Shown here in pieces: positions 1 through 64,000 of a stretch of 64,000 nt of DNA. A program made the position numbers and the translations under genes. Positions within the stretch are counted from its first letter, which is position 1; every line of letters starts with the position of its first letter. Source of the stretch: Mobula birostris. Its lineage: Eukaryota. The stretch spans positions 13,578,001-13,642,000 of the forward strand of contig NC_092400.1 in the NCBI RefSeq assembly GCF_030028105.1. The letters are read 5' to 3'. The notes beneath the pieces are model-generated. The model made no database searches, was not told where the DNA came from, and was given only the letters and a program-made list of their open reading frames with translations.

Positions 1-835
1 ACAGGAGAGAGATGCATCAGCTAGTTGAGTGGTGTCACAGCAACAACCTTGCACTCAATGGCAGGAACACGAAAGAACGGAGAGCGGTCTTCAGAAAGGG
101 TAAGATCAGAGAACACCCAACACCCCTCATAGAGAGACCAGAAGTGGAAAGAGTGAGCAAATCCAAGATTCTGAGCATCAAGGTCTCTGAGGACACAACC
201 TAGACCAAACATATCAATGCAGCTATAAAGGAGGCAAGACAGCGGCTATATTTCATTAGAGTTTGAGGAGATTTGCTATGTCACCAAAGACATTTGCAGA
301 TCTTTTACAGATGTGCCGTGGAGAGTATTCTAACTGGTTGCATCCCCGTCTGGTATGGGGAGGGGGGGTGGTGTGCTCCTGCACAGGATCCAAGCAAGCT
401 GCAGAAAGTTGTAAAATTAGTCAACTCCATCATGGGCACTAACCTCCATGGTATCCAGGACATCTTCAAGCAGTGATGCCTCAAAAAGGTGGCGACCATC
501 AGTTAGGATCCCCATCACCCAGAACATGCCCTCTTCTCATTGTTACCTTCAGGGAAGAGATATAGGAGCCTGAAGGCACACAGCCAATGATCCAGGGACA
601 GCATCTTCCCCGCTGTCATCCAATTTCTGAATGGACATTGAACCCATGAATACTTCACCACTTTTTTTATTTCTATTATTTTTGCACTACTTATTTGACT
701 TAACATACAAATGTTTGTATTTTCATATTGTAATTCAGTTTTTTTTCTCTATTATTACATATTTCTTTGTACTGATGCCGCAAAGTTAACAAATTTCATG
801 ACGTAAGCTGGTAGAATTAAACCCGATTCTGATTC
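1..835 (+). mobile_element. Rex/Babar-like LINE 3' fragment
   Basis: [19 protein letters not shown] motif and gattctgattc tail. Its distal part is copied into the tandem units. Confidence 0.8.
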
Positions 836-883
836 ATTAACAGTTTTGACTTCAAGTCCTTTTGTACCTAGATTTGATCTTAC

Positions 884-1057
884 CTGATGCCAATATGCTT
901 TATTGTCTTTGTCTGCCAGTGGAATTTCTGCCAGGTTTTCTTCTATCCATTTCAGATTAGTCTCGATGTAATTCTTAAGCTTGTCACAGTAGGCTGTCTG
1001 ACATTTGAAGGATCCACAGCAGTGAAATAATGTATTCATCCAGTGCACGTAAATATA
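884..1057 (-). CDS. PLBD2: PLBD2 exon 3, copy A (58 codons, phase 0/0)
   Basis: cag|TAT...CAG|gtaag. YIYVHWMNTLFHCCGSFKCQTAYCDKLKNYIETNLKWIEE...AYWHQ resembles PLBD2 LIYMHWMNT..YCGPF...YWHQ. Confidence 0.88.
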
Positions 1058-4000
1058 CTGGAAAACATAATAATTAAAATGTTACAAGAAAATCTGTTTT
1101 AAATTGTGATCAATCATTACTGAACTGGGCAGCAAAATATAACCAAGTCCTGTTTACCCACTTTGATACACGTTGACTTAAATTGACTCAGCAACACCTC
1201 TTCTTTACAATTCTGAACCTTATTTTCAAACTCCACATAGTTGCCAGTAGAAAGGACAGACAGTGGCGTTGGAATCACCGGGTTCAGGAACAGGTATTAC
1301 CTCTCAACCATCAGAATCTTGAACCAGAGGGGATAACTTCACTTGCCTCATCACTGAACTGTTCCCACAACCTATGGACTCACTTTCAAGGACTCTTCAT
1401 CTCGTGTTGTCAATACTCATTGCTTATATTTATTACACTTTTTCCTTTTTGCAGTTGCAGTGTGTTGCCTTTTGCACGCTAGTTGCCTGCCCTGTTGTTG
1501 TGATCCTTCAGTGATTCCATTATGGCTATTGGATTTATTGAGCATGCCCACAAGAAAATAAATCTCAGGGTTATACATGCACTTTGATAATAAATTTACT
1601 TTGAACTTGAAATTTGAACTTTGAATCTCATTCTCGCAGTAACTTTCTCCGAGTCCCCAAATTGCAGAACTCTGCACGTTCTGGCTGCTCAACCACCCCA
1701 GCTGCTATGGGCAAGCCTCCCAACTTCCTTCGCCTCATGCCCACAGTTACTTCGCATCTACGTGGAGGGCCTGTCTCACCGGCACTTTGCATCCCCACGG
1801 CCAACACTTTGCTTTCAATGTCAGTGGGAGCCTCAGGTGAGAAAACCTCCAAAACATCCGATAGTCTTTCAAAGCCAGCAAAGCCGGGTGGGTCTTTGCT
1901 GGCGGTAAACATTAAACTAGGTTTTAAAAGCTTTCAATATCTAACTTTTAGAGACATTTACAAACTAACAAAACAAAACTAAAACTGGAAAATAAGACTC
2001 ATTTGAACTAAATCTTAAGCATAAGACCACAAGATACAGGAGCAGAATTAGACACTCGGCCCATTGAGTCTACTCCACCATTTGATCATGGCCGATTTAT
2101 TATCCCTCTAAACCCCATTCTCCTGCCTTCCCCTTGCAACCTTTGACACCCTTACTAATTAAGAACCTGTCAACTTCCACTTTAAATATACTCAATGACG
2201 TGGCCTCCACAGCCTCTGTGGCTGTGATTCACCACCATCTGGGTAAAGAAATTCCTCCTCATCCTTTTTCTAAAGAGGTGTTCTTGTATTCTGAGGACGA
2301 GCTCATAGGGCCACCTCACAACCCTCTTCAAAATCAATGATCTGCTGATCATTTCTACCCAGGCATGCTCACACCACCTGATAGCTACTGACATCTATCT
2401 CCTCAGATCCTATTTCCACATGCTGACTTCCACCCATCTACCTAGATTGTTGCCTAGTCCTCTCATCAAGAACAGAACTTCCTCTGTGATCTCCACTCCT
2501 ACCACACACAACGCCTAGAGCTGAGCATTTCTGGTCAGATGTTAAGTGTATCTGTACTCGGCACAATGACAATAAAGGTTGAGGGGTAGTAACTCGGCAC
2601 AATGACAATAAAGTTGAATCTAACCTGATATCCAAGCTGAGTTCGGCATACTAAGTATTTTGCATTGACAATGTTACTGACCTTTGCATGGACATTAATT
2701 GAAAATTAAAAGTATTATTCAGATGACTCTAAAAATGCCAAAGTACAATTCAAAGAAAAACAGAGATTACAATCAATACATTCCTTACCAGAGATTACAA
2801 TCAATTTCACAACACTTATGCGGAGCATGGTAATTTCAATGCTACATTTGTCTATGTACCAAGTAAGCACAGTGCAAAGGCACAATGCCTACATATTTGC
2901 AGAAATTGATTAATTTGTTTTGTGTGTGGAACTGCATCACAGCCTGGTATGGAAACACCAAAGCCTGAGTGGAAAATCATACAAAAGGAAATGGATTTTC
3001 CCAGTATACCATTGAGCACACCTACATGAAACACTGTTGTAAAAAAACAGCATCCATCAAAGATCCTCTCCACCTAGACCATGCTTTTTTTTCCTCACTG
3101 CAGCCATCACAAGAGCCTCGGGACTCGCACTACCAGGTTCAAAAAACAGTTACTACCCCTCAACCTTAAGGCTCTTGCACAAAAGAGGATAACTACACTC
3201 GTCCATTGAGATGTTTCCACAACCAATGGTCTCACTTTAACAACTCTTTATCTTGTTATTTCATGCTCTCATTATTTAAAACGCTATTTATTTATACTTG
3301 CATTTGCACAGTTTGTTGTCTTCTATGCTATTGCATTGATCCTGTTTCCAGCTACTATTCCATAGATTTGTTGAGTATGCATGCAGAAAAAGAATCTCTG
3401 GGTGGCATGTGGTGACATGTATGTACTCTGATAATAAATTTTACTTGGAACATTGAACTCTGATGATTCACCACTCTGCTTAGAAATTTCTCATTTCAAT
3501 ACTAAATGGCACCATATTTTGAGATTGTGATTTTCTAGTTCTGGAATCCCTAACTGGGAAATTACTCCACTCTAAGTATTTTTAATGTCCGAATGAGATC
3601 ACCATTCATTCTTCTCATCTCCAGAAAATAGAGGGCCAAGCTTATTCATTAAATACAGCCATACAGACCATAAATTAAATACAGCCATACAGACCAAGCT
3701 GCAGAAAGTTGTAAAATTAGTCAACTCCATCATGGGCACTAACCTCCATGGTATCCAGGACATCTTCAAGCAGTGATGCCTCAAAAAGGTGGCGACCATC
3801 AGTTAGGATCCCCATCACCCAGAACATGCCCTCTTCTCATTGTTACCTTCAGGGAAGAGATATAGGAGCCTGAAGGCACACAGCCAATGATCCAGGGACA
3901 GCATCTTCCCCGCTGTCATCCAATTTCTGAATGGACATTGAACCCATGAATACTTCACCACTTTTTTATTTCTATTATTTTTGCACTACTTATTTGACTT

Positions 4001-4182
4001 AACATACAAATGTTTGTATTTTCATATTGTAATTCAGTTTTTTTTCTCTATTATTACATATTTCTTTGTACTGATGCCGCAAAGTTAACAAATTTCATGA
4101 CGTAAGCTGGTAGAATTAAACCCGATTCTGATTCATTAACAGTTTTGACTTCAAGTCCTTTTGTACCTAGATTTGATCTTAC

Positions 4183-4356
4183 CTGATGCCAATATGCTTT
4201 ATTGTCTTTGTCTGCCAGTGGAATTTCTGCCAGGTTTTCTTCTATCCATTTCAGATTAGTCTCGATGTAATTCTTAAGCTTGTCACAGTAGGCTGTCTGA
4301 CATTTGAAGGATCCACAGCAGTGAAATAATGTATTCATCCAGTGCACGTAAATATA
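4183..4356 (-). CDS. PLBD2: PLBD2 exon 3, copy B
   Basis: Identical to copy A with intact splice sites. Confidence 0.85.
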
Positions 4357-7300
4357 CTGGAAAACATAATAATTAAAATGTTACAAGAAAATCTGTTTTA
4401 AATTGTGATCAATCATTACTGAACTGGGCAGCAAAATATAACCAAGTCCTGTTTACCCACTTTGATACACGTTGACTTAAATTGACTCAGCAACACCTCT
4501 TCTTTACAATTCTGAACCTTATTTTCAAACTCCACATAGTTGCCAGTAGAAAGGACAGACAGTGGCGTTGGAATCACCGGGTTCAGGAACAGGTATTACC
4601 TCTCAACCATCAGAATCTTGAACCAGAGGGGATAACTTCACTTGCCTCATCACTGAACTGTTCCCACAACCTATGGACTCACTTTCAAGGACTCTTCATC
4701 TCGTGTTGTCAATACTCATTGCTTATATTTATTACACTTTTTCCTTTTTGCAGTTGCAGTGTGTTGCCTTTTGCACGCTAGTTGCCTGCCCTGTTGTTGT
4801 GATCCTTCAGTGATTCCATTATGGCTATTGGATTTATTGAGCATGCCCACAAGAAAATAAATCTCAGGGTTATACATGCACTTTGATAATAAATTTACTT
4901 TGAACTTGAAATTTGAACTTTGAATCTCATTCTCGCAGTAACTTTCTCCGAGTCCCCAAATTGCAGAACTCTGCACGTTCTGGCTGCTCAACCACCCCAG
5001 CTGCTATGGGCAAGCCTCCCAACTTCCTTCGCCTCATGCCCACAGTTACTTCGCATCTACGTGGAGGGCCTGTCTCACCGGCACTTTGCATCCCCACGGC
5101 CAACACTTTGCTTTCAATGTCAGTGGGAGCCTCAGGTGAGAAAACCTCCAAAACATCCGATAGTCTTTCAAAGCCAGCAAAGCCGGGTGGGTCTTTGCTG
5201 GCGGTAAACATTAAACTAGGTTTTAAAAGCTTTCAATATCTAACTTTTAGAGACATTTACAAACTAACAAAACAAAACTAAAACTGGAAAATAAGACTCA
5301 TTTGAACTAAATCTTAAGCATAAGACCACAAGATACAGGAGCAGAATTAGACACTCGGCCCATTGAGTCTACTCCACCATTTGATCATGGCCGATTTATT
5401 ATCCCTCTAAACCCCATTCTCCTGCCTTCCCCTTGCAACCTTTGACACCCTTACTAATTAAGAACCTGTCAACTTCCACTTTAAATATACTCAATGACGT
5501 GGCCTCCACAGCCTCTGTGGCTGTGATTCACCACCATCTGGGTAAAGAAATTCCTCCTCATCCTTTTTCTAAAGAGGTGTTCTTGTATTCTGAGGACGAG
5601 CTCATAGGGCCACCTCACAACCCTCTTCAAAATCAATGATCTGCTGATCATTTCTACCCAGGCATGCTCACACCACCTGATAGCTACTGACATCTATCTC
5701 CTCAGATCCTATTTCCACATGCTGACTTCCACCCATCTACCTAGATTGTTGCCTAGTCCTCTCATCAAGAACAGAACTTCCTCTGTGATCTCCACTCCTA
5801 CCACACACAACGCCTAGAGCTGAGCATTTCTGGTCAGATGCTAAGTGTATCTGTACTCGGCACAATGACAATAAAGGTTGAGGGGTAGTAACTCGGCACA
5901 ATGACAATAAAGTTGAATCTAACCTGATATCCAAGCTGAGTTCGGCATACTAAGTATTTTGCATTGACAATGTTACTGACCTTTGCATGGACATTAATTG
6001 AAAATTAAAAGTATTATTCAGATGACTCTAAAAATGCCAAAGTACAATTCAAAGAAAAACAGAGATTACAATCAATACATTCCTTACCAGAGATTACAAT
6101 CAATTTCACAACACTTATGCGGAGCATGGTAATTTCAATGCTACATTTGTCTATGTACCAAGTAAGCACAGTGCAAAGGCACAATGCCTACATATTTGCA
6201 GAAATTGATTAATTTGTTTTGTGTGTGGAACTGCATCACAGCCTGGTATGGAAACACCAAAGCCTGAGTGGAAAATCATACAAAAGGAAATGGATTTTCC
6301 CAGTATACCATTGAGCACACCTACATGAAACACTGTTGTAAAAAAACAGCATCCATCAAAGATCCTCTCCACCTAGACCATGCTTTTTTTTCCTCACTGC
6401 AGCCATCACAAGAGCCTCGGGACTCGCACTACCAGGTTCAAAAAACAGTTACTACCCCTCAACCTTAAGGCTCTTGCACAAAAGAGGATAACTACACTCG
6501 TCCATTGAGATGTTTCCACAACCAATGGTCTCACTTTAACAACTCTTTATCTTGTTATTTCATGCTCTCATTATTTAAAACGCTATTTATTTATACTTGC
6601 ATTTGCACAGTTTGTTGTCTTCTATGCTATTGCATTGATCCTGTTTCCAGCTACTATTCCATAGATTTGTTGAGTATGCATGCAGAAAAAGAATCTCTGG
6701 GTGGCATGTGGTGACATGTATGTACTCTGATAATAAATTTTACTTGGAACATTGAACTCTGATGATTCACCACTCTGCTTAGAAATTTCTCATTTCAATA
6801 CTAAATGGCACCATATTTTGAGATTGTGATTTTCTAGTTCTGGAATCCCTAACTGGGAAATTACTCCACTCTAAGTATTTTTAATGTCCGAATGAGATCA
6901 CCATTCATTCTTCTCATCTCCAGAAAATAGAGGGCCAAGCTTATTCATTAAATACAGCCATACAGACCATAAATTAAATACAGCCATACAGACCAAGCTG
7001 CAGAAAGTTGTAAAATTAGTCAACTCCATCATGGGCACTAACCTCCATGGTATCCAGGACATCTTCAAGCAGTGATGCCTCAAAAAGGTGGCGACCATCA
7101 GTTAGGATCCCCATCACCCAGAACATGCCCTCTTCTCATTGTTACCTTCAGGGAAGAGATATAGGAGCCTGAAGGCACACAGCCAATGATCCAGGGACAG
7201 CATCTTCCCCGCTGTCATCCAATTTCTGAATGGACATTGAACCCATGAATACTTCACCACTTTTTTTATTTCTATTATTTTTGCACTACTTATTTGACTT

Positions 7301-7482
7301 AACATACAAATGTTTGTATTTTCATATTGTAATTCAGTTTTTTTTCTCTATTATTACATATTTCTTTGTACTGATGCCGCAAAGTTAACAAATTTCATGA
7401 CGTAAGCTGGTAGAATTAAACCCGATTCTGATTCATTAACAGTTTTGACTTCAAGTCCTTTTGTACCTAGATTTGATCTTAC

Positions 7483-7656
7483 CTGATGCCAATATGCTTT
7501 ATTGTCTTTGTCTGCCAGTGGAATTTCTGCCAGGTTTTCTTCTATCCATTTCAGATTAGTCTCGATGTAATTCTTAAGCTTGTCACAGTAGGCTGTCTGA
7601 CATTTGAAGGATCCACAGCAGTGAAATAATGTATTCATCCAGTGCACGTAAATATA
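7483..7656 (-). CDS. PLBD2: PLBD2 exon 3, copy C
   Basis: Identical to copy A with intact splice sites. Confidence 0.85.
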
Positions 7657-10600
7657 CTGGAAAACATAATAATTAAAATGTTACAAGAAAATCTGTTTTA
7701 AATTGTGATCAATCATTACTGAACTGGGCAGCAAAATATAACCAAGTCCTGTTTACCCACTTTGATACACGTTGACTTAAATTGACTCAGCAACACCTCT
7801 TCTTTACAATTCTGAACCTTATTTTCAAACTCCACATAGTTGCCAGTAGAAAGGACAGACAGTGGCGTTGGAATCACCGGGTTCAGGAACAGGTATTACC
7901 TCTCAACCATCAGAATCTTGAACCAGAGGGGATAACTTCACTTGCCTCATCACTGAACTGTTCCCACAACCTATGGACTCACTTTCAAGGACTCTTCATC
8001 TCGTGTTGTCAATACTCATTGCTTATATTTATTACACTTTTTCCTTTTTGCAGTTGCAGTGTGTTGCCTTTTGCACGCTAGTTGCCTGCCCTGTTGTTGT
8101 GATCCTTCAGTGATTCCATTATGGCTATTGGATTTATTGAGCATGCCCACAAGAAAATAAATCTCAGGGTTATACATGCACTTTGATAATAAATTTACTT
8201 TGAACTTGAAATTTGAACTTTGAATCTCATTCTCGCAGTAACTTTCTCCGAGTCCCCAAATTGCAGAACTCTGCACGTTCTGGCTGCTCAACCACCCCAG
8301 CTGCTATGGGCAAGCCTCCCAACTTCCTTCGCCTCATGCCCACAGTTACTTCGCATCTACGTGGAGGGCCTGTCTCACCGGCACTTTGCATCCCCACGGC
8401 CAACACTTTGCTTTCAATGTCAGTGGGAGCCTCAGGTGAGAAAACCTCCAAAACATCCGATAGTCTTTCAAAGCCAGCAAAGCCGGGTGGGTCTTTGCTG
8501 GCGGTAAACATTAAACTAGGTTTTAAAAGCTTTCAATATCTAACTTTTAGAGACATTTACAAACTAACAAAACAAAACTAAAACTGGAAAATAAGACTCA
8601 TTTGAACTAAATCTTAAGCATAAGACCACAAGATACAGGAGCAGAATTAGACACTCGGCCCATTGAGTCTACTCCACCATTTGATCATGGCCGATTTATT
8701 ATCCCTCTAAACCCCATTCTCCTGCCTTCCCCTTGCAACCTTTGACACCCTTACTAATTAAGAACCTGTCAACTTCCACTTTAAATATACTCAATGACGT
8801 GGCCTCCACAGCCTCTGTGGCTGTGATTCACCACCATCTGGGTAAAGAAATTCCTCCTCATCCTTTTTCTAAAGAGGTGTTCTTGTATTCTGAGGACGAG
8901 CTCATAGGGCCACCTCACAACCCTCTTCAAAATCAATGATCTGCTGATCATTTCTACCCAGGCATGCTCACACCACCTGATAGCTACTGACATCTATCTC
9001 CTCAGATCCTATTTCCACATGCTGACTTCCACCCATCTACCTAGATTGTTGCCTAGTCCTCTCAGCAAGAACAGAACTTCCTCTGTGATCTCCACTCCTA
9101 CCACACACAACGCCTAGAGCTGAGCATTTCTGGTCAGATGTTAAGTGTATCTGTACTCGGCACAATGACAATAAAGGTTGAGGGGTAGTAACTCGGCACA
9201 ATGACAATAAAGTTGAATCTAACCTGATATCCAAGCTGAGTTCGGCATACTAAGTATTTTGCATTGACAATGTTACTGACCTTTGCATGGACATTAATTG
9301 AAAATTAAAAGTATTATTCAGATGACTCTAAAAATGCCAAAGTACAATTCAAAGAAAAACAGAGATTACAATCAATACATTCCTTACCAGAGATTACAAT
9401 CAATTTCACAACACTTATGCGGAGCATGGTAATTTCAATGCTACATTTGTCTATGTACCAAGTAAGCACAGTGCAAAGGCACAATGCCTACATATTTGCA
9501 GAAATTGATTAATTTGTTTTGTGTGTGGAACTGCATCACAGCCTGGTATGGAAACACCAAAGCCTGAGTGGAAAATCATACAAAAGGAAATGGATTTTCC
9601 CAGTATACCATTGAGCACACCTACATGAAACACTGTTGTAAAAAAACAGCATCCATCAAAGATCCTCTCCACCTAGACCATGCTTTTTTTTCCTCACTGC
9701 AGCCATCACAAGAGCCTCGGGACTCGCACTACCAGGTTCAAAAAACAGTTACTACCCCTCAACCTTAAGGCTCTTGCACAAAAGAGGATAACTACACTCG
9801 TCCATTGAGATGTTTCCACAACCAATGGTCTCACTTTAACAACTCTTTATCTTGTTATTTCATGCTCTCATTATTTAAAACGCTATTTATTTATACTTGC
9901 ATTTGCACAGTTTGTTGTCTTCTATGCTATTGCATTGATCCTGTTTCCAGCTACTATTCCATAGATTTGTTGAGTATGCATGCAGAAAAAGAATCTCTGG
10001 GTGGCATGTGGTGACATGTATGTACTCTGATAATAAATTTTACTTGGAACATTGAACTCTGATGATTCACCACTCTGCTTAGAAATTTCTCATTTCAATA
10101 CTAAATGGCACCATATTTTGAGATTGTGATTTTCTAGTTCTGGAATCCCTAACTGGGAAATTACTCCACTCTAAGTATTTTTAATGTCCGAATGAGATCA
10201 CCATTCATTCTTCTCATCTCCAGAAAATAGAGGGCCAAGCTTATTCATTAAATACAGCCATACAGACCATAAATTTTAAGCTTCCTGGCCTTTTGATCTC
10301 CCTGCTTTGGTCAGCTCTGGCTCACAAACATCAAATGCTTATTTGGTATTAACCATCCAAGTAGAAAGTCAATGTGTTTGGGACAGGTGTCAGGGTCAGA
10401 TTTAGTTTCAATACATCACACTGCAGGATAATCTAATAGTCTAATTTATAAAGAACTGTTAAAGAGTAAAGGCAGGGAGATCTTTCAGAACAAAAGTGAC
10501 ATGCAGAGTCATTTGGAGAAAAAAGTTTGCATTGGTTATAGCAGTCCATTGGTATTAAGTTGCCAAACAAAATGTCTGATTTACTTACATTTAAAATGAA

Positions 10601-10804
10601 CAATTTATAACAAAAATATCTCTAACATCTTCAGTTTCCACTAATAATCTAAGATAGTTGCCCAATGCCTTGATTGTGAAATAACCATCAAAACACTACT
10701 CAGTTTTTTTCTAGTCAATACAACTCTTGAAGCACTTCTAAATACTTCTTGACGTCTTTTCTTTCACGGCAAACGAGAATCTGAGAGCAATTAGTAAAGC
10801 TTAC

Positions 10805-10898
10805 TGGTCGTGTGACCTCAGCTTCCAGCACTCCTGCAGCATAAGCCTGAATTCTATCATCATACGTCCCATTTGTACCAAGTTCAAGGTAGGACCAG
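10805..10898 (-). CDS. PLBD2: PLBD2 exon 2 (94 nt)
   Basis: tgtag|C TGG...CCA|gtaagc. WSYLELGTNGTYDDRIQAYAAGVLEAEVTRP resembles PLBD2 WAFLELGTSGQYNDSLQAYAAGVVEAAVSEE. Confidence 0.92.
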
Positions 10899-11289
10899 CT
10901 ACAGAGGACAGAAAATGTAAAGTAAATAGAAGCTAAACATACTGAATGAAAACAGAAAAGTATATGAATCATCAACAATTGCAAGATGGCAAAAACTTAA
11001 ATCTACTATATTTTAAGATAAACACATGTCCTTAATGTTAGAGTTTAAACATATGCATGCATGTTTAACCTTGCATAATATACCTTATTTAGAGACTATT
11101 AAATGATTTGTGGAAACAGGCACAGTTAATTTATAAGTCGTCAGTCTTCCTCTCTTCATCGATCAACACTAACACTCTCCAGCCCTCTTCCCATCTAGAC
11201 TTATCCTATCCCCTTTCCCCAACCCTTTTCCCATCCAGCCTTTTGCCTCCAAATGGATCCCTCTCCAGACCCCTGAACACCCATCTCTG

Positions 11290-11905
11290 CCACTCATTCC
11301 CTACCCACCTCCCCTGCCCCCAAGGCCCACCCCCACCTCCCCGCCCCCAACACCCACCCCACCTCCCCTGCTCCCGACACCCGCCCCCACCCCCGACACC
11401 CACCCCATCTCCCCTGCCCCCAACGCCCACCCCACCTCCCCTGCCCCCGAGCGCCCACCCCCACCCCACCTCCCCTGCCCCCCAGCGCCCACCTGCCAAA
11501 CTGCCACCCACCACGCCGCCTGCCCTACCCACCCATCACCCACGCTGCCTACCCTACCCCAACAAGCAACCACTCCCCTCCCCACCCCACAGGCGTCCAC
11601 CCCCACTCCGTGTGCCCTGTCCTACTCTCCACGGGCGCCCACCTCCCACCCTGAACCCCCCCCAACCACGCCTGCCCTCCCGAGCGCCCCCCCCCCACCA
11701 GGGCCCACCCCCACCCCCGGGCATCCATCCACCACCCCAACTCCTCTGGCCTCGACACCCAACCGCACCCACCTCCCCCTCCTCTATCCCCAAACCCACC
11801 CCTCACCCCCATCTACTCCTCGTGACCCTACCGGTACCCGCAGCCTACTTGTTCCACACTCTTCTTACCAACCTACCTGCCCTACCCACCTACCACCCCA
11901 CCTTC
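11290..11905. repeat. C-rich low-complexity tract (G-rich on the PLBD2 sense strand)
   Basis: Repeated cacccc/cacctcccctgcccc-like units. Confidence 0.9.
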
Positions 11906-11911
11906 CTTTCT

Positions 11912-12058
11912 GCCAGAGCGGTGCAGCGTCTCAGGAGCCGCCAGAGGCACCACTGCCAGCAGCGACAACAACAACAGGACATGACAAGCAGCCACTCAGC
12001 AGGAGGACCGGTATTGGATGTGGCACCGAGGTCCCTCAGGGCAGCAAGCCACCGCCAT
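11912..12058 (-). pseudogene. PLBD2: PLBD2 exon 1 remnant (signal peptide interrupted by an in-frame TGA)
   Basis: AACATGGCG start at 12058 reads MAVACCPEGPRCHIQYRSSC*, then VAACHVLLLLSLLAVVPLAAPETLHRS in the same frame. The expected AVAWANxTN..G segment and a clear phase-2 donor were not found. Confidence 0.6.
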
Positions 12059-12470
12059 GTTGGACCGGCGCATCAGCTGACGCCGGTGAATGATTGACAG
12101 CCTGGTGCGCTGGCGACCGAGCGAAAGTCCGGCTCCTCACTATATTTGCCAGATGCTAGTCATTTGCATATCTGTATCGTCACGTGAATGTATATGATCA
12201 TTTGCTTGAGCTTTCATGGAGCGTTATAGCAGCATATGGAATATTTCGAGTAAGTCACGCAATTCTATTCGGGGATAGTGCCGAGTCTCATTGATTGGAG
12301 GTCCGTGAAATGACCTTTCATTCAAAGCGCGTCTGCTTCAATGCGTGATGGTTTCACGTTGGACCGAGTCGCAGCTGGGAGCAAAAACTGAGCCAGTGCG
12401 GCTCTCGCTGTCTTCTTGAACCCCCGCGCATTAATTGGAATGAACTGATTTAAATAGGGGGAGGGCGAGG
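12052..12470. promoter_or_regulatory. Putative bidirectional PLBD2/SLC8B1 promoter
   Basis: CpG-richer region between divergent ATGs (12058 on -, 12935 on +). YY1-like CCGCCATGTT at 12052, octamer ATTTGCAT at 12162-12169, GTCACGTGAA at 12179-12188. A candidate 5'UTR donor GTAAGT at 12250 pairs with the acceptor ttttag at 12920. Confidence 0.6.
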
Positions 12471-12934
12471 AAGTAATGAGTTGGACTGAGAGGTTATTAG
12501 TGTTTTTTTCTGGGGGGAGTGTGAAGTGGGTTGGTCGGCCAGTACTCCTGTTACCTTTCAAGAAGGAGGAAATAACATTACGTATGGAGAACAATTTGCT
12601 AAGGGGATACATTCTGATTTACTTGATGTAGAAATGTGAACCTGGAAGTTTAAATTTCTCCTTTACTTTTAGTTATTGTATTTACTTCCTGGTTTAAGTA
12701 CTGGGGTTTCAGACTGGAGCTATAGCATGGTTTTATTTTTTTAAGTCGTTTGAGCAAATTGAATATGTCAGCTGTTTCTACATTCGCGATAGATAGGTTC
12801 CCTGAGTTTATTTATGTCATGATAGGGAGAGTTTCTTGGGCGACTTCCTAATCTTCTGGCTAATTAACGCAGAGCGGTAACCGCAAACTGAAAGAGTGCT
12901 GATTCGAGTTCTTCTTTTAGACTGACCCACGGCA

Positions 12935-13132
12935 ATGAAGGCAGGCTGTGTTACTGTGATCGCCTGGCTTCTCTGGCTGAGGACTGCGAAGTGTTACGCA
13001 CCCCAGTCCCTGGGGACTCCCGATTCACATCGCTTTAAAAACGTTGCTGGAATAATTGAGCCCCGTTCGTCTGAAAATACTGTTAACACAAGCTCTCTTG
13101 GTCTGCTTGAAGCGACTAGTTGGTCAATTGAG
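12935..13132 (+). CDS. SLC8B1: SLC8B1 coding exon 1
   Basis: GCAATGA start. MKAGCVTVIAWLLWLRTAKC...SWSIE|gtacgt, phase 0, matches the next exon. Confidence 0.72.
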
Positions 13133-16100
13133 GTACGTCTTCTCTGTCTTGACCTAAATGTAATCTTGGGTACCCTGAAGTCTGTCTTTTAAATTTTATC
13201 TCTCTGCACTATTCTTTAATGGATTAATTTCGTGAGTTAGTAGGCAGCTTAATGTTTCCCCATCACTAGCTTGCATTTTCTCCATTCTGATTTTCATCAC
13301 CTAATTGAAGTTGGAAATGAGTTTTGATTTCTTACAAGCAATCGTGTAATTTTTTTTTAATATCCTCCCCTGTTAATGTAAGGAGCAGCCGTTTCCTCTG
13401 GTGTTGCTGGGTATGGTAGTGCTCTTCCCAAATTGGAAAAGATCACGAGGCTGTCACTTCAGCGAAGCAGTGAGGGTGTGCTTTTATAAAATGTCCCTTG
13501 AGTGGAGGCATTGAAAGTGCTATTTGCAGAGTGTGGGGAAGGGGGTGTCCTGCTCAATGCCCCCCACTACCCAGGCCATGCTCTCTTCTGCTTCTGACAT
13601 CTGGAAGGAGGTACAGGAGCCTTTGGTCCCAAACCGCCAGGTTCTGTAATGGTTATTACCCCCAACTATCAGGCTCCTGAACCAGCACGGAAAATTTCAT
13701 TCACCTCAACCCTGAACTGATTCCACAACTAATGGACTCGCGTTCAAGGACTCTACAACTCTTGTCCCAGGTATTATTTAATTTTAATATATGCAGCTTG
13801 TTTTCTTGTGCACATACAGGTACTGAGTCTAATGTATTCTACTGTGAATACCTGCAAGAAGATGAATCTCTGGGTGCCATATCTGTGAACTTTGAACTTT
13901 ATGCTAGTCAGCATTTCCGTCTTTCCATGTTAACTTTGTGGGAGTAGAGGATTTAATCTAATATTGGGGGTAAGGTGAATAATTTAGCCTAAAGCACTGA
14001 TTAAACTTTGTTTTCTTAATCCTCACAATTAGTAACCAGGTCAATTATTGGCACTAATTGAACTATTAAACCATTTTATCTAAAGCCAGTGGTGGGCAGA
14101 CAGCAGTATACCACTAATGTTCACAAAGATTTGAATTTTGTAAGCATCCTGGTTGAATACTGTCAAAACACTCTTCTCTTGGTCGTGATTTTTGCGCCAC
14201 TCTTTGCAGATGTCCTAGACTGTTCAGTTCTTGATGACCATAAATATTCCAAGCTCCACTGTTTAGTGAGTCAAACTATAAACAAGTTGATTTCCTCTTG
14301 AAGTAATGAGATAACTTGTTAGGCCTGGTTCTGTAAAAGTGTTTTTAGCTGCTTGTTATCTGTCTACAAAAAAAAAGTTTGCCAGTTACTAAGCAGCAGC
14401 CTCATTCCAGTAATATTCCTTCATTAATGAGCAGCATATTAAAACAAAAAGTCCTTCTGTAACCACACCCCTTGGCTGGCTGAACTTTGCAGCTGTGTTA
14501 TGTTACTTTGCTCTGGTTGTACAGAGGGTAGTGCTGCTGGTTCACAGCTCCAGCGACTTTGGTTTGACCCTGAGCTTAGTGCTGTGTATTTTCTCCAAGT
14601 TCTCCCCATTCCCCTCACCTCCTTAAAAACTTGTATGGTTAATTAGCTACTGTAATCATTGGATTTGGGTTGGAGTTGATTGGCATTTATATCAAATTAA
14701 TTAGCGTGCTGGTTTCCTAGTTTAAGCAATCTGATTAACGTGTAGGCAGCTGGCTATATTAATTATGCTAAAGTAAGGAATGTCAAAACTAAATTGCATG
14801 GCATCCCAAAGTATCAGCAGGAAAGTTTTTTTTCCCCTTGCAAGTTTTAGTACTTCAATATCTGCTAGGAGTTATCCAAAATTTATGTACAGCGTATTTT
14901 TTAAAATCTTAATTGGTATCATTTCTATTAGAGTCTTGATCTGAATGTCCCGTTTAGTTAAAAATGACCATTTTGTTGCATTTTTCTTAGCCTCTGGACA
15001 TTGACTGAAAACTATTTTCAATGAAGTGAAGTCTGGCAGTCAACTTTCACACAGCAAAGTCCCTCAGACTGGACTAAACCTGAACAGGATATATCAGCTG
15101 GTTGAAGACCACCCAATGCTTCTCACCTCTTTGAATGTTGTTTCATCTCCTGGATATGGGGGGACCTCATAGAAACATTTCAAATGTTGAAAGGCATGGA
15201 CAGAGTAGATGTGGCAAAGTTGTTTCCCATGATGGGGGAGTCTAGTACGAGAGGGTATGACTTAAGGATTGAAGGGCGCCCAGTCAGAACAGAAATGCGA
15301 AGAAATTTTTTTAGTCAGAGGGTGGTGAATCTATGGAATTTGTTGCCACGGGCAGCAGTGGAGGCCAAGTCATTGGGTGTATTTAAGGCAGAGATTGATA
15401 GGTATCTGAGTAGCCAGGGCATCAAAGGTTATGGTGAGAAGGCAGGGGAGTGGGACTAAATGGGAGAATGGATCAGCTCATGATAAAATGGCGGAGCAGA
15501 CTCGATGGGCCAAATGGTTGACTTCTGCTCCTTGGTCTTATGGTTTTATGGTCTTATGAATGTGAAAATTCACCTTCATCCCCCGATTGCTGCACAGTAG
15601 TGACTTGCTGAAAGTACTTGGAGTGAAAATTCTCACTGGTGCAGGAATATGATAATAAAATGGATGCATTTTGAGCAAACTTAAATTTGACCAGAACACA
15701 TGTTATGCGTCATCTTTAAGGAGTTCAGCAAACTCTCTTGTCTTGCTCTTTGGGGAGGCAGAAAAACAAATCCAAACTCAAATCCTGTTGTCTGAGCACA
15801 ATGATTTGTAAAGTGGAGACTTTCAATATGGACAATATTTAACTTAAACGTATATAAGAGTTGCTAACTTCTCTCTGATATTGTTAAGATGCCCCTATCT
15901 TTTTAGCAACATGGTCGGCAGTCAAAGTTGACAGCAACGATGCATACATCAAGATGTTCAGCATTTAACCCATCGTATAGATATTATTGCAAAGAAAGCA
16001 TGACCATGCCTCTATTTCCTCAGGAGTCTGGGGAGGTTTGGCACGTCAGCAAAAAAGCTTGGTGAACTTCTATAGATGTGAGGTGGAAAGTGTGCTGACT

Positions 16101-19100
16101 GGCTGCATTATGGCCTGCTATGGGAACACCGATGCTTTTGAGTGGAAAATCCTACAAATGGTAGTGGATTTGGACCAGTATCTCACGGCTTAAACCCTCC
16201 CAACCATTGAGTGCATCTACATGAAACATTGCCAAAGAAAAGCAGCATCCATCATCAAAGATCCTCACCACCCAGACCATGCGGTGGTGCCATCAGAGGG
16301 TACAGGTGCCTCAGGACTGGCAGTGCCAGGTTCAAGAACGGTTACTACCCCTCAACCATTAGGCTCTTGAACAAAAAGGGATAACTACATGTTATTTCAT
16401 GCTCATTATTTATTGCTATTAATTTATATCTGCATTTGCAGCTTGTTTATAGTTCCTGATGTTTACAGTTGAGTTACTGTTCTATAGATTTGTTAAGTGT
16501 GCCCACAGAAAAAGAATCTCAGGGTTGTATGTGATGACATGCATGTACTCTGAAAATAAATTTTACTGTGAGCTTTGAACATTTAGAAAGCATTGAGCAA
16601 TAGAATGAATGTTTTTAAGAATATAATGTTGAATAGAACTGAAGCTGCTAACTTATTTGCTGTCTTTTCTAGTGTCATAATGTAGTGCAGCTGAATGGGT
16701 CCCAGTGGTGTTCATTTGTAAAAACTACTGAAGACTGCAAAATTGGAAGTGGCTTTATTGACTACCTCAAAGGCGCTGTTTGTGGGTTTTACCATAATCT
16801 GCTACCGCTGGCTATCATTCTTTATGTAAGTATTGGCTATTTTGATTAAACGGATTAAATATGAAAATCTTTGTTAAAATATGGAAGTCCCAAATGTGTT
16901 AAATGTTCTTGGCTATCAGTTTTCTGCCTATGCTTTAATTTCTGTTTTTGGTTTCTATTTGCATAAAGTCCAGGGACAAACTCCAAACCTGACAAATTCC
17001 TCCTGCACATGTACTAGTAATCTGCTTTCTGGTTGGGCCTGGAGCATTTACAATTGAGTATTGTTGAATGGAGAGAAGTGGCTGTGGGTTCTAAGGTGCT
17101 CGTTGAAGTTTAACTTTTAAGCCTTTCCTTCTTTCGTTCTTTAATTTTGAAAGTACACATCAATGTACTGTAGTCATAGCCTGATCTTCAGACGGAAGTT
17201 TTGGGAGGAGGGAGCTATTCCCTGTGAAAGGCATCCGTTAGTCTTGCGAGACCATGGATCTGCGCCTGGAAAGTCTTCACTCTCCAGGGCGTAGGCCTGG
17301 GCAAGATTGTATGGAAGACCAGCAGTTGCCCATGCTGCAAGTCTCCCCTCTCCACGACACCAATGTTGTCCAAGGGAAGGGCATCAGGACCCATACAGCC
17401 TGGCACCAGTGTCGTCGCAGAGCAATGTGTGATTAAGTGCCTTGCTCAAGGACACAGCACGTTCCCTCGGCTGGGGCTCGAACTCATGACCTTCAGGTCG
17501 CTAGTCCAATGCCTTAACCACTTGGCCACGTGCTGAATTTTAAAAAAGAAGAAAAAAATGCAGTTTCCATCAATAGGTGTACCATTGCTGTGTGTCACCT
17601 CAACTACCTTTCAGTCCCCCAATCTGAACTTGAGCCTTGAGAACATAAATAACGTGCCTCATGTCTACCCCTCGAACTCACCTTAAACTTGTACCCTCCA
17701 GCATTTGATTGGACGTCATCATAGAGGAGGATGAGCTCGGACTATCTCGTTGATGCCTTTCATAATTTTGTAATCTTCTACCAGGCTTTCAATGCTGCAA
17801 CAAAAAAGGAATCCGAGTTTGTCTAACTTGTAATTGATACAGCCCAATCCATCTGATATACTGGTGAACCTCTTCTGCACCCTTTCCAAAGCCTTTACAT
17901 CCTCCTTGTAATGTAGAAACCAGAGCTGCACACATGGCTTGACTAAAGTTTTAAAGAGCCGCAATGTGAGTCCTTTTGTTACCACCCTATCCACTTGTTG
18001 CCACCTTCAGGGAGTTATAGATGTGCACCCCAAGATTATTCTGTATACCAGTGCTCTGATGGATCCTATCTTGTCCTGTATACATTCCTGTTGCATTTGA
18101 CCTCCAAAATGCATTGCATTACTCTTGTCTACAGTAAACTCCGCCTGCCATTTCTTTGCCCAAATTTCCAACTGGTCAATATCCTGGTATATCCTTTGGC
18201 ACCTTCGTCAACACACAGTTTCTTGTCACGTTGCTGATCAGACCACTTGCATTTTTCATCTAACCGAGAGGTACCAATCCTTGTGGAACACCTCAGGGGT
18301 CCCTTTACAGAGGGATGGCGGGGAGAGGGTGGAGTCCTCTGTCACTGCACTGTCTATTCAGTGTTGAGCAGATTTTGGATTCCGTTTCCTAACTTGTGGA
18401 TCCACCCCATCTTGATGAATACTGCCATAAAGTATTCTTTAAGGATATCACCCACCTTCACTAGTTCCAAACACAAATTCTCTCCTTTGACATTGAATAG
18501 ACACATTCTTTCCCCAGATTTGCTCCCAGTATGTTTAAAATGCCTTGGGGTTCTCTTTGAACCTCCTTGCCAAGAATATTTCATGGTCCCAATCAGCTCT
18601 CATAATTCTTGGTATAATTTCTTTCCTGCTTCTATATTCCTCAAGTGCCTTGTCTGATGTTTAGGTTCAACATAAGCCTTCTAAATGCTTCCTTTTTCTT
18701 TTTGCTGGAACTTGCAATATATCTTTTCATCCAATGTTCTCAAACCTTATCAGTCTACCCTTCATCCTCCCAGAATAAGCTGGTCCTGAACTCTGGCAAC
18801 TAGCTTTTAAAGGACTCCCAAATGTTGGAGGTACTTTTACTCTAAAAAGGCCGCTCCCAATCTATTTCTCCACTTCCTGCCCGATATTATAATAATACTC
18901 CCTCCACTCACCCACCACCAGTTTAGCACTTTCGCCAGAAGACTGGACTTATCCTTCAAAAAACTATCTTCAAAATGTTTTTGAAGTTGTGCTCTCTGAA
19001 CAGAAATCTCTCCCACTGAACATCCAATCATCTGGCCAGAGATTTCCCAGTACAAAGACAAGTATGGCTTCTTCCCTGATTGAACTAATGAAATATTGTT

Positions 19101-22100
19101 TCAGAAACAGTTGTGATATAGCCTAAATTCTGAGCCGGCTAAGCCCCCGATACAAAGGGAGGCCCAATTAATATCAGGATAATTAAAATCCCTCATTACG
19201 CTAACATTGTTGGTTTTAAATCTTTTCACGAACTGCCTGCATGCATATTTGCTCCTCGGGCTTTTGGGAGACCTTCAGTATAATCCCTTCACTGTGATTG
19301 CACTTTTTTAAAATTCCTGGCGTCTACCCATGTGTTCTTGCTGGATGAGCCCTGCACTGCATCTTTTCTCATTGCAACTGTAGCATTCTCCCTAATCAAT
19401 GACACAACTCAGCTATCATATCTGCATCTACTCTACTCTAAAATATTGAGCTGCTAATTCTGCCCTTCCCTCAATCTTTTTATCTGTAATACCCAGAACA
19501 TGTGCTAAACCAGACTCCATTCTCATCTGCTTTTTCTAAATAAGGACACTTTAGATTGTCATTCCCAAAGTTTTCCTTGACTTGCCTCTTGTCTGCTCTT
19601 CCTAGTAGACTTGACCTAACCTCTACCTCCCCCTCAATCCTTCCACTTGGTGATTCACAGCCTGGTTCCGACCCAGCTCTACGCCAGTTTAAACCCTCCC
19701 AAGTACCACTAGCAAAGCTCACTGCAACAATGTTGATGCCCCTCCAGTTTGGGTGCAGAGTGTGCTTGAACAAGTCATCTCCTTGCCTTGGAATGAATCC
19801 CAATGATCCAGGTATCCGAAGCACTCCTTGCATTTTCTTATTTCTGCCCTTGCTAGCAGCAATCTTTTCAAAATACAGTATTTAAAAGCTGTATCTTTAA
19901 TCCACTTTGCTATGGGTTTTGTGCTCTCCTTGCTGCTTTCTCCCCCTAATTTGAGCTCCAATAACTCTTGGCTAATTGTACTCAGTTTCTTTTTAAGGCC
20001 TCAACTGTTAATTTGTATTGTACAGAAAATGCTGGAGGAACTCAGCAGGTCAGGCAGCATCTATGGAATGAACAGCAAGTTGATTTATTTCAGGCTGAGA
20101 CTCCTCTTCAGTCCTGATGAAAGGCCTTTGAAAGGTCGACTGTTTACTCTTGCCATAGATGCTGCCTGACCTGCTGAGTTCCTCCAGCATTTTGTATGTG
20201 TGGCTTTGGTTTCCAGCATCTGCAGAACTTCTTGTGTTTATGATCTGTATTGTGTTCGTGGGCATTGCCCCTTAATCAGTAAATTGAATTATGAACAGAT
20301 ATTTCTTGGATTGATACAGTAGTTCACACTTTCTAAAAATGGCTGCCTAACCTTAATCTCATCTTGTGAAGATTATTTTCAATGATCACACATGGTTTAG
20401 ATGCATGCTGCGTGAAAAATAGCAGATCAGTCGTTACTGTGAGTCTTAATGCACAAATTTGTGATGTTCAGAAATATCCCAATAGTGAATTTATCAGTTA
20501 ATACGGCTGTTTAATGTACAATTATCATGAACTGATCTTGCTGTTGATTATGTGATTTGCTGTGTACAATCACTTGTAGCTGTGTGGGTTTGCAAGATTT
20601 ACATTAGAACCTTGTCGGTTCGATTTAGAGTGGCATAGAAACTATTTAAACCACTTCTGCTTCCTTTTCACATTGTGTTATCGTCAATGCACTCTTCTCA
20701 TAACCTATTTTAGAGAAGTATTAAACCAATTTTTCTTGGCTTTGTACTAGTGCCAGTGAACAAAATACATGGGTTGTAAAATAGGCTAAAATGCGGCTGA
20801 TGGTATTAATTTGTTCTGGGCTATGGATTTGAATTTCTACTAATGTTTGATATCAAATTGTAAGACATTTAAATGAAGGCACTGAATGAAGCACTCTACT
20901 GATTAACATCATTTATACTTTACACAGGCTGTTTGGTTGTTCTACCTATTCATGTTCCTTGGAATAACAGCTGAAAAATTGTAAGTTTTGTCTTTCGGCA
21001 TTTAATCTTGAATCTTTCACTGACACTTGCCTACTAAGTTCTCAAAGTAACTGTCAGTTTTGTGCTCTATATTATTGAAATTGATTCTGAATTGTGTCTT
21101 TAGTGGTGTTCACGCTTCATTTTCTGGTAAAACTTTACTTTCCCATCCCTTTTAAAAATAAAGATGCAAATGTAGCATAGTTGAAGACAATTAACTGAAG
21201 TGAGGTATCAGAAGCTACTTGGACTTCAAAGTAGAGATGTCCCTCCAGCCCAAAGCAAGTTACCACTGCACAGTATTTCCAGGCTCCAGCATATGAAGGA
21301 CAAAGTTCTTTATGTTAGAAAAAGGTACTTGCCCTGTGTTCTGAAACTTGTGGCAGTGAGTTGTTAGCCAATTATTCTAGATTTTGGTGAGATTGCAATC
21401 CATTTCCTTCACAATGCGTTTGTCTGTTCTGCAGCCCCAAATGCTAAAGTGATTGAAGTAAAGGGGGAGCTGAATATTTCTGCTGACGCACTCTGTCTCT
21501 CCCTGACCTTCAGCAATAAAGTGATAAAATGTGTAATCATACCATTCTGTATTTGGCATTTTCATCAGTCTTTCTGTGCTCTCCAAATATTCTGATTATA
21601 AATAAATTGAAAGTTGTTTTTCTTGGAATATTCTTGAAGTTAAATCCAGAGTGACTGGCACCATAACTTTTCTGTAGTTAGTTGGCACATAACAGCAAGT
21701 GCTATTTAATGAAAGTATAGATTCTCCCATTTTCCCATACACTAGCAATTTTTCAATGTTATGATCATAAATATCAAGTCTAATTATTTTGCTTCTCCAG
21801 CTTTTGTCCAAACCTGGCTGCCATATCTACAAGTTTAAAGTTGTCACATAATGTGGCAGTATCCTTTATGCCTTGAATATATTTAATGAGTGATAATTGG
21901 TTGTATTGGGTGAGCGCAATCTTTGAATGGCATGTTAAGCTAGAACTAATTTTTGTGTTCTAGCTGGTAATGTTGTCACACCTACACATCTAGATATTTG
22001 CATTTGTATAAAGGAAACAACCTGACAGAATGAATGGTCTCAAAATAGAGTTTATATTTGGGGTTCAAAATATCAATATTACCTGGTTCTTGGCTCAGAT

Positions 22101-25100
22101 TTGATTTGAGGTTTTTGCTGTTTTTTTTTAAATTGTTCTTTCACTGGAGCAGCGTAGGGTTGACAGAAGTACATTGTTCAATACTGCTTTGCACTTGAGG
22201 AAGGATATGTGCTTCCATCTTGAATTTCAGTCTGTGGCAAATGTTTTCAAGAATAATGTTGGGGAGGAAGTTCTAGGGTCAAAGAAACTTTTGAGCTCGT
22301 GTGTGACTTGGGCAGATGTTTAATAGTGTCTTTTTGTTCTTTTGGTTGGTTAAGTTGAGTTTGCCAATTGTTCTGCATGTTTTAGATGCTGCACTAGAGT
22401 AATTATTTAGGGTTGTATTGTCAGCTTTGTTACAGCAATTTCCATGTTTTCTAGGCAGGTTTCAAGAAATCCATTGCACTCCCAGTTGGTCTTTGTGACG
22501 GGTGCGAAGGCTTGGGTATTATACTTTCTCTGAAGAATATGCACTTCTGGCTGTGATTGCCATTTTGAAATCAGAATCAGGTTTATTATCACCCACATGT
22601 GTCGTGAAATTTATTAACTTAGCAGCAGCAGTTCAATGCACTACATAATATCGAAGACAAAAAAATAAATCAATTTACAGTATACAGTATATATATCGAA
22701 TAGATTAAAATCTTGCAGCAAAACAGAAATAATATGTATTATAAAAAATGACCTAGTGTCCAAAGATTCAATGTCCATTCAGGAATCGATGGCAGAGGGG
22801 AAGAAGCTGTTCCTGAATCGCTGTGTGTGTGCCTTCAGGCTTCTGTACCGCCTTCGTGATGGTAACAGTGAGAAAAGGGCATGCCCTGGGTGCTGAAGGT
22901 CCTTGATAATGGACGCTGCCTTTCTGAGACACTGCTCCCTAAGGATGTCCTGGGTACTTTGTAGGCTAGTACCCAAGATGGAGCTGACTAAATTTACAAT
23001 CCTCTGCAGCTTCTTTCAGCCCATGCAGTAGTTAACCCCCCCTCTTTTTGTCTTACTGATGTTGGGTGCCAGGTTGTTGCTGCAACACCACTCCACTGGT
23101 TGGCATATCTTGTCTGTGACTGAGCGGTCTGTGGATTGGTGATAACATATCCTTTTCCCTGACGATCAACACTGGCGCACCTCGGGTGTGTGCTTAGCCC
23201 ACTGCTCTACTCTCTGTATACACATGACTGTGTGGCTATGCATAGCTCAAACACCATCTATATATTTGCTGATGATACAATCATTGTTGATAGAATCTCA
23301 GGTGGTGATGAGAGGGCATACAGGAGTGAGATATGCCAACTAGTGGATTGGTGCTACAGCAACAACCTGGCACTCAGCATCAGTAAGATTAAAGAGCTGG
23401 TTGTGGACTTCAGGAAGGGTAAGACAAAGGAACACATACCAATCCTCATAGGGGAATCAGGAAGTAGAGAGAGTGAGCAGCTTCAAGTTCCTGGGTGTCA
23501 AGATCTCTGAGGATCTAACCTGGTCCCAACACATTGATGTAGTCATAAAGAAGGCAAGACAGTGGCTATACTTTATTAGGAGTTTGAAGTGATTTGGCAT
23601 GTCAACAAACACACTCAAACTTCTATAGTTGTACAGTGGAGAGCATTCTGACAGGCTGCATCACTGTCTGGTATGGAGGGGCTACTGCACAGGACCAAAA
23701 GAAGCTGCAGAAGGTTGTGAATCTAGTCAGCTCCATCTTGAGCACTAGCCTACAAAGTACCCAGGACATCTTCAGGGAGCGGTGTCTCAGAAAGGTAGCA
23801 TCCATTATTAAGGATCTCCCGCACCCAGGGCATGCCCTTTTCTCACTGTTACCATCAGGAAGGAGATATAGAAGCCTGAAGGCACACACTCAGCGATTCA
23901 GGAACAGCTTCTTCCCCTCTGCCATCGATTCCTGAATGGACATTGAAGCTTTGGACACTACCTCACTTTTTTTTTTAATATACAGTATTTATTTTTGCAC
24001 ATTTTAAAATAATCTATTCAATAAATGTAATTGATTTACTTTTATTTTATTTATTATTATTTTTATTTCTCTCTGCTAGATTATGTATTGCATTGAACTG
24101 CTGCTGCTAAGTTAACAAATTTCACATCACATGCCCCTGATGATAAAATCTGATTCTGATCCGGTTAAGTTTCTGTTTAACTACTTTACTCCCACTCTGC
24201 CACACAACAGTCTCTTAAGATACGGGTTTCCTATTGAGTATCACAGGGTAGGTATTTAGATTATGAACTATCTTGCTCATGGTATGCACCACGTATCCAG
24301 TTTAGCCCTAATCTTGTAAGGGGGCATGAAATGATCCATCTGTCTGGAGTTGCAAATGTTGGCTATGTGAGCGGGAGAAGGGGCATTGTCATGAAGCTGA
24401 GATGACCGGCTTTCAAACACAAGCTCCCTTTGTGCAAGTCCAGCCAGGGGGAGGATGCTTCGCTCAGTTCCCAATGCCCTCATTCAAATATTTCCTTAAT
24501 CCTGAAGGTATTGAATTTCACATTGCTCAGTATTTTGTACCAAGCTAGCGATCTGAAATGGAGCTGGCCCTACCCAGAAGGCAGGTTTGAGAAGCATGTT
24601 AACATCAAAAGGTATTGGCACACGCCGAACCCTTCCAACAGAATTGTCACTTGTATTGGCCATATCCCCCGATTTATTTATTTATTTTTGGGGTGTACAG
24701 GAAAGGTATCAAATGCCATTGCTTCAGCTAAAATGGAACAACTTGGCTAAAGGCTTTAACCTTGCAGCAGGATGCTTTCCTGCCCAGTGATACAAGGCAT
24801 TTTATCAAAGTTAAAGTAAATTATTATTAGGTATGTACAGTATGTGTCACCATATACTACCTTGAGATTCATTTTCTTGCCAGCATTTACAGAAATGCCA
24901 TAGAATTTTTGAAAAACTAGACAAATAAACTGGTAAACTACCAACATGCAAAAGAAGACTTTTACACACTCTCTTTGCAGAAATGGTTAAGTGGAACATA
25001 TTTACCATGGGTGAGGAATTGAAAACTATTAAATTGCATGAAGTATGACATCCTCTTGATTATTTTGGCTCTTCTGCCTCCCCATTTTTTTTTTTTTTTT

Positions 25101-28100
25101 TTAAACAGCTTTGAAGTTTCCCATTATCATTAACGTCACTAAAACCCCAGAGAGCGCTAGGAATACTTGGGCCAGGCACCATCTTTGCAGAGTGAATGCT
25201 GCTGTCTGGACTTGAGACCCTTTGGGAACTCAAAATGTTAAATTTGTTTTTGTTTCTGCCCCCTTTCTTTGTATCTAAGTATCTGAAGGTGGAGTCAGAC
25301 TGATTTCCACAAGTGGTGGGGGCTGAAAGGGTGTGAAGATGTAAAAAATCAGATTAATACAAGACTTTGCCTTTACTTTTTTCTGCACCCTGAACGTGTT
25401 ATTCAGTCTGTCTCTACCCTTTCTCAAACTAATTACTCCACATCTACTCTTGCCCTTTCAAGGATAAAGTTAGAAATCGAGCAGGTTTCCTGTTAGTGAA
25501 AAAATCGTTGTGCTAAAGCATTAGTTCTGTTTGCTGAGTGTGTCCAGTACTGTTTCAATATTTGATTACTATTTTGCCTTTTGATCAATGTGTCATTGTT
25601 AAGTGTTAGAATTGTTCCATGGTTTTGAAATTGCCCAGTCCATGATCCAAACCATCTTCACTCCTGGTTGCATCGTGACCTGGTGTAGAAACACCAATGC
25701 CTCTAAACAGGACGCCCTCCAAAAAGTAGTGGGCATGGCCCAATGCATCATGGGTAAAGCCATCCCCCACCATTGAGCACATGTACGTGAAGTGCTGTCA
25801 CAGGAAAGCAGCATCCATCATCTGGGACCACACCACCTTGGTCGTGTTCTCCTCTTGCTGCTGCCATCGGGAAGAAGGTACAAGAGCTTCAGTGCCCACG
25901 CCACCAGGTTCAGGAACAGTTATTACTCTTCAGCCAGTGTGGCTAACTTCACTCATCCCATCACTGAGCTGCTCCCACAACATACGGACTTGCCATTTAT
26001 TTGTATTTGCGCAGCTTGTCCTTTGAACACTGATTGTTTGCCCATCTTGTTGGGTGCAGTGTTACATTGCTGGTTCTTGGATTTACTGAGGATGCCCACA
26101 AGCAAATGAATCCCAGGATTGTATGTGGTAATATTTATACACTTGATAATAAATCTACTTTTAAACTTTGAACGTGCTGCCTCTCCTGAATTATCTGCCT
26201 GCCAGCAAGATTTCTGATATTCCGCTTAGCTGCTAGTTGGCTGAAGATCAAGTTAGAGGAGGTTTTTCTTCAGTTTCGTGGTAATCAGTGCAGTTAAATA
26301 TTTGTCCAATATCAAACGCCTTGTATCACTTCCTCTCTTCGCACCTAGGGCAAGCCCTTCTCAATTAATGAGCAAGTGGGTCAAACATCTGTGCACTGAC
26401 TGTTTTGAATGGATAACCTTGAAATCAACCTTCAATTTATGATATCTTTGGTGTCTCTGATGTGAATTGTTACAGTTAAGAAATTGTAAGATTATTCCTA
26501 TTGGACTGCATCTCAATTTTCACTAACTTTTTTTACTCAAAGAAACACTATTTAACTATCGTGGGTTTTTATTTTAAAGATTTTGACATCTGTATCACTT
26601 ATCCTTGACTGGTTTTATTTATGGTGTAACTTTCCTTGCCTTTGGTAATGGAGCTCCTGACTTATTCAGTGCAATTGCAGCCTTTTCTGATTCTAGAACA
26701 GCAAGCCTGGCAATTGGAGCTTTGTTTGGTAAGTCGCATATTTTCTGCATTACTTTTTAATTGTTTTGTTGATCGCTGGTCATTGCCTTTAAAGTTCATT
26801 TTGGAGAAGTTGCTTGACCATGATGTCATCTTTGCTGGGAAGTGACCAAATGAATCATGTATCAGAGTGGGAAGCAAATTGGATATGTCAGTGGATATGT
26901 CAGTGGTTATGGAAAAGGGCATAGAGCTTACTGTCAACCACAGTAAACATCTTTCTTTGCAGAAAGGCCATTTGATTAGCATGTGAACAGACCTGACTCA
27001 GAAATACGACTCTAGGATCAATGGGTGGACAACTAGGGCTGGATGGCTATTGCAAATATTATTCCCATTAACAAGTGCAGAGACTGGTATTATGTTTTGT
27101 AACTCCAAAAGAAAAGGGGGGGGGGAAACACAGGTGCTGGGATACTTGTGTATACTTAGTTTCGCTTTGGTGAGGCAAGCACATATGATGTGGTGAAGTA
27201 GTGATGTATGCCACTCATGTACTTTTATATATAACCACTGAATTATGTAAACAAAAAATGGTTAATCAAAATGTGTTGATAATACTTTGGCTGTCCATCG
27301 ATGTTTCAATGTTGACTGAGGCCTGGGCAAGGTTGTATGGAAGACTGGCAGTTGCCCATGCTGCAAGTCTCCCTTCTCCACGTGACAACAGCGGTGCCAA
27401 GCTGTATGGGTCCTAGTGCCCTTCCCTCGGACAACATTTATAATACTAATTGATTATTAAATACACCATACTACTACTCAGCACTACTAACTACTCCAAT
27501 ACTGAATTCATTGCTCACAGTGCATTCTTTAGACTCTGGGCAAATATTTCCGCTAGCGAAACGCACTACGCTGACGCTGAATCAGAAGCTTGCCGATTTC
27601 CTCCTTGCGTATCACAACGCAGCACACTCTGCGAACGACAACTCACCAGCTCTGCTGTTCCTGAGCCGCCCCTTGCACTTAAGCTTGGATCTTCTCAAAC
27701 CCAATCTCAGGAGGAGTATGCAGGACAAACAGCTGAGGCAAATTGAGGGCTCCTCAAACGAGATTTAACCCTTAGCTTAAAGAATTCACACTTGTCGCGT
27801 CATGCTGTGAGCCCATAATCTTCTAATCTTTTTAATGACGTCTTGAGATTTTGGAAATATTCCTTAACTCATCACCGCTAACGATGTCATCCAGTGAGCG
27901 ACTAGGCAGCCTTGTAGCTCCAGATCTATAACTTTCTGCCAGAGTACAGGTGCAGATTCTACTCCAAAAACAAGCCTATTATGGTGATATAGCCCTTTGT
28001 CTGTTGATGTTGAGAAACATTTTGGACTCCTCTTTCTCCGTGTGTAGGTAGGCCTCAGCGAAATCTACTTTGCTGAAGTGTTTCCCTCCAGAAAGGTTTG

Positions 28101-31100
28101 CAAAGATACCCTCTATCCTGAGCAGAAAGTTGCTCTACTTTCAGTACTGGGTTATTGGTTTTATTAAAATCATTGCAGATCCTGACAGACCCATCTGAGC
28201 TACTGGAATTGTCCATGGGCTCCACTTAACATTGGAAAGAATTCTATCAGCCTCCACGTGATCTAGTTCTAGCTGCTTTATCATGGTTGGTATAAAGAAC
28301 TGGATGGGCTTTGCAAAACTTGGATGTGGCATTTTCACTAAATCCTCTTTAAAACCAGAAGTGCTAAGAGGGTTTAAACAAAAAGTGTAAGAGGGACCGC
28401 AGACTGTCGCACGAAACACAAGGTTGTTTCACTAGGTGTTTGTAACTCTCCACATATTGACTGGGACTCCCATACTGTAAAAGGACCAGGTGGGATAGAG
28501 TTTGTCAAATGTGTTCAGGGAAGTTTCCTTAATCAGTACATGGAAGAGCCATGAGAGGGCGTGCAGTACTTGATAATGAGGCAGGGCAGCTGACAGAAGT
28601 TTGTGTAGGTGAACACTGTGCATCTAGTGATCATTTTGCCATTGGTTTCAAAGTAAGTGTGCAAAAAGGTAGGTCTAGTCCTTGGTTTGAGGTTCTAAAT
28701 TGGAGAAAGGCCAATTTTGATGACATCAGAAAGTGTCTGGCAAATGTGGATTGGGGCAGGCTGCTTTTGGGCAAAAGTGTACTTGGAAAGTGGGAGGCCT
28801 TCAAAAGTGGTATTTTGAGAATTCAAAGCTTGTATGTGCCTATCAGAATAAAAGGTAAAGATAACAGGTATAGGGAACCTTGATTTTCAGAGATATTGAG
28901 GCCCTAGTTAAGTGAAAAGATGTACACTGTAGGTATAGGCAGATGGGAGCAAATTGGGTGCTTATGGAGTATGAGAAATGCAAGAGAACATTTAAGAAAG
29001 AAATCGGGAGGGCCTCTGGAAGATCAGAATGGTAATCCATGCGTGGAGCCAAAAGATATCTTAAGTGCTGTTTTTTTTTCTATCTGTATTCACTCAGGAG
29101 ATGGACAGAGTCTATAGAAGTGAGGCAAAATGGCATCGACTTCACGGGCAATATACAGATTATAGAGGAGGAGGTATTCGCTGTCTTGAGGCAAATTAGG
29201 GTGGATAAATCCCCAGGGCCTGACGAGGTGTTCCCCTTTGGGAGGCAAGTGCAGAAAATTCAGGGGCCTTGGCAGAGATATTTAAATCACCTCTGGCAAT
29301 AGGTGAAGTGCTGGAGGACTGGAGGATAACACTGCTTAAGAAAGGCTCTTTTAAAAATAAACCAGGAAATTTTAGGCCAGTGAGCCTGACATCAGTACTG
29401 GGAAGTTAGTGGGAAGTATTCGAAGGTACCAAATATGAGTATTTGGATAGATAGGGACTGATTGGGGGATAGTCAGCATGGTTTTGTGTATGGTAGGTCA
29501 TGTCTAACCAATCTTCAAGGTTTTCGAGGAAGTTAGCAGGAAAGTGGATGAAGGCAAGGCAGTGGATGTTGTCTATGTGAATTTTAGTAAGGCATTTGAC
29601 ATGGTACATCATGGGAGGTCGTTCAAGGAAGTTCAGTCATGGCGTTCATGATGAGGTAATAAATTGAATTAGACATTGGCTGTGTGAGAGAAGCCAGAGA
29701 GTGGTAGTAGATGGTTGTCTGTGACCAGTGGAGTGCCGCAGGTATCGGTGCTCGGTCCGTTGTTTTTAGATTATGAGAACACTCAGTCCTCTTTTATTGT
29801 CATTTAGAAATGCATACGTGCATTAAGAAATGAGACAATGTTTCTCCGGAGTGATATCACAGAAAACAGGACAAACCAAAGACTAACACTGACAGAACCA
29901 CAAAATTATAACATATAGTTACAGCAGTGCAAAGCAATACCATAATTTGATGAAGACCAAACCATGGGCATGGTAAATAAAGTCTCAAAAGTCCCCCGAG
30001 TCGAACAACTCCCGAGTCCCTGATAGCGGTGGCAAAGGGAAGAAACTCCCTGCCATAAACCTTCAGGCACTGTCAACTTACCAGTACTGTACCTTGGAAG
30101 CAGCCGACCACAGCCAACGCTGAGTCCATCTGTCTGAAAACTTTGAGCTTCCAACCAGCCTCTCTGATACAGCCTCCCGAGCGCCATCCTCTGCCGAGTG
30201 CCTTTGACCTAGCCCCGGCCGCTGAAACAAGCAAAGCTGAGGCTTCGCGGCCTTCTGCTCCGGAGATTCTGGTTACCACACAGTAGCAGCGGCAGCGAAG
30301 CGGGCATTTCAGAAGTTTTCCAGATGTTTCTCCGTACTCCATCAGATCAGGATTGTGCACGGCCCCCTACTTGACAGATAACAGATATTCATCACCGGAG
30401 AGGCCGCGTGCGCTGCTGTCGTGCCGCCATCTTCTCCTACTCCATCTTTAGGAGGACATCCATATCAATGAACTGGATGATGTGGTAAACTGGATCAGCA
30501 AATTTGTGGATGACACAAAGATTGGAGGAGTAATGGACCGTAAGGAAGACTGTCAACACTTGCAGTGGGACCTGGACCAGCTTGAAAAATGGGCTGACGA
30601 ATGGTGGATGGAATTTAATGCAGACAGGTGCAAGGTGTTGCAGTTCGGAAGGATCAGCCAGGGTAGACCTTGTATAGTGAGCAGCAGGACGCTGAGGAGC
30701 GCAGTAGAACAGGGGAGTCTGGGAATACAGATCTATAATTCCTTGAAAGTGGTGTTACAGGTTGAAGGGGTTGTGAAGTTTTTGGGTCATTGGCCTTCAT
30801 AAATCTTATTTTATATTGAAGTTGAATAAAACATTGAGTATTTGGAGTATTATGTGTCGTTTTAGTCACCTACCCACAGCAAAAATGTGAACAAGGTTGA
30901 AAGAGTAAATTCACAAGGATGTTGCAGCGTCTGGATGACCTGAGTTATAAGGAAACATTGAATAGGTTAGGGCTGCATTCCTTGGAATGTAGGAGATTTG
31001 ATAGAAGTATACAAAATTGAGGGGTATATTTAGGGTAAAAGCCAGCAATCTTCTTCCATTGAGGTTGGGTGGGACCACAGCTAGAAGTCATGGGTTAAGG

Positions 31101-34100
31101 GTGAAAGGTGAAGAGTTTAAGGGGAACATGAGGGGGGAAACTTCCTGAGGAAGGTCGAGAGTGTGGAATGAGCTGCCAGTGCAAGTGGTGCATGCAAGCA
31201 TGATTTCAACGTTTAAGACAAGTTTGGATAGATACATAGGTGGTAGGGGTATGGTTATGGTTGATAGGACTAGGCAGTTTAAGTGGCTGCGAATGGACAC
31301 GTTGGGCCAATGCACTGCTTGTGCTGAACTGTTCTATGACTCTGTGTTTGACTTTTCCAATTCCATCCTTAATCACTGCTGTGGCATCATCCAGTACCTT
31401 TCTTAACTTTTAGTTGCCTCTATTGTAGAGGAGGTAGCTTGCAAATGAAGTATAGATTTCCAATCAAATTATAGTTGTCTCAGGCAATCATGACCACACA
31501 ATCCTGGGCGTCCTGTTCTTAACAAGTATATGTGGCTTGTTGGTTGTTGTATTTCACTGTTATGAATGTCATTCCCACAGGAGTTGTCTTCTCTCTCGTA
31601 TAAGTCCTTAGTCCAATATCTGCAGTTTTCAGTTCAGTATCTTTGAAATGTCATTCAAATTCATTTTGTGGATTGACTGAAACAGCTGACCCAGCGTCCA
31701 GTTACTTTTTAATTAATCTGCCATTCACTTCTGGTGTAAGCTATTTTGCTTGTCTCCCGTTAGTTTTCACATTTTAAATCTCAAGACTATTCAGTCCTGT
31801 GTCATTCTCATCATCATCATCAGATTTTTCATCAACAGCATGTAGATGTGTGCTCTTCTTGAAACTGCTTGACTTTTTATCTTTCTCTTCCTTGTACAGT
31901 CCATTTATTTTTGTCTGCCCAACATGCTCTTTATGTGTGTGCTACTTTGTTGCATTTTCTACAAGTTTTGCCTTTAAACCTACATTGGTCTGGTGTATGT
32001 GAGCCTCTGCCGCAACGGTAACACTTTTTTTGGCCAGGCAGATTTTTGTTTAGACGTCGCAGTTTTGTTCACGCACTCTTTCATTCCTGACTGCTACTCA
32101 GTGGCATCTCTGGCTGTTGTTTCCATTGATACAGTGATTTCAACTGTTCTTTTAAATGTGTGTGCTTCAGTTAGGAGCAGTTGTTGAAAGCTTTCTTGTA
32201 AAATTCCACAAACTAAACAACCTCTCAGTGCATCACAAGGCCCATCACTGAACTGACAATGCTCAAGCTGTTTCCTTAATTCAGCCACAGAAGCTGAAAT
32301 GTACTCCCCTTCATTTTGATTCTGCTTACGCAAACTTAAAGTATTTTGCAATCAACAATTGTTTCAGTTCTAAATGTTCTTCCATTATGTTCACAAGATC
32401 AGCAAAGCTCATGGCTGGTTTCGTTAACCCTCAGTAACATTGGCACACTCTTCTCATTGACTACCTCATTTGCTTTAAAATACTGCTCAATTCATTCAGT
32501 ATACAATATTCAGTTATCTCTTGTGCAATCAAATGTGCTTATCTTTAGGATGTTTCTACTTTTTATTTGTTGTTATCACCTGGTACTCTGTTTATGAATG
32601 TGTGAATTTTGTCTGCTTTCTGCCTTTTTAAAAAAACTTGACTGTCTCCCCCCTTCTGGAGGAAAATGCACTTTTTTTAAACTGTACTGTGGAGTAAAGG
32701 AGTATGTAAACAAACAATGCTCAAACAATATATTTTCAATATTACTGAAATATTAAATATGCAATTGATCAGTCTAGATATGAAGAGAATGGGTAAACAC
32801 TTGGAGAAGTGAATTAGCTTGGAGAAAGGCAAAACTAAACTTTTATTAGACAGTTTTTTAGTAAGCAGATCAATGAAGGATATGTGATGCATATGTATAT
32901 TTCTATCCTTGGGATAAATATTTGATAGTGCCTCAGGAGAAAAGGCCTTTTTTTTTTCTTTAGCAGTTTGCCACTACTGTAGTCCTTGTACATATCAGGA
33001 ACAAAGAAGCAGACAGAAACAATCATTATAGACTGACCCATCCTGCAAGCTGTCTTTTCCCAGAGCTGGTTTCTGCAAAGTGCTAGAGGGCTATTAAAAG
33101 TTTAAAATATAATGCCCTCTTAAAAGTTGCTTCTACCAGGCAGTTAGTCTGATCAACCATTCTAGTTAGCAACCCCCCCCCCACCCAATAACCCAGTCAA
33201 TACACTGTAAATACCTTTTAAACCACTTTCTATAATGCTGTTTACATTGTTAAAAATTAAATTAAGGCTTAAATTAAATTAGTCTTGCGAGACCATGGAT
33301 CTACGCCTGGAAAGTCTTCACTCTCCAGGGCGCAGGCCTGGGCAAGTTTGTATGGAAGACCAGCAGTTGCCCATGCTGCAAGTCTCCCCTCTCCACGACA
33401 CCAATGTTGTCCAAGGGAAGGGCATTAGGACCCATACAGCTTGGCACCAGTGTCGTCACAAAGCAACGGTGTATGGTTAAGTGCCCTGCTCAAGGACACA
33501 ACACGCTGCCTCAGCCAAGGCTTGAACTCACGACCTTCAGATCACTAGACGAATGCTTTAACCACTTGGCCACGTGCCATTGTAAATGCTGGCATTATGC
33601 ACATTTTATTCCCTATCTGTACTCTATTTTCATGGATTTCTTTATAATTATTGAATGTGGTTGATTTGTTTTGTTGCATGTTATGCCCACACACCACAGT
33701 AATGGTGATGAATAAAATGTGATCCCTGGTGGGAGAATGAACTGTGAAGGAGAAAGAATAGAAGCAGGATAAACAGGCTGAAATTCTAAAGGAGTGTAGA
33801 AACTGTGGTGTGGGGGGGGTGTTGAGGGAACAAGGAATATTGCAGCTTAAAACAACCAGGGTTCTAATGAAGATCAGGTGCTGTTCATAAAGCTGATCTG
33901 GCCACAGTTGAGATGTGTTCCTTTCCGCGTATCTCACTTGAGCGTAGAAGTGAAGGATTTTGATCAGCTTGCTTTTCTGTCAGAGAAAGAAAGTTTATGC
34001 AGCTTTTTCCGATCCTGTGCAGTGGCCCCTCTGCAGCAGAAATTTGCTAGAGTCTCTGGTGATGTAACAAATCTCTAAATGAAATATAACTACAAAGCTT

Positions 34101-37100
34101 CAAACTTTTCACCGTTTTGCAGGTGCTGGTATATTCGTGACCACAGTTGTCGCTGGAGGTGTTGGCTTTGCAAGACCATTTATAATCGCATCCAGACCCT
34201 TTCTTCGAGATGTAATATTCTATATGGCTGCAGTTTTCTGGGCTTTCCTAGTCATCTATTATGGGCGTATTGATTTGGGGCAAGCACTTGGTGAGAAACT
34301 TGCTCAAATTTCAAGAATAAATGTCAATTGATTTTAGCTTCTGACAACTTGTCAATTTAGACATGTAGTAATCTATGTCTTCACATGTATATTGCATGTG
34401 ATCTCCACAGGTTACTTGGCACTGTATGCAGTTTATGTGCTTGTGGTCATTGTAAGCAGTATAATTTACAAGAAGAGCAAAAATCAGCTACAAAATTCTC
34501 TTTGCAACAGTCATCCGGAAAGTAAGTGAATTGCTAATCTTGTGCTTGACTGAGTTAAAATTCTAGTTATAATCCTAGAATGACTACCTGCAGTAGGTTA
34601 TACAAAAGCTGTAGCCACGTACAGTATTGTGCATACAGTATATAGCTAGGGTGATTAAGACTGCTCATAGTGCTGTATTTGTTAAAGTGGAGCGGAGTTT
34701 GTAAACCTGGTGGGAGCAAAGGATGTTGGGGAATGGTGAGGGCGGAAGGGATGTGGGACAGGTGGCGGGGGGGGGGGTGTGGGTACGGACACGCCCATCC
34801 CTGAGACATCACACAAGGTCATCTGATTCCAAACTATTGGTTTACTGATCATTATAGAGTGACGCTCTGGTGCTTCCTGCTCTCTCCCCTCTGCCTTCCA
34901 CTTTTCCCAACCACAATTCCCCTCTCTGTCTCCTTCCCACTCCCAGTCCACACTAGAGACCCACATCAGGATCAGATTTATCATCACTCATGTCATGAAT
35001 TTTTTTTGTGTGTGTGGTAGCAGTACAGTGCAATGTGTAAAATTACTGCAGTACTATGCAAAAGTTTTAGACACCCCTAGCTATCTGTGTGCTGAAGACT
35101 TTTACACAATATTGTAATTTACTGGTGGGGGAGAAAGTTGAGTTCCTTTTGAAATGCATATCCTCATCCCACACTATAAATCTAGATTTTGCCAATTTTA
35201 GGGCAGAGCTTGTGTGTAGATTATTGGTGGCTTGTTTTGTGTTAATTTTTAAATTGCCTTATTCTGAAAGAAAGAATGTGATTTCCGCTTTTGGTGTTAC
35301 TGTATAGTCTGCTCTGTGACTTGTGACATGGTACACTGTGTGGAAGACTTAGCAGTAAACAGCTGCTAATCATTCTGCTTTAATTTACTGATACTGTTTG
35401 GGACAATATTCCCAGTTTGGTGCCACACAAGTCATCTTGAGATTTGCATGTTGTGCTGGATGTAGTAACCAAAGTAATTGCTGTCTTTCCAGTTTGTGAC
35501 ACTGAGGATGCAGTTCCAACGTGCACCAGGAGGTTCATGCATGAAGACTGTAAGCACTTTCTTAACCTAAAATAGATTTGTGCTATCTCTTTTATTTTTG
35601 CAAGAGCCCTCTAGAACTGTGTGCTATTTTCAAATGTATAATGTGCAGAATTTATTGGAGTTGAGCTATTTCACTGCCTTACTTTCAATCCTTTGCATGT
35701 TGGCATGTGGCAAAGGCGGTTTCTTTCTTGGGCCATTGTCATGCAGTGGACTTCAGTGACAGATTGATTGCGTTTTGCTTTTGCCTTGGTAATGCTTCCC
35801 ATCTGCTACAGTCCAGACCATGAGTTTCTGACCAGAATTTTATTCCCTCAGCGAGCGAATATCAGTCCTTAATTGAAAATGAAGAACCCAAATCTACAAA
35901 AGCCATTTTGGCGGACTCTCTTAATCCCATTGACCTTCAGAAATGGAGGAGGAAACATCTGCCTTGGAAGATTTTCAAATGCCTGAAGGTAATTTCTGCT
36001 TGTCCTATAAAGCATAAGAGCAGAATTAGACCCTTTAGCTCATTGAGTCTGCTCTGCCATTCCATCATGGTTGAATTATTATCCCTGTCAACCCCATTCT
36101 CCTGCCTTCTTCCCATAAGTTTGACACCTTTACTAATCAAGAACCTATTAATCTACATTTAAAATGTACCCAATTATGTTCCTAAGGAGACATGTTTGGT
36201 GAATAGGGTTGAGAGGAGGCGGTATCAACTTAATACTACCCTAAAATTCCGAAATGTTCATATTCCTAGAGATGCGAGTTAACTTAGTTCATGAGATTTC
36301 ATCCTAATTTTTAATACATTCTGCCCTGAGTTGCTGAGCTTTGCTATCTTACTATTTTGATGTCACATTCAAACAAAGGAGAAATGTTTTTATAATTGGA
36401 AATGCTACATTCTGGATTATTAAGTGTGTCAATTAGATGGTTTTGATGTCCTTAAATTTGGGACAGTAGAGTAGCATAGTGGTTAGCACAATGCTTTACT
36501 GTACAAGTGATCCAGGTTCAGTTCCTACCGCTGCCTGTAAGCAGTTTGCATGGTCTCCCTATGACTGCGTGGGTTTTCTCCCACAGTCTAAAGCACTGTA
36601 CCAGGAGGTAGGATAATTGGTCATTGTAAATTGTCCTGTGATTAGGCTCGAATTAAAATTGGAGGGTTGCTGGTTAGTGGGGCTGCACTGTACCTAAATA
36701 AAATATTGGGCAAGTGCTTTAGCTGCTCTATATATTTAAAAAAAAAACAATTGAGCTATCTCTCCACGATCCCAGACACTTGACACTTCAGCATGCTAGT
36801 TAGTCATTGCTCGACAAACCAGAGTTATTTTCCAGAACTGAATTTTCCATTAGTCATTTCATTCTGGTTTGTCTTTTTTTTTTTTTTTCCTTGCCCCACC
36901 CCCTCTTCCCTCCACCTGTTTTGGTTTAGTTTTCTCATTTTTATACTGGCAGTCTATACAATTACAGAAATGTACAACTACTTTCAACATTCAGCTATAA
37001 CTTCTGTTTTTTTTCCCCTCTCTCTTTCAGCTGCCAATAGAGTTTCTGCTTCTACTTTGCGTTCCCGTGGTTGACTTTGACCAAGATGACCACAACTGGA

Positions 37101-40100
37101 AGCGGCCCCTGAATTGTCTGCAAATAGTTACTGGCTCGCTTGTCTGCATCCTGGTATTTAAATCAGGCTATTGTAAGAATAATTTGCCTTAAACCTTGTT
37201 AGCATAGTGATCCGAATATCAAAAAGAGATCTCGGAAAGGGCAGCCCAAACTGGAGTGGTTCTGGTTGAGATTTGACATCTCACTGAGAAGTACAGTTGG
37301 TTCTCAATCTTGAACATTTTGAACTAATACTATCCGGGAGGGGACATTTTTTTGGGTTTTTTTGTCCAAAAATGAAACATCTGCACGGGGGGGGTGGGGG
37401 AATGAATTTGCGTAACTAATGCTTTCGTATTTTGCTGTTGGTTTTCCATCCTCACTGCTGACTCATTGAGATAATTCACCCCAGATGTTCATTTTTTTTC
37501 CAGATGTTTTATTGTTGAAAGTGCAGAGGATTTTAAAATTGTACATGACAAAAAAAAAGTTGGTCTTTAGTTTGGCTGTGTCAAGTTGCAGATGTGCTTT
37601 GAGCATGACTATTGAGGTCATTGGACTGATTTTGGAAAGCGCTAATACAGGATTTGGAAACTAGCTGGTTTTGAATGTTGCTAACGGAGTGACACGGTAG
37701 CGTAGAGGTTGGCAAACGCTTTACTGTACAAGCGACCCAGGTTCAATTCCCTTCACTGCCTGTAAGCAGTTTGTACATTCTCCCTGTGACTGCATGTGTT
37801 TCCGGGTGCCCTCCCAGTCTAAAGACGTGCTGGCTGGTAGGTTAATTGGTTATTGTAAGTTGTCCCATCATTAGGCTGGGATTAAATAGGGGGATTGTTG
37901 AGCGGTGTGGCTCTAAGGGCTGGAAAGGCCTGTTCCACACAGTATTTTAATAAATAAAGAATTTAAAATATAGCTCCTGGAAAGTTGAAAAATAATTTTA
38001 GTTGAATATCTATACTTCCATGTGCCATATTGTTCTATATTGTTGTCAATGATTTTAAAATGGAAACCTTTTGAATGGAGACTCTGCTTTTAACCATTCC
38101 AGGCTGAACTTTATGGCTTAATGCTCTGTTGGGCAACAGAGCTATTTAGATCTGACAAATAGTAAATTCAGACTGTGGTTTCTTGTCTTGGTCTCCATTT
38201 TCAATGGAGAATAAATTGGGTGTGAGGTCACCTTGCTGGTATCCATTAGGTAAATAGTTATTTTTCCCTTTGTACACTAAACGTTTAGTCTTGACGCAAA
38301 TATATTCTGGGCAAAATAAATGTGAAGAGTGCAAGAGCAGCGCAGTGGTGCAGCTAGTAGAGTTGTTGCATAACACTTCGGAGACCAAGAGCCAATCCTG
38401 ACTACCCATGAGGAGCTTGTTCTTCCTCTGACTGGGTTTTCCCCAGGTACTTTGGTTTCCTCTTTTATCCCAAAGACACGGGTTCAAAGGATAATTGCCT
38501 TAAGCATGGGTGGGTGGGAGAATCTTTGTAGGGGAAGGGGGGCCTGATTCAGTGGGAATATAGGTGAATAAAGTGAACTACATATGTGGTTGGTATGGAC
38601 CTGTGGTCTTAAGGCCTTGTTTCTGTTTCTCTGATTCTGCTCTGAAACAAATAGAATCCTTTCCCCCATGAAGTAACACATGGACTTGTGTCAGATTTGA
38701 TCATGGCACGGAGTCACTGTCCCTGCTTTATCCTGGATACTGTCCTTTGCAGAACTTTTCAATGAATGAATTCTCATTTCTGTAAGGCTTACTGGGATTG
38801 TTTTGTATTTTCTGTCCAGCAGGACGTGGGGACTGCCTTGGACTTGGCAGAGTGTGTGGGGTGGGGTGGGAGGAAAATGCATATTCCAAAAAAAAAAGGG
38901 GTTTGCATAGCATACTGATATAGGGGATTGGTTTAGAGCAAACTGGAATAACTGGTCATTTCCTGGTGGGTGCAGCATTTAGTAGTGTACCCCAAAAGCG
39001 TACAATAGGGTAATTGTTGCTTGGAAAGCCTGGTTTACTAACTTTATTTGGAGAAGGAAATTTGCCATCCTTGTTGGGTTATGTAATTCGAGACCTTGAT
39101 GTAATTAACAGTCAACACCTGAGGTCTCAAAGGCAACTTGACTCAAGGCAAGGATGTATGATAGCAACAGTCCACTTACCGTAATTAATTTATTCTTCTT
39201 GGGGATTAACACAGTTTCCTTACACAGGGCTCCAAGATGACAGCTGAAGTACCATTTGGGCTTCTGTGTCTGAAGGACAAACGTGTTTTTTGGGCTTGTC
39301 TTGTGTGCTTCATGTATTTGTTTTAAGCACAAATTTACCCTCTGGTACACGAAATTTGCCTTATGAAGAGTAAGGCGGACCCACAGCCTAATTTGGATTG
39401 TAAATTTATGAAACTATAATGCTGAGGTTTGGGAAGGCTTGGTGAGTATAATCAAAACAAGTTTGGATACTCAAGGATCTGAACACATGATTATCAGATG
39501 GAAAGCTGAACACCAGGCAAGGTTATTTGTGCAATAGTAGAACCGGTTTGATTGGGAATGGAGAAATGGGTGTATCTTAATGGCCAATTGCTGTTTCTTC
39601 TTGTAGATATAAAATGGTATTTTGTCATTGAGCTTTAATATGCTGCACTAGTCATTAATTATATGATCCATTTCTAATTTATATATTCTTACAGCAGTAT
39701 TGTTTTCATGTGAGATCGCTTAACTTTTTTGGTTAGATGGATTACTACTCATCCATGGCCACCTTCCTGTATGGAGTCTTACTCTGGTGATTTCGTTGAT
39801 CTTGGCATCTATAGTTTTCTTCTCAACAAAGAATGAGGAACCACCAAAGTTTCACTGTGTAAGCTATCAATCCAGATTTTTATAAAGCTGCTTTTTGAAT
39901 GATTGTGTATTATACAATACTGAGGCAGTATTTGATTTCCATGTTGAGACTTGGCTCCAATCTAAATATCCACCAGATGGCTTTACTCATGTTTTCCCAG
40001 TTGCATTCTTAAAAATTCCTTCTCTGTTGGAGGAAGTCAGTGCAATCTTTACAAACACAACCTGAGGGTCTCTGCCTGAAACTTCAGCAGTTTACTTTTT

Positions 40101-43100
40101 TTTTCCATGGGTGCTACCTGGCCTGCTGAGTTCCTCTAACGTTTTGTATGTGTTGTTTGGATTTCCAGCATCTGCACGGTTTCTTGTGTTTGTAACATAA
40201 CCAGTTCCTTGCTGGAATCTGGAAATGTCTGTGAATTTGGAAATGCCTGCAATTCAGGAAATGAGCTCCAAACCCTGCAACAAAGTTGTGGTCCTCTTGC
40301 AGGAAATTACAATGAGTTGGTGGCAAATTTTTATAGTGCAACAATTTACCTTGGTGTTCATTGTTAATTCATTTTGTCCTCTATTCAATAATGTTGTGTT
40401 ACTTTATCCTACATTTCAGCTTGATTTTTCTCAGCTCTAATTTAGACAGATTCTTGGTTTGTAGGTTTTTGTAGCCCTCCAGATATGTTGTTCTTGACCT
40501 ATTCCTTGTATTAATTATCCTTATGTTTTTAATCTTTTGAAAACTTCCAGTTTTTAATTTATTTCATTTGCAAATGTTACATTCAAATATCCACTTGACA
40601 AATCTTTTTGTACTTTTGGAATGCATTCGACAGAATCAAACTCTGACTTTCTATCCCCACTTTTGACCTTGTGCTGTCACTTAACATGTTAAAATTCATG
40701 ATTTTGGTTGGAATTGGACATGGATCAGTGCTTGTGTGAAGGCTTATGTACGACTTGCATTGCTCCAAAGTTGGAATCCAGTACATAGAGATCTGACAGA
40801 AATTTGTTTCATTTCAGGCATTTGCTTTTATTGGGTTTCTCTTCAGCATCGTATTGATCAACTGTATAGCCATTGAGATTGTCAATCTCTTGCGCTCCAT
40901 TGGAATAATTTTTAACCTAAGTAATACAGTACTGGGATTGACGTTACTTGCCTGGGGAAACAGTATCGGAGGTATGTTTAGTCTGGTTAGGGAGGCAATG
41001 ATGGCTGATTTACAATGGTCAGATTCTGATCAATATATTTGTAGCATGGTTGGGGGGGGGTGAGGACATAAGTTCTTGAAGTACACAGCATCTTAAATAT
41101 GGAATAAGGTGACTTAAGCCAATTTTTAATTTGTGTGTGAGGTTGGGGGGAAGTTGCCCTTTAACCATGGATTTGCACCCTCCCAGACACTTGCCTTTGG
41201 GTAAGGCAGTCAGATGCAGAATCAGGAAGAGGAATTGCATTTTTTTTTGTGCTTGCAGTTTCATTTCTTGGGGGGGGGGGTGGGAATAATGCACAAATGT
41301 TGAATTTCTATAATGCCGCAGTACGTATCAAATTTGAATTTGATATGTTCATGGGGGGGGGGGGAATGAGCTTGAGACTGGTTTCCTGTGACATTTTCTT
41401 ATTTTTCAGATTTGTTCTCTGACATCACAGTAGCCCGACAAGGATATCCACGTATGGCTATTGCTGCGTGCTTTGGTGGGATAATATTTAGTATCCTTTT
41501 TGTTTTGGGGGCATCTGTATTTGGATTCTAAAGTCTGTTCAAAGTTGTATGGTTCCTTAATTCAATTGTAGACATGTTGTTTGGTATAGGCCTAAGCTCT
41601 CTAATTCAAATGCCCTACAACAATAATGTTCTTGAGGTATGTGTCAATCCCTGCTTTGAACACACATTGTACCTTGTCTCTATGTTTTTGAAAAGAAGAT
41701 GTAAACTGGTTTTAACCTCACATTGTCTTCCATCATAAATTTGAAACTCTTGTGTGCGTGAGGTAGAATCGATAGGTATATCATAGGAGGGGAGATATGA
41801 GCAATGGGCTGGTCAAAATTTAGAACAACTCAATTTGGGATATTTAAAATTTAGGGCAAAATTGGATTAGGATCAAGCGGGTACAGGACTTCCAAACTAG
41901 GGCAAAGGGCAAATGGGACTTGGTTTGGAATAAAATGTGATCAGTAGCATTCAGATTGATCAGAAGTTGAGTATGGAATGGAAGTCATGATCCCAGTGGT
42001 ATCCTCCAGGGGAATAAAAGTCACTTGAGACAAGTTTTCGTGTTTACCAAGGTATTAGTATTACCCAAAGGAAATGGTTGGTGGCCCTGCTCTAGTTAAA
42101 ACTGTTCAAGATAAGAGCAGCGTACTGGAAAAGGAGTGCTGATTGGTAGGTGGCTTCTGGAAATGCTTCTCAATAGATTGATGGAAGGTTAAACAAGGCT
42201 AACTTTGCGAACGCAGTCAAAGAAAGGGGAGAGCTAGGTATAATAAAAGCTGTTCCCATGACTTTGGATGATGCAAGCTTTGTAGATGAAGAGGGGTCGA
42301 GGATGAAACAGTTGTGAGTGGAACTAATGGAGGAAGTGGACATTAATGGAAGTACTATGTCTAATTAAAAATGGAATGAGCAAAGGGGGACAATATCAAA
42401 TGGGTCTTGAGTAGCAATTGAAGTAAGCAGTGAAAAATATTTTGATCCTATAGATTGAAACTGTGGATTAAAATGAATGTTATGCCCCTATGGATTAGGT
42501 GTGACATTCAAAAGTGTTATTTCCTGAACTTGGGGTTGACGATATAATTCACCTTAACATGACTGAATCATTTAAAGTGGTTCAATTTAATATCAGAATG
42601 TATACAGTATACAACCTGAAATTCTTACTCTTCAGAGATGTCCACAAAACAAGGAACCCAAAAGAATGAATGATGGTAATATATCAAAGTCCCCCTCCCA
42701 TGCACATGCTGCAGAAGCATTGACCCTTCCCTTCCCCCTCACCCCCCTCCCACTTGCACCAGCAGAAACACCACCCCAGCATGCAAGCAACAGCAAAGCC
42801 CCCAAAGGGACCTTGATCTTGAGTCCATCAAAAGCTACAGTTCATAACCAAGCACCTCGGTATCTCAGCTATAGTTGGTTACATCTGTTGAATATTGCAG
42901 CTGCATTCACTGAATGGTTTCAAAGTTGGATACTGGCAGTAAATTAACTTTTTAAGTGAATGATGTGTCTTTAAATTTGGTAGATTTGAAATGGCTTATT
43001 GCCTTAGCTGTCAATTGCTAGGATTTTTGTATTGGATAGACATGCTTAATAACTGCGTCATGATGTCTCTGGCAGAGTTCCTCGTAACAAACCATGATCA

Positions 43101-43428
43101 ATGGATAAAATCCTTAAGTTTGGTTCATATCCAAAGGAAAATATGATTGTACACTAAAACATCTTCAACAGCCTAGTTGGTTTATAGTAGTAAATTTTGG
43201 CAATAGTAGAAATTTATATAATTCATTTTTCTCCCTCAGATCAAACGTGACAGCCTCCTGGATTGGATTCTAGTTGGATCACTGGGCTTAAGTCTTGTAA
43301 TGTCCTTCGTATTAATCCCACTTCAAGGTTTTAAATTCACACGGGCATATGGCATTGTTCTTATTTCATTTTATATATTATTTGTTATGATTGCACTATT
43401 GACTGAAGCTGAAATTATACATATTTAA
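12935..43428 (+). CDS. SLC8B1: SLC8B1 (NCLX, Na+/Li+/Ca2+ exchanger), 15 coding exons, 1794 nt, 597 aa
   Basis: Exons 12935-13132, 16673-16825, 20928-20980, 21801-21858, 26623-26728, 34123-34290, 34411-34521, 35493-35549, 35852-35988, 37031-37172, 39737-39858, 40818-40971, 41410-41490, 41572-41636, 43240-43428 join in one open frame. Alpha-1 GVTFLAFGNGAPDLFS and alpha-2 LTLLAWGNSIGDLFSD repeats are intact. Synteny with PLBD2 and TPCN1 fits. Confidence 0.95.
15160..15556 (+). mobile_element. CR1-like LINE 3' end (related copies near 2020-2290, 36010-36170, 46925-47325, 48640-49255, 52765-52960, 60840-61325)
   Basis: [26 protein letters not shown] motif and a short-repeat tail. Confidence 0.85.
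15985..16580 (+). mobile_element. Rex/Babar-like LINE fragment (related copies near 1250-1620, 2920-3460, 13560-13900, 25650-26170)
   Basis: FYRCEVESVLTGCI motif and a shared 3' end ...ataaattttact..gaac. Confidence 0.75.
16673..16825 (+). CDS. SLC8B1: SLC8B1 coding exon 2
   Basis: ag|CHNVVQLNGSQWCSFVKTTEDC...LLPLAIILY|gtaagt. Confidence 0.93.
17238..17533 (-). mobile_element. tRNA-derived SINE (second copy 33279-33578, fragment ~27315-27435)
   Basis: On -: A box GTGGCCAAGTGG, B box GAGTTCGAGCC, CORE-like GTGTCCTTGAGCAAGGCACTTAA. Confidence 0.8.
17650..19830 (-). mobile_element. Old CR1-like LINE (ORF1 esterase end plus degraded ORF2)
   Basis: LHPNWRGINIVA..FAS...EGLN (ORF1-like) and LERVQKRFT (ORF2) on -. 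Confidence 0.65.
20022..20240. mobile_element. Penelope-like inverted terminal structure with hammerhead-like motif
   Basis: Arms aaaatgctggaggaactcagcaggtcaggcagcatctatgg and its reverse complement flank CAGTC-CTGATGA...GAAA-GGTC-GACTG. Confidence 0.7.
20928..20980 (+). CDS. SLC8B1: SLC8B1 coding exon 3
   Basis: acag|AVWLFYLFMFLGITAEK(F)|gtaagt. Confidence 0.93.
21801..21858 (+). CDS. SLC8B1: SLC8B1 coding exon 4
   Basis: ccag|FCPNLAAISTSLKLSHNVA|gtatccttt (U12 donor). Confidence 0.94.
22571..23110 (-). mobile_element. Rex/Babar-like LINE fragment (internally deleted)
   Basis: [32 protein letters not shown] on -; tail at 22571. Confidence 0.85.
23160..24160 (+). mobile_element. Rex/Babar-like LINE 3' fragment
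   Basis: RT motifs LSPLLYSLYTHDC and FADD, the C-terminal motif, and a ctgattctgat tail. Confidence 0.9.
26623..26728 (+). CDS. SLC8B1: SLC8B1 coding exon 5 (alpha-1 repeat)
   Basis: GVTFLAFGNGAPDLFSAIAAFSDSRTASLAIGALF G|gtaagt. Confidence 0.94.
28430..31345 (+). mobile_element. CR1-like LINE ORF2 remnant nested in the Gypsy element
   Basis: SDHFAI, KSPGPD, KFVDDTKIGG and WNELP motifs; many disablements. Confidence 0.88.
29766..30456 (-). mobile_element. ~690-bp non-coding LINE-derived element nested in CR1
   Basis: Splits the CR1 RT. On - it starts GC-rich AAGATGGCGG and ends AATGACAATAAA...ATAATCTAA. Confidence 0.6.
33279..33578 (-). mobile_element. tRNA-derived SINE
   Basis: Near-identical to 17238-17533. 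Confidence 0.8.
34123..34290 (+). CDS. SLC8B1: SLC8B1 coding exon 6
   Basis: gcag|(G)AGIFVTTVVAGG...RPFLRDVIFY...QAL G|gtgaga. Confidence 0.94.
34411..34521 (+). CDS. SLC8B1: SLC8B1 coding exon 7
   Basis: acag|(G)YLALYAVYVLVVIVSSIIYKK...HPE|gtaagt. Confidence 0.92.
35049..35117. mobile_element. Tiny Tc1/mariner-like MITE
   Basis: Imperfect TIRs cagtactatgcaaaagttttagacac / gtgctgaagacttttacacaatattg. A related remnant lies at ~34600-34680. Confidence 0.5.
35493..35549 (+). CDS. SLC8B1: SLC8B1 coding exon 8
   Basis: ccag|(I)CDTEDAVPTCTRRFMHED|gtaagc, phase 1/1. Confidence 0.75.
35852..35988 (+). CDS. SLC8B1: SLC8B1 coding exon 9
   Basis: tcag|(S)SEYQSLI...LNPIDLQKWRRK...CLK|gtaatt. Confidence 0.9.
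37031..37172 (+). CDS. SLC8B1: SLC8B1 coding exon 10
   Basis: tcag|LPIEFLLLLCVPVVDFDQDDHNWKRPLNCLQ...SGY|gtaaga. Confidence 0.94.
39737..39858 (+). CDS. SLC8B1: SLC8B1 coding exon 11
   Basis: ttag|(Y)GLLLIHGHLPVW...NEEPPKFHC|gtaagc. Confidence 0.92.
40818..40971 (+). CDS. SLC8B1: SLC8B1 coding exon 12 (alpha-2 repeat)
   Basis: tcag|AFAFIGFL...LSNTVLGLTLLAWGNSIG|gtatgt. Confidence 0.95.
41410..41490 (+). CDS. SLC8B1: SLC8B1 coding exon 13
   Basis: tcag|(D)LFSDITVARQGYPRMAIAACFGGIIF|gtatccttt. Confidence 0.95.
41491..41571 (+). other. SLC8B1: U12-type GT-AG intron (81 nt)
   Basis: Donor GTATCCTTT, branch TTCCTTAAT at 41553-41561, TAG acceptor, no polypyrimidine tract. Confidence 0.92.
41572..41636 (+). 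CDS. SLC8B1: SLC8B1 coding exon 14
   Basis: tag|(N)MLFGIGLSSLIQMPYNNNVLE|gtatgt. Confidence 0.92.
43240..43428 (+). CDS. SLC8B1: SLC8B1 last coding exon
   Basis: tcag|IKRDSLLDWILVGSLGLSL...YGIVL...ALLTEAEIIHI*. Confidence 0.93.
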   Translation: MKRDSLLDWILVGSLGLSLVMSFVLIPLQGFKFTRAYGIVLISFYILFVMIALLTEAEIIHI

Positions 43429-44144
43429 AATAAGGCTTCCCTTGAATGAGTTATTGTAAATTGTTCCAGCACATATTGTACACAGATTTGTTTAAATTAT
43501 AGTATTGTCAGATAACTAAACTATAAATGAAAGGTGGATGGGAAAGGTACTGAATAGAATTTGCACATTACTTTGACTTCATATCTCTTGTTCAACAGAA
43601 TTGCCAGTTTGTTTTGATGTTTCTATGTCCATGAGATTTAAGAGAAGTAAATTCAAGTATTCTATGAAATAAGGCTGCTTCACTTGATTATGGACCATAA
43701 ATCACTGAGCACTAGTGGAATGCAAGGACCCTTGCTACTTTTGCAAGGCTTAAACTTTTTTCCCCACCCCCTTACAGAGCATCTGCTTTCGCCACAAGCT
43801 TTTATTACTGAAGCTGGAATTCAGTCACTCACTTGGATTAGGTGAGGGTTGGGGCAGATCTCCTGATCTTGCACTTCACTAGTTAAAGAACTCTGATTAA
43901 TTAGGCACTTTTTTTTGCACTGTTGTAGTTAACTTAAAAAAAAAGCTTGACATTTCAAAGGGAAATGAATTTTCAATTAAGATTTTTCTGTAGAGCAGGG
44001 GTTCCCAACCCTTTTTTTAATGCCAGTGACTTTTACTGCACGGGTTCCCGTTAATAGTATAGAGTTTGTGCAGCCTGTGCACCATGCTTGAATTCAGTAC
44101 TAAATTTCATGATAAATTGCTGTTGTACAGTTTTTTGCTTGTGA

Positions 44145-44150
44145 AATAAA
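44145..44150 (+). terminator. Candidate SLC8B1 polyadenylation signal
   Basis: AATAAA about 720 nt after the stop, followed by GT/T-rich sequence. Confidence 0.5.
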
Positions 44151-45715
44151 TGTTATTTAAGTGTTTCCACATAACTATCAGTTGGTGTTTGATGCATCTT
44201 TATTTTCTATTTCTGCAAGATGAGGTGAATTCATTTATTTTTAAACAAAGCACTTTGGATGGAGCTTGGATTTCCACACTTTTTTTGAGAATTAGATGTA
44301 AGATCACAACATAATGCTATGGGTGGTGTGAACAAATTTCTTTCCCTCTTCTTCCATCCCACCACCACCACCTTAATTACACCAATGGGATAGTTGTCTT
44401 TTTAAAATGTAATTGCTGTTGTTGGAAGTCTTGAAGTGTCGTTTAAGATATTGGAGATAGTCATTATCTGCAGAGAAAAGCAGTAAATATTTCTGGTCAA
44501 TGGCATTTTTTTGTGTATAGTCGGTGAATTTTGGGTTGCTTGAATATTTAAATCTAAGTGGCTTAACATTTGTGCAAGAAATTTTGAAGTTTCAGATATG
44601 GTTGATTCTTGCTTTCCACAATTTGGCTAATGCTTTACTGGATAAAGCATTAAAAACCTCTCTGGGATGCATTGTTTGGTCTAGGTAATTGGTATATACC
44701 ACTATGCGCAAGTCTCCAACCAAAAGCTTAGTTAGCAGTTGCTGTCTAATAGTTTTCATAATATTCCACCTCCTTTCCAGCACTCCTTGCTAATAATAGT
44801 ACTTGGAATCCCAATTAGAATGGTTAAAAGCACTGGAACATAGCACTCTACCCAGATTTTTTTTTTTGGCTTATTCTCTTTCTGGAGTGCTTCTGTCCCT
44901 CCTTTCTTCACTCTACTAATGCTGATTTCAGCACCTAGTGGCTTTCCCTCTCCAACAGTGTGAAGAATAAAATTTCCCCATTTGAATACAAGAGTCCATC
45001 ATTAACTAGAACCAGCCTGTATGAACCCTTGAGCTTTGATTGCTGGCCTGCTAATGGGCATTTTAAGATTTGAGATTATTCTCCCAGGAGGGTAGATGGA
45101 GAGAACATGTTTTCCCCTCTCAAGTCCCCCTTTAATTACATTGTAACATTGGTAATAAAATCACACAATAAGTTGAGTTATCTTGCAAACGTGCAGTATC
45201 AATATGCTGCACTGTCTTGTGTTTTTTTTATATAAGCAGATGCATACTGAAAATCAAGTGGCTATCCATTCTCAGATCTGTATCCCTATATCCCTGATAA
45301 GAGTATTAACAAACAAACTTCAATGAGATATGAGTGGAGATTGACCAAGTTTATTGCTGTGAGATAGATTTCAGGAACCTCTGCAGGTGGAGGGGTGAAT
45401 TCCAGTAGGAAACTGGATTGCAAAGGGACAGTCTGGTTAAGCCATAGATGCTAATGGTAGAATGTTTAAATTATTGTTTGTAATCACGAAATTCAGCGGA
45501 GCTTTACAGGCTTGTTAAGTCAGATGGATTTTTTAACGTTTGGAAATGAGGAAACTGACTTAAGCACACTTTGTAGAGCATTTTTATTTTGAATTACAGT
45601 ACTCTGAAATCTAAATTACAAATTCAACTTAATTGCAGTAAAATACAGCTTTAATACACATACCAAATTTGAATGAGTGCAGATAAAGGAAAATAGGCAG
45701 CATACTATTTTAATA

Positions 45716-45955
45716 ACGCAAACAACAGGAATTCTGCAGATGCTGGAGATTCAAGCAACACACATCAAAGTTGCTGGTGAACGCAGCAGGCCAGGCAGCA
45801 TCTCTAGGAAGAGGTACAGTCGACGTTTCAGGCCGAGACCCTTCGAAGGGTCTCATGGGACAATCTAACTATTCTATATAGACATGCATGATCAAGCTTG
45901 TAATTCACTTTGAAAACCTGAGAAGAGGAGCTCCAATTTACAACTTTGATGTGTG
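45716..45955 (-). mobile_element. Truncated Penelope-like insertion with captured host DNA, 14-bp TSD
   Basis: TSD ATACTATTTTAATA at 45702-45715 and 45956-45969. 45853-45943 is identical to 46548-46638. Confidence 0.8.
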
Positions 45956-48900
45956 ATACTATTTTAATATTCTGGATAACCTTGAAAATAAACCAAAACT
46001 GTTAATGTCTGTAAGGTTATCGTTAATATTTTGCACATCTACTTGAATTAATCTTTTTTGTCAGCATCTGCCTGGCCAGGTATTTCTTTCTGTATGTGCA
46101 GTGCTATTCCAGGTTCAGACACAGTGTTTAAGTTAAAAATTGAATTGGTTTGAACTGTCACATTGGTGAAAATGTTATTGTCCAGATTTATGGCTGTTGC
46201 CTATTTTTGATGTAAATTTGAGAAAATAGTAAGCTTGGTCCCTGGAATCTTGAGTCAAATAATGCTCGAGTATTATTTTTTTTCTGTTTTGCTGCATTTT
46301 TGGCAGTCTACAAGAATATTTTGTTACTGCTACTGTCAGAGAGTTCCATCGTTAAATGGAAAAATATGCCTACAATGAGAATTAAGCTGAAATTAAAATG
46401 TAAGCAGAGGGCACTGAAGAGAAATTACTTAAAACACAGTAGCCAAAGACAATTCAAATAATCTTCTGTTTTCTCCTTTTGAAACTACAACAGGTAACAA
46501 CTCCTTGATCACTCAACAAATGTTATATATTGATGTAATATAATTATTCATGGGACAATCTAACTATTCTATATAGACATGCATGATCAAGCTTGTAATT
46601 CACTTTGAAAACCTGAGAAGAGGAGCTCCAATTTACAAAAATAAACTCTAATTACTTTCTGCATAAAATTAGTGCACTTGTTTCTTTGTTTTATTACAAA
46701 AACACAATTTGGTGAACATTGGAACTCTGAAAACAAATGCAGGAATTAGTTTGGTCAGCCAGGTTAGATTAAGTCCAAGTATTTTTTGTTAAAGAGAGAT
46801 TGATGGCCTAATCTAAAAGATTAGCTCATTCTCTCAATTTTAATTAATGTGAATAGTTCAACATTGCAATGGTTGGTCTGTCAAATGCTGCCGACTTGGT
46901 GTACTATATGAGAAGTGTTTGAGGGCTCTGGGTCTGTACTCAGTTTAAAAGGATGACAGGGGATCTCATTGAAACCTATTGAATATTAAAGGGACTAGAA
47001 TGGACACAAATAAGTTTCCAATAGTGGGAGAGTTTAGGACCAGAGGTCACAGCCTCAGATAGAAGAACATCCCTTTCGAACAGAGATGAGGAGGAATTCT
47101 TTAGCCAGAGGGTGTTGAATTCATTGCCATAGACAGCTGTTGAGCATGTCTCATTGGGTATATTTAAAGTGGAAGTTGATGGATTCTCGAATAGTAAGGG
47201 AGTCAAAAGTTACAGGGAGAAGTTAGGAGAGTGGGTTTGAGAGAGAAAATAAATTAGCCATAATCGCATGGCAGAGTGACTCAGTGGGCCAAATGGCCTA
47301 ACCCTGTTCTTGTGTTTTATTCTCATTAAACTCCTCAAATAAAAACTTATAAATTGTTATCACTAAACTATAGCACATATTTAAATGCTTAATATGTACA
47401 AACCCAACTGTAATTTTAAGGAATAACCAGACAATTATTAGAATTGTGCTTTTTAGTTTAGTGTGGGGCTAGCCCTCTAGACCTTGGGTCAACTTTTGCA
47501 AGTTTTGGTTCTCTGCAGGAGAAGAATGGAAATTAAAATTTGATGTATGTAAGTACATAATTAAATATTAATAGCATTCATTTACCATTGAAATTTGTTT
47601 AAATATTTAAAGTTGAATTGCAGCTGAACTGATCCTTTCAAGTGACAATATACAATATTACTTTGGGACTGCTGACATAGACAATGACTGGATTAATACT
47701 TGAGGTTAATAGTCTATCTATTGATATCAACAACAAATAGATACTACTACAGCAACTTCACAACGATGCTTAAAGCAGTATTTATCACATGGTGGATAAA
47801 CTACAAGGGTAGTTTTAATCTGTAATGTGTTCCTATTACAATAATTTTAAATTAAATCATTTTTCTATAAATGGTATAGACAAATTAGGCAGACAGAAAT
47901 CCTGTTCCCATTCAATATAGAATGCAAGTGACTCTCAAATGCGACATGAAGATTTTACATTGTGAGGTGAGAGATTGGAATCTGGAATACAAAACCAGGA
48001 TTAAATGATTCAAAAAGGAATTGGTAAGTATCCAAAAGGGAGAACATTTGCAGGGCCATGGGGATAAGGCAGAGGAGTGGGACCAACTAAATTGGTTTTG
48101 CATGGACTCCCCATAGCTCTTAATCAGATCAACAAGACTGTCGATGCTGGGACCTGGAAGCTTGAAAATAAAACAACAAACTGCAGGAGAGACTCAGCAG
48201 GGTAGCTAGCATCTGTGGAGGCAAAGGAATAGTCAATGATTCAAGTTGAGTCCCTGTGTCAGGACTGAGGGAGGATAACTAGTGTAAATGGGAGAGGGAC
48301 TGGTGAGGCAGTGGCTGGTAAGGTGATGACTGGAGTGAAGGATTGTGGGCAGATGGAGCCATGTGGCAGAGGGATAGAGTTGGGAGACTTCCTATGGGTG
48401 ATAGATGGAAACAGACAAAAGAAAAGGGCAAGAAGATCTTGTTTGGGGGTGGGTGAGGTAGAGTCAAGCTGGATGCACGAGAGGTGTGAATACTACATAA
48501 TCGACATCCTTCCTGAAACTAAGGTTATTCTTGGAAGACACCCTTTTAGTTTTTGTTACTATATGGCAGGAGTAAAGAAATTAGACCCACATCATTTTTT
48601 GTTTAAAAAAGGTATGTCTTTGCAATTACAATTTACATTATAAGGCAGTGGTCAGACTGCCTTTGGTGTACTGTGAGCAGATCTGGGCCTCTTGTTTAAG
48701 AAATGATGTGCTGGTATTGGAGCGGAACTGGTGGAAATTCATGAGAATGATCCTGGGAACGAAAGGGTTTATGTATGACAAGTATTTAATTGCTCTGGGC
48801 CTATGCTTGCTAGAATTTAGAAGACTGAGGGGGAATTTCATTAAAACCTATTGAATATTGAAAAGGCTAGATACTGGACATGTAGAACAGGTTGTTCACA

Positions 48901-51107
48901 ACCCTCTTTATGCCATGGACCCCAGTTTGGGAATCCGTGGTGCAGAGGATGTTTCCTGTAGTGAACCAGAGGGCATCGCCTCAGCATAGAGGGATATCCC
49001 TATAGAACAGAGACCAGGAGGAACTTCTTTAGTCAGGAGGTGGTGAATCTGTGGAATTCATTGCTATAGAGGCTGTGAAGGCCAAGTCATGTGGTATATC
49101 TAAAATGAAGCTTGACTGGTTCCTGATTAGTAAGGGTGCCAAAGTTGCAGAGATAAGGCAGGAAATGGGGTTGAAAAGGATAATAAATCAGCCATGATGG
49201 AATGATAGAGTAGACTCCATGGGCCAAATAGACTAACTGTGCTCTTAGGTCTTAAGGTTATTTTGCATCAGAAATCAACATCTAAATGATTAATATACAT
49301 GTTTGTACACCATAAATTTGAACTCCTAATTCCAGATTTGAAAATATTATGTACTCATCCTTCCATTAAATGTGACTTGTTTTTTTTGGTTAATATTGAC
49401 AATACTGTGTGAATAAATTTAAATCAGTGATTGCTGCAGCCATCTAATTTGCAGCTTGTGGCTTAATACTGTATATTTTGAATTGATAAGAGATTACATT
49501 TTTGTGAACAAACACAATTCTCCTTGATAATTACCCAGCACATGGAATTGAATTTGATTATTTATTATCTATGGCATTTGCTGTCATAGTTTAGCAATTT
49601 ATATTAAAAAAAATTAGGTCAATGCACACTACATAACTAAACTGTCACCAGATTATTGTCAAAAGGTAATGATGTTTAGATTTTTATTATCACATTATGT
49701 CTAAATCTTAAGCTCACAAATAAAGATGACAAAAAATGTTATTTTGCCTGGTCATTTTCAAAGTTAACACTGTTGTCATGAAATCTTACCCTAGTTTTGG
49801 GTAATACAAGAGAGAGAAAATTCCTTCATCAAGACCATAAGACAGGGGAGCAGGATTAGACCATACTCTACGATTTCATCAGGGCTGTTCCATTTTCCTC
49901 TCAGCCCAATCTCCTACCTTCTCCCTGTATCCCTTCATGCCCTGACCAATGTCAATGTCCAAATCAAACAAATCTCTGGAAGACCATTTCATTCCTATAA
50001 TGCTTTAATTCCTTTCTGGCTTCTGCCCCTCGTACCTTCACAATGACCTGTAGAATATCTGATCATGTTTTCTATTGTTACTTCATTAAACAAAATTGCA
50101 AAAGATTTACGCTACTACTGTGAAAGGCCTTGCAGCCTTTCTCTTCAACAGTAAATAACCAGTTCAGCATTATCACTTTATCATTGATTACACTTTTGGT
50201 GGCTGGAAATGGCACTTTGTACCCAAATGAATAACTTAACTGGGTTACTCTTGTGAGCTTCACTAACACACAATAACATTATAAACATAAAAACTACAAT
50301 TAAAGAAGCATTTCTCCAGGTAATTCAGTAGTAAATCTGATCAACTAATTTAAGACAAGTGAATCAGAACAGCGGAATGTTTACACAAACAGAATTTTGC
50401 AAAAACGTGTTACAATCAGAGGAGTACTACAAACTGAAAACTGATATGATGTGCAGCATTAAGCAGGCTTGAATTCAATGGAAATTTATAGAACAATTAA
50501 ATAAAAACATAATCTCACTAACACAGAACTTCCAAAAACTACAAATTGAAACCTTAGTATATATGCCCAGACGTAGTGGCAACAGCCTCTGAAGTCACTA
50601 CAGTTCGATATTAAGGTTAGACTAATGTTCCATTTAAGTTCACCTTGCTCCCTGTTTTTAATACTATGGCTTACAAATAGAAGAACCTCTGAGAATTAGA
50701 TTTCTCAGGCAAAAAATGTTTATGCACGGTACGTTTTAAAGACATACTGAGAATTGATGCGATTTTTAAAAAAACACTGGTTGTGGGGGTTTTACATCAA
50801 AATACTGCTATCAGCTATCCACAGAGTATGATTATAAAATCCAGTATGAAATAAAGCTGCTATAAGCTTAATATTAATGTAATGTTAAAGACTTAACAGT
50901 ACATATCTTCTGACAAATATAACTTACCACTGAGGAAAGTGATCAGATCAGAATTTTTGATTAATGTGGCTACCATACCCCTAGCAGTCTAGCCCCTTCC
51001 AGAAATCGGGATTCTGCCAATGCAGTAGGTCAAGTGCATACGTGCAAATCACTAGATACAAAATAATACTGAATAATTATTGCATAGTGGACAAGTTGGT
51101 TATGTTT

Positions 51108-51233
51108 CTAAGTTACAGTCTGAGATCGCTGTCGTAGTTCTGCAGAAGGCAAATGAGTGCTAGAATTCAAAATACATTCCAGTGGCTGGTCATGCCGTGT
51201 TTGGTTTACTCGAGCATGCTCTTCATACCATTC
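51108..51233 (-). CDS. TPCN1: TPCN1 last coding exon
   Basis: cag|EWYEEHARV...LRQRSQTVT*. Confidence 0.94.
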   Translation of the reverse strand, partial: EWYEEHARVNQTRHDQPLECILNSSTHLPSAELRQRSQTVT

Positions 51234-54200
51234 CTGTGGAAAAAGATATATTTTATTGTTTTGGATTGTATAAGAAATGAGCTACTAAAATGGCGACATA
51301 ACTGAATAGGTTGGTAATTAAAGTGTCCTTTTAAATACAGTGGCCTTCATGAAATTAAATTGAGTAATAAAACATGCTTATCCATTTGAAGTTCCATGGA
51401 CATTTATTAGGCAATAGCTATCACATACCTCTATCGATCTCCATACTTCCTGAATGAAACAATTAATTCTTTATGAAGAGTATTCCACAAAATTACTCCC
51501 ATTTTAAATATGCTTTAACAACTCAACTGATCTAACGGATTTGTTTATGTGGCAAATACAGTATAGCTTATAGCATGTTATAATTCTCATACCTGAATTT
51601 CTTCTTCATACATTTTAATACTCAGGTCACTTTTAGTTCTTAATCTTCTACCAATGAAAACCATTTTAAGTTGCTGTAATAAAACAAGAAATCAAATGAA
51701 ATATTATTACGTTTAAAATATCCCCTGGAAGAAGTTTGAGGTGTTATGAAACCAAAATATGTGGATAATGTATAATTACAACAGATTGGTCAATAAAGGT
51801 CATGGTAATTATCTTCCTCTTATCTTGTCCTTTGGCTGCATTAAATGCCATATAATATTCCCATCAAAAAGTATTAAGGTAATTTTTTTCTTGGGTCAAC
51901 TTTCAAAAACATTGAATGGTGTGCTCATAATTGTGGGAATTCCTTTGCTTTCAATTTGCCCTCCTCTATTGGGCACAGCTAAAATTGGGTTTCATTAACT
52001 CTTCTACTGTAGATTCAAGTTAAAGTCATAAAAACATAATGAGCAATGATATTAGGTTGTTCAAACCTTATTCCTCCAGATAATGCTATATGTTAAACAT
52101 TGTACACATATGTGAGTCTGGAGAGTGAATGTAAGTAAAAGTCTTCAACTCCAAGAGAAAAGAGTATCATAGGTAAAATGGATCTCGACTCCCACTAGAA
52201 TCCGCACGAGTTGGGGTGGCACGGTAGTGTGGATAGCACAACACTTCCCAGTACCAGCTACCGCGGTTCAATTCCCGCCGCAGTCTGTAAGGAGTTTGTA
52301 TGTTCTCCCCGTGACCATGTGTGTTTACTCTTGAGTGCTCCAGTTTCCTTCCACAGTCCAAAGACATACTGGTTGATAGGTTAATTGGTCATTGTAAATT
52401 GACCAGGGGTTGCTGGGCAGCGCTGCTCGAAGGGCTGGAGTAACCTATTCTGCGCTAAATAAATGTTCACTTACAGTAAAAATGTTTGGGTTCAGGAGCT
52501 TCATTTTGATTTTGCTTTGGCTAACTGTAATGCCTGAACTACAATTAGATAAGAGATGGAATTAAAAATCCTGTGACAATACTCCTCAGTGCTTCCTGAA
52601 TAAAATTTCTGAACCATTGGGGCGGTTAAAAATAAATTGTTATTGACGCTCATGCAAAAAAGTAATGAGTACATAATATAGAATATTATCTATGTGTAAA
52701 AACTGTGATAGGAATGTAAGTAAACTAATCTTTAATTTTACTTGTATTCAGATTTGTGAATTAGACCATAAGACCAAGGAGCAAAAGTCGGCCATTCGGC
52801 CCATCAAGTCTGCTCCGCCATTTTATCATGAGCTGATCCAATCTCCCATTTAGTCCCACTCCCCCGCCTTCTCACCATAACCTTTGATGCCCCGTTTACT
52901 CAGATACCTATCAATCTCTGCCTTAAATACACCCAATGACTTGACCCGTGGCAACAAATGCCACATTATTTCCTTTTATATAACACTATATACCATACAT
53001 ATGAAAAGCAATATCATAGTAGTACACAGTCTGAAAGGGTTCAGCATTTTCATTCATATGAAACAATAAAAGAATTTATAAATATTTAGCAGCTTAGGCT
53101 GCAACAATGTAAAACGTTATGTTTGATTGACTTTTCAGGGTTGATTGATTTGAGATTTCTGCTTTTGATTAAATAATGACATTCTTTTATTTAGTGATCA
53201 TTTAGTTTGTTGTCACTGATTTACTGGACTCTGAAACTCACACTTGTTCCTCAATCACACTTTATGTACTTGTGCACAAGCAGAACATGGCCTCTGTCAC
53301 CGGGCTGTTCTGAAGTTTGAATAAAGAAATAGCATTTTTATACAAAAACTGACCAGTAGATATACTTGAATATTGACCAGTTGGTAATCTTGTGTATGTT
53401 CAAATTCCTTGTTTGCAAAATCAACCACCATTCAAACTAAGGAATCCAGATATTAATAGCCAATAGAATCTCCATGTTAAAGACCAATAATACTTAACAA
53501 TTAGGAAAGTAACTGACCCTAGAATCCTTCATTTGCATCCTTGTCTTGATGTATCAAAAGGCTCTGGTCCCCTGCTGTACAAAGGAAAGCTATGTTCTTC
53601 AAAGACCTTTCTTCAAGGGCCTTTCTTACATAGATTGTCCGCACATTATCTGTAAAACTATCTTTGCCTGGACATTACCCTAACCCCCGTCTTTCACAGC
53701 CTCACAATTAACTCCACCAATACAGAGCAGACAAGCTTTCCCTGCCTACCCTGAATATGCAAGACAACTTGCCTCATAAAGGACCGTGCCAACTTCAGTT
53801 AATATTAAAGACAAGTTGTTGAAACTGAATGAAAAACAACCAGTAAATGAAGAAGGTATGAATACATACATCATTCTTTGCCATTCTGGATGACAATTTA
53901 AAAAGCCCTGCAATTTCAGAAGCTGGAGAACCATTCTGTTTGTTGAATTCAAGAAGTCTATCAATCTCCACTTTGTCCACCTCAGTTTCAAAAACAATTC
54001 CATTTTCATCTGGAAGGACAAAAGACAAGGAAGATTATCTCAACCAGTTACGACTATGTTTTATGCTCCAGTTACAGCTCATCTCACCTTTCATCTAATG
54101 ATCTCAACATAACCTCTGTTCTCTTCTCATTCTTATCTAGAGTCCTCTCAAAAATACTCACATCTGCCTATTTGATTTCCTGTCAAATGAGTAAAAATAC

Positions 54201-57200
54201 TCCTTTAAAACTGCCTTTAAAAAATTAATTCATGAAATATGAATGTTGTTAAGACAAGCTTTTCTTGACTGTCCTTAACTGTCTTTGAGGTGATGTTATG
54301 ACAATTCTCTGAATACTGCAGTTTCTACAGTGAAAATATTTCTGTATTGATCTTCGCAGGGAGTACCAGGATTTACACAAATAGTAATAAAGAAACTGTT
54401 ACTAGACACCCCCACCGCACCAGCTTCCAGGGTTTAGATGGTCTAACTCTCCAGAGTATGGTTAGCTGGTGTGGCACCCTTAAGGCTTCAGGACCGTCCC
54501 ACTAATTGGCAATCATGTTTTGGTGTCAAGAACTCAGTATCTTAAAGCACACCTGAACAGAGCCTCAGTGCTCAATCGTAAGCCAAACTAGACATATCAT
54601 CTAGTGTTTTGTTTGTGCTCAGTTTTCATTCCATTATTAAACTGTCTCTCGATCCTTGCCTTGGATACTCAAGCATTTGGGTCCTAACCATCCTTATCAA
54701 GGTCTCTCGTCACAGTACAGTTGAGCCTACATGGACCCAGTGCTGTATCAGAGTCTTCTGTCTGCTGTGGCTAGCCGTAGTGAGAGGATTTCCAGGGATT
54801 CATGACCTCCAGGTTGCTGTTTGTCAACTTTCGCAAGGAGGAAGCCAGAGTCGCTCAGGAGAGCCAGACAGTCATTCTGGGGAGCCACTACATCTTCCAA
54901 CCCTAGGAAGATTCAATGGTGACCTGGGTTCTCGCCGTGGCTGCCTCACCCAATGCTCATTAGTATTTGATCTCCAGCCATCCTGGTTCCCTTCAGAGCA
55001 CGGAAAGTTGGCCTTCATAATTTCTCTTCTGACTGGAGCAGCAATGGCCTGGGCCACCACGCGTTAGGAACCAAGGTCAGAGGTTTGCTCAGACTCGGAG
55101 GAATGCATGGCTGCTTGGCCCTGCAGAAGGTGTTCCATCATCCCGCAGCAGCCAGCTAAGCATCAGACTGCTTGAAGAAGAATCAACAGGGTGGATGGTC
55201 AGCGGCCGACTACGCTATTGAGTTCCGGACTTTGGCCCAAGAGAGTGGTTGGAACAGGGAAGCCTTGGCCACTCTATACAGCATAGACTCTGGGACAAGC
55301 TAAAGGATGCTATCGCTTTGGGAGAGCCAGCATGGGACTTAAAGATCCTCATTGATCAATCAATCTGCCTCAACAATTGTCTGGCGGAGTGTAAGAGGGA
55401 CCATATTAAGAGGCATAAGACAGCTAGCCTGACCCCAGCCTCAAGCCATCCTGGTTCCACACCCCCCCGCCAAACTCGGACCATGACCAACCCACCTCCC
55501 GCTAGGGACTCGGCCAAGCCATGCAGCTCGATTAACTAAGGGTCTCTGCTGAGAGGTCCTGGCGTCAGAATCAAGGCTGCCGCTGTCACTGCGGGGAAGC
55601 AGGTCACCTGCTGGACAAATGCCTGAAGCTGCAGCCATTGGGAGAACTGCTAAGATTGTCCAATATTGAGGGGACTGTGACAGAAGCAGACACCACTCCC
55701 AACTCTATTTACTTGGGCATCACGATGAAGACAGAGATCTCCTGGGGTAATAACAGGTGAAACTTTTGTAGACTCTGGGGAAGCCAGTAATTTCCTGGAC
55801 TTATGAGCCACCTGTTGGCTCAACATACTGTTGAGAGAGTTGAGCTAGTCTATGTCTGCATCTGTCTTAGACAGCCGATGTCTAGGTTCCAGACAGATTC
55901 AGCAACAGGCTGTGGTCTTGCAGATGAGGATAGGGGATCATGTGGAGGACATTAATTTCTACATCATTGACTCACCACTCATACCCCTGATCCTCAGGCA
56001 CCCTTAGCTGTTTCAGCATAACCGATCTGTGGTCTGGATGGAGGGGAGAATCATTGCTTGATCCGGTTACTGTAAGAGGGTATGTTTGCGGCATGGTATT
56101 CCAAACCCCAGATTCTCCCAAGACCACCAACCAGCAAGCCCTAGGGATCCAACCGAAAGGTCCCGACTAAAGGTAAGACTCCTAAATGCAGACCCTTGGA
56201 GCCTGTTCCCAGGGGCTCAAGAACCATCTGTAACACCTCGTTGCCATCGCCTGAGGACACAACAGAGCCTAGTGAACCTAGGGAGGTGACTTGGAGGTCA
56301 GTCAAACCACCCCTCCCACCTAAGAAGCCTCAGGAGTCGTCCTTGAGGGAGGGTTCAGAAGAATTTACAACACCCAGACCAGTTGAAGTTCCTTCCATAT
56401 ACAAGGACTTGGAAGAGGTCTTCAGCAAGGGAAAGGCCTCAACTCCTCCATCACACCGACCCTACGACTGTGCTATAGATCTTCTGCCTGGTACTTGTTC
56501 TCCTCGGGGTAGATTGTACACAATGGAAGAATATATAAAGGAGGCTCTTGCTATGGGATTCATTTGGCCCTCTACTTCACCAGCCAATGCAGACTTCTTC
56601 TTCATACAAAAGAAGGGTAGGACTTTGCAGCCATGTATTGATTATAGATAATTAAACTGTATAACAGCCAAGAATCATTACCCCCTTCTGCTCATTAATA
56701 TCGCCTTTGAGATTCTCCAAGGGGCAAGTGTATTCACTAAGCTAGACCTGTGGAGTGCATACAATCGAGTCTGTATAAAAGAATCAGAATCAGGTTTATT
56801 ATCATCGGCAAATGACGTGAAACTTGTTAACTTAGAACCAGCAGTTCAATGCAATACATAATATAGAATAAAAAAAATAATAGTAATAAATAAGTAAATC
56901 TTATTCAGCAGTATATGAAAATTGAATAGATTAAAATCGTGCAAAAAACAGAAATACTATATATTAAAATAAAGTGAGGTAGTGTCCAAGGGTTCAATGT
57001 CCATTTAGGAATCAGATGGCAGCGGGGAAGATGCTGTTCCTGAATCACTAAGTGTGTGCCTTCAGGCTTCTGTACCTCCTACCTGATGGTAACAGTGAGA
57101 AAAGGACATGCCCTGGGTGCTGGAGATCCTTAATAATGGACGCTGCCTTTCTGAGACACCACTCGTTAAAGATGTCCTGGGTACTTTGTAGGCTAGTACC

Positions 57201-60200
57201 CAAGATGGAGTTGACTAAATTTACAATCTTCTGCAGCTTCTTTTGGTCCTGTGCAGTAGCGCCCTCCCCCATACCAGAGAGTGATGCAGCCTGTCAGAAT
57301 GCTCTCCACAATACATCTATAGAAGATTTTGAGTGTATTTGTTGACATACCAAATCTCTTCAAACTCTAATAAAGTATAGCTGTTGTCTTGCCTTCTTTA
57401 TAACTGCATCAATATGTTGGGACCAGGTTAGCTCCTCAGAGATCTTGACACCCAGGAGCTTGAAACTGCTCACTCTCTCTACTTCCTGATTCCCCTATGA
57501 GGATTGGTATGTGCTCCTTCATCTTACCCTTCCGGAAGACCACACTCAGCTCCTTCATCTTACTGAAGATGAGATGTCTGCATTCAACATACCCATGTGG
57601 CACTAAGAGTGCCCAGTTATGCCTTTGCCCTTGCGAACGCTCCAGCAGTTTCCCAAGCCTTTATAAACTATGTGCTCTGGCATACTCTCCATAACCATAC
57701 CCTCATCTACTTGGATGATATCCTAATCTTCACAAAGTCCATAGAGGAGCGTGTCGCCCACATCAGGGACATTTTAAAGAGTCTTCTTGACTATAGACTT
57801 TATGTCAAGCTGGAGAAGTCCAAATTTCACATGACGACCATTTCAATTTTGGGTTTTATCATCTCCATTGGCAATCTCAAAATGGACCCTACGGAGATCC
57901 AGGCAGTCAGAGATTGGCCACAACCATCCAGTGTCAAACAAGTCTAACGAGTCCTGGGATTTCCGAACTTTTACCAGAAGTTCATCAGCAGCAGCTTTGT
58001 TGTCGGCTCCAAGAAATCCACGGGCCCCTTTGTCTTATACTATTGCAGCAGAGGCAATGTTTACAGCGATTAAATGATTAAACAGCAGTTCACACCAGGC
58101 AGCTCCCATCTTGGTTTCACCTAACCTGGAGCTTGCCTTCATCGTGGAGGCGGGTGCTTTGGATATCGGAGTGGGTGCAGAATTGTCTCAGTGGTCACCT
58201 TCAGACAGTAAACTCCACCCATGTGCATTCTTCTCCACATCCCTGGCAGAGAGAAACTATGACATCGGGAATCGGAAGCTACTAGCAGTTAAGTTGGCAT
58301 CAGAGGAATGGTGTCACTGGCTTGAGGGAGCCAAGAACCCTTTATTGTCTGGGCAGACCATAAAAACCTGGCTTATATTGAGATGACCAGGAGACTGAAT
58401 TCCAGGGAAGCCAGGTGGTCTCTTTCTTTAACCATTTTAAATTTGTTCCGAACTATTGACCCGGCTCAAAGAATCAAAAACCAGATGCCTTGCCTTGTCA
58501 GATCGACAAACCCAAAGGAGAGGAGCAGCTCATCACTATTTTGCCCCAAGCTAAGGTGATAAAGCAAATCTGGTGGGGAATTGACGAGCTTGTTTGCAAG
58601 GCCCAGACACAAGGGGAGACTCCTAAGAATGGTTGTCTGGGTCGACTGTTTGTTCCAAGATCCATCAGGTCACAGGTACGCCAGTGGGGACATTTATCGA
58701 GAATGACTGCTCATCCAGGGATTGCCAGGACCCTCGAGTTCATCAAGAGAAGGTACTGGTGGCCTGGAATAGCAAAAGAGGTTGAACAATACGTGCAGGC
58801 ATGCGAGGTGTGTGCCCAGAACAAGGAGCCCTGTATCCAACCGCAAGGGCTTCCGGACAGACCATGCGCACATCTCCATGGACCTTGTCACAGGTCTTCA
58901 GCCTTCCAAGGGGAAGACCGCCATCATGGTAATCGTCTATCGGCTTTCAAAGGCCTGCAGATTCATTGCCTTGGACAAGCTACCATCTGCAGTGGAGACG
59001 GCTGAAATAGTCCTGCACCAGGTCATCAGAATCCATGGTTTTCCAGTGGACATAGTTACAGATAGCAGCCCACAATTTGCATCACGTTTCTGGAGGGCGT
59101 CCTGTAAACTGATTGGGGCAACAGCAAGTCTCTCCACTGGGTTTTACATACAGTTCAACTGCCAGACTGAGTGGGTCAATCAATATTTGGAATGAACCCT
59201 AAGATGCCTGGCCTCAGAAGGACCATTTGATGTGGGCAGAGGTTACCCACTACATTTTACGGCATTTGGTGCAAGGGATGTCACCATTCAAGTGACAATT
59301 TGGGTATTCTCCACCACTCTTCCCTGAGCAGCAGCCTGAGGTTGGGGTTCCTGCAGCTAAAGATCTTGTCCAGCGCTGCAAGCAGAAATGGACAAGGCCA
59401 AGGGAGCTTTTGCTGGCCTCTACCCTGAGGGTGTAGACCAAGGTTAATCAAAGGAGAAGACAGGGATCTGCCTTGCAGCCTGGGCAAAAGATCTGGCTGT
59501 CCACTCAGGGCTTGCCTCTCCAGGTGGAACTACAAAGTTGGCACCCAAGTTCATCGGATCCTTCAAGGTCCTCAAGAAAGAAAACCAGATGGCTTACACC
59601 TTGCAGCTCTCCAAGACCCTAAAGATCAATCCCACCTTCCTCATCTCTAAATTAAACTCTGTCAGAACCAGTCCCTTAGCCCCACCACCACCCAAGCTTA
59701 TCGATAGGGAACAGGTCTTCACAGTGAGAAGAATTTTGGACTCATGAACTGTTCGTGGTGTTTGGCAATATCTTGTAGACTGGGAAGGATTCAGACCTGA
59801 CGAAAGGTGCTGGGTGCCTGAAAAAGATTACTGGATCTGGTTTTCATTCATGATTACCACCACCGTCTCTCCGAGCAACCAGGGCCATCAGGAATTGGCC
59901 ATAGAGAAGGGGGTCCTTTTACGAGACGCACCCAACCGTGCCAGCTTCCGGGATTTAGACACTCTAACTCTCCGGAATATGGATAGCTGGCACAGCCTCT
60001 TTAAGAGTTCAGGACCGTCTCACTAATTGGCAATCATGGTTTGGTGCCAAGAACTCAGTATTTACAAAGCACCTGAACGCAGCCTCAATGCTCAATTGTA
60101 AGCCCAACCAGAGATATCGTCTAGTGTTTTGTTTGTGCTCAATTGTATTTCCAGTGTCATACTGTGTCTCGATCCTTGCCTCGGGTACCCTAGCATTTGG

Positions 60201-63200
60201 ATCCTAACCATCCTTGTCAAGGTCTCTCGTAACAGAAAAAATGATATATATTTCCAAGTAAATGAAGCAGTTTACATATTATCTGTCCTTCAGCCATGAT
60301 GCAGTGATTAGGGTGTTGTGGCATTGGCAATCAACTGGGCTGTTTAGACCTTGATGGTGCTGGGCGTTCTAATTACTGTTAAAACTGTACCCCAGAAAAG
60401 GGAACTATATTCTGCCATATCCTAATTTATGCTTTTGAAGTTGGAAAGGCTTTAGGAATCTAGGAAGTGTGTCAATGATGCAAAGTATCCAAACGTTGAC
60501 TTGCTCTTGTATTCTAAGTATTTATTAATGATTTCTCCTTTGTATTAAGTCAATATTTTGACAGTAAAGAATGCATTCCCTGAATACTCCTATTATTAAG
60601 TGCATTGAAATTCACTCACTTCTCATCTGGAGTAACTTTCATTGTTCATGATGGTCAAGGCTGCAATGAGATCTTTAACCAAGTATTCTCGCCACATCTG
60701 TTCTGAACTTTGCCCCTTGACCAACCTTTGGTCTCTGCCTCCGGCTGGTAATGTTGTTCCACCAATGTTCAACATCATCTCAAGGAATAGTACCTTATCT
60801 TCGGGAGTCAATATCAGATTCAAAGCAAAGATGAGAGCCAACTTGAAAGTGGTGTATAAGATTATGAGAGGTATAGGTAGAAGGGACAGTCAGCATCTTT
60901 TTTCCCCCAAGAAGCCAATGGCCAATACCAGAGGACATCCATTTAAAGTGAATGGAGGAAAGTTTAGGGAGATGTCAGAATAACATACACAAAATGCTGG
61001 AGGAACTCAGCAGGTCAGGCAAAATCTATGAAGGGGAATAAAGGGTTGACGTTTTGGGCCGAGACCCTTCATCAGGAGATGCCAGAGATAGTTTTTTTTT
61101 GTTTTACCCTAAGAGTGAAGGGTGCCTGGAACATACTGCGGTGGGTGGTTGAAGGGGCTGATAGAATTGGGCCATTTAAAAGGATTCTTACATAAGCACA
61201 TGGATGTAAGAAAAATGGAGGGTTACGGGATGTGTAGCAGGGAACAGTTAGATTGATCATGGAATAGGTTTTTATAAGCTATCTCAAATCATGGATTGAT
61301 GGGCTCCTACTGTACTGTTTTATGTTCAGATAATTACTTATTCCAATTTTGTTTCTCGTATTTCCAAAGATTTCATTTGTCTGCTACTTGCACTGGTTAG
61401 GGACATACAGTACATTTACCGCCCTCTTTCAGTTGACGTAAGCATTTTTATGTCACTCAATCTTTTTAGGTCTCATGGACCATTCCTTTTGATTTCTTCA
61501 CCCTTACCCCTTTCCTTGTGGTAAGTGGGAAATGGAATAAGATTTAGCTTTTCACAGTCCTGATTACAGGAAATCGACCTGAAACATTTTCTTTTACTCT
61601 TCACTGCCACTGCCTAACCTACTGAGAATCCTTGTGTTTAATTAGATGTTGCGATCATACAATATATCATACCTCTTGATTTTTTATACTGTAACATCAT
61701 TACTATAAGAATATATTTTTTAGATGAGATTCCGAGGTAACAACCAATACTCATTTCTTAAATTACTATACTAAAGTACAAAAAAAATGAGCATCTGGAA
61801 ACCAAATACTAAATGACAAAAAGAAAATATGGAATGGACGATGGATGGATACATACCTTCTTCATCTTTATTTTTTCTACTATAGTTCATTCGAAACAGA
61901 AAGGCATCCAAAATAAAGGCAACAATAATAGTAAGCACAACCTAAATAAGAAACAACAATTTAAAAAATCACAACTGAGAGTTATGAAAGATAAACCGAT
62001 TTTTAATCATTTAGAAAATGATTTTATAATTTAGAAAATCACTTGTTGATGTGATTCTTTTAGAATGTGATACTTTATCTTTGGTTGAAGGCAAACACGT
62101 TAAGATGGTGACATTATGAAATATTAAATGTCTATATTTAAATAAGAAATTAAATCTAAATGTATTAATTTTTGAACAAAATTACTTGATAAATATTTTA
62201 AGGCATCAAAAATCCTTCATAATATGAATTGCACATTGATAATCACATTTAGAAGCTGAAGGTGCAAGTGGAATTATAGAAATCATCATTATTTACACAG
62301 ACAAGTGCAATTCCTCTCTTTGGGATCGGGATACATTTTTCACATTGCCAGATATTTTTTTTTCTCTTTTTCTCCCCCGTTCGACATTAGAAAGCTACAG
62401 TATGTACCCCAGTAGTTCTTTAAGGACACAGAATGCTTTCACAGGAATCACACTGCTAATGAAAGCAGTGCAATAGGAGTTATTGTAGTCTTATATAGAG
62501 AGAAATGTATTATTGATAACAGTGCTTCCCACTGCTGCACCAAGAACCTGGGTGCTGGGAAACTGGCATGAACCCCGCCTTTCCGATGCTTCATGTCCAA
62601 AATATATTTGAGACAACTTCCATGTTCGCATATTTTAGTGCTATGTTTCATAATGCAGAGTCATTGAGTCAATGGAAAGAGCATTTCATGCCACTGTGTC
62701 CAAGCCAATCAGCAGGGTCCCATCCATACTAATCCCATCTTGGCTCATAGCCCCTAGCTCATAGCTCTCTATGCCTAGAGAATTCAAGTGCTCACTTAGC
62801 CACTTAAATACAGCAACTCTGCTCCCTTCACACTTCCAGGCATTCTATTCCAGGTGCTCACTGCTCTCTGGGTGAAAGAGATCCCTCAAAGATCCCCTCT
62901 AAATCTCATACCCCTCACCCAAGTCCTAAAGTCAGCCTTCTGAATTCCATATACTCATAGGCAGCAACACGTCAAGCCACTGCTTACCAAAAACCCACAC
63001 AGATGAAAGAGGGTCAAACAAGAGTTCCCATTTCATTGAGGGGGTTGGCCAGGAACAGTGAACAAAACCAACATGAATCAGTGATACATAACATTTCAAC
63101 ACAGTGATTTGTAATCCAGATTCTTGAAATGAAGAGGAAAAGTTTAAAAGAAAAGTAAGTTCATTTCTTTTTATGAGAATAAATTTTAGATAATTTCCAT

Positions 63201-63739
63201 CAGGTTTATGATTGTAAGCAATTAATGAATATAACAGAATTTTATTAATATTGTTCATTGGAAATAATCTTTAATATTCTAAATTATGATGATATGTTGT
63301 AATACAGAAGAACAAAGCTCCTCCACTTACCATTGTTACAATATAAAAGGTCATAAAGTAAATACGACTCCAATTAGAAGTCTGAGACACCACACCTTCC
63401 TATAGAGAGAGGGATGTAGTTAGCTCCCTTAGAAATTAAAATTATAGACTTATTATTGGAAAATATCCAATGATATGAAAACTCACCATGATTATATACC
63501 AATTGTTTACGACAGTCAACTCAAATAAAGTTACTGAAGAAAAGAAATAAAAAATTACATAATTACTTTCAGAACTCTTAGTGTTTATTGCCCTAGACAG
63601 ATAATTAACACCCAAATCTTACTCACCAAAACTGTTCAAGATGTTATTGAAGTTATTGAGATAATAATAGCCCTGTATCACTGTTCTGTCGCCAACAGTC
63701 CGATTTTCCCAACGATAAGAATCTGCTACCATGCTATTA
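51108..63739 (-). CDS. TPCN1: TPCN1 (two-pore channel 1), last 7 coding exons; gene continues beyond the window end
   Basis: Exons 63739-63627, 63533-63487, 63399-63331, 61941-61857, 54009-53870, 51673-51593, 51233-51108 join in frame. Motifs [26 protein letters not shown] and the C-terminus RQRSQTVT* match TPC1. Confidence 0.95.
51593..51673 (-). CDS. TPCN1: TPCN1 exon
   Basis: cag|[27 protein letters not shown]|gt. Confidence 0.94.
52212..52462 (+). mobile_element. V-SINE-like element (other copies ~36459-36702, 37688-37955, 38335-38480)
   Basis: tRNA-like head with GGTTCAATTCC and central GGAGTTTGTATGTTCTCCCCGTG...CCACAGTCCAAAGAC. Confidence 0.8.
53870..54009 (-). CDS. TPCN1: TPCN1 exon
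   Basis: cag|(D)[15 protein letters not shown]...RMAKND|gtatgt, phases fit both neighbours. Confidence 0.88.
54397..54714 (+). repeat. 5' LTR
   Basis: TGTTAC...TCACA; aligns with 59917-60234. Confidence 0.9.
56781..57563 (-). mobile_element. Rex/Babar-like LINE 3' fragment inserted in the Gypsy RT
   Basis: (CTGATT)n tail and [12 protein letters not shown] motif on -; splits the RT between AYNRVCIK and EDE.SAF. Confidence 0.85.
59917..60234 (+). repeat. 3' LTR
   Basis: Follows the PPT; TTTTAC...TAACA. Confidence 0.9.
61857..61941 (-). CDS. TPCN1: TPCN1 exon (IIS6)
   Basis: tag|[28 protein letters not shown]|gtatgt. Confidence 0.94.
63331..63399 (-). CDS. TPCN1: TPCN1 exon
   Basis: tag|[23 protein letters not shown]|gtaagt. 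Confidence 0.94.
63487..63533 (-). CDS. TPCN1: TPCN1 exon (pore filter II)
   Basis: cag|(V)[15 protein letters not shown]|gtgagt. Confidence 0.94.
63627..63739 (-). CDS. TPCN1: TPCN1 exon
   Basis: cag|[16 protein letters not shown]...[15 protein letters not shown]|gtgagt. Confidence 0.93.
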
Positions 63740-64000
63740 CTGCAAACAAAGAATGGAATCATATGCTGGGTCACAGAAGCTTACTGTATGTGACATCAAT
63801 ATAAATTAAAAGCACCCCAAAAATCTAATAGTTCTATTGCATGGCAACTTAATTCATAGAATTTTATTTAACGTAGTAGTAACATTCAAAGATATCTTGC
63901 TAAAATGAAACGTCCCAAACTCTCTGCTAAGCAACATTCTGGCTCACAGAGTAAATTAAACAGAATTGTTAATCTACCACCAATAAGTTATTAGTTTTGT

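Follow-up and report, generated by a model that had tools for sequence, protein, structure and literature searches.

What does it mean for a gene that one of its exons stands three times in a row? The question is raised by PLBD2, encoding a lysosomal hydrolase, in the giant manta ray Mobula birostris, where a stretch of 64,000 nucleotides of contig NC_092400.1 (hereafter, the window) carries exon 3 of the gene in triplicate. A first-pass annotation of this DNA, made from the letters alone, saw a very recent in-frame triplication from which splicing could include one to three copies of a Cys-rich segment. The reading favored here, to which we assign a probability of about 0.8, is that a recent neutral 3.28-kb tandem amplification took place within an already dysfunctional, transcribed, and probably unitary PLBD2 pseudogene of the giant manta lineage. 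In a dead gene, tripling of exon 3 would be of little consequence, and it is the gene loss that matters more.

Structure of the Array

Self-BLAST of the window returned a single large direct repeat, spanning 395–10275, which global alignment resolved into three units: U1 at 395–3676 (3282 bp), U2 at 3695–6975 (3281 bp) and U3 at 6994–10275 (3282 bp). The three near-identical units of about 3.3 kb described in the first-pass annotation are therefore confirmed. Their differences amount in total to two substitutions and one indel, with pairwise identities of 99.94–99.97%; U1 equals the consensus of the three, U2 has lost one T from a homopolymer and carries a T>C change at 5841, and U3 carries a T>G change at 9065. 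So few differences support the recent origin that had been claimed for the array. At the left edge (394/395), an interspersed repeat, labeled a LINE in the first-pass annotation, continues across without a break, and to the right of 10275 the sequence turns unique. The remnant of this repeat in intron 3 (1–838, plus strand, delimited by alignment to other copies) contains the left breakpoint and aligns at 73–74% to two further copies in the window; a Pfam search with one other copy gave no match. The two edges bear out the statement that there are exactly three copies as far as the assembled array is concerned.

Each unit holds one copy of PLBD2 exon 3 on the minus strand, at 884–1057 in U1, at 4183–4356 in U2 (by global alignment) and at 7483–7656 in U3. 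The copies are identical, each of 174 nt (58 codons) with phase 0/0 and AG/GT splice ends, in agreement with the original description; symmetric phase and intact splice sites are a trait of functional tandem exon duplications, and three exons 3 in series remain open and in frame. The identity of gene and exon is supported by a match to residues 89–140 of the mouse Plbd2 chain (E = 2e-13), and homology to PF04916 and to the Plbd2 structure was found.

Origin of the Junctions

That the two internal junctions are identical had been observed before and is upheld; both also contain an 18-nt insert that had gone undescribed. Insert 1 (3677–3694, plus strand) is templated from 3651–3668, and insert 2 (6976–6993, plus strand) is identical to it. 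The window contains the sequence in five places: the two inserts, and one site close to the end of every unit, where the template stretch stops 8 bp short of that end in every case. Microhomology is present at both switches, with 3 nt at the jump back and 2 nt where the sequence passes on to the start of the unit. An insert identical to junction-adjacent sequence, accompanied by microhomology, is what end-joining duplication is expected to leave. Templated insertions are a hallmark of end joining by polymerase theta, a pathway that in worms is also a source of tandem duplications (PMC7368036).

In the manta, microhomology-mediated end joining may have mended a break while switching template twice, a repair that would have duplicated exon 3 with its flanks and left the 18-nt templated insert behind. 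A scar much like this one is also expected from template switching during replication, and sequence cannot tell the latter from end joining. Since two identical complex junctions point to a single event and unequal crossover, the third unit with the same junction would have arisen by crossover between two-copy alleles. One duplication followed by unequal crossover, as first suggested, thus gains support from the identical insert-bearing junctions, which would make this locus a clean germline example of a templated-insert duplication and its later expansion.

Presence and Copy Number

Contigs of four sequencing runs were placed on 6976–13575. X1 is DNA of organism A, which matches the window, and X8 is DNA of organism B, a relative; X9 and X10 were taken as RNA by guess. 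The one DNA sample of organism A is possibly that of the assembly itself, and X9 and X10, filed under another study code, may come from the same animal, as may S3 and S4. X8 differs from the window at 139 of 5536 aligned bases (2.5%). In X1, one contig stops at 10275 and the next begins at 10246, an overlap of 30 bases, as would be expected if the assembly graph forked at the junction base, whereas an X8 contig (10023–11468) passes the array edge unbroken. Reads of organism A contain the duplication and those of B show no sign of it, contigs showing presence and not absence. The joint from 10275 to 6976 was not among the 15 joints listed, with 912 more on record.

Estimation of copy number from contig depth was attempted and dropped, as depths of 3–6x cannot separate 1, 1.5, 2 or 3 copies. 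The animal may carry two or three units, or be heterozygous, and copy number may be polymorphic, as the first-pass annotation suggested. The alternative that survives best grants that the duplication is real and makes the third unit an assembly over-expansion, or the animal a heterozygote (e.g., 3/1 or 2/1). We regard this as unlikely, while giving it some weight. It would sit well with the near identity of the units, one of whose few differences is a homopolymer indel, with the absence from the X1 contig of the G specific to U3 at 9065, where X1 and X8 both read T, and with a unit-to-flank contig depth of 1.6–2.0 in X1, below 3 (1.0–1.3 in X8). However, contig depth is no copy number, and because contigs keep majority letters, a T at 9065 is expected where two of three units have it. 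This alternative is compatible with the pseudogene reading. An array of 9.9 kb is short enough to be spanned by long reads.

Lesions in Exon 1

The remnant of PLBD2 exon 1 (11915–12073, minus strand) has start codons at 12073 and 12058, an in-frame stop at 11998–11996, and a cut end at 11915. The stop replaces an Arg of P0006, the M. hypostoma protein, and precedes the hydrophobic leader segment; no in-frame Met follows it, and no frame is open from a start codon through the leader. The exon has also lost its last 34 codons, corresponding to P0006 residues 61–94, together with its splice donor, and without these residues the alpha fragment is incomplete. An AlphaFold model of P0006 (mean pLDDT 63.5, poor in the C-terminal part, and used only for secondary structure over residues 56–198) places the lost residues in strands 56–63 (in part), 70–74 and 82–89, and several of them are conserved in 104–118 of about 120 homologues.

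The X1 contig that covers this region (10246–13575) differs from the window by one other letter and eight gap letters. The stop and the breakpoint are both spanned by an X10 contig (11896–12030) with no differences, and by X9 with one other letter, at a position not given, and no gap. In X8, contigs end at 11914–11916 with 57 and 82 loose letters, and organism B carries about 109–112 bases more than the window there, against 101 coding bases missing. Behind the deletion lies a cluster of candidate cryptic donors (11886–11902, minus strand), of which the one at 11894 fits a RefSeq model of 144 aa. The frame of an out-of-frame ATG at 11982 continues into exon 2 if the donor at 11894 or 11897 is used. 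Exon 2 itself (10805–10898, minus strand, 94 nt) is intact.

Cryptic Exon, RNA, and Gene Models

Each unit carries a further exon, of 183 nt, derived from the antisense strand of the interspersed repeat. The U1 copy of this cryptic exon (444–626, minus strand), seen in RefSeq models, has a stop at 549–551; the U2 copy (3744–3926, minus strand) has it at 3849–3851 and the U3 copy (7043–7225, minus strand) at 7148–7150, its codon 26. The donor of the cryptic exon reads GT, where each of the three further repeat copies within the window reads GC. Contigs of both presumed RNA runs terminate exactly at 7043, a splice site of the cryptic exon, and an X9 contig begins at 7225 with 30 loose letters ahead of its start. 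The exon 3 interval of U3 is covered exactly by record 27 of X9 and record 10 of X10, in the latter run as a stand-alone 174-nt contig, which suggests that exon 3 has several splice partners on each side. Exon 3 joined to the cryptic exon reaches a stop at codon 84, and a shorter, 103-nt form of the cryptic exon would shift the frame. X10 contig depth is 45.2 over exon 3 and 14.3 over exon 2, which fits three inclusions per transcript, but depth of this kind cannot rank parts of a gene; likewise, the lack of X9 cover of exon 2 in the bin 10716–10935 was given no weight. RNA from the locus would appear to use cryptic exon-1 donors and the stop-bearing repeat-derived exon behind exon 3. We propose that, as a result, the locus yields no lysosomal enzyme and selection does not act on the array.

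Transcription of the remnant may be driven by a promoter shared with a head-to-head neighbor, the first two exons of which lie at about 12363–12492 and 12921–13132 (12363–13132, plus strand). The spliced plus-strand transcript of this neighbor (X9 record 31) begins some 300 bp away from the start of PLBD2. An exon of SLC8B1/NCLX at 26602–26730 (plus strand) probably belongs to the same gene; SLC8B1 is presumably also found beside PLBD2 at the human locus.

RefSeq enters the locus as two protein-coding models. A protein search near the length of exon 3 gave no match; at greater length, 10 candidates were scored and 5 matched. Inside the window, the translated exons agree at 100% with three RefSeq model sequences of M. 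birostris. The 144-aa model comprises exon 1 in a different frame, exons 2–3, and a repeat-derived end, while the 492-aa and 434-aa models start within the same repeat. The two protein-coding models are probably pseudogene fragments.

Apparent Decay of the Coding Sequence

Exon 3 of the window differs from X8 at four positions (codons mapped by hand), giving three replacements, M>V, Y>C and Y>C, and one silent change. The derived residues are common to all three copies, X8 retaining the ancestral state. Of the four Cys in the exon, two are thus products of Tyr>Cys changes, one of them at a Tyr kept by 120 of 120 homologues, and the remaining two are the equivalents of mouse C147–C157, which form a disulfide (PMC2739207). 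Compared in this way, the Cys-rich look of the segment is damage, which counts against the in-frame Cys-rich protein proposed earlier.

Exons 4 onward, which lie outside the window and were taken from the RefSeq model P0009, are open. P0009 keeps the N-terminal nucleophile Cys and the Asn-bearing motif of the beta fragment, and shows a Ser>Gly change two residues before the Asn taken as mouse N432, a numbering obtained by inference. Changes polarized to M. birostris fell at near-invariant sites (at least 95% conserved in 109 bony-vertebrate homologues, over 459 columns) in 6 of 10 cases, positions 207 and 222 having been removed before the count as not polarizable; the conservation alignment was made without P0001, P0007 and P0023. 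In five control pairs, 31 of 298 changes were at such sites (Fisher p = 3e-4), and the share expected under neutrality is 48%. Such sites took 3 of 9 changes in the closest control pair and 1 of 5 in M. hypostoma, values indicating that a pooled control of longer branches inflates the significance. A plain relative-rate test, with 11 versus 6 changes, was not significant (p = 0.33).

Taken at the level of sequence, the locus appears to qualify neither as a functional PLBD2 nor as a functional exon duplication, a category for which the host gene would have to be able to make protein. It shows two features of unitary pseudogenes, one being disabling mutations in the coding sequence and the other intact orthologues in relatives. 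Full-length proteins of 579–589 aa are found in M. hypostoma, Hypanus, Hemitrygon and Pristis, and the orthologues P0006, P0002, P0008 and P0003 are full length.

Extent of the Probable Loss

The odds lean slightly toward a species-wide loss of PLBD2 in the giant manta lineage, with no second copy and with the congener keeping the gene. That the lesions are instead private to one animal or haplotype, as a segregating null allele, seems improbable. Organism A is represented by a single DNA sample and by RNA that may be from the same animal, which would leave room for such an allele; however, ten derived changes, added to the stop and the deletion, point to a long period of relaxation, and the ancestral allele was not seen in three runs.

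The idea that this locus is a dead duplicate, with an intact PLBD2 elsewhere in the genome, is more doubtful again. Contigs can lose minor variants, and a second copy could escape notice in that way. Yet the ancestral letters of exon 3 were at zero depth in X1, X9 and X10, and the neighboring gene is SLC8B1/NCLX, as it presumably is at the human locus. A five-member protein cluster holds only two M. birostris models, both truncated. Of 1542 matches, the 120 listed include no further protein from M. birostris.

Literature searches, incomplete in their coverage of subscription papers, found no report of PLBD2 loss in M. birostris, and the main text of the TOGA2 preprint makes no mention of PLBD2 or Mobula. 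If a species-wide unitary loss is the correct reading, nature would have knocked out a vertebrate-conserved lysosomal hydrolase in a way not reported before, and the exon 3 array would be a copy-number marker inside a dead gene. With the gene recently lost in one Mobula lineage and intact in a congener, the two could be compared by profiling their lysosomal lipids or peptides.

Probable Order of Events

Only two substitutions have accumulated among 3 × 3282 bp, and the derived residues are present in all copies, so that loss of function most likely preceded the array. In exon 1, the nonsense codon would have arisen and a deletion would have removed about 110 bp along with the donor, and replacement changes would have built up at conserved sites, before exon 3 was duplicated. 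The age of the array comes to about 1.6% (0.2–5.8%) of the branch that follows the divergence from organism B, an estimate that ignores gene conversion and consensus error. It is very unlikely that the duplication itself killed the gene and the other lesions came after: repeating exon 3 along with a stop-bearing exon could inactivate a gene by itself, but two substitutions between units, or this small fraction of the branch, would then stand against 10 derived amino-acid changes, three of them in all copies. As a separate point, gene conversion among the units could conceal an older age of the array.

A neutral loss of PLBD2 is plausible, since knockout mice reportedly show no lysosomal disease and no substrate of the enzyme is known (PMC9140057, citing unpublished data).

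The original proposal, that splicing includes one to three in-frame copies of exon 3 and gives a variant protein, is scarcely credible, since exon 1 upstream has a nonsense codon and a deletion and each unit brings a repeat-derived exon with an in-frame stop, at the sites of which RNA contigs end. The route left to it, with the tripled exon open and the downstream exons open in P0009, is re-initiation at ATG 11982 and use of the donor at 11894 (or 11897), with all cryptic exons skipped; however, the product would be without its native leader and residues 61–94, and the boundary of exon 3 cuts through the middle of helix 175–198 of the P0006 model. No exon 3–exon 3 join is present in the three M. 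birostris RefSeq model sequences or among the 15 joints listed (912 more exist), and none of 124 homologues (124 of 125 had a match) repeats the segment.

Comparison With Known Systems

Antisense retroelements can be exonized, as in the case of Alu-type poison exons. The cryptic exon of the manta is like these in its antisense acceptor, its GC>GT donor, and the stop within the exon; it differs in coming from an interspersed repeat of a ray and in having been amplified along with a true exon.

The 66.3-kDa lysosomal Ntn hydrolase PLBD2 (PF04916; mouse PDB 3FBX, 3FGR) is the standard against which the locus itself is measured, exons 1–3 being homologous to its 28-kDa (alpha) fragment. Compared with a normal PLBD2, the manta locus has a stop in the leader, 34 codons deleted, exon 3 tripled, and a stop-bearing cryptic exon added. 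The array resembles the polymerase theta tandem duplications with templated insertions described in PMC7368036, sharing with them a kilobase-scale head-to-tail duplication, short microhomologies, and an insert copied from junction-adjacent sequence. In contrast to those cases, the manta event is germline, occurred in a ray, and was expanded to three units, and the enzyme responsible is not readable from the sequence. Lastly, as unitary pseudogenes are defined in PMC8381491, the locus is like transcribed members of the class in having disabling mutations in a formerly coding gene, intact orthologues, and continued transcription. The manta case differs from them in that the absence of a second copy is supported indirectly and in that RefSeq gives the locus two protein-coding models.

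Surroundings of PLBD2 and Repeats in the Window

PLBD2 lies head-to-head with a neighboring gene, the first two exons of which fall within 12363-13132 on the plus strand; its transcript is spliced in the presumed-RNA contigs and is followed downstream by an NCLX/SLC8B1 exon (26602-26730, plus strand). Approximately 300 bp of CpG-rich DNA separate the starts of the two genes. Between the two PLBD2 start codons (12058-12073, minus strand), the leader in the window is six codons shorter than that of P0006, the M. hypostoma protein. Intron 1 is low-complexity and G/C-skewed at 11200-11900, with tandem repeats of 27-73 bp; this stretch adjoins the exon-1 deletion, directly behind it, and is likewise carried by contigs of the related organism B.

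Elsewhere, self-comparison of the window revealed an exact 91-bp duplication, with copies approximately 700 bp apart (45853-45943 and 46548-46638). There is also a short MITE-like element with 41-bp perfect inverted arms (20021-20201), with a related end near 60983-61030, and an LTR retrotransposon pol-region remnant (57800-60000, plus strand) containing an integrase zinc-binding domain (PF17921) and broken into several short frames.

Conserved-Site Changes in Other Rays

Changes at highly conserved PLBD2 sites were also found in the stingray pair P0002/P0008 (3 of 9) and in M. hypostoma P0006 (1 of 5), and a milder relaxation may extend across myliobatiform rays.

Follow-up and report, generated by a model that had tools for sequence, protein, structure and literature searches.

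A probable young unitary pseudogene of PLBD2 in the manta ray Mobula birostris

Introduction

Does the manta ray Mobula birostris still possess a working PLBD2 gene, and, if not, by which mutations was it disabled? The question is raised by a 64,000-nucleotide stretch of its genome (hereafter the window; contig NC_092400.1, positions 13,578,001 to 13,642,000), in which the first exon of a PLBD2-like gene contains an in-frame stop codon and breaks off early, and the third exon is present in three copies. An earlier note on this DNA had proposed that part of exon 1 was deleted and re-inserted in inverted orientation, disabling the gene.

PLBD2 (phospholipase B-like 2) belongs to Pfam family PF04916 and MEROPS family C95, is an Ntn-hydrolase, and is represented by the mouse structures 3FBX and 3FGR. 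One review describes it as a soluble lysosomal enzyme consisting of alpha and beta chains after processing, with Cys249 as the nucleophile in mouse; it also describes its activity as disputed (phospholipase versus amidase) and knockout mice as viable (PMC8053727). In a second review, PLBD2-deficient mice are said to have no lysosomal disease phenotype and the substrate is called enigmatic (PMC9140057), and a third publication reports no hydrolysis of BMP by the purified protein (PMC12158761). PLBD1, a paralogue with the same fold encoded by a different gene, is identified in portions of a preprint as LyLAP, a lysosomal leucine aminopeptidase, with the suggestion that PLBD2 could supply a baseline of like activity (bioRxiv 10.1101/2024.12.13.628212). 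A wild, long-lived vertebrate without PLBD2 would indicate that the gene is dispensable over evolutionary time, beyond caged mice, and would provide comparative material.

Results

Gene identification and synteny

The 5' end of the gene lies on the minus strand, beside an intact neighbour on the plus strand:

about 11915-12058, minus strand: PLBD2 exon 1
10805..10898, minus strand: PLBD2 exon 2, 94 nt, canonical AG/GT splice sites
7483..7656, minus strand: PLBD2 exon 3, first of three copies, 174 nt, phase 0-0
12935..43428, plus strand: SLC8B1 (NCLX), head-to-head with PLBD2, 15 exons, 597 aa

A protein search with exon 3 gave five matches among ten candidates, all of them PLBD2. One is the 144-aa "putative phospholipase B-like 2" that NCBI lists for Mobula birostris (P0001), to which exon 3 is 100% identical and all four pieces of which match the window exactly; the other four are full-length PLBD2 proteins from Hypanus, Pristis and two sharks. 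The PDB matches are mouse PLBD2 (3FGR_A, E=2e-13), and PF04916 is matched at E=1.8e-15, with P0001 spanning only positions 14-95 of 487. Exons 2 and 3 share 85-88% identity with Hypanus and Pristis PLBD2.

SLC8B1 was used as a control for orthology and for local base accuracy. Its coding sequence of 1794 nt carries a terminal stop only, with no internal stop, and its ATG is separated from that of PLBD2 by 877 bp. TPCN1 exons were located beyond it, and SLC8B1, TPCN1 and PLBD2 are likewise neighbours in one region in cattle (PMC6125589). The locus is thus nearer to PLBD2 than to PLBD1, carries the PF04916 domain and lies in the SLC8B1/TPCN1 neighbourhood. Judged by homology and gene order, it is the orthologous PLBD2 of the manta ray; the gene name given in the earlier note is borne out by the exon-3 identity, the PDB and Pfam matches and the conserved neighbours.

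A premature stop codon in colinear exon 1 sequence

The 5' part of exon 1 comprises the following features:

12056..12058, minus strand: orthologous PLBD2 start codon, strong context (A at -3, G at +4), aligned with Pristis Met1
12071-12073, minus strand: second in-frame ATG, upstream, which runs into the same TGA as the ATG at 12058
11999..12058, minus strand: codons 1-20, N-terminal region of the ancestral signal sequence, holding most of the supposed 51-bp insert
11996..11998, minus strand: premature TGA, codon 21 from the ATG at 12058, opposite Arg in Pristis and Gly in Hypanus
11915..11995, minus strand: remaining signal peptide with its hydrophobic core, then the mature chain from its start to ETLHRS, all downstream of the stop

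The TGA at 11996-11998 and the two copies of GTGGCT on the minus strand (12047-12052 and 11990-11995) are present as previously described. The 51 bp between the repeats had been taken for an inverted insert, the removal of 57 bp restoring a clean signal peptide. Protein comparison with sharks and rays contradicts this reading. Codons 1-20 align without gaps from Met1 with residues 1-20 of Pristis PLBD2 (P0003; 12/20 identical, E=1e-6), and the antisense reading of the 51 bp gives E=0.95. The stretch as far as ETLHRS aligns straight through the stop with both rays, identity being 60% over 50 positions in Hypanus and 57% over 51 in Pristis, and the signal-peptide core at 11915-11995 reaches a Kyte-Doolittle maximum of 3.31, against 2.65-3.02 in the two rays.

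The 51 bp were then compared with 1000 shuffled versions in six frames against ten orthologues, an eleventh (P0025) being without exon 1. For the sense reading, three comparisons reached significance (Pristis, p=0.001; Hypanus, p=0.004; the skate-like P0007, p=0.001), and those with the other seven, more distant, orthologues did not (p 0.10-0.96). The antisense reading stayed at chance level in 10/10 orthologues (p 0.40-0.96 against shuffled 51-mers) and never aligned to the missing exon-1 segment. Because the sense matches are significant and the antisense reading is at chance, the 51 bp are ordinary ancestral exon 1, colinear with the sense strand of Pristis and Hypanus PLBD2, and the peptide produced by removing 57 bp is found in no ray. 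The plus strand does read VLDVAPRSLRAA; its likeness to the segment that follows RS in orthologues is at chance level, with no alignment there. As a footprint of insertion, the GTGGCT pair needs nothing beyond chance: exon 1 contains 13 repeated hexamer pairs within its 144 bp, and among 2000 shuffles of the exon 96% contained at least one pair and 65% an in-frame pair. Since the supposedly inserted bases are present in orthologues and are not an antisense match of the deleted segment, the inverted-insertion mechanism is refuted at the protein level.

The simple reading of the TGA is a point nonsense change, one base away from Arg or Gly codons such as that inferred for the ancestor. Selenocysteine, readthrough and RNA editing of this codon were considered and rejected by reasoning: it aligns with Arg or Gly, and the deleted segment would not be restored. 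As a separate observation, the codon right after the stop (11993-11995, minus strand) reads GTG, in a place occupied by Met in Hypanus and by Pro in Pristis; if the PLBD2 of the stingray lineage could initiate at the Hypanus-type Met, the GTG would be one more lesion.

Deletion at the 3' end of exon 1

Three features mark the end of exon 1 and the intron behind it:

11914..11915, minus strand: deletion junction, with about 100 coding nt (34 codons, Hypanus 55-88) and the native phase-2 donor gone
11882..11914, minus strand: G-rich intron-like sequence adjoining exon 1, cryptic donors after 11894 and 11886
11304..11559, no strand assigned: tandem tract of low complexity and G/C skew within intron 1, at 300-600 bp from the junction

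In orthologues, exon 1 ends only after coding for 34 further residues beyond the Ser codon at 11915-11917. This segment includes columns conserved in 107-118 of 120 proteins and is present in 118/120 listed orthologues (107/109 of the named ones), the two exceptions being the alternative isoform models P0009 and P0025. A profile of the segment found nothing in the six frames of the window (best E=0.49), with four intact orthologues scoring 50-67 bits as a control, and neither this search nor tblastn detected the segment relocated within the window. The earlier observation that the sequence following ETLHRS is missing therefore stands. P0009 (Heterodontus) and P0025 (Rhinoraja) are predicted NCBI PLBD2 isoform models that have other first exons and are without the signal-peptide region.

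In mouse PLBD2, the match to the lost segment falls in the 28-kDa alpha chain (3FGR/3FBX). In a predicted model of Pristis PLBD2 (34-row alignment, mean pLDDT 69.9, pLDDT 76-94 in the lost block), the lost residues 52-85 correspond to strands E47-54 (in part), E61-65 and E73-80 plus a short helix; the lost segment is thereby shown, at the level of a model, as ordered beta-strands of the alpha subunit. The PLBD2 of the window does not encode a complete alpha chain including the first beta-strands, and the sequence adjoining the junction runs into an in-frame TAG (11882-11884) after 11 codons. Aligned with its orthologues, the TGA alters a single codon within ancestral sequence; the deletion, about 80 bp downstream of it, is a distinct lesion. 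One alignment suggests an in-frame microhomology deletion of 21 bp, with 'GR...VV' left over from the lost segment, but this is not supported, since 256-306 of 672 windows of the G-rich tract score as high.

Substitutions in exons 2 and 3

Exons 2 and 3 retain canonical splice sites and open frames. Exon 3 carries a Tyr-to-Cys change at 7618-7620, in a column that is invariant in 120/120 listed orthologues, and two more of its residues (7600-7602 and 7645-7647) are found in none of the 120. Across the two exons, only 3/120 listed orthologues break an otherwise invariant column, and the window departs at one of the 7 such columns.

No excess of amino-acid change was detected in exons 2-3: counts of changes unique to the window and to Hypanus were 3:7, 3:4 and 3:4 with three outgroups, none of them significant, and private residues numbered 3 in the window versus 4 in the intact Hypanus protein. 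Faster protein evolution that would prove decay was accordingly not found, there being no rate excess over Hypanus in 89 residues. The decay may be recent, or not visible in a stretch of this length, and appears slight overall.

Tandem triplication of exon 3

The two further copies of exon 3 and the repeat structure that contains them are as follows:

4183..4356, minus strand: second copy of exon 3, with no difference from copy 1 and its splice sites preserved
884..1057, minus strand: third copy of exon 3, likewise with no difference from copy 1 and its splice sites preserved
395..10275, no strand assigned: three tandem 3.28-kb units (6994-10275, 3695-6975 and 395-3676)
6976..6993, minus strand: insert of 18 nt at the junction, templated by 10250-10267 and bounded by microhomologies of 2 nt and 3 nt
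3677..3694, minus strand: the same 18-nt insert at the second junction, an identical scar

The units differ in all by 2 substitutions, which are intronic, and 1 homopolymer indel. The Tyr-to-Cys change is present in each of the three exon-3 copies, which do not differ from one another; the coding damage therefore preceded the triplication. Exon 3 is frame-neutral, so that triplication alone adds at most 116 residues and no frameshift.

The template of the junction insert lies 8 nt inside the unit. A short templated insert with microhomologies is the scar of end joining (polymerase-theta) or of template-switch repair. The first duplication would thus have arisen through one of these pathways with a locally templated insert, and the third copy through unequal crossing-over, because both junctions are identical. 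The case has in common with known tandem duplications carrying templated insertions the short insert taken from a few bases inside the junction and the microhomologies of 2-3 nt; it differs in that the manta pathway is read from the scar alone and in that the third copy repeats the junction, which points to a later unequal exchange. The 18-nt templated insert is not something that an assembler would invent; the exact copy number is provisional. Dating the triplication from the 2 substitutions with the epaulette-shark rate gave about 0.3 million generations, an estimate that was set aside as too wide (95% range 0.035-1.05 million) and sensitive to homogenisation.

Predicted splicing and the annotated NCBI model

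Two features are specific to the NCBI model:

11980..11982, minus strand: out-of-frame ATG, start of the 144-aa model, in a frame without the hydrophobic core
7148..7225, minus strand: cryptic terminal exon of the model, within an antisense LINE fragment in intron 3

Exon 2 requires an upstream phase-2 donor. Among the 18 GT sites between 11930 and 11780, only the donor after 11886 keeps the native frame, and in combination with the GTG behind the stop as the start codon it yields a frame with a signal peptide that is open through exon 3. The NCBI model uses the donor after 11894, which is frameshifting for the native frame. The N-terminus of that model has a Kyte-Doolittle maximum of 0.82, compared with 2.65-3.31 for the native frame and the two rays, and the model contains neither a signal peptide nor the catalytic Cys; that residue opens the beta chain at Hypanus residue 240, and the model ends well before it. 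No ATG-initiated signal peptide is in frame with the mature chain, owing to the TGA at codon 21. This comparison shows NCBI's 144-aa 'PLBD2' to be a mis-framed remnant, not a protein.

Translation from the strong ATG would bring ribosomes to a stop after 20 residues. Splicing would have to use cryptic GT sites of the G-rich intron, the site chosen in the NCBI model being one that shifts the frame, and the annotated product, being out of frame, without a signal peptide and ended by LINE sequence before the catalytic Cys, would give no lysosomal enzyme. Among 1.84 billion representative sequences, no useful transcript-derived protein was found that would reveal how exons 1 and 2 are really joined.

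The promoter region is CpG-rich (observed/expected 1.0-1.15 at 12100-12500) and is common to PLBD2 and the intact SLC8B1; through it, the 5' end of PLBD2 may stay transcribed. Given this CpG content and the 877 bp between the ATGs, the gene could plausibly still be transcribed as a by-product of SLC8B1. Separately, the interval 10899-10972 (minus strand) contains an intronic ATG in frame with exon 2 and, behind it, a hydrophobic stretch that is probably just the pyrimidine tract read as codons.

Discussion

Loss of PLBD2 through separate mutations

Taken together, the evidence indicates that the PLBD2 gene at this locus is a young unitary pseudogene, produced by several separate ordinary mutations and very probably dead in this genome; we place the probability of this reading at roughly 0.8. 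The lesions are a nonsense codon at position 21 inside the ancestral signal-peptide sequence, the removal of some 34 codons from the 3' end of exon 1 together with its splice donor, the Tyr-to-Cys change at an invariant exon-3 position and, later, the tandem triplication of exon 3. Disablement of the gene, already suspected in the earlier note, is supported by the stop, the exon-1 deletion and the loss of the invariant Tyr, and loss of function plausibly explains why the exon triplication is tolerated. At least four lesions on one haplotype point to a long absence of purifying selection and hence probably, with one haplotype examined, to fixation rather than a rare null allele.

Set against functional PLBD2, the window gene has a stop at codon 21, a deletion of 34 codons, a replaced invariant Tyr and a tripled exon 3. 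Intact one-to-one orthologues are found in Hypanus (583 aa), Pristis (579 aa) and sharks (563-574 aa). The window covers PLBD2 exons 1-3; exons 4 onward, which would hold the Cys-Ser nucleophile at the alpha/beta junction and the beta chain, lie beyond its position 1. No protein named Mobula occurred in the best 120 of 1750 near-full-length matches or in the best 120 of 494 short C-terminal matches; both negatives are weak, as the score of a C-terminal model with roughly 400 aa could fall close to the cut-off of the near-full-length list and, with searches run on 90% identity clusters, an intact Mobula protein could hide in the 5-member Hypanus cluster.

Among the competing explanations, the one that survives best, though unlikely, is that the damage is confined to this haplotype or this species, as a null allele that is private or segregating, or is partly an assembly error, for instance in the deletion or the copy number. 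In its favour, the deletion sits next to a low-complexity tract with strong skew, the repeat units share 99.9% identity, one haplotype was covered, and exons 2-3 show no acceleration. On the other side, four kinds of lesion coincide on that haplotype, the repeat copies differ at 3 sites, and simple over-expansion of a repeat does not create a templated 18-nt junction insert. SLC8B1 is moreover free of errors, and parts of a preprint describe the NCBI-annotated manta assembly (there "M. yarae") as a HiFi haplotype with a reported QV61 (10.64898/2026.10.27.761883).

It is very improbable that the gene still makes a working or repurposed protein, initiated at the GTG after the stop or at the intronic ATG at 10972 and spliced through the frame-keeping donor. 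Such a product is conceivable in that the GTG at 11995 with the donor at 11886 opens a frame through exon 3 and the intronic ATG, itself in frame, precedes a hydrophobic stretch before exon 2. Against this, the context of the GTG is weak, and two in-frame ATGs and a stop precede it; both products would be without three core beta-strands and would carry the Tyr change and up to 2 extra exon-3 copies; and the NCBI model takes another donor and ends in a LINE. With this frame, the search of 1.84 billion representatives mentioned above gave 1 match, a 1999-aa protein, covering the hydrophobic stretch only.

The chance that an intact PLBD2 resides elsewhere in the genome and that this locus is a decaying duplicate is equally slight. 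Many duplications in mobulid genomes are described in portions of the manta preprint (10.64898/2026.10.27.761883), and clustering can hide a close intact protein; yet the locus retains SLC8B1 and TPCN1 as neighbours, which also lie near PLBD2 in cattle according to a passage of PMC6125589, and the exon-3 search gave only the 144-aa model for Mobula (5 matches among 10 candidates). The weakest proposal, that part of exon 1 was excised and re-inserted in reverse between the GTGGCT copies, bringing the TGA with it, retains practically no probability: the hexamer pair and a superficially similar antisense peptide do exist, against a sense match from Met1 (E=1e-6), shuffle p=0.001-0.004 in 3/10 orthologues, an antisense reading at chance in 10/10 (E=0.95) and hexamer repeats that are expected by chance.

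Stepwise pseudogenisation is an ordinary kind of event, and the PLBD2 case is apparently unreported. No report of PLBD2 loss in rays was found in the literature searched, which lacked most subscription papers, and the main text of the manta genome preprint has 0 mentions of PLBD2 (10.64898/2026.10.27.761883). As in other unitary pseudogenes, a conserved single-copy gene would have been disabled in place and sister lineages keep intact orthologues. Among cartilaginous fish, noggin1 and shortwave opsin are reportedly examples of loss as unitary pseudogenes. In comparison with such losses, that of manta PLBD2 appears young and narrow, the gene being intact in Hypanus, Pristis and sharks, and has no known phenotype or ecological link. 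By analogy with PLBD2-null mice, which are viable, the loss was plausibly tolerated, and redundancy with PLBD1 would have contributed to this.

Constraint in the stingray lineage

In a tree of 12 proteins the branch of Hypanus (H. sabinus, P0002) measures 0.12 and that of Pristis 0.021, a ratio of about six. Relative-rate counts for Hypanus:Pristis were significant with two shark outgroups (33:11, p=0.001; 31:14, p=0.016) and not with a chimaera outgroup (23:16, p=0.34). A Pro shared by 117/120 listed orthologues is Ser in both Hypanus and the window. The long Hypanus branch may mean that constraint relaxed ahead of the loss, or simply that stingrays evolve faster in general. More tentatively, and as a possibility that we consider doubtful, PLBD2, which extends from protists to mammals, could have been lost in the ancestor of manta and devil rays when constraint had already relaxed in the stingray lineage. 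If this were true, mobulids would be a natural vertebrate knockout, and comparison of their lysosomal contents with those of stingrays could point to the substrate.

Additional observations in the window

SLC8B1, for which we take SLC24A6 to be the former name, contains two U12-type (minor-spliceosome) introns, at 21859-26622 and 41491-41571 on the plus strand. In the first, a GTATCCTT donor and a U12-like branch point are combined with a non-canonical AT acceptor (GT-AT). A GT-AT U12 intron of SLC24A6 is described as conserved between human and mouse (PMC1557818); if it is the same intron, these odd ends have been kept back to cartilaginous fish.

Downstream of SLC8B1, a 91-bp segment is repeated at 100% identity about 700 bp apart (45853-45943 and 46548-46638). 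A TPCN1 intron holds a decayed LTR retrotransposon at 54396-60235, with two 320-bp terminal repeats that are 83% identical, matches to reverse transcriptase and integrase, and a LINE fragment nested at about 56778-57573; from its domain order we read this element as Gypsy-like.

Follow-up and report, generated by a model that had tools for sequence, protein, structure and literature searches.

Minor (U12-type) introns that begin with GT and end with AT form a small class, numbering four in human and three in mouse and often mis-mapped, and Table 3 of the paper that counted them lists SLC24A6, an older name of NCLX, as carrying such an intron in both species (Sheth 2006, PMC1557818). The human intron is 163 nt long and is backed by 327 junction reads from 14 tissues, six cDNAs and 12 ESTs (Parada 2014, PMC4176328); the supplements of the CENATAC paper place it at hg38 chr12:113320687-113320849, label it GT_AT and give flanks corresponding to NVA/GV (PMC8280824). 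The sheet of human G-type U12 introns that was searched holds seven GT_AT rows, SLC8B1 included. The GT-AT introns of human ADAT2/DEADC1, ALG6, OCRL, GPR89A/B and CACNA2D2 likewise combine a G-type U12 donor, a U12 branch and an AT end; they differ in host gene, and no mechanistic difference was found among them.

The GT-AT minor intron of NCLX is therefore already known, having been published in human and mouse. A search of the literature on this gene and minor splicing returned nothing devoted to this intron and nothing on fishes, and one supplement of Lin 2010 (PMC2831892) holds no row for the gene; the state in the ray may already be recorded in minor-intron databases or by Larue and Roy (Table 3; 10.1101/2022.09.24.509304). 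As a discovery the ray intron matters little, being an example of a tabulated class. Among what is added here is that the GT-AT ends are common to ray and mammals, as is a second U12 intron in the same gene.

NCLX and its U12-type introns in the ray

The window analysed is a stretch of 64,000 nt from Mobula birostris (NC_092400.1, positions 13,578,001 to 13,642,000), in which a sequence-only reading had described a GT-AT minor intron in NCLX just before the alpha-1 ion-binding repeat. The features concerned are as follows, numbered from the first base of the window.

12935..43428, + strand: coding region of NCLX/SLC8B1, 15 exons, 1794 nt, 597 aa
21801..21858, + strand: exon 4, 58 nt, ending in ...LSHNVA, last bases ...AATGTGGCA
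21859..26622, + strand: intron 4, U12-type, phase 0, GT-AT, 4764 nt
21859..21867, + strand: U12 5' splice site GTATCCTTT; the intron opens GTATCCTTTA
22570..24160, + strand: decayed pieces of high-copy retroelements within intron 4
26601..26609, + strand: U12 branch site ATCCTTGAC, presumed branch A at 26608
26621..26622, + strand: non-canonical 3' terminal dinucleotide AT; the intron closes ...TTTAT
26623..26728, + strand: exon 5, 106 nt, starting GGTGTA, peptide GVTFLAFGNGAPD...
41491..41571, + strand: intron 13, the other U12-type intron of the gene, 81 nt, GT-AG, branch TTCCTTAAT

Both the identity of the gene and the placement of the intron are supported. Matches in PDB were to NCLX only, and the 597-aa product of the 15-exon model shows eight differences from the NCLX of Mobula hypostoma, with a 100% match over a neighbouring exon. 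Exon 5, present in one copy in the ray's own genome (4.0 Gb), aligns with residues 141-175 of rat NCLX, the segment holding the Ca2+ ligands N149 and D153 (PMC12571890).

Comparison with the human gene, as far as the flanks in the human supplement allow, reveals agreement in position, phase 0 and terminal dinucleotides. Specifically, the mammalian SLC8B1 intron shares with that of the ray the phase-0 NVA/GV junction, the donor GTATCCTTT, a CCTTGAC branch and the AT end. The two differ in length (4764 nt in the ray, partly filled by retroelement pieces, versus 163 nt in human) and in the closing triplet, TAT in the ray versus CAT in human. The retroelement region includes a reverse-transcriptase fragment at 23163-23507 that scored under the Pfam cut-off, and an Rfam search of the window gave no match at gathering scores. 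Human SLC8B1, like the ray gene, also contains a second U12 intron of the GT-AG type, and its junction is the one at which ray intron 13 lies. Among the 14 ray introns a perfect U12 donor is confined to introns 4 and 13, the remaining 12 being GT-AG introns with three to seven mismatches to it.

The signals of intron 4 were found as the sequence-only reading had described them. The donor, at 21859, has no mismatch to the U12 consensus RTATCCTTT, and the branch motif has one mismatch to TTCCTTRAY, its A at 26608 lying 14 nt short of the final base of the intron. The claimed absence of AG and AC between the branch motif and exon 5 holds, the first AC downstream of the motif being at 26629-26630 and the first AG at 26652-26653, both out of frame. 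The further claim that the join SHNVA/GVTFLAFGNGAPD needs the acceptor AT/GGT is upheld by trials of seven acceptors, among which only 26623 opens the full frame of 597 aa and the remaining six lead to stops at 155-192 aa. Judged by the AG or AC end of the canonical U12 subtypes, intron 4 falls outside them, its end being AT. Within the window the U12 motifs are no more frequent than chance would have it, with four matches to RTATCCTTT against 1.87 expected (a count of four was reached in 11 of 100 shuffles) and four to TCCTTRAC against 4.45 expected; two of the four donor matches fall exactly on exon ends of NCLX. It is thus the placement of these motifs that is informative, and not their counts alone.

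Splicing at the AT end

Exon-to-exon joins support use of the AT end. The join 21858/26623 is present in contigs of all three presumed-RNA runs, from two species (X14 and X16 from organism A, X17 from organism B), with ends that read GT..AT, although the cut between exons 4 and 5 can slide by one base, TA..TG giving the same mRNA, so that the GT-AT assignment is made via the U12 donor consensus and not from reads alone. The RNA status of these runs was guessed, and the exon-to-exon joins themselves argue for it. In the single DNA run (X1) the join is absent. The comparison covers 15 of 585 joins, among the rest of which minor alternative acceptors could lie.

An error or private variant at 26622, turning a GT-AG intron into an apparent GT-AT one, or else a true acceptor elsewhere, would account for the same observation, and AT is a single base away from AG. 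A DNA contig covering 25952-27194 has no substitutions and three gaps relative to the window, but may derive from the assembly's own sample. Against such an error, positions 26621-26622 are unchanged in organisms B and G (26400-27000 compared, with all tallied changes of both listed); organism C is not secure on this point, since three changes that by tally fall to X9, one of them T>C, have no listed position, and X11 lacks coverage of the site. Human and mouse also have AT, the transcript contigs use 26623, and each of the six other acceptors shortens the protein. Neither of the findings that the sequence-only reading had named as able to overturn it, a G at 26622 or a different acceptor in transcripts, was made: DNA contigs carry T and transcript contigs enter exon 5 at 26623. 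We consider an error of this kind scarcely credible; the GT-AT observation is confirmed, and the intron is real and correctly described.

Removal by the minor spliceosome is the reading that we favour, with a probability of roughly 0.88; on this reading, ray intron 4 is orthologous to the GT-AT minor intron already known from NCLX/SLC8B1. The ray's own genome encodes U11, U12 and U6atac snRNA genes scoring above Rfam cut-offs. Predicted pairing of GTATCCTTT amounts to -8.5 kcal/mol with the ray's U11 and -6.4 with its U6atac, and that of ATCCTTGAC with its U12 snRNA to about -7.5 kcal/mol. Predicted pairing with U6atac is strongest for introns 4 and 13, the next best among the other 12 introns reaching -3.7, and the U11 and U12 duplex energies separate the introns less cleanly (-7.1 for intron 6 with U11, -7.4 for intron 9 with U12). 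Together with the donor, branch and AT end, the snRNA genes support the claimed class of U12-type GT-AT introns and suggest that the minor spliceosome acts on this intron in the ray. U11 and U12 would recognise the donor GTATCCTTT and the branch ATCCTTGAC. In U12-type introns the choice of acceptor follows a rule of distance from the branch point; with neither AG nor AC within reach, the acceptor here would be fixed by its distance of 14 nt from the branch A and not by AG, the terminal G...T pair being a tolerated, known variant. GT-AT ends are reported to support productive but less efficient U12 splicing (Sheth 2006, PMC1557818, citing Dietrich 2005).

Major-class introns with these ends do exist (Sheth 2006, PMC1557818), and the U2 spliceosome could in principle excise intron 4 with a non-canonical acceptor, the U2-type GT-AT intron of DGCR2 being a precedent. 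The sequence argues strongly against it: the donor of intron 4 matches the U12 consensus at every position and has no G at +5, and the end is preceded by a U12 branch motif at 14 nt and by no long pyrimidine tract. Moreover, entries for the human orthologue in three catalogues class it as U12, and samples with mutant ZRSR2 retain it more (0.77, up from 0.43), a non-significant change (PMC8280824). Taken together, these data make a U2-type intron highly improbable, and removal by the minor spliceosome is retained below.

Intron ends in other lineages and in protein models

Switching of U12 introns between the AT-AC and GT-AG subtypes was reportedly described by Burge in 1998. Orthologous U12 introns do switch between these subtypes (Sheth 2006, PMC1557818; Lin et al. 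2010, PMC2831892), and AT-AG has been named as the likely intermediate (Sheth 2006, PMC1557818). Outside the vertebrates, metagenome contigs scanned for a U12 branch motif ahead of the codons of exon 5 yielded 64 loci, from which 18 were dropped before the tally as intronless genes with coding sequence that happens to resemble the branch motif. The 46 loci kept form 33 groups at 95% exon identity, 16 of them close relatives of each other, with both intron ends present in 21 groups; the U12 intron lies at the same codon boundary as ray intron 4. Among the 21 groups the terminal pairs are AT-AC in 12, GT-AG in five, AT-AA in two, AT-AT in one and GT-AT in one, a tally in which converted or lost introns cannot show up, the scanning pattern demanding a U12 branch site. 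Loci L010, L029, L032, L038 and L060 are divergent.

The intron ends are thus labile outside vertebrates. Unlike the AT-AG intermediate proposed by Sheth, which occurs in none of the 21 groups, the NCLX intron displays AT-AT and GT-AT. The nearest named relatives of the GT-AT locus, L048, are NCLX proteins of molluscs and other invertebrates (up to 92% over the exon), which would date the intron to the split of those animals from vertebrates or earlier. No order of switches emerged from a tree built on 35 exon peptides over 38 columns, in which one of 28 inner branches was starred.

Within vertebrates, GT-AT is shared by ray, human and mouse, and the proteins of birds and mammals that read through the intron end, described below, point to ends in AY. 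The GT-AT state of ray and mammals may have been inherited from their common ancestor, the lineages compared being the two ends of the tree. Rays and mammals diverged more than 400 million years ago, and the shared state would be that old if inherited.

Automated annotation had been expected to mis-model the intron, and does so in part of the vertebrates. A vertebrate set of 120 proteins comprises 71 with the correct join, 21 that read through, 27 without the motif and one that starts at it; the read-through models, in which the branch-site region is translated, hence amount to 21 of 92 (16 from birds, five from mammals). The expectation failed for cartilaginous fishes, where all 16 models holding the motif, including that of M. 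hypostoma, are joined correctly. The residue before GVT is His (CAY) in each of the 21 read-through proteins, which indicates an intron end other than AG, AC fitting as well as AT. The AT end explains this recurring error, through which intron-derived residues appear just before the Ca2+-binding motif in 21 of 92 models.

Persistence of the AT end

The persistence of AT is probably that of a tolerated, nearly neutral state in an old intron, one with ends that shift in other lineages. A different account, which shares the splicing mechanism and differs from the preferred one only in why AT persists, holds that selection has kept AT to act as a brake: intron 4 would be excised slowly and the level of NCLX tuned in this way, with retained or mis-spliced RNA ending translation before the Ca2+-binding exon. 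Retention of intron 4 would indeed stop translation five codons into the intron, ahead of the Ca2+ site. The ends are the same in ray, human and mouse, whereas borders are conserved from human to mouse in only 10 of 24 such introns (Sheth 2006, PMC1557818), and an AG-type residue is found in none of the 21 read-through vertebrate proteins, although these come mostly from related birds and are not independent. Against this account, the ends switch freely in non-vertebrates, and the exon peptides of L013 (AC) and L057 (AA) are identical.

The sequence-only reading had likewise proposed that slow or imprecise splicing may limit NCLX output, and the human values available in the CENATAC supplements (PMC8280824) are mixed in this respect. 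Control retention of the GT-AT intron exceeds that of its GT-AG partner in two data sets (0.249 versus 0.124; 0.427 versus 0.053) but is no higher in a third (0.063 versus 0.077); a HeLa row has 10 spanning and no intron-mapping reads, and perturbation produced no significant change in retention of the human GT-AT intron, at low counts. These values hint at a limiting AT end without amounting to support for it, and we regard selection for a brake as unlikely. Somewhat more doubtful still is a second route of subtype change, from AT-AC through AT-AT and GT-AT to GT-AG, along which jawed vertebrates would have been frozen at GT-AT for more than 400 million years because the weak end, situated just ahead of the ion-binding exon, throttles output of this mitochondrial Ca2+ exporter.

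The comparison extends the shared GT-AT state from mouse and human to a cartilaginous fish, and an intron displaying five terminal pairs outside vertebrates provides, at a single locus, a convenient means of asking whether unusual U12 ends are neutral or under selection.

Surroundings of NCLX

Upstream of NCLX, the gene encoding the mitochondrial calcium exchanger, a 3.3-kb block is repeated three times in tandem (window 395-10275) with copies that are 99.9% identical, and every copy carries one minus-strand PLBD2 exon of 174 nt in phase 0. The first of these exons and a further one of the same family are as follows:

884-1057, minus strand: PLBD2 exon of the first copy, with a PDB match to phospholipase B-like 2
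10805-10941, minus strand: further Phospholipase B-family exon

The threefold block may be an assembly artefact; if real, the triplication would place the PLBD2 exon three times in frame. The PLBD2-like gene and NCLX are arranged head to head, as they are in human. Open frames are additionally present at 56145-59005, and are presumably akin to pol pieces of LTR retrotransposons.

A second U12 intron and residue 161

A second U12-type intron of NCLX, directly 3' of the second alpha-repeat region, is shared with human SLC8B1:

41491-41571: U12 intron, GT-AG, 81 nt

Adjoining the Ca2+ site, residue 161 (window 26641, GVTFLA[F]GN) is Phe in M. birostris, encoded by TTT. The same codon is CTT (Leu) in the contigs of three other organisms (B, C and G), and Leu occupies this position in 15 of 16 cartilaginous-fish proteins; Phe is found in all remaining vertebrate-set proteins (76/76). 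Phe161 of M. birostris is likely a recent reversion.

Counterparts of intron 4 outside vertebrates

Among the metagenome loci, L048 carries an invertebrate-type NCLX gene in which the intron matching ray intron 4 likewise has GT-AT ends:

upstream of L048 position 2947, minus strand: GT-AT intron, 74 nt

Five divergent NCLX-like genes (L010, L029, L032, L038 and L060) display a U12 branch site and an AC or AA intron end at the same codon boundary. These five are possibly non-animal genes and, if so, the NCLX intron would predate animals.
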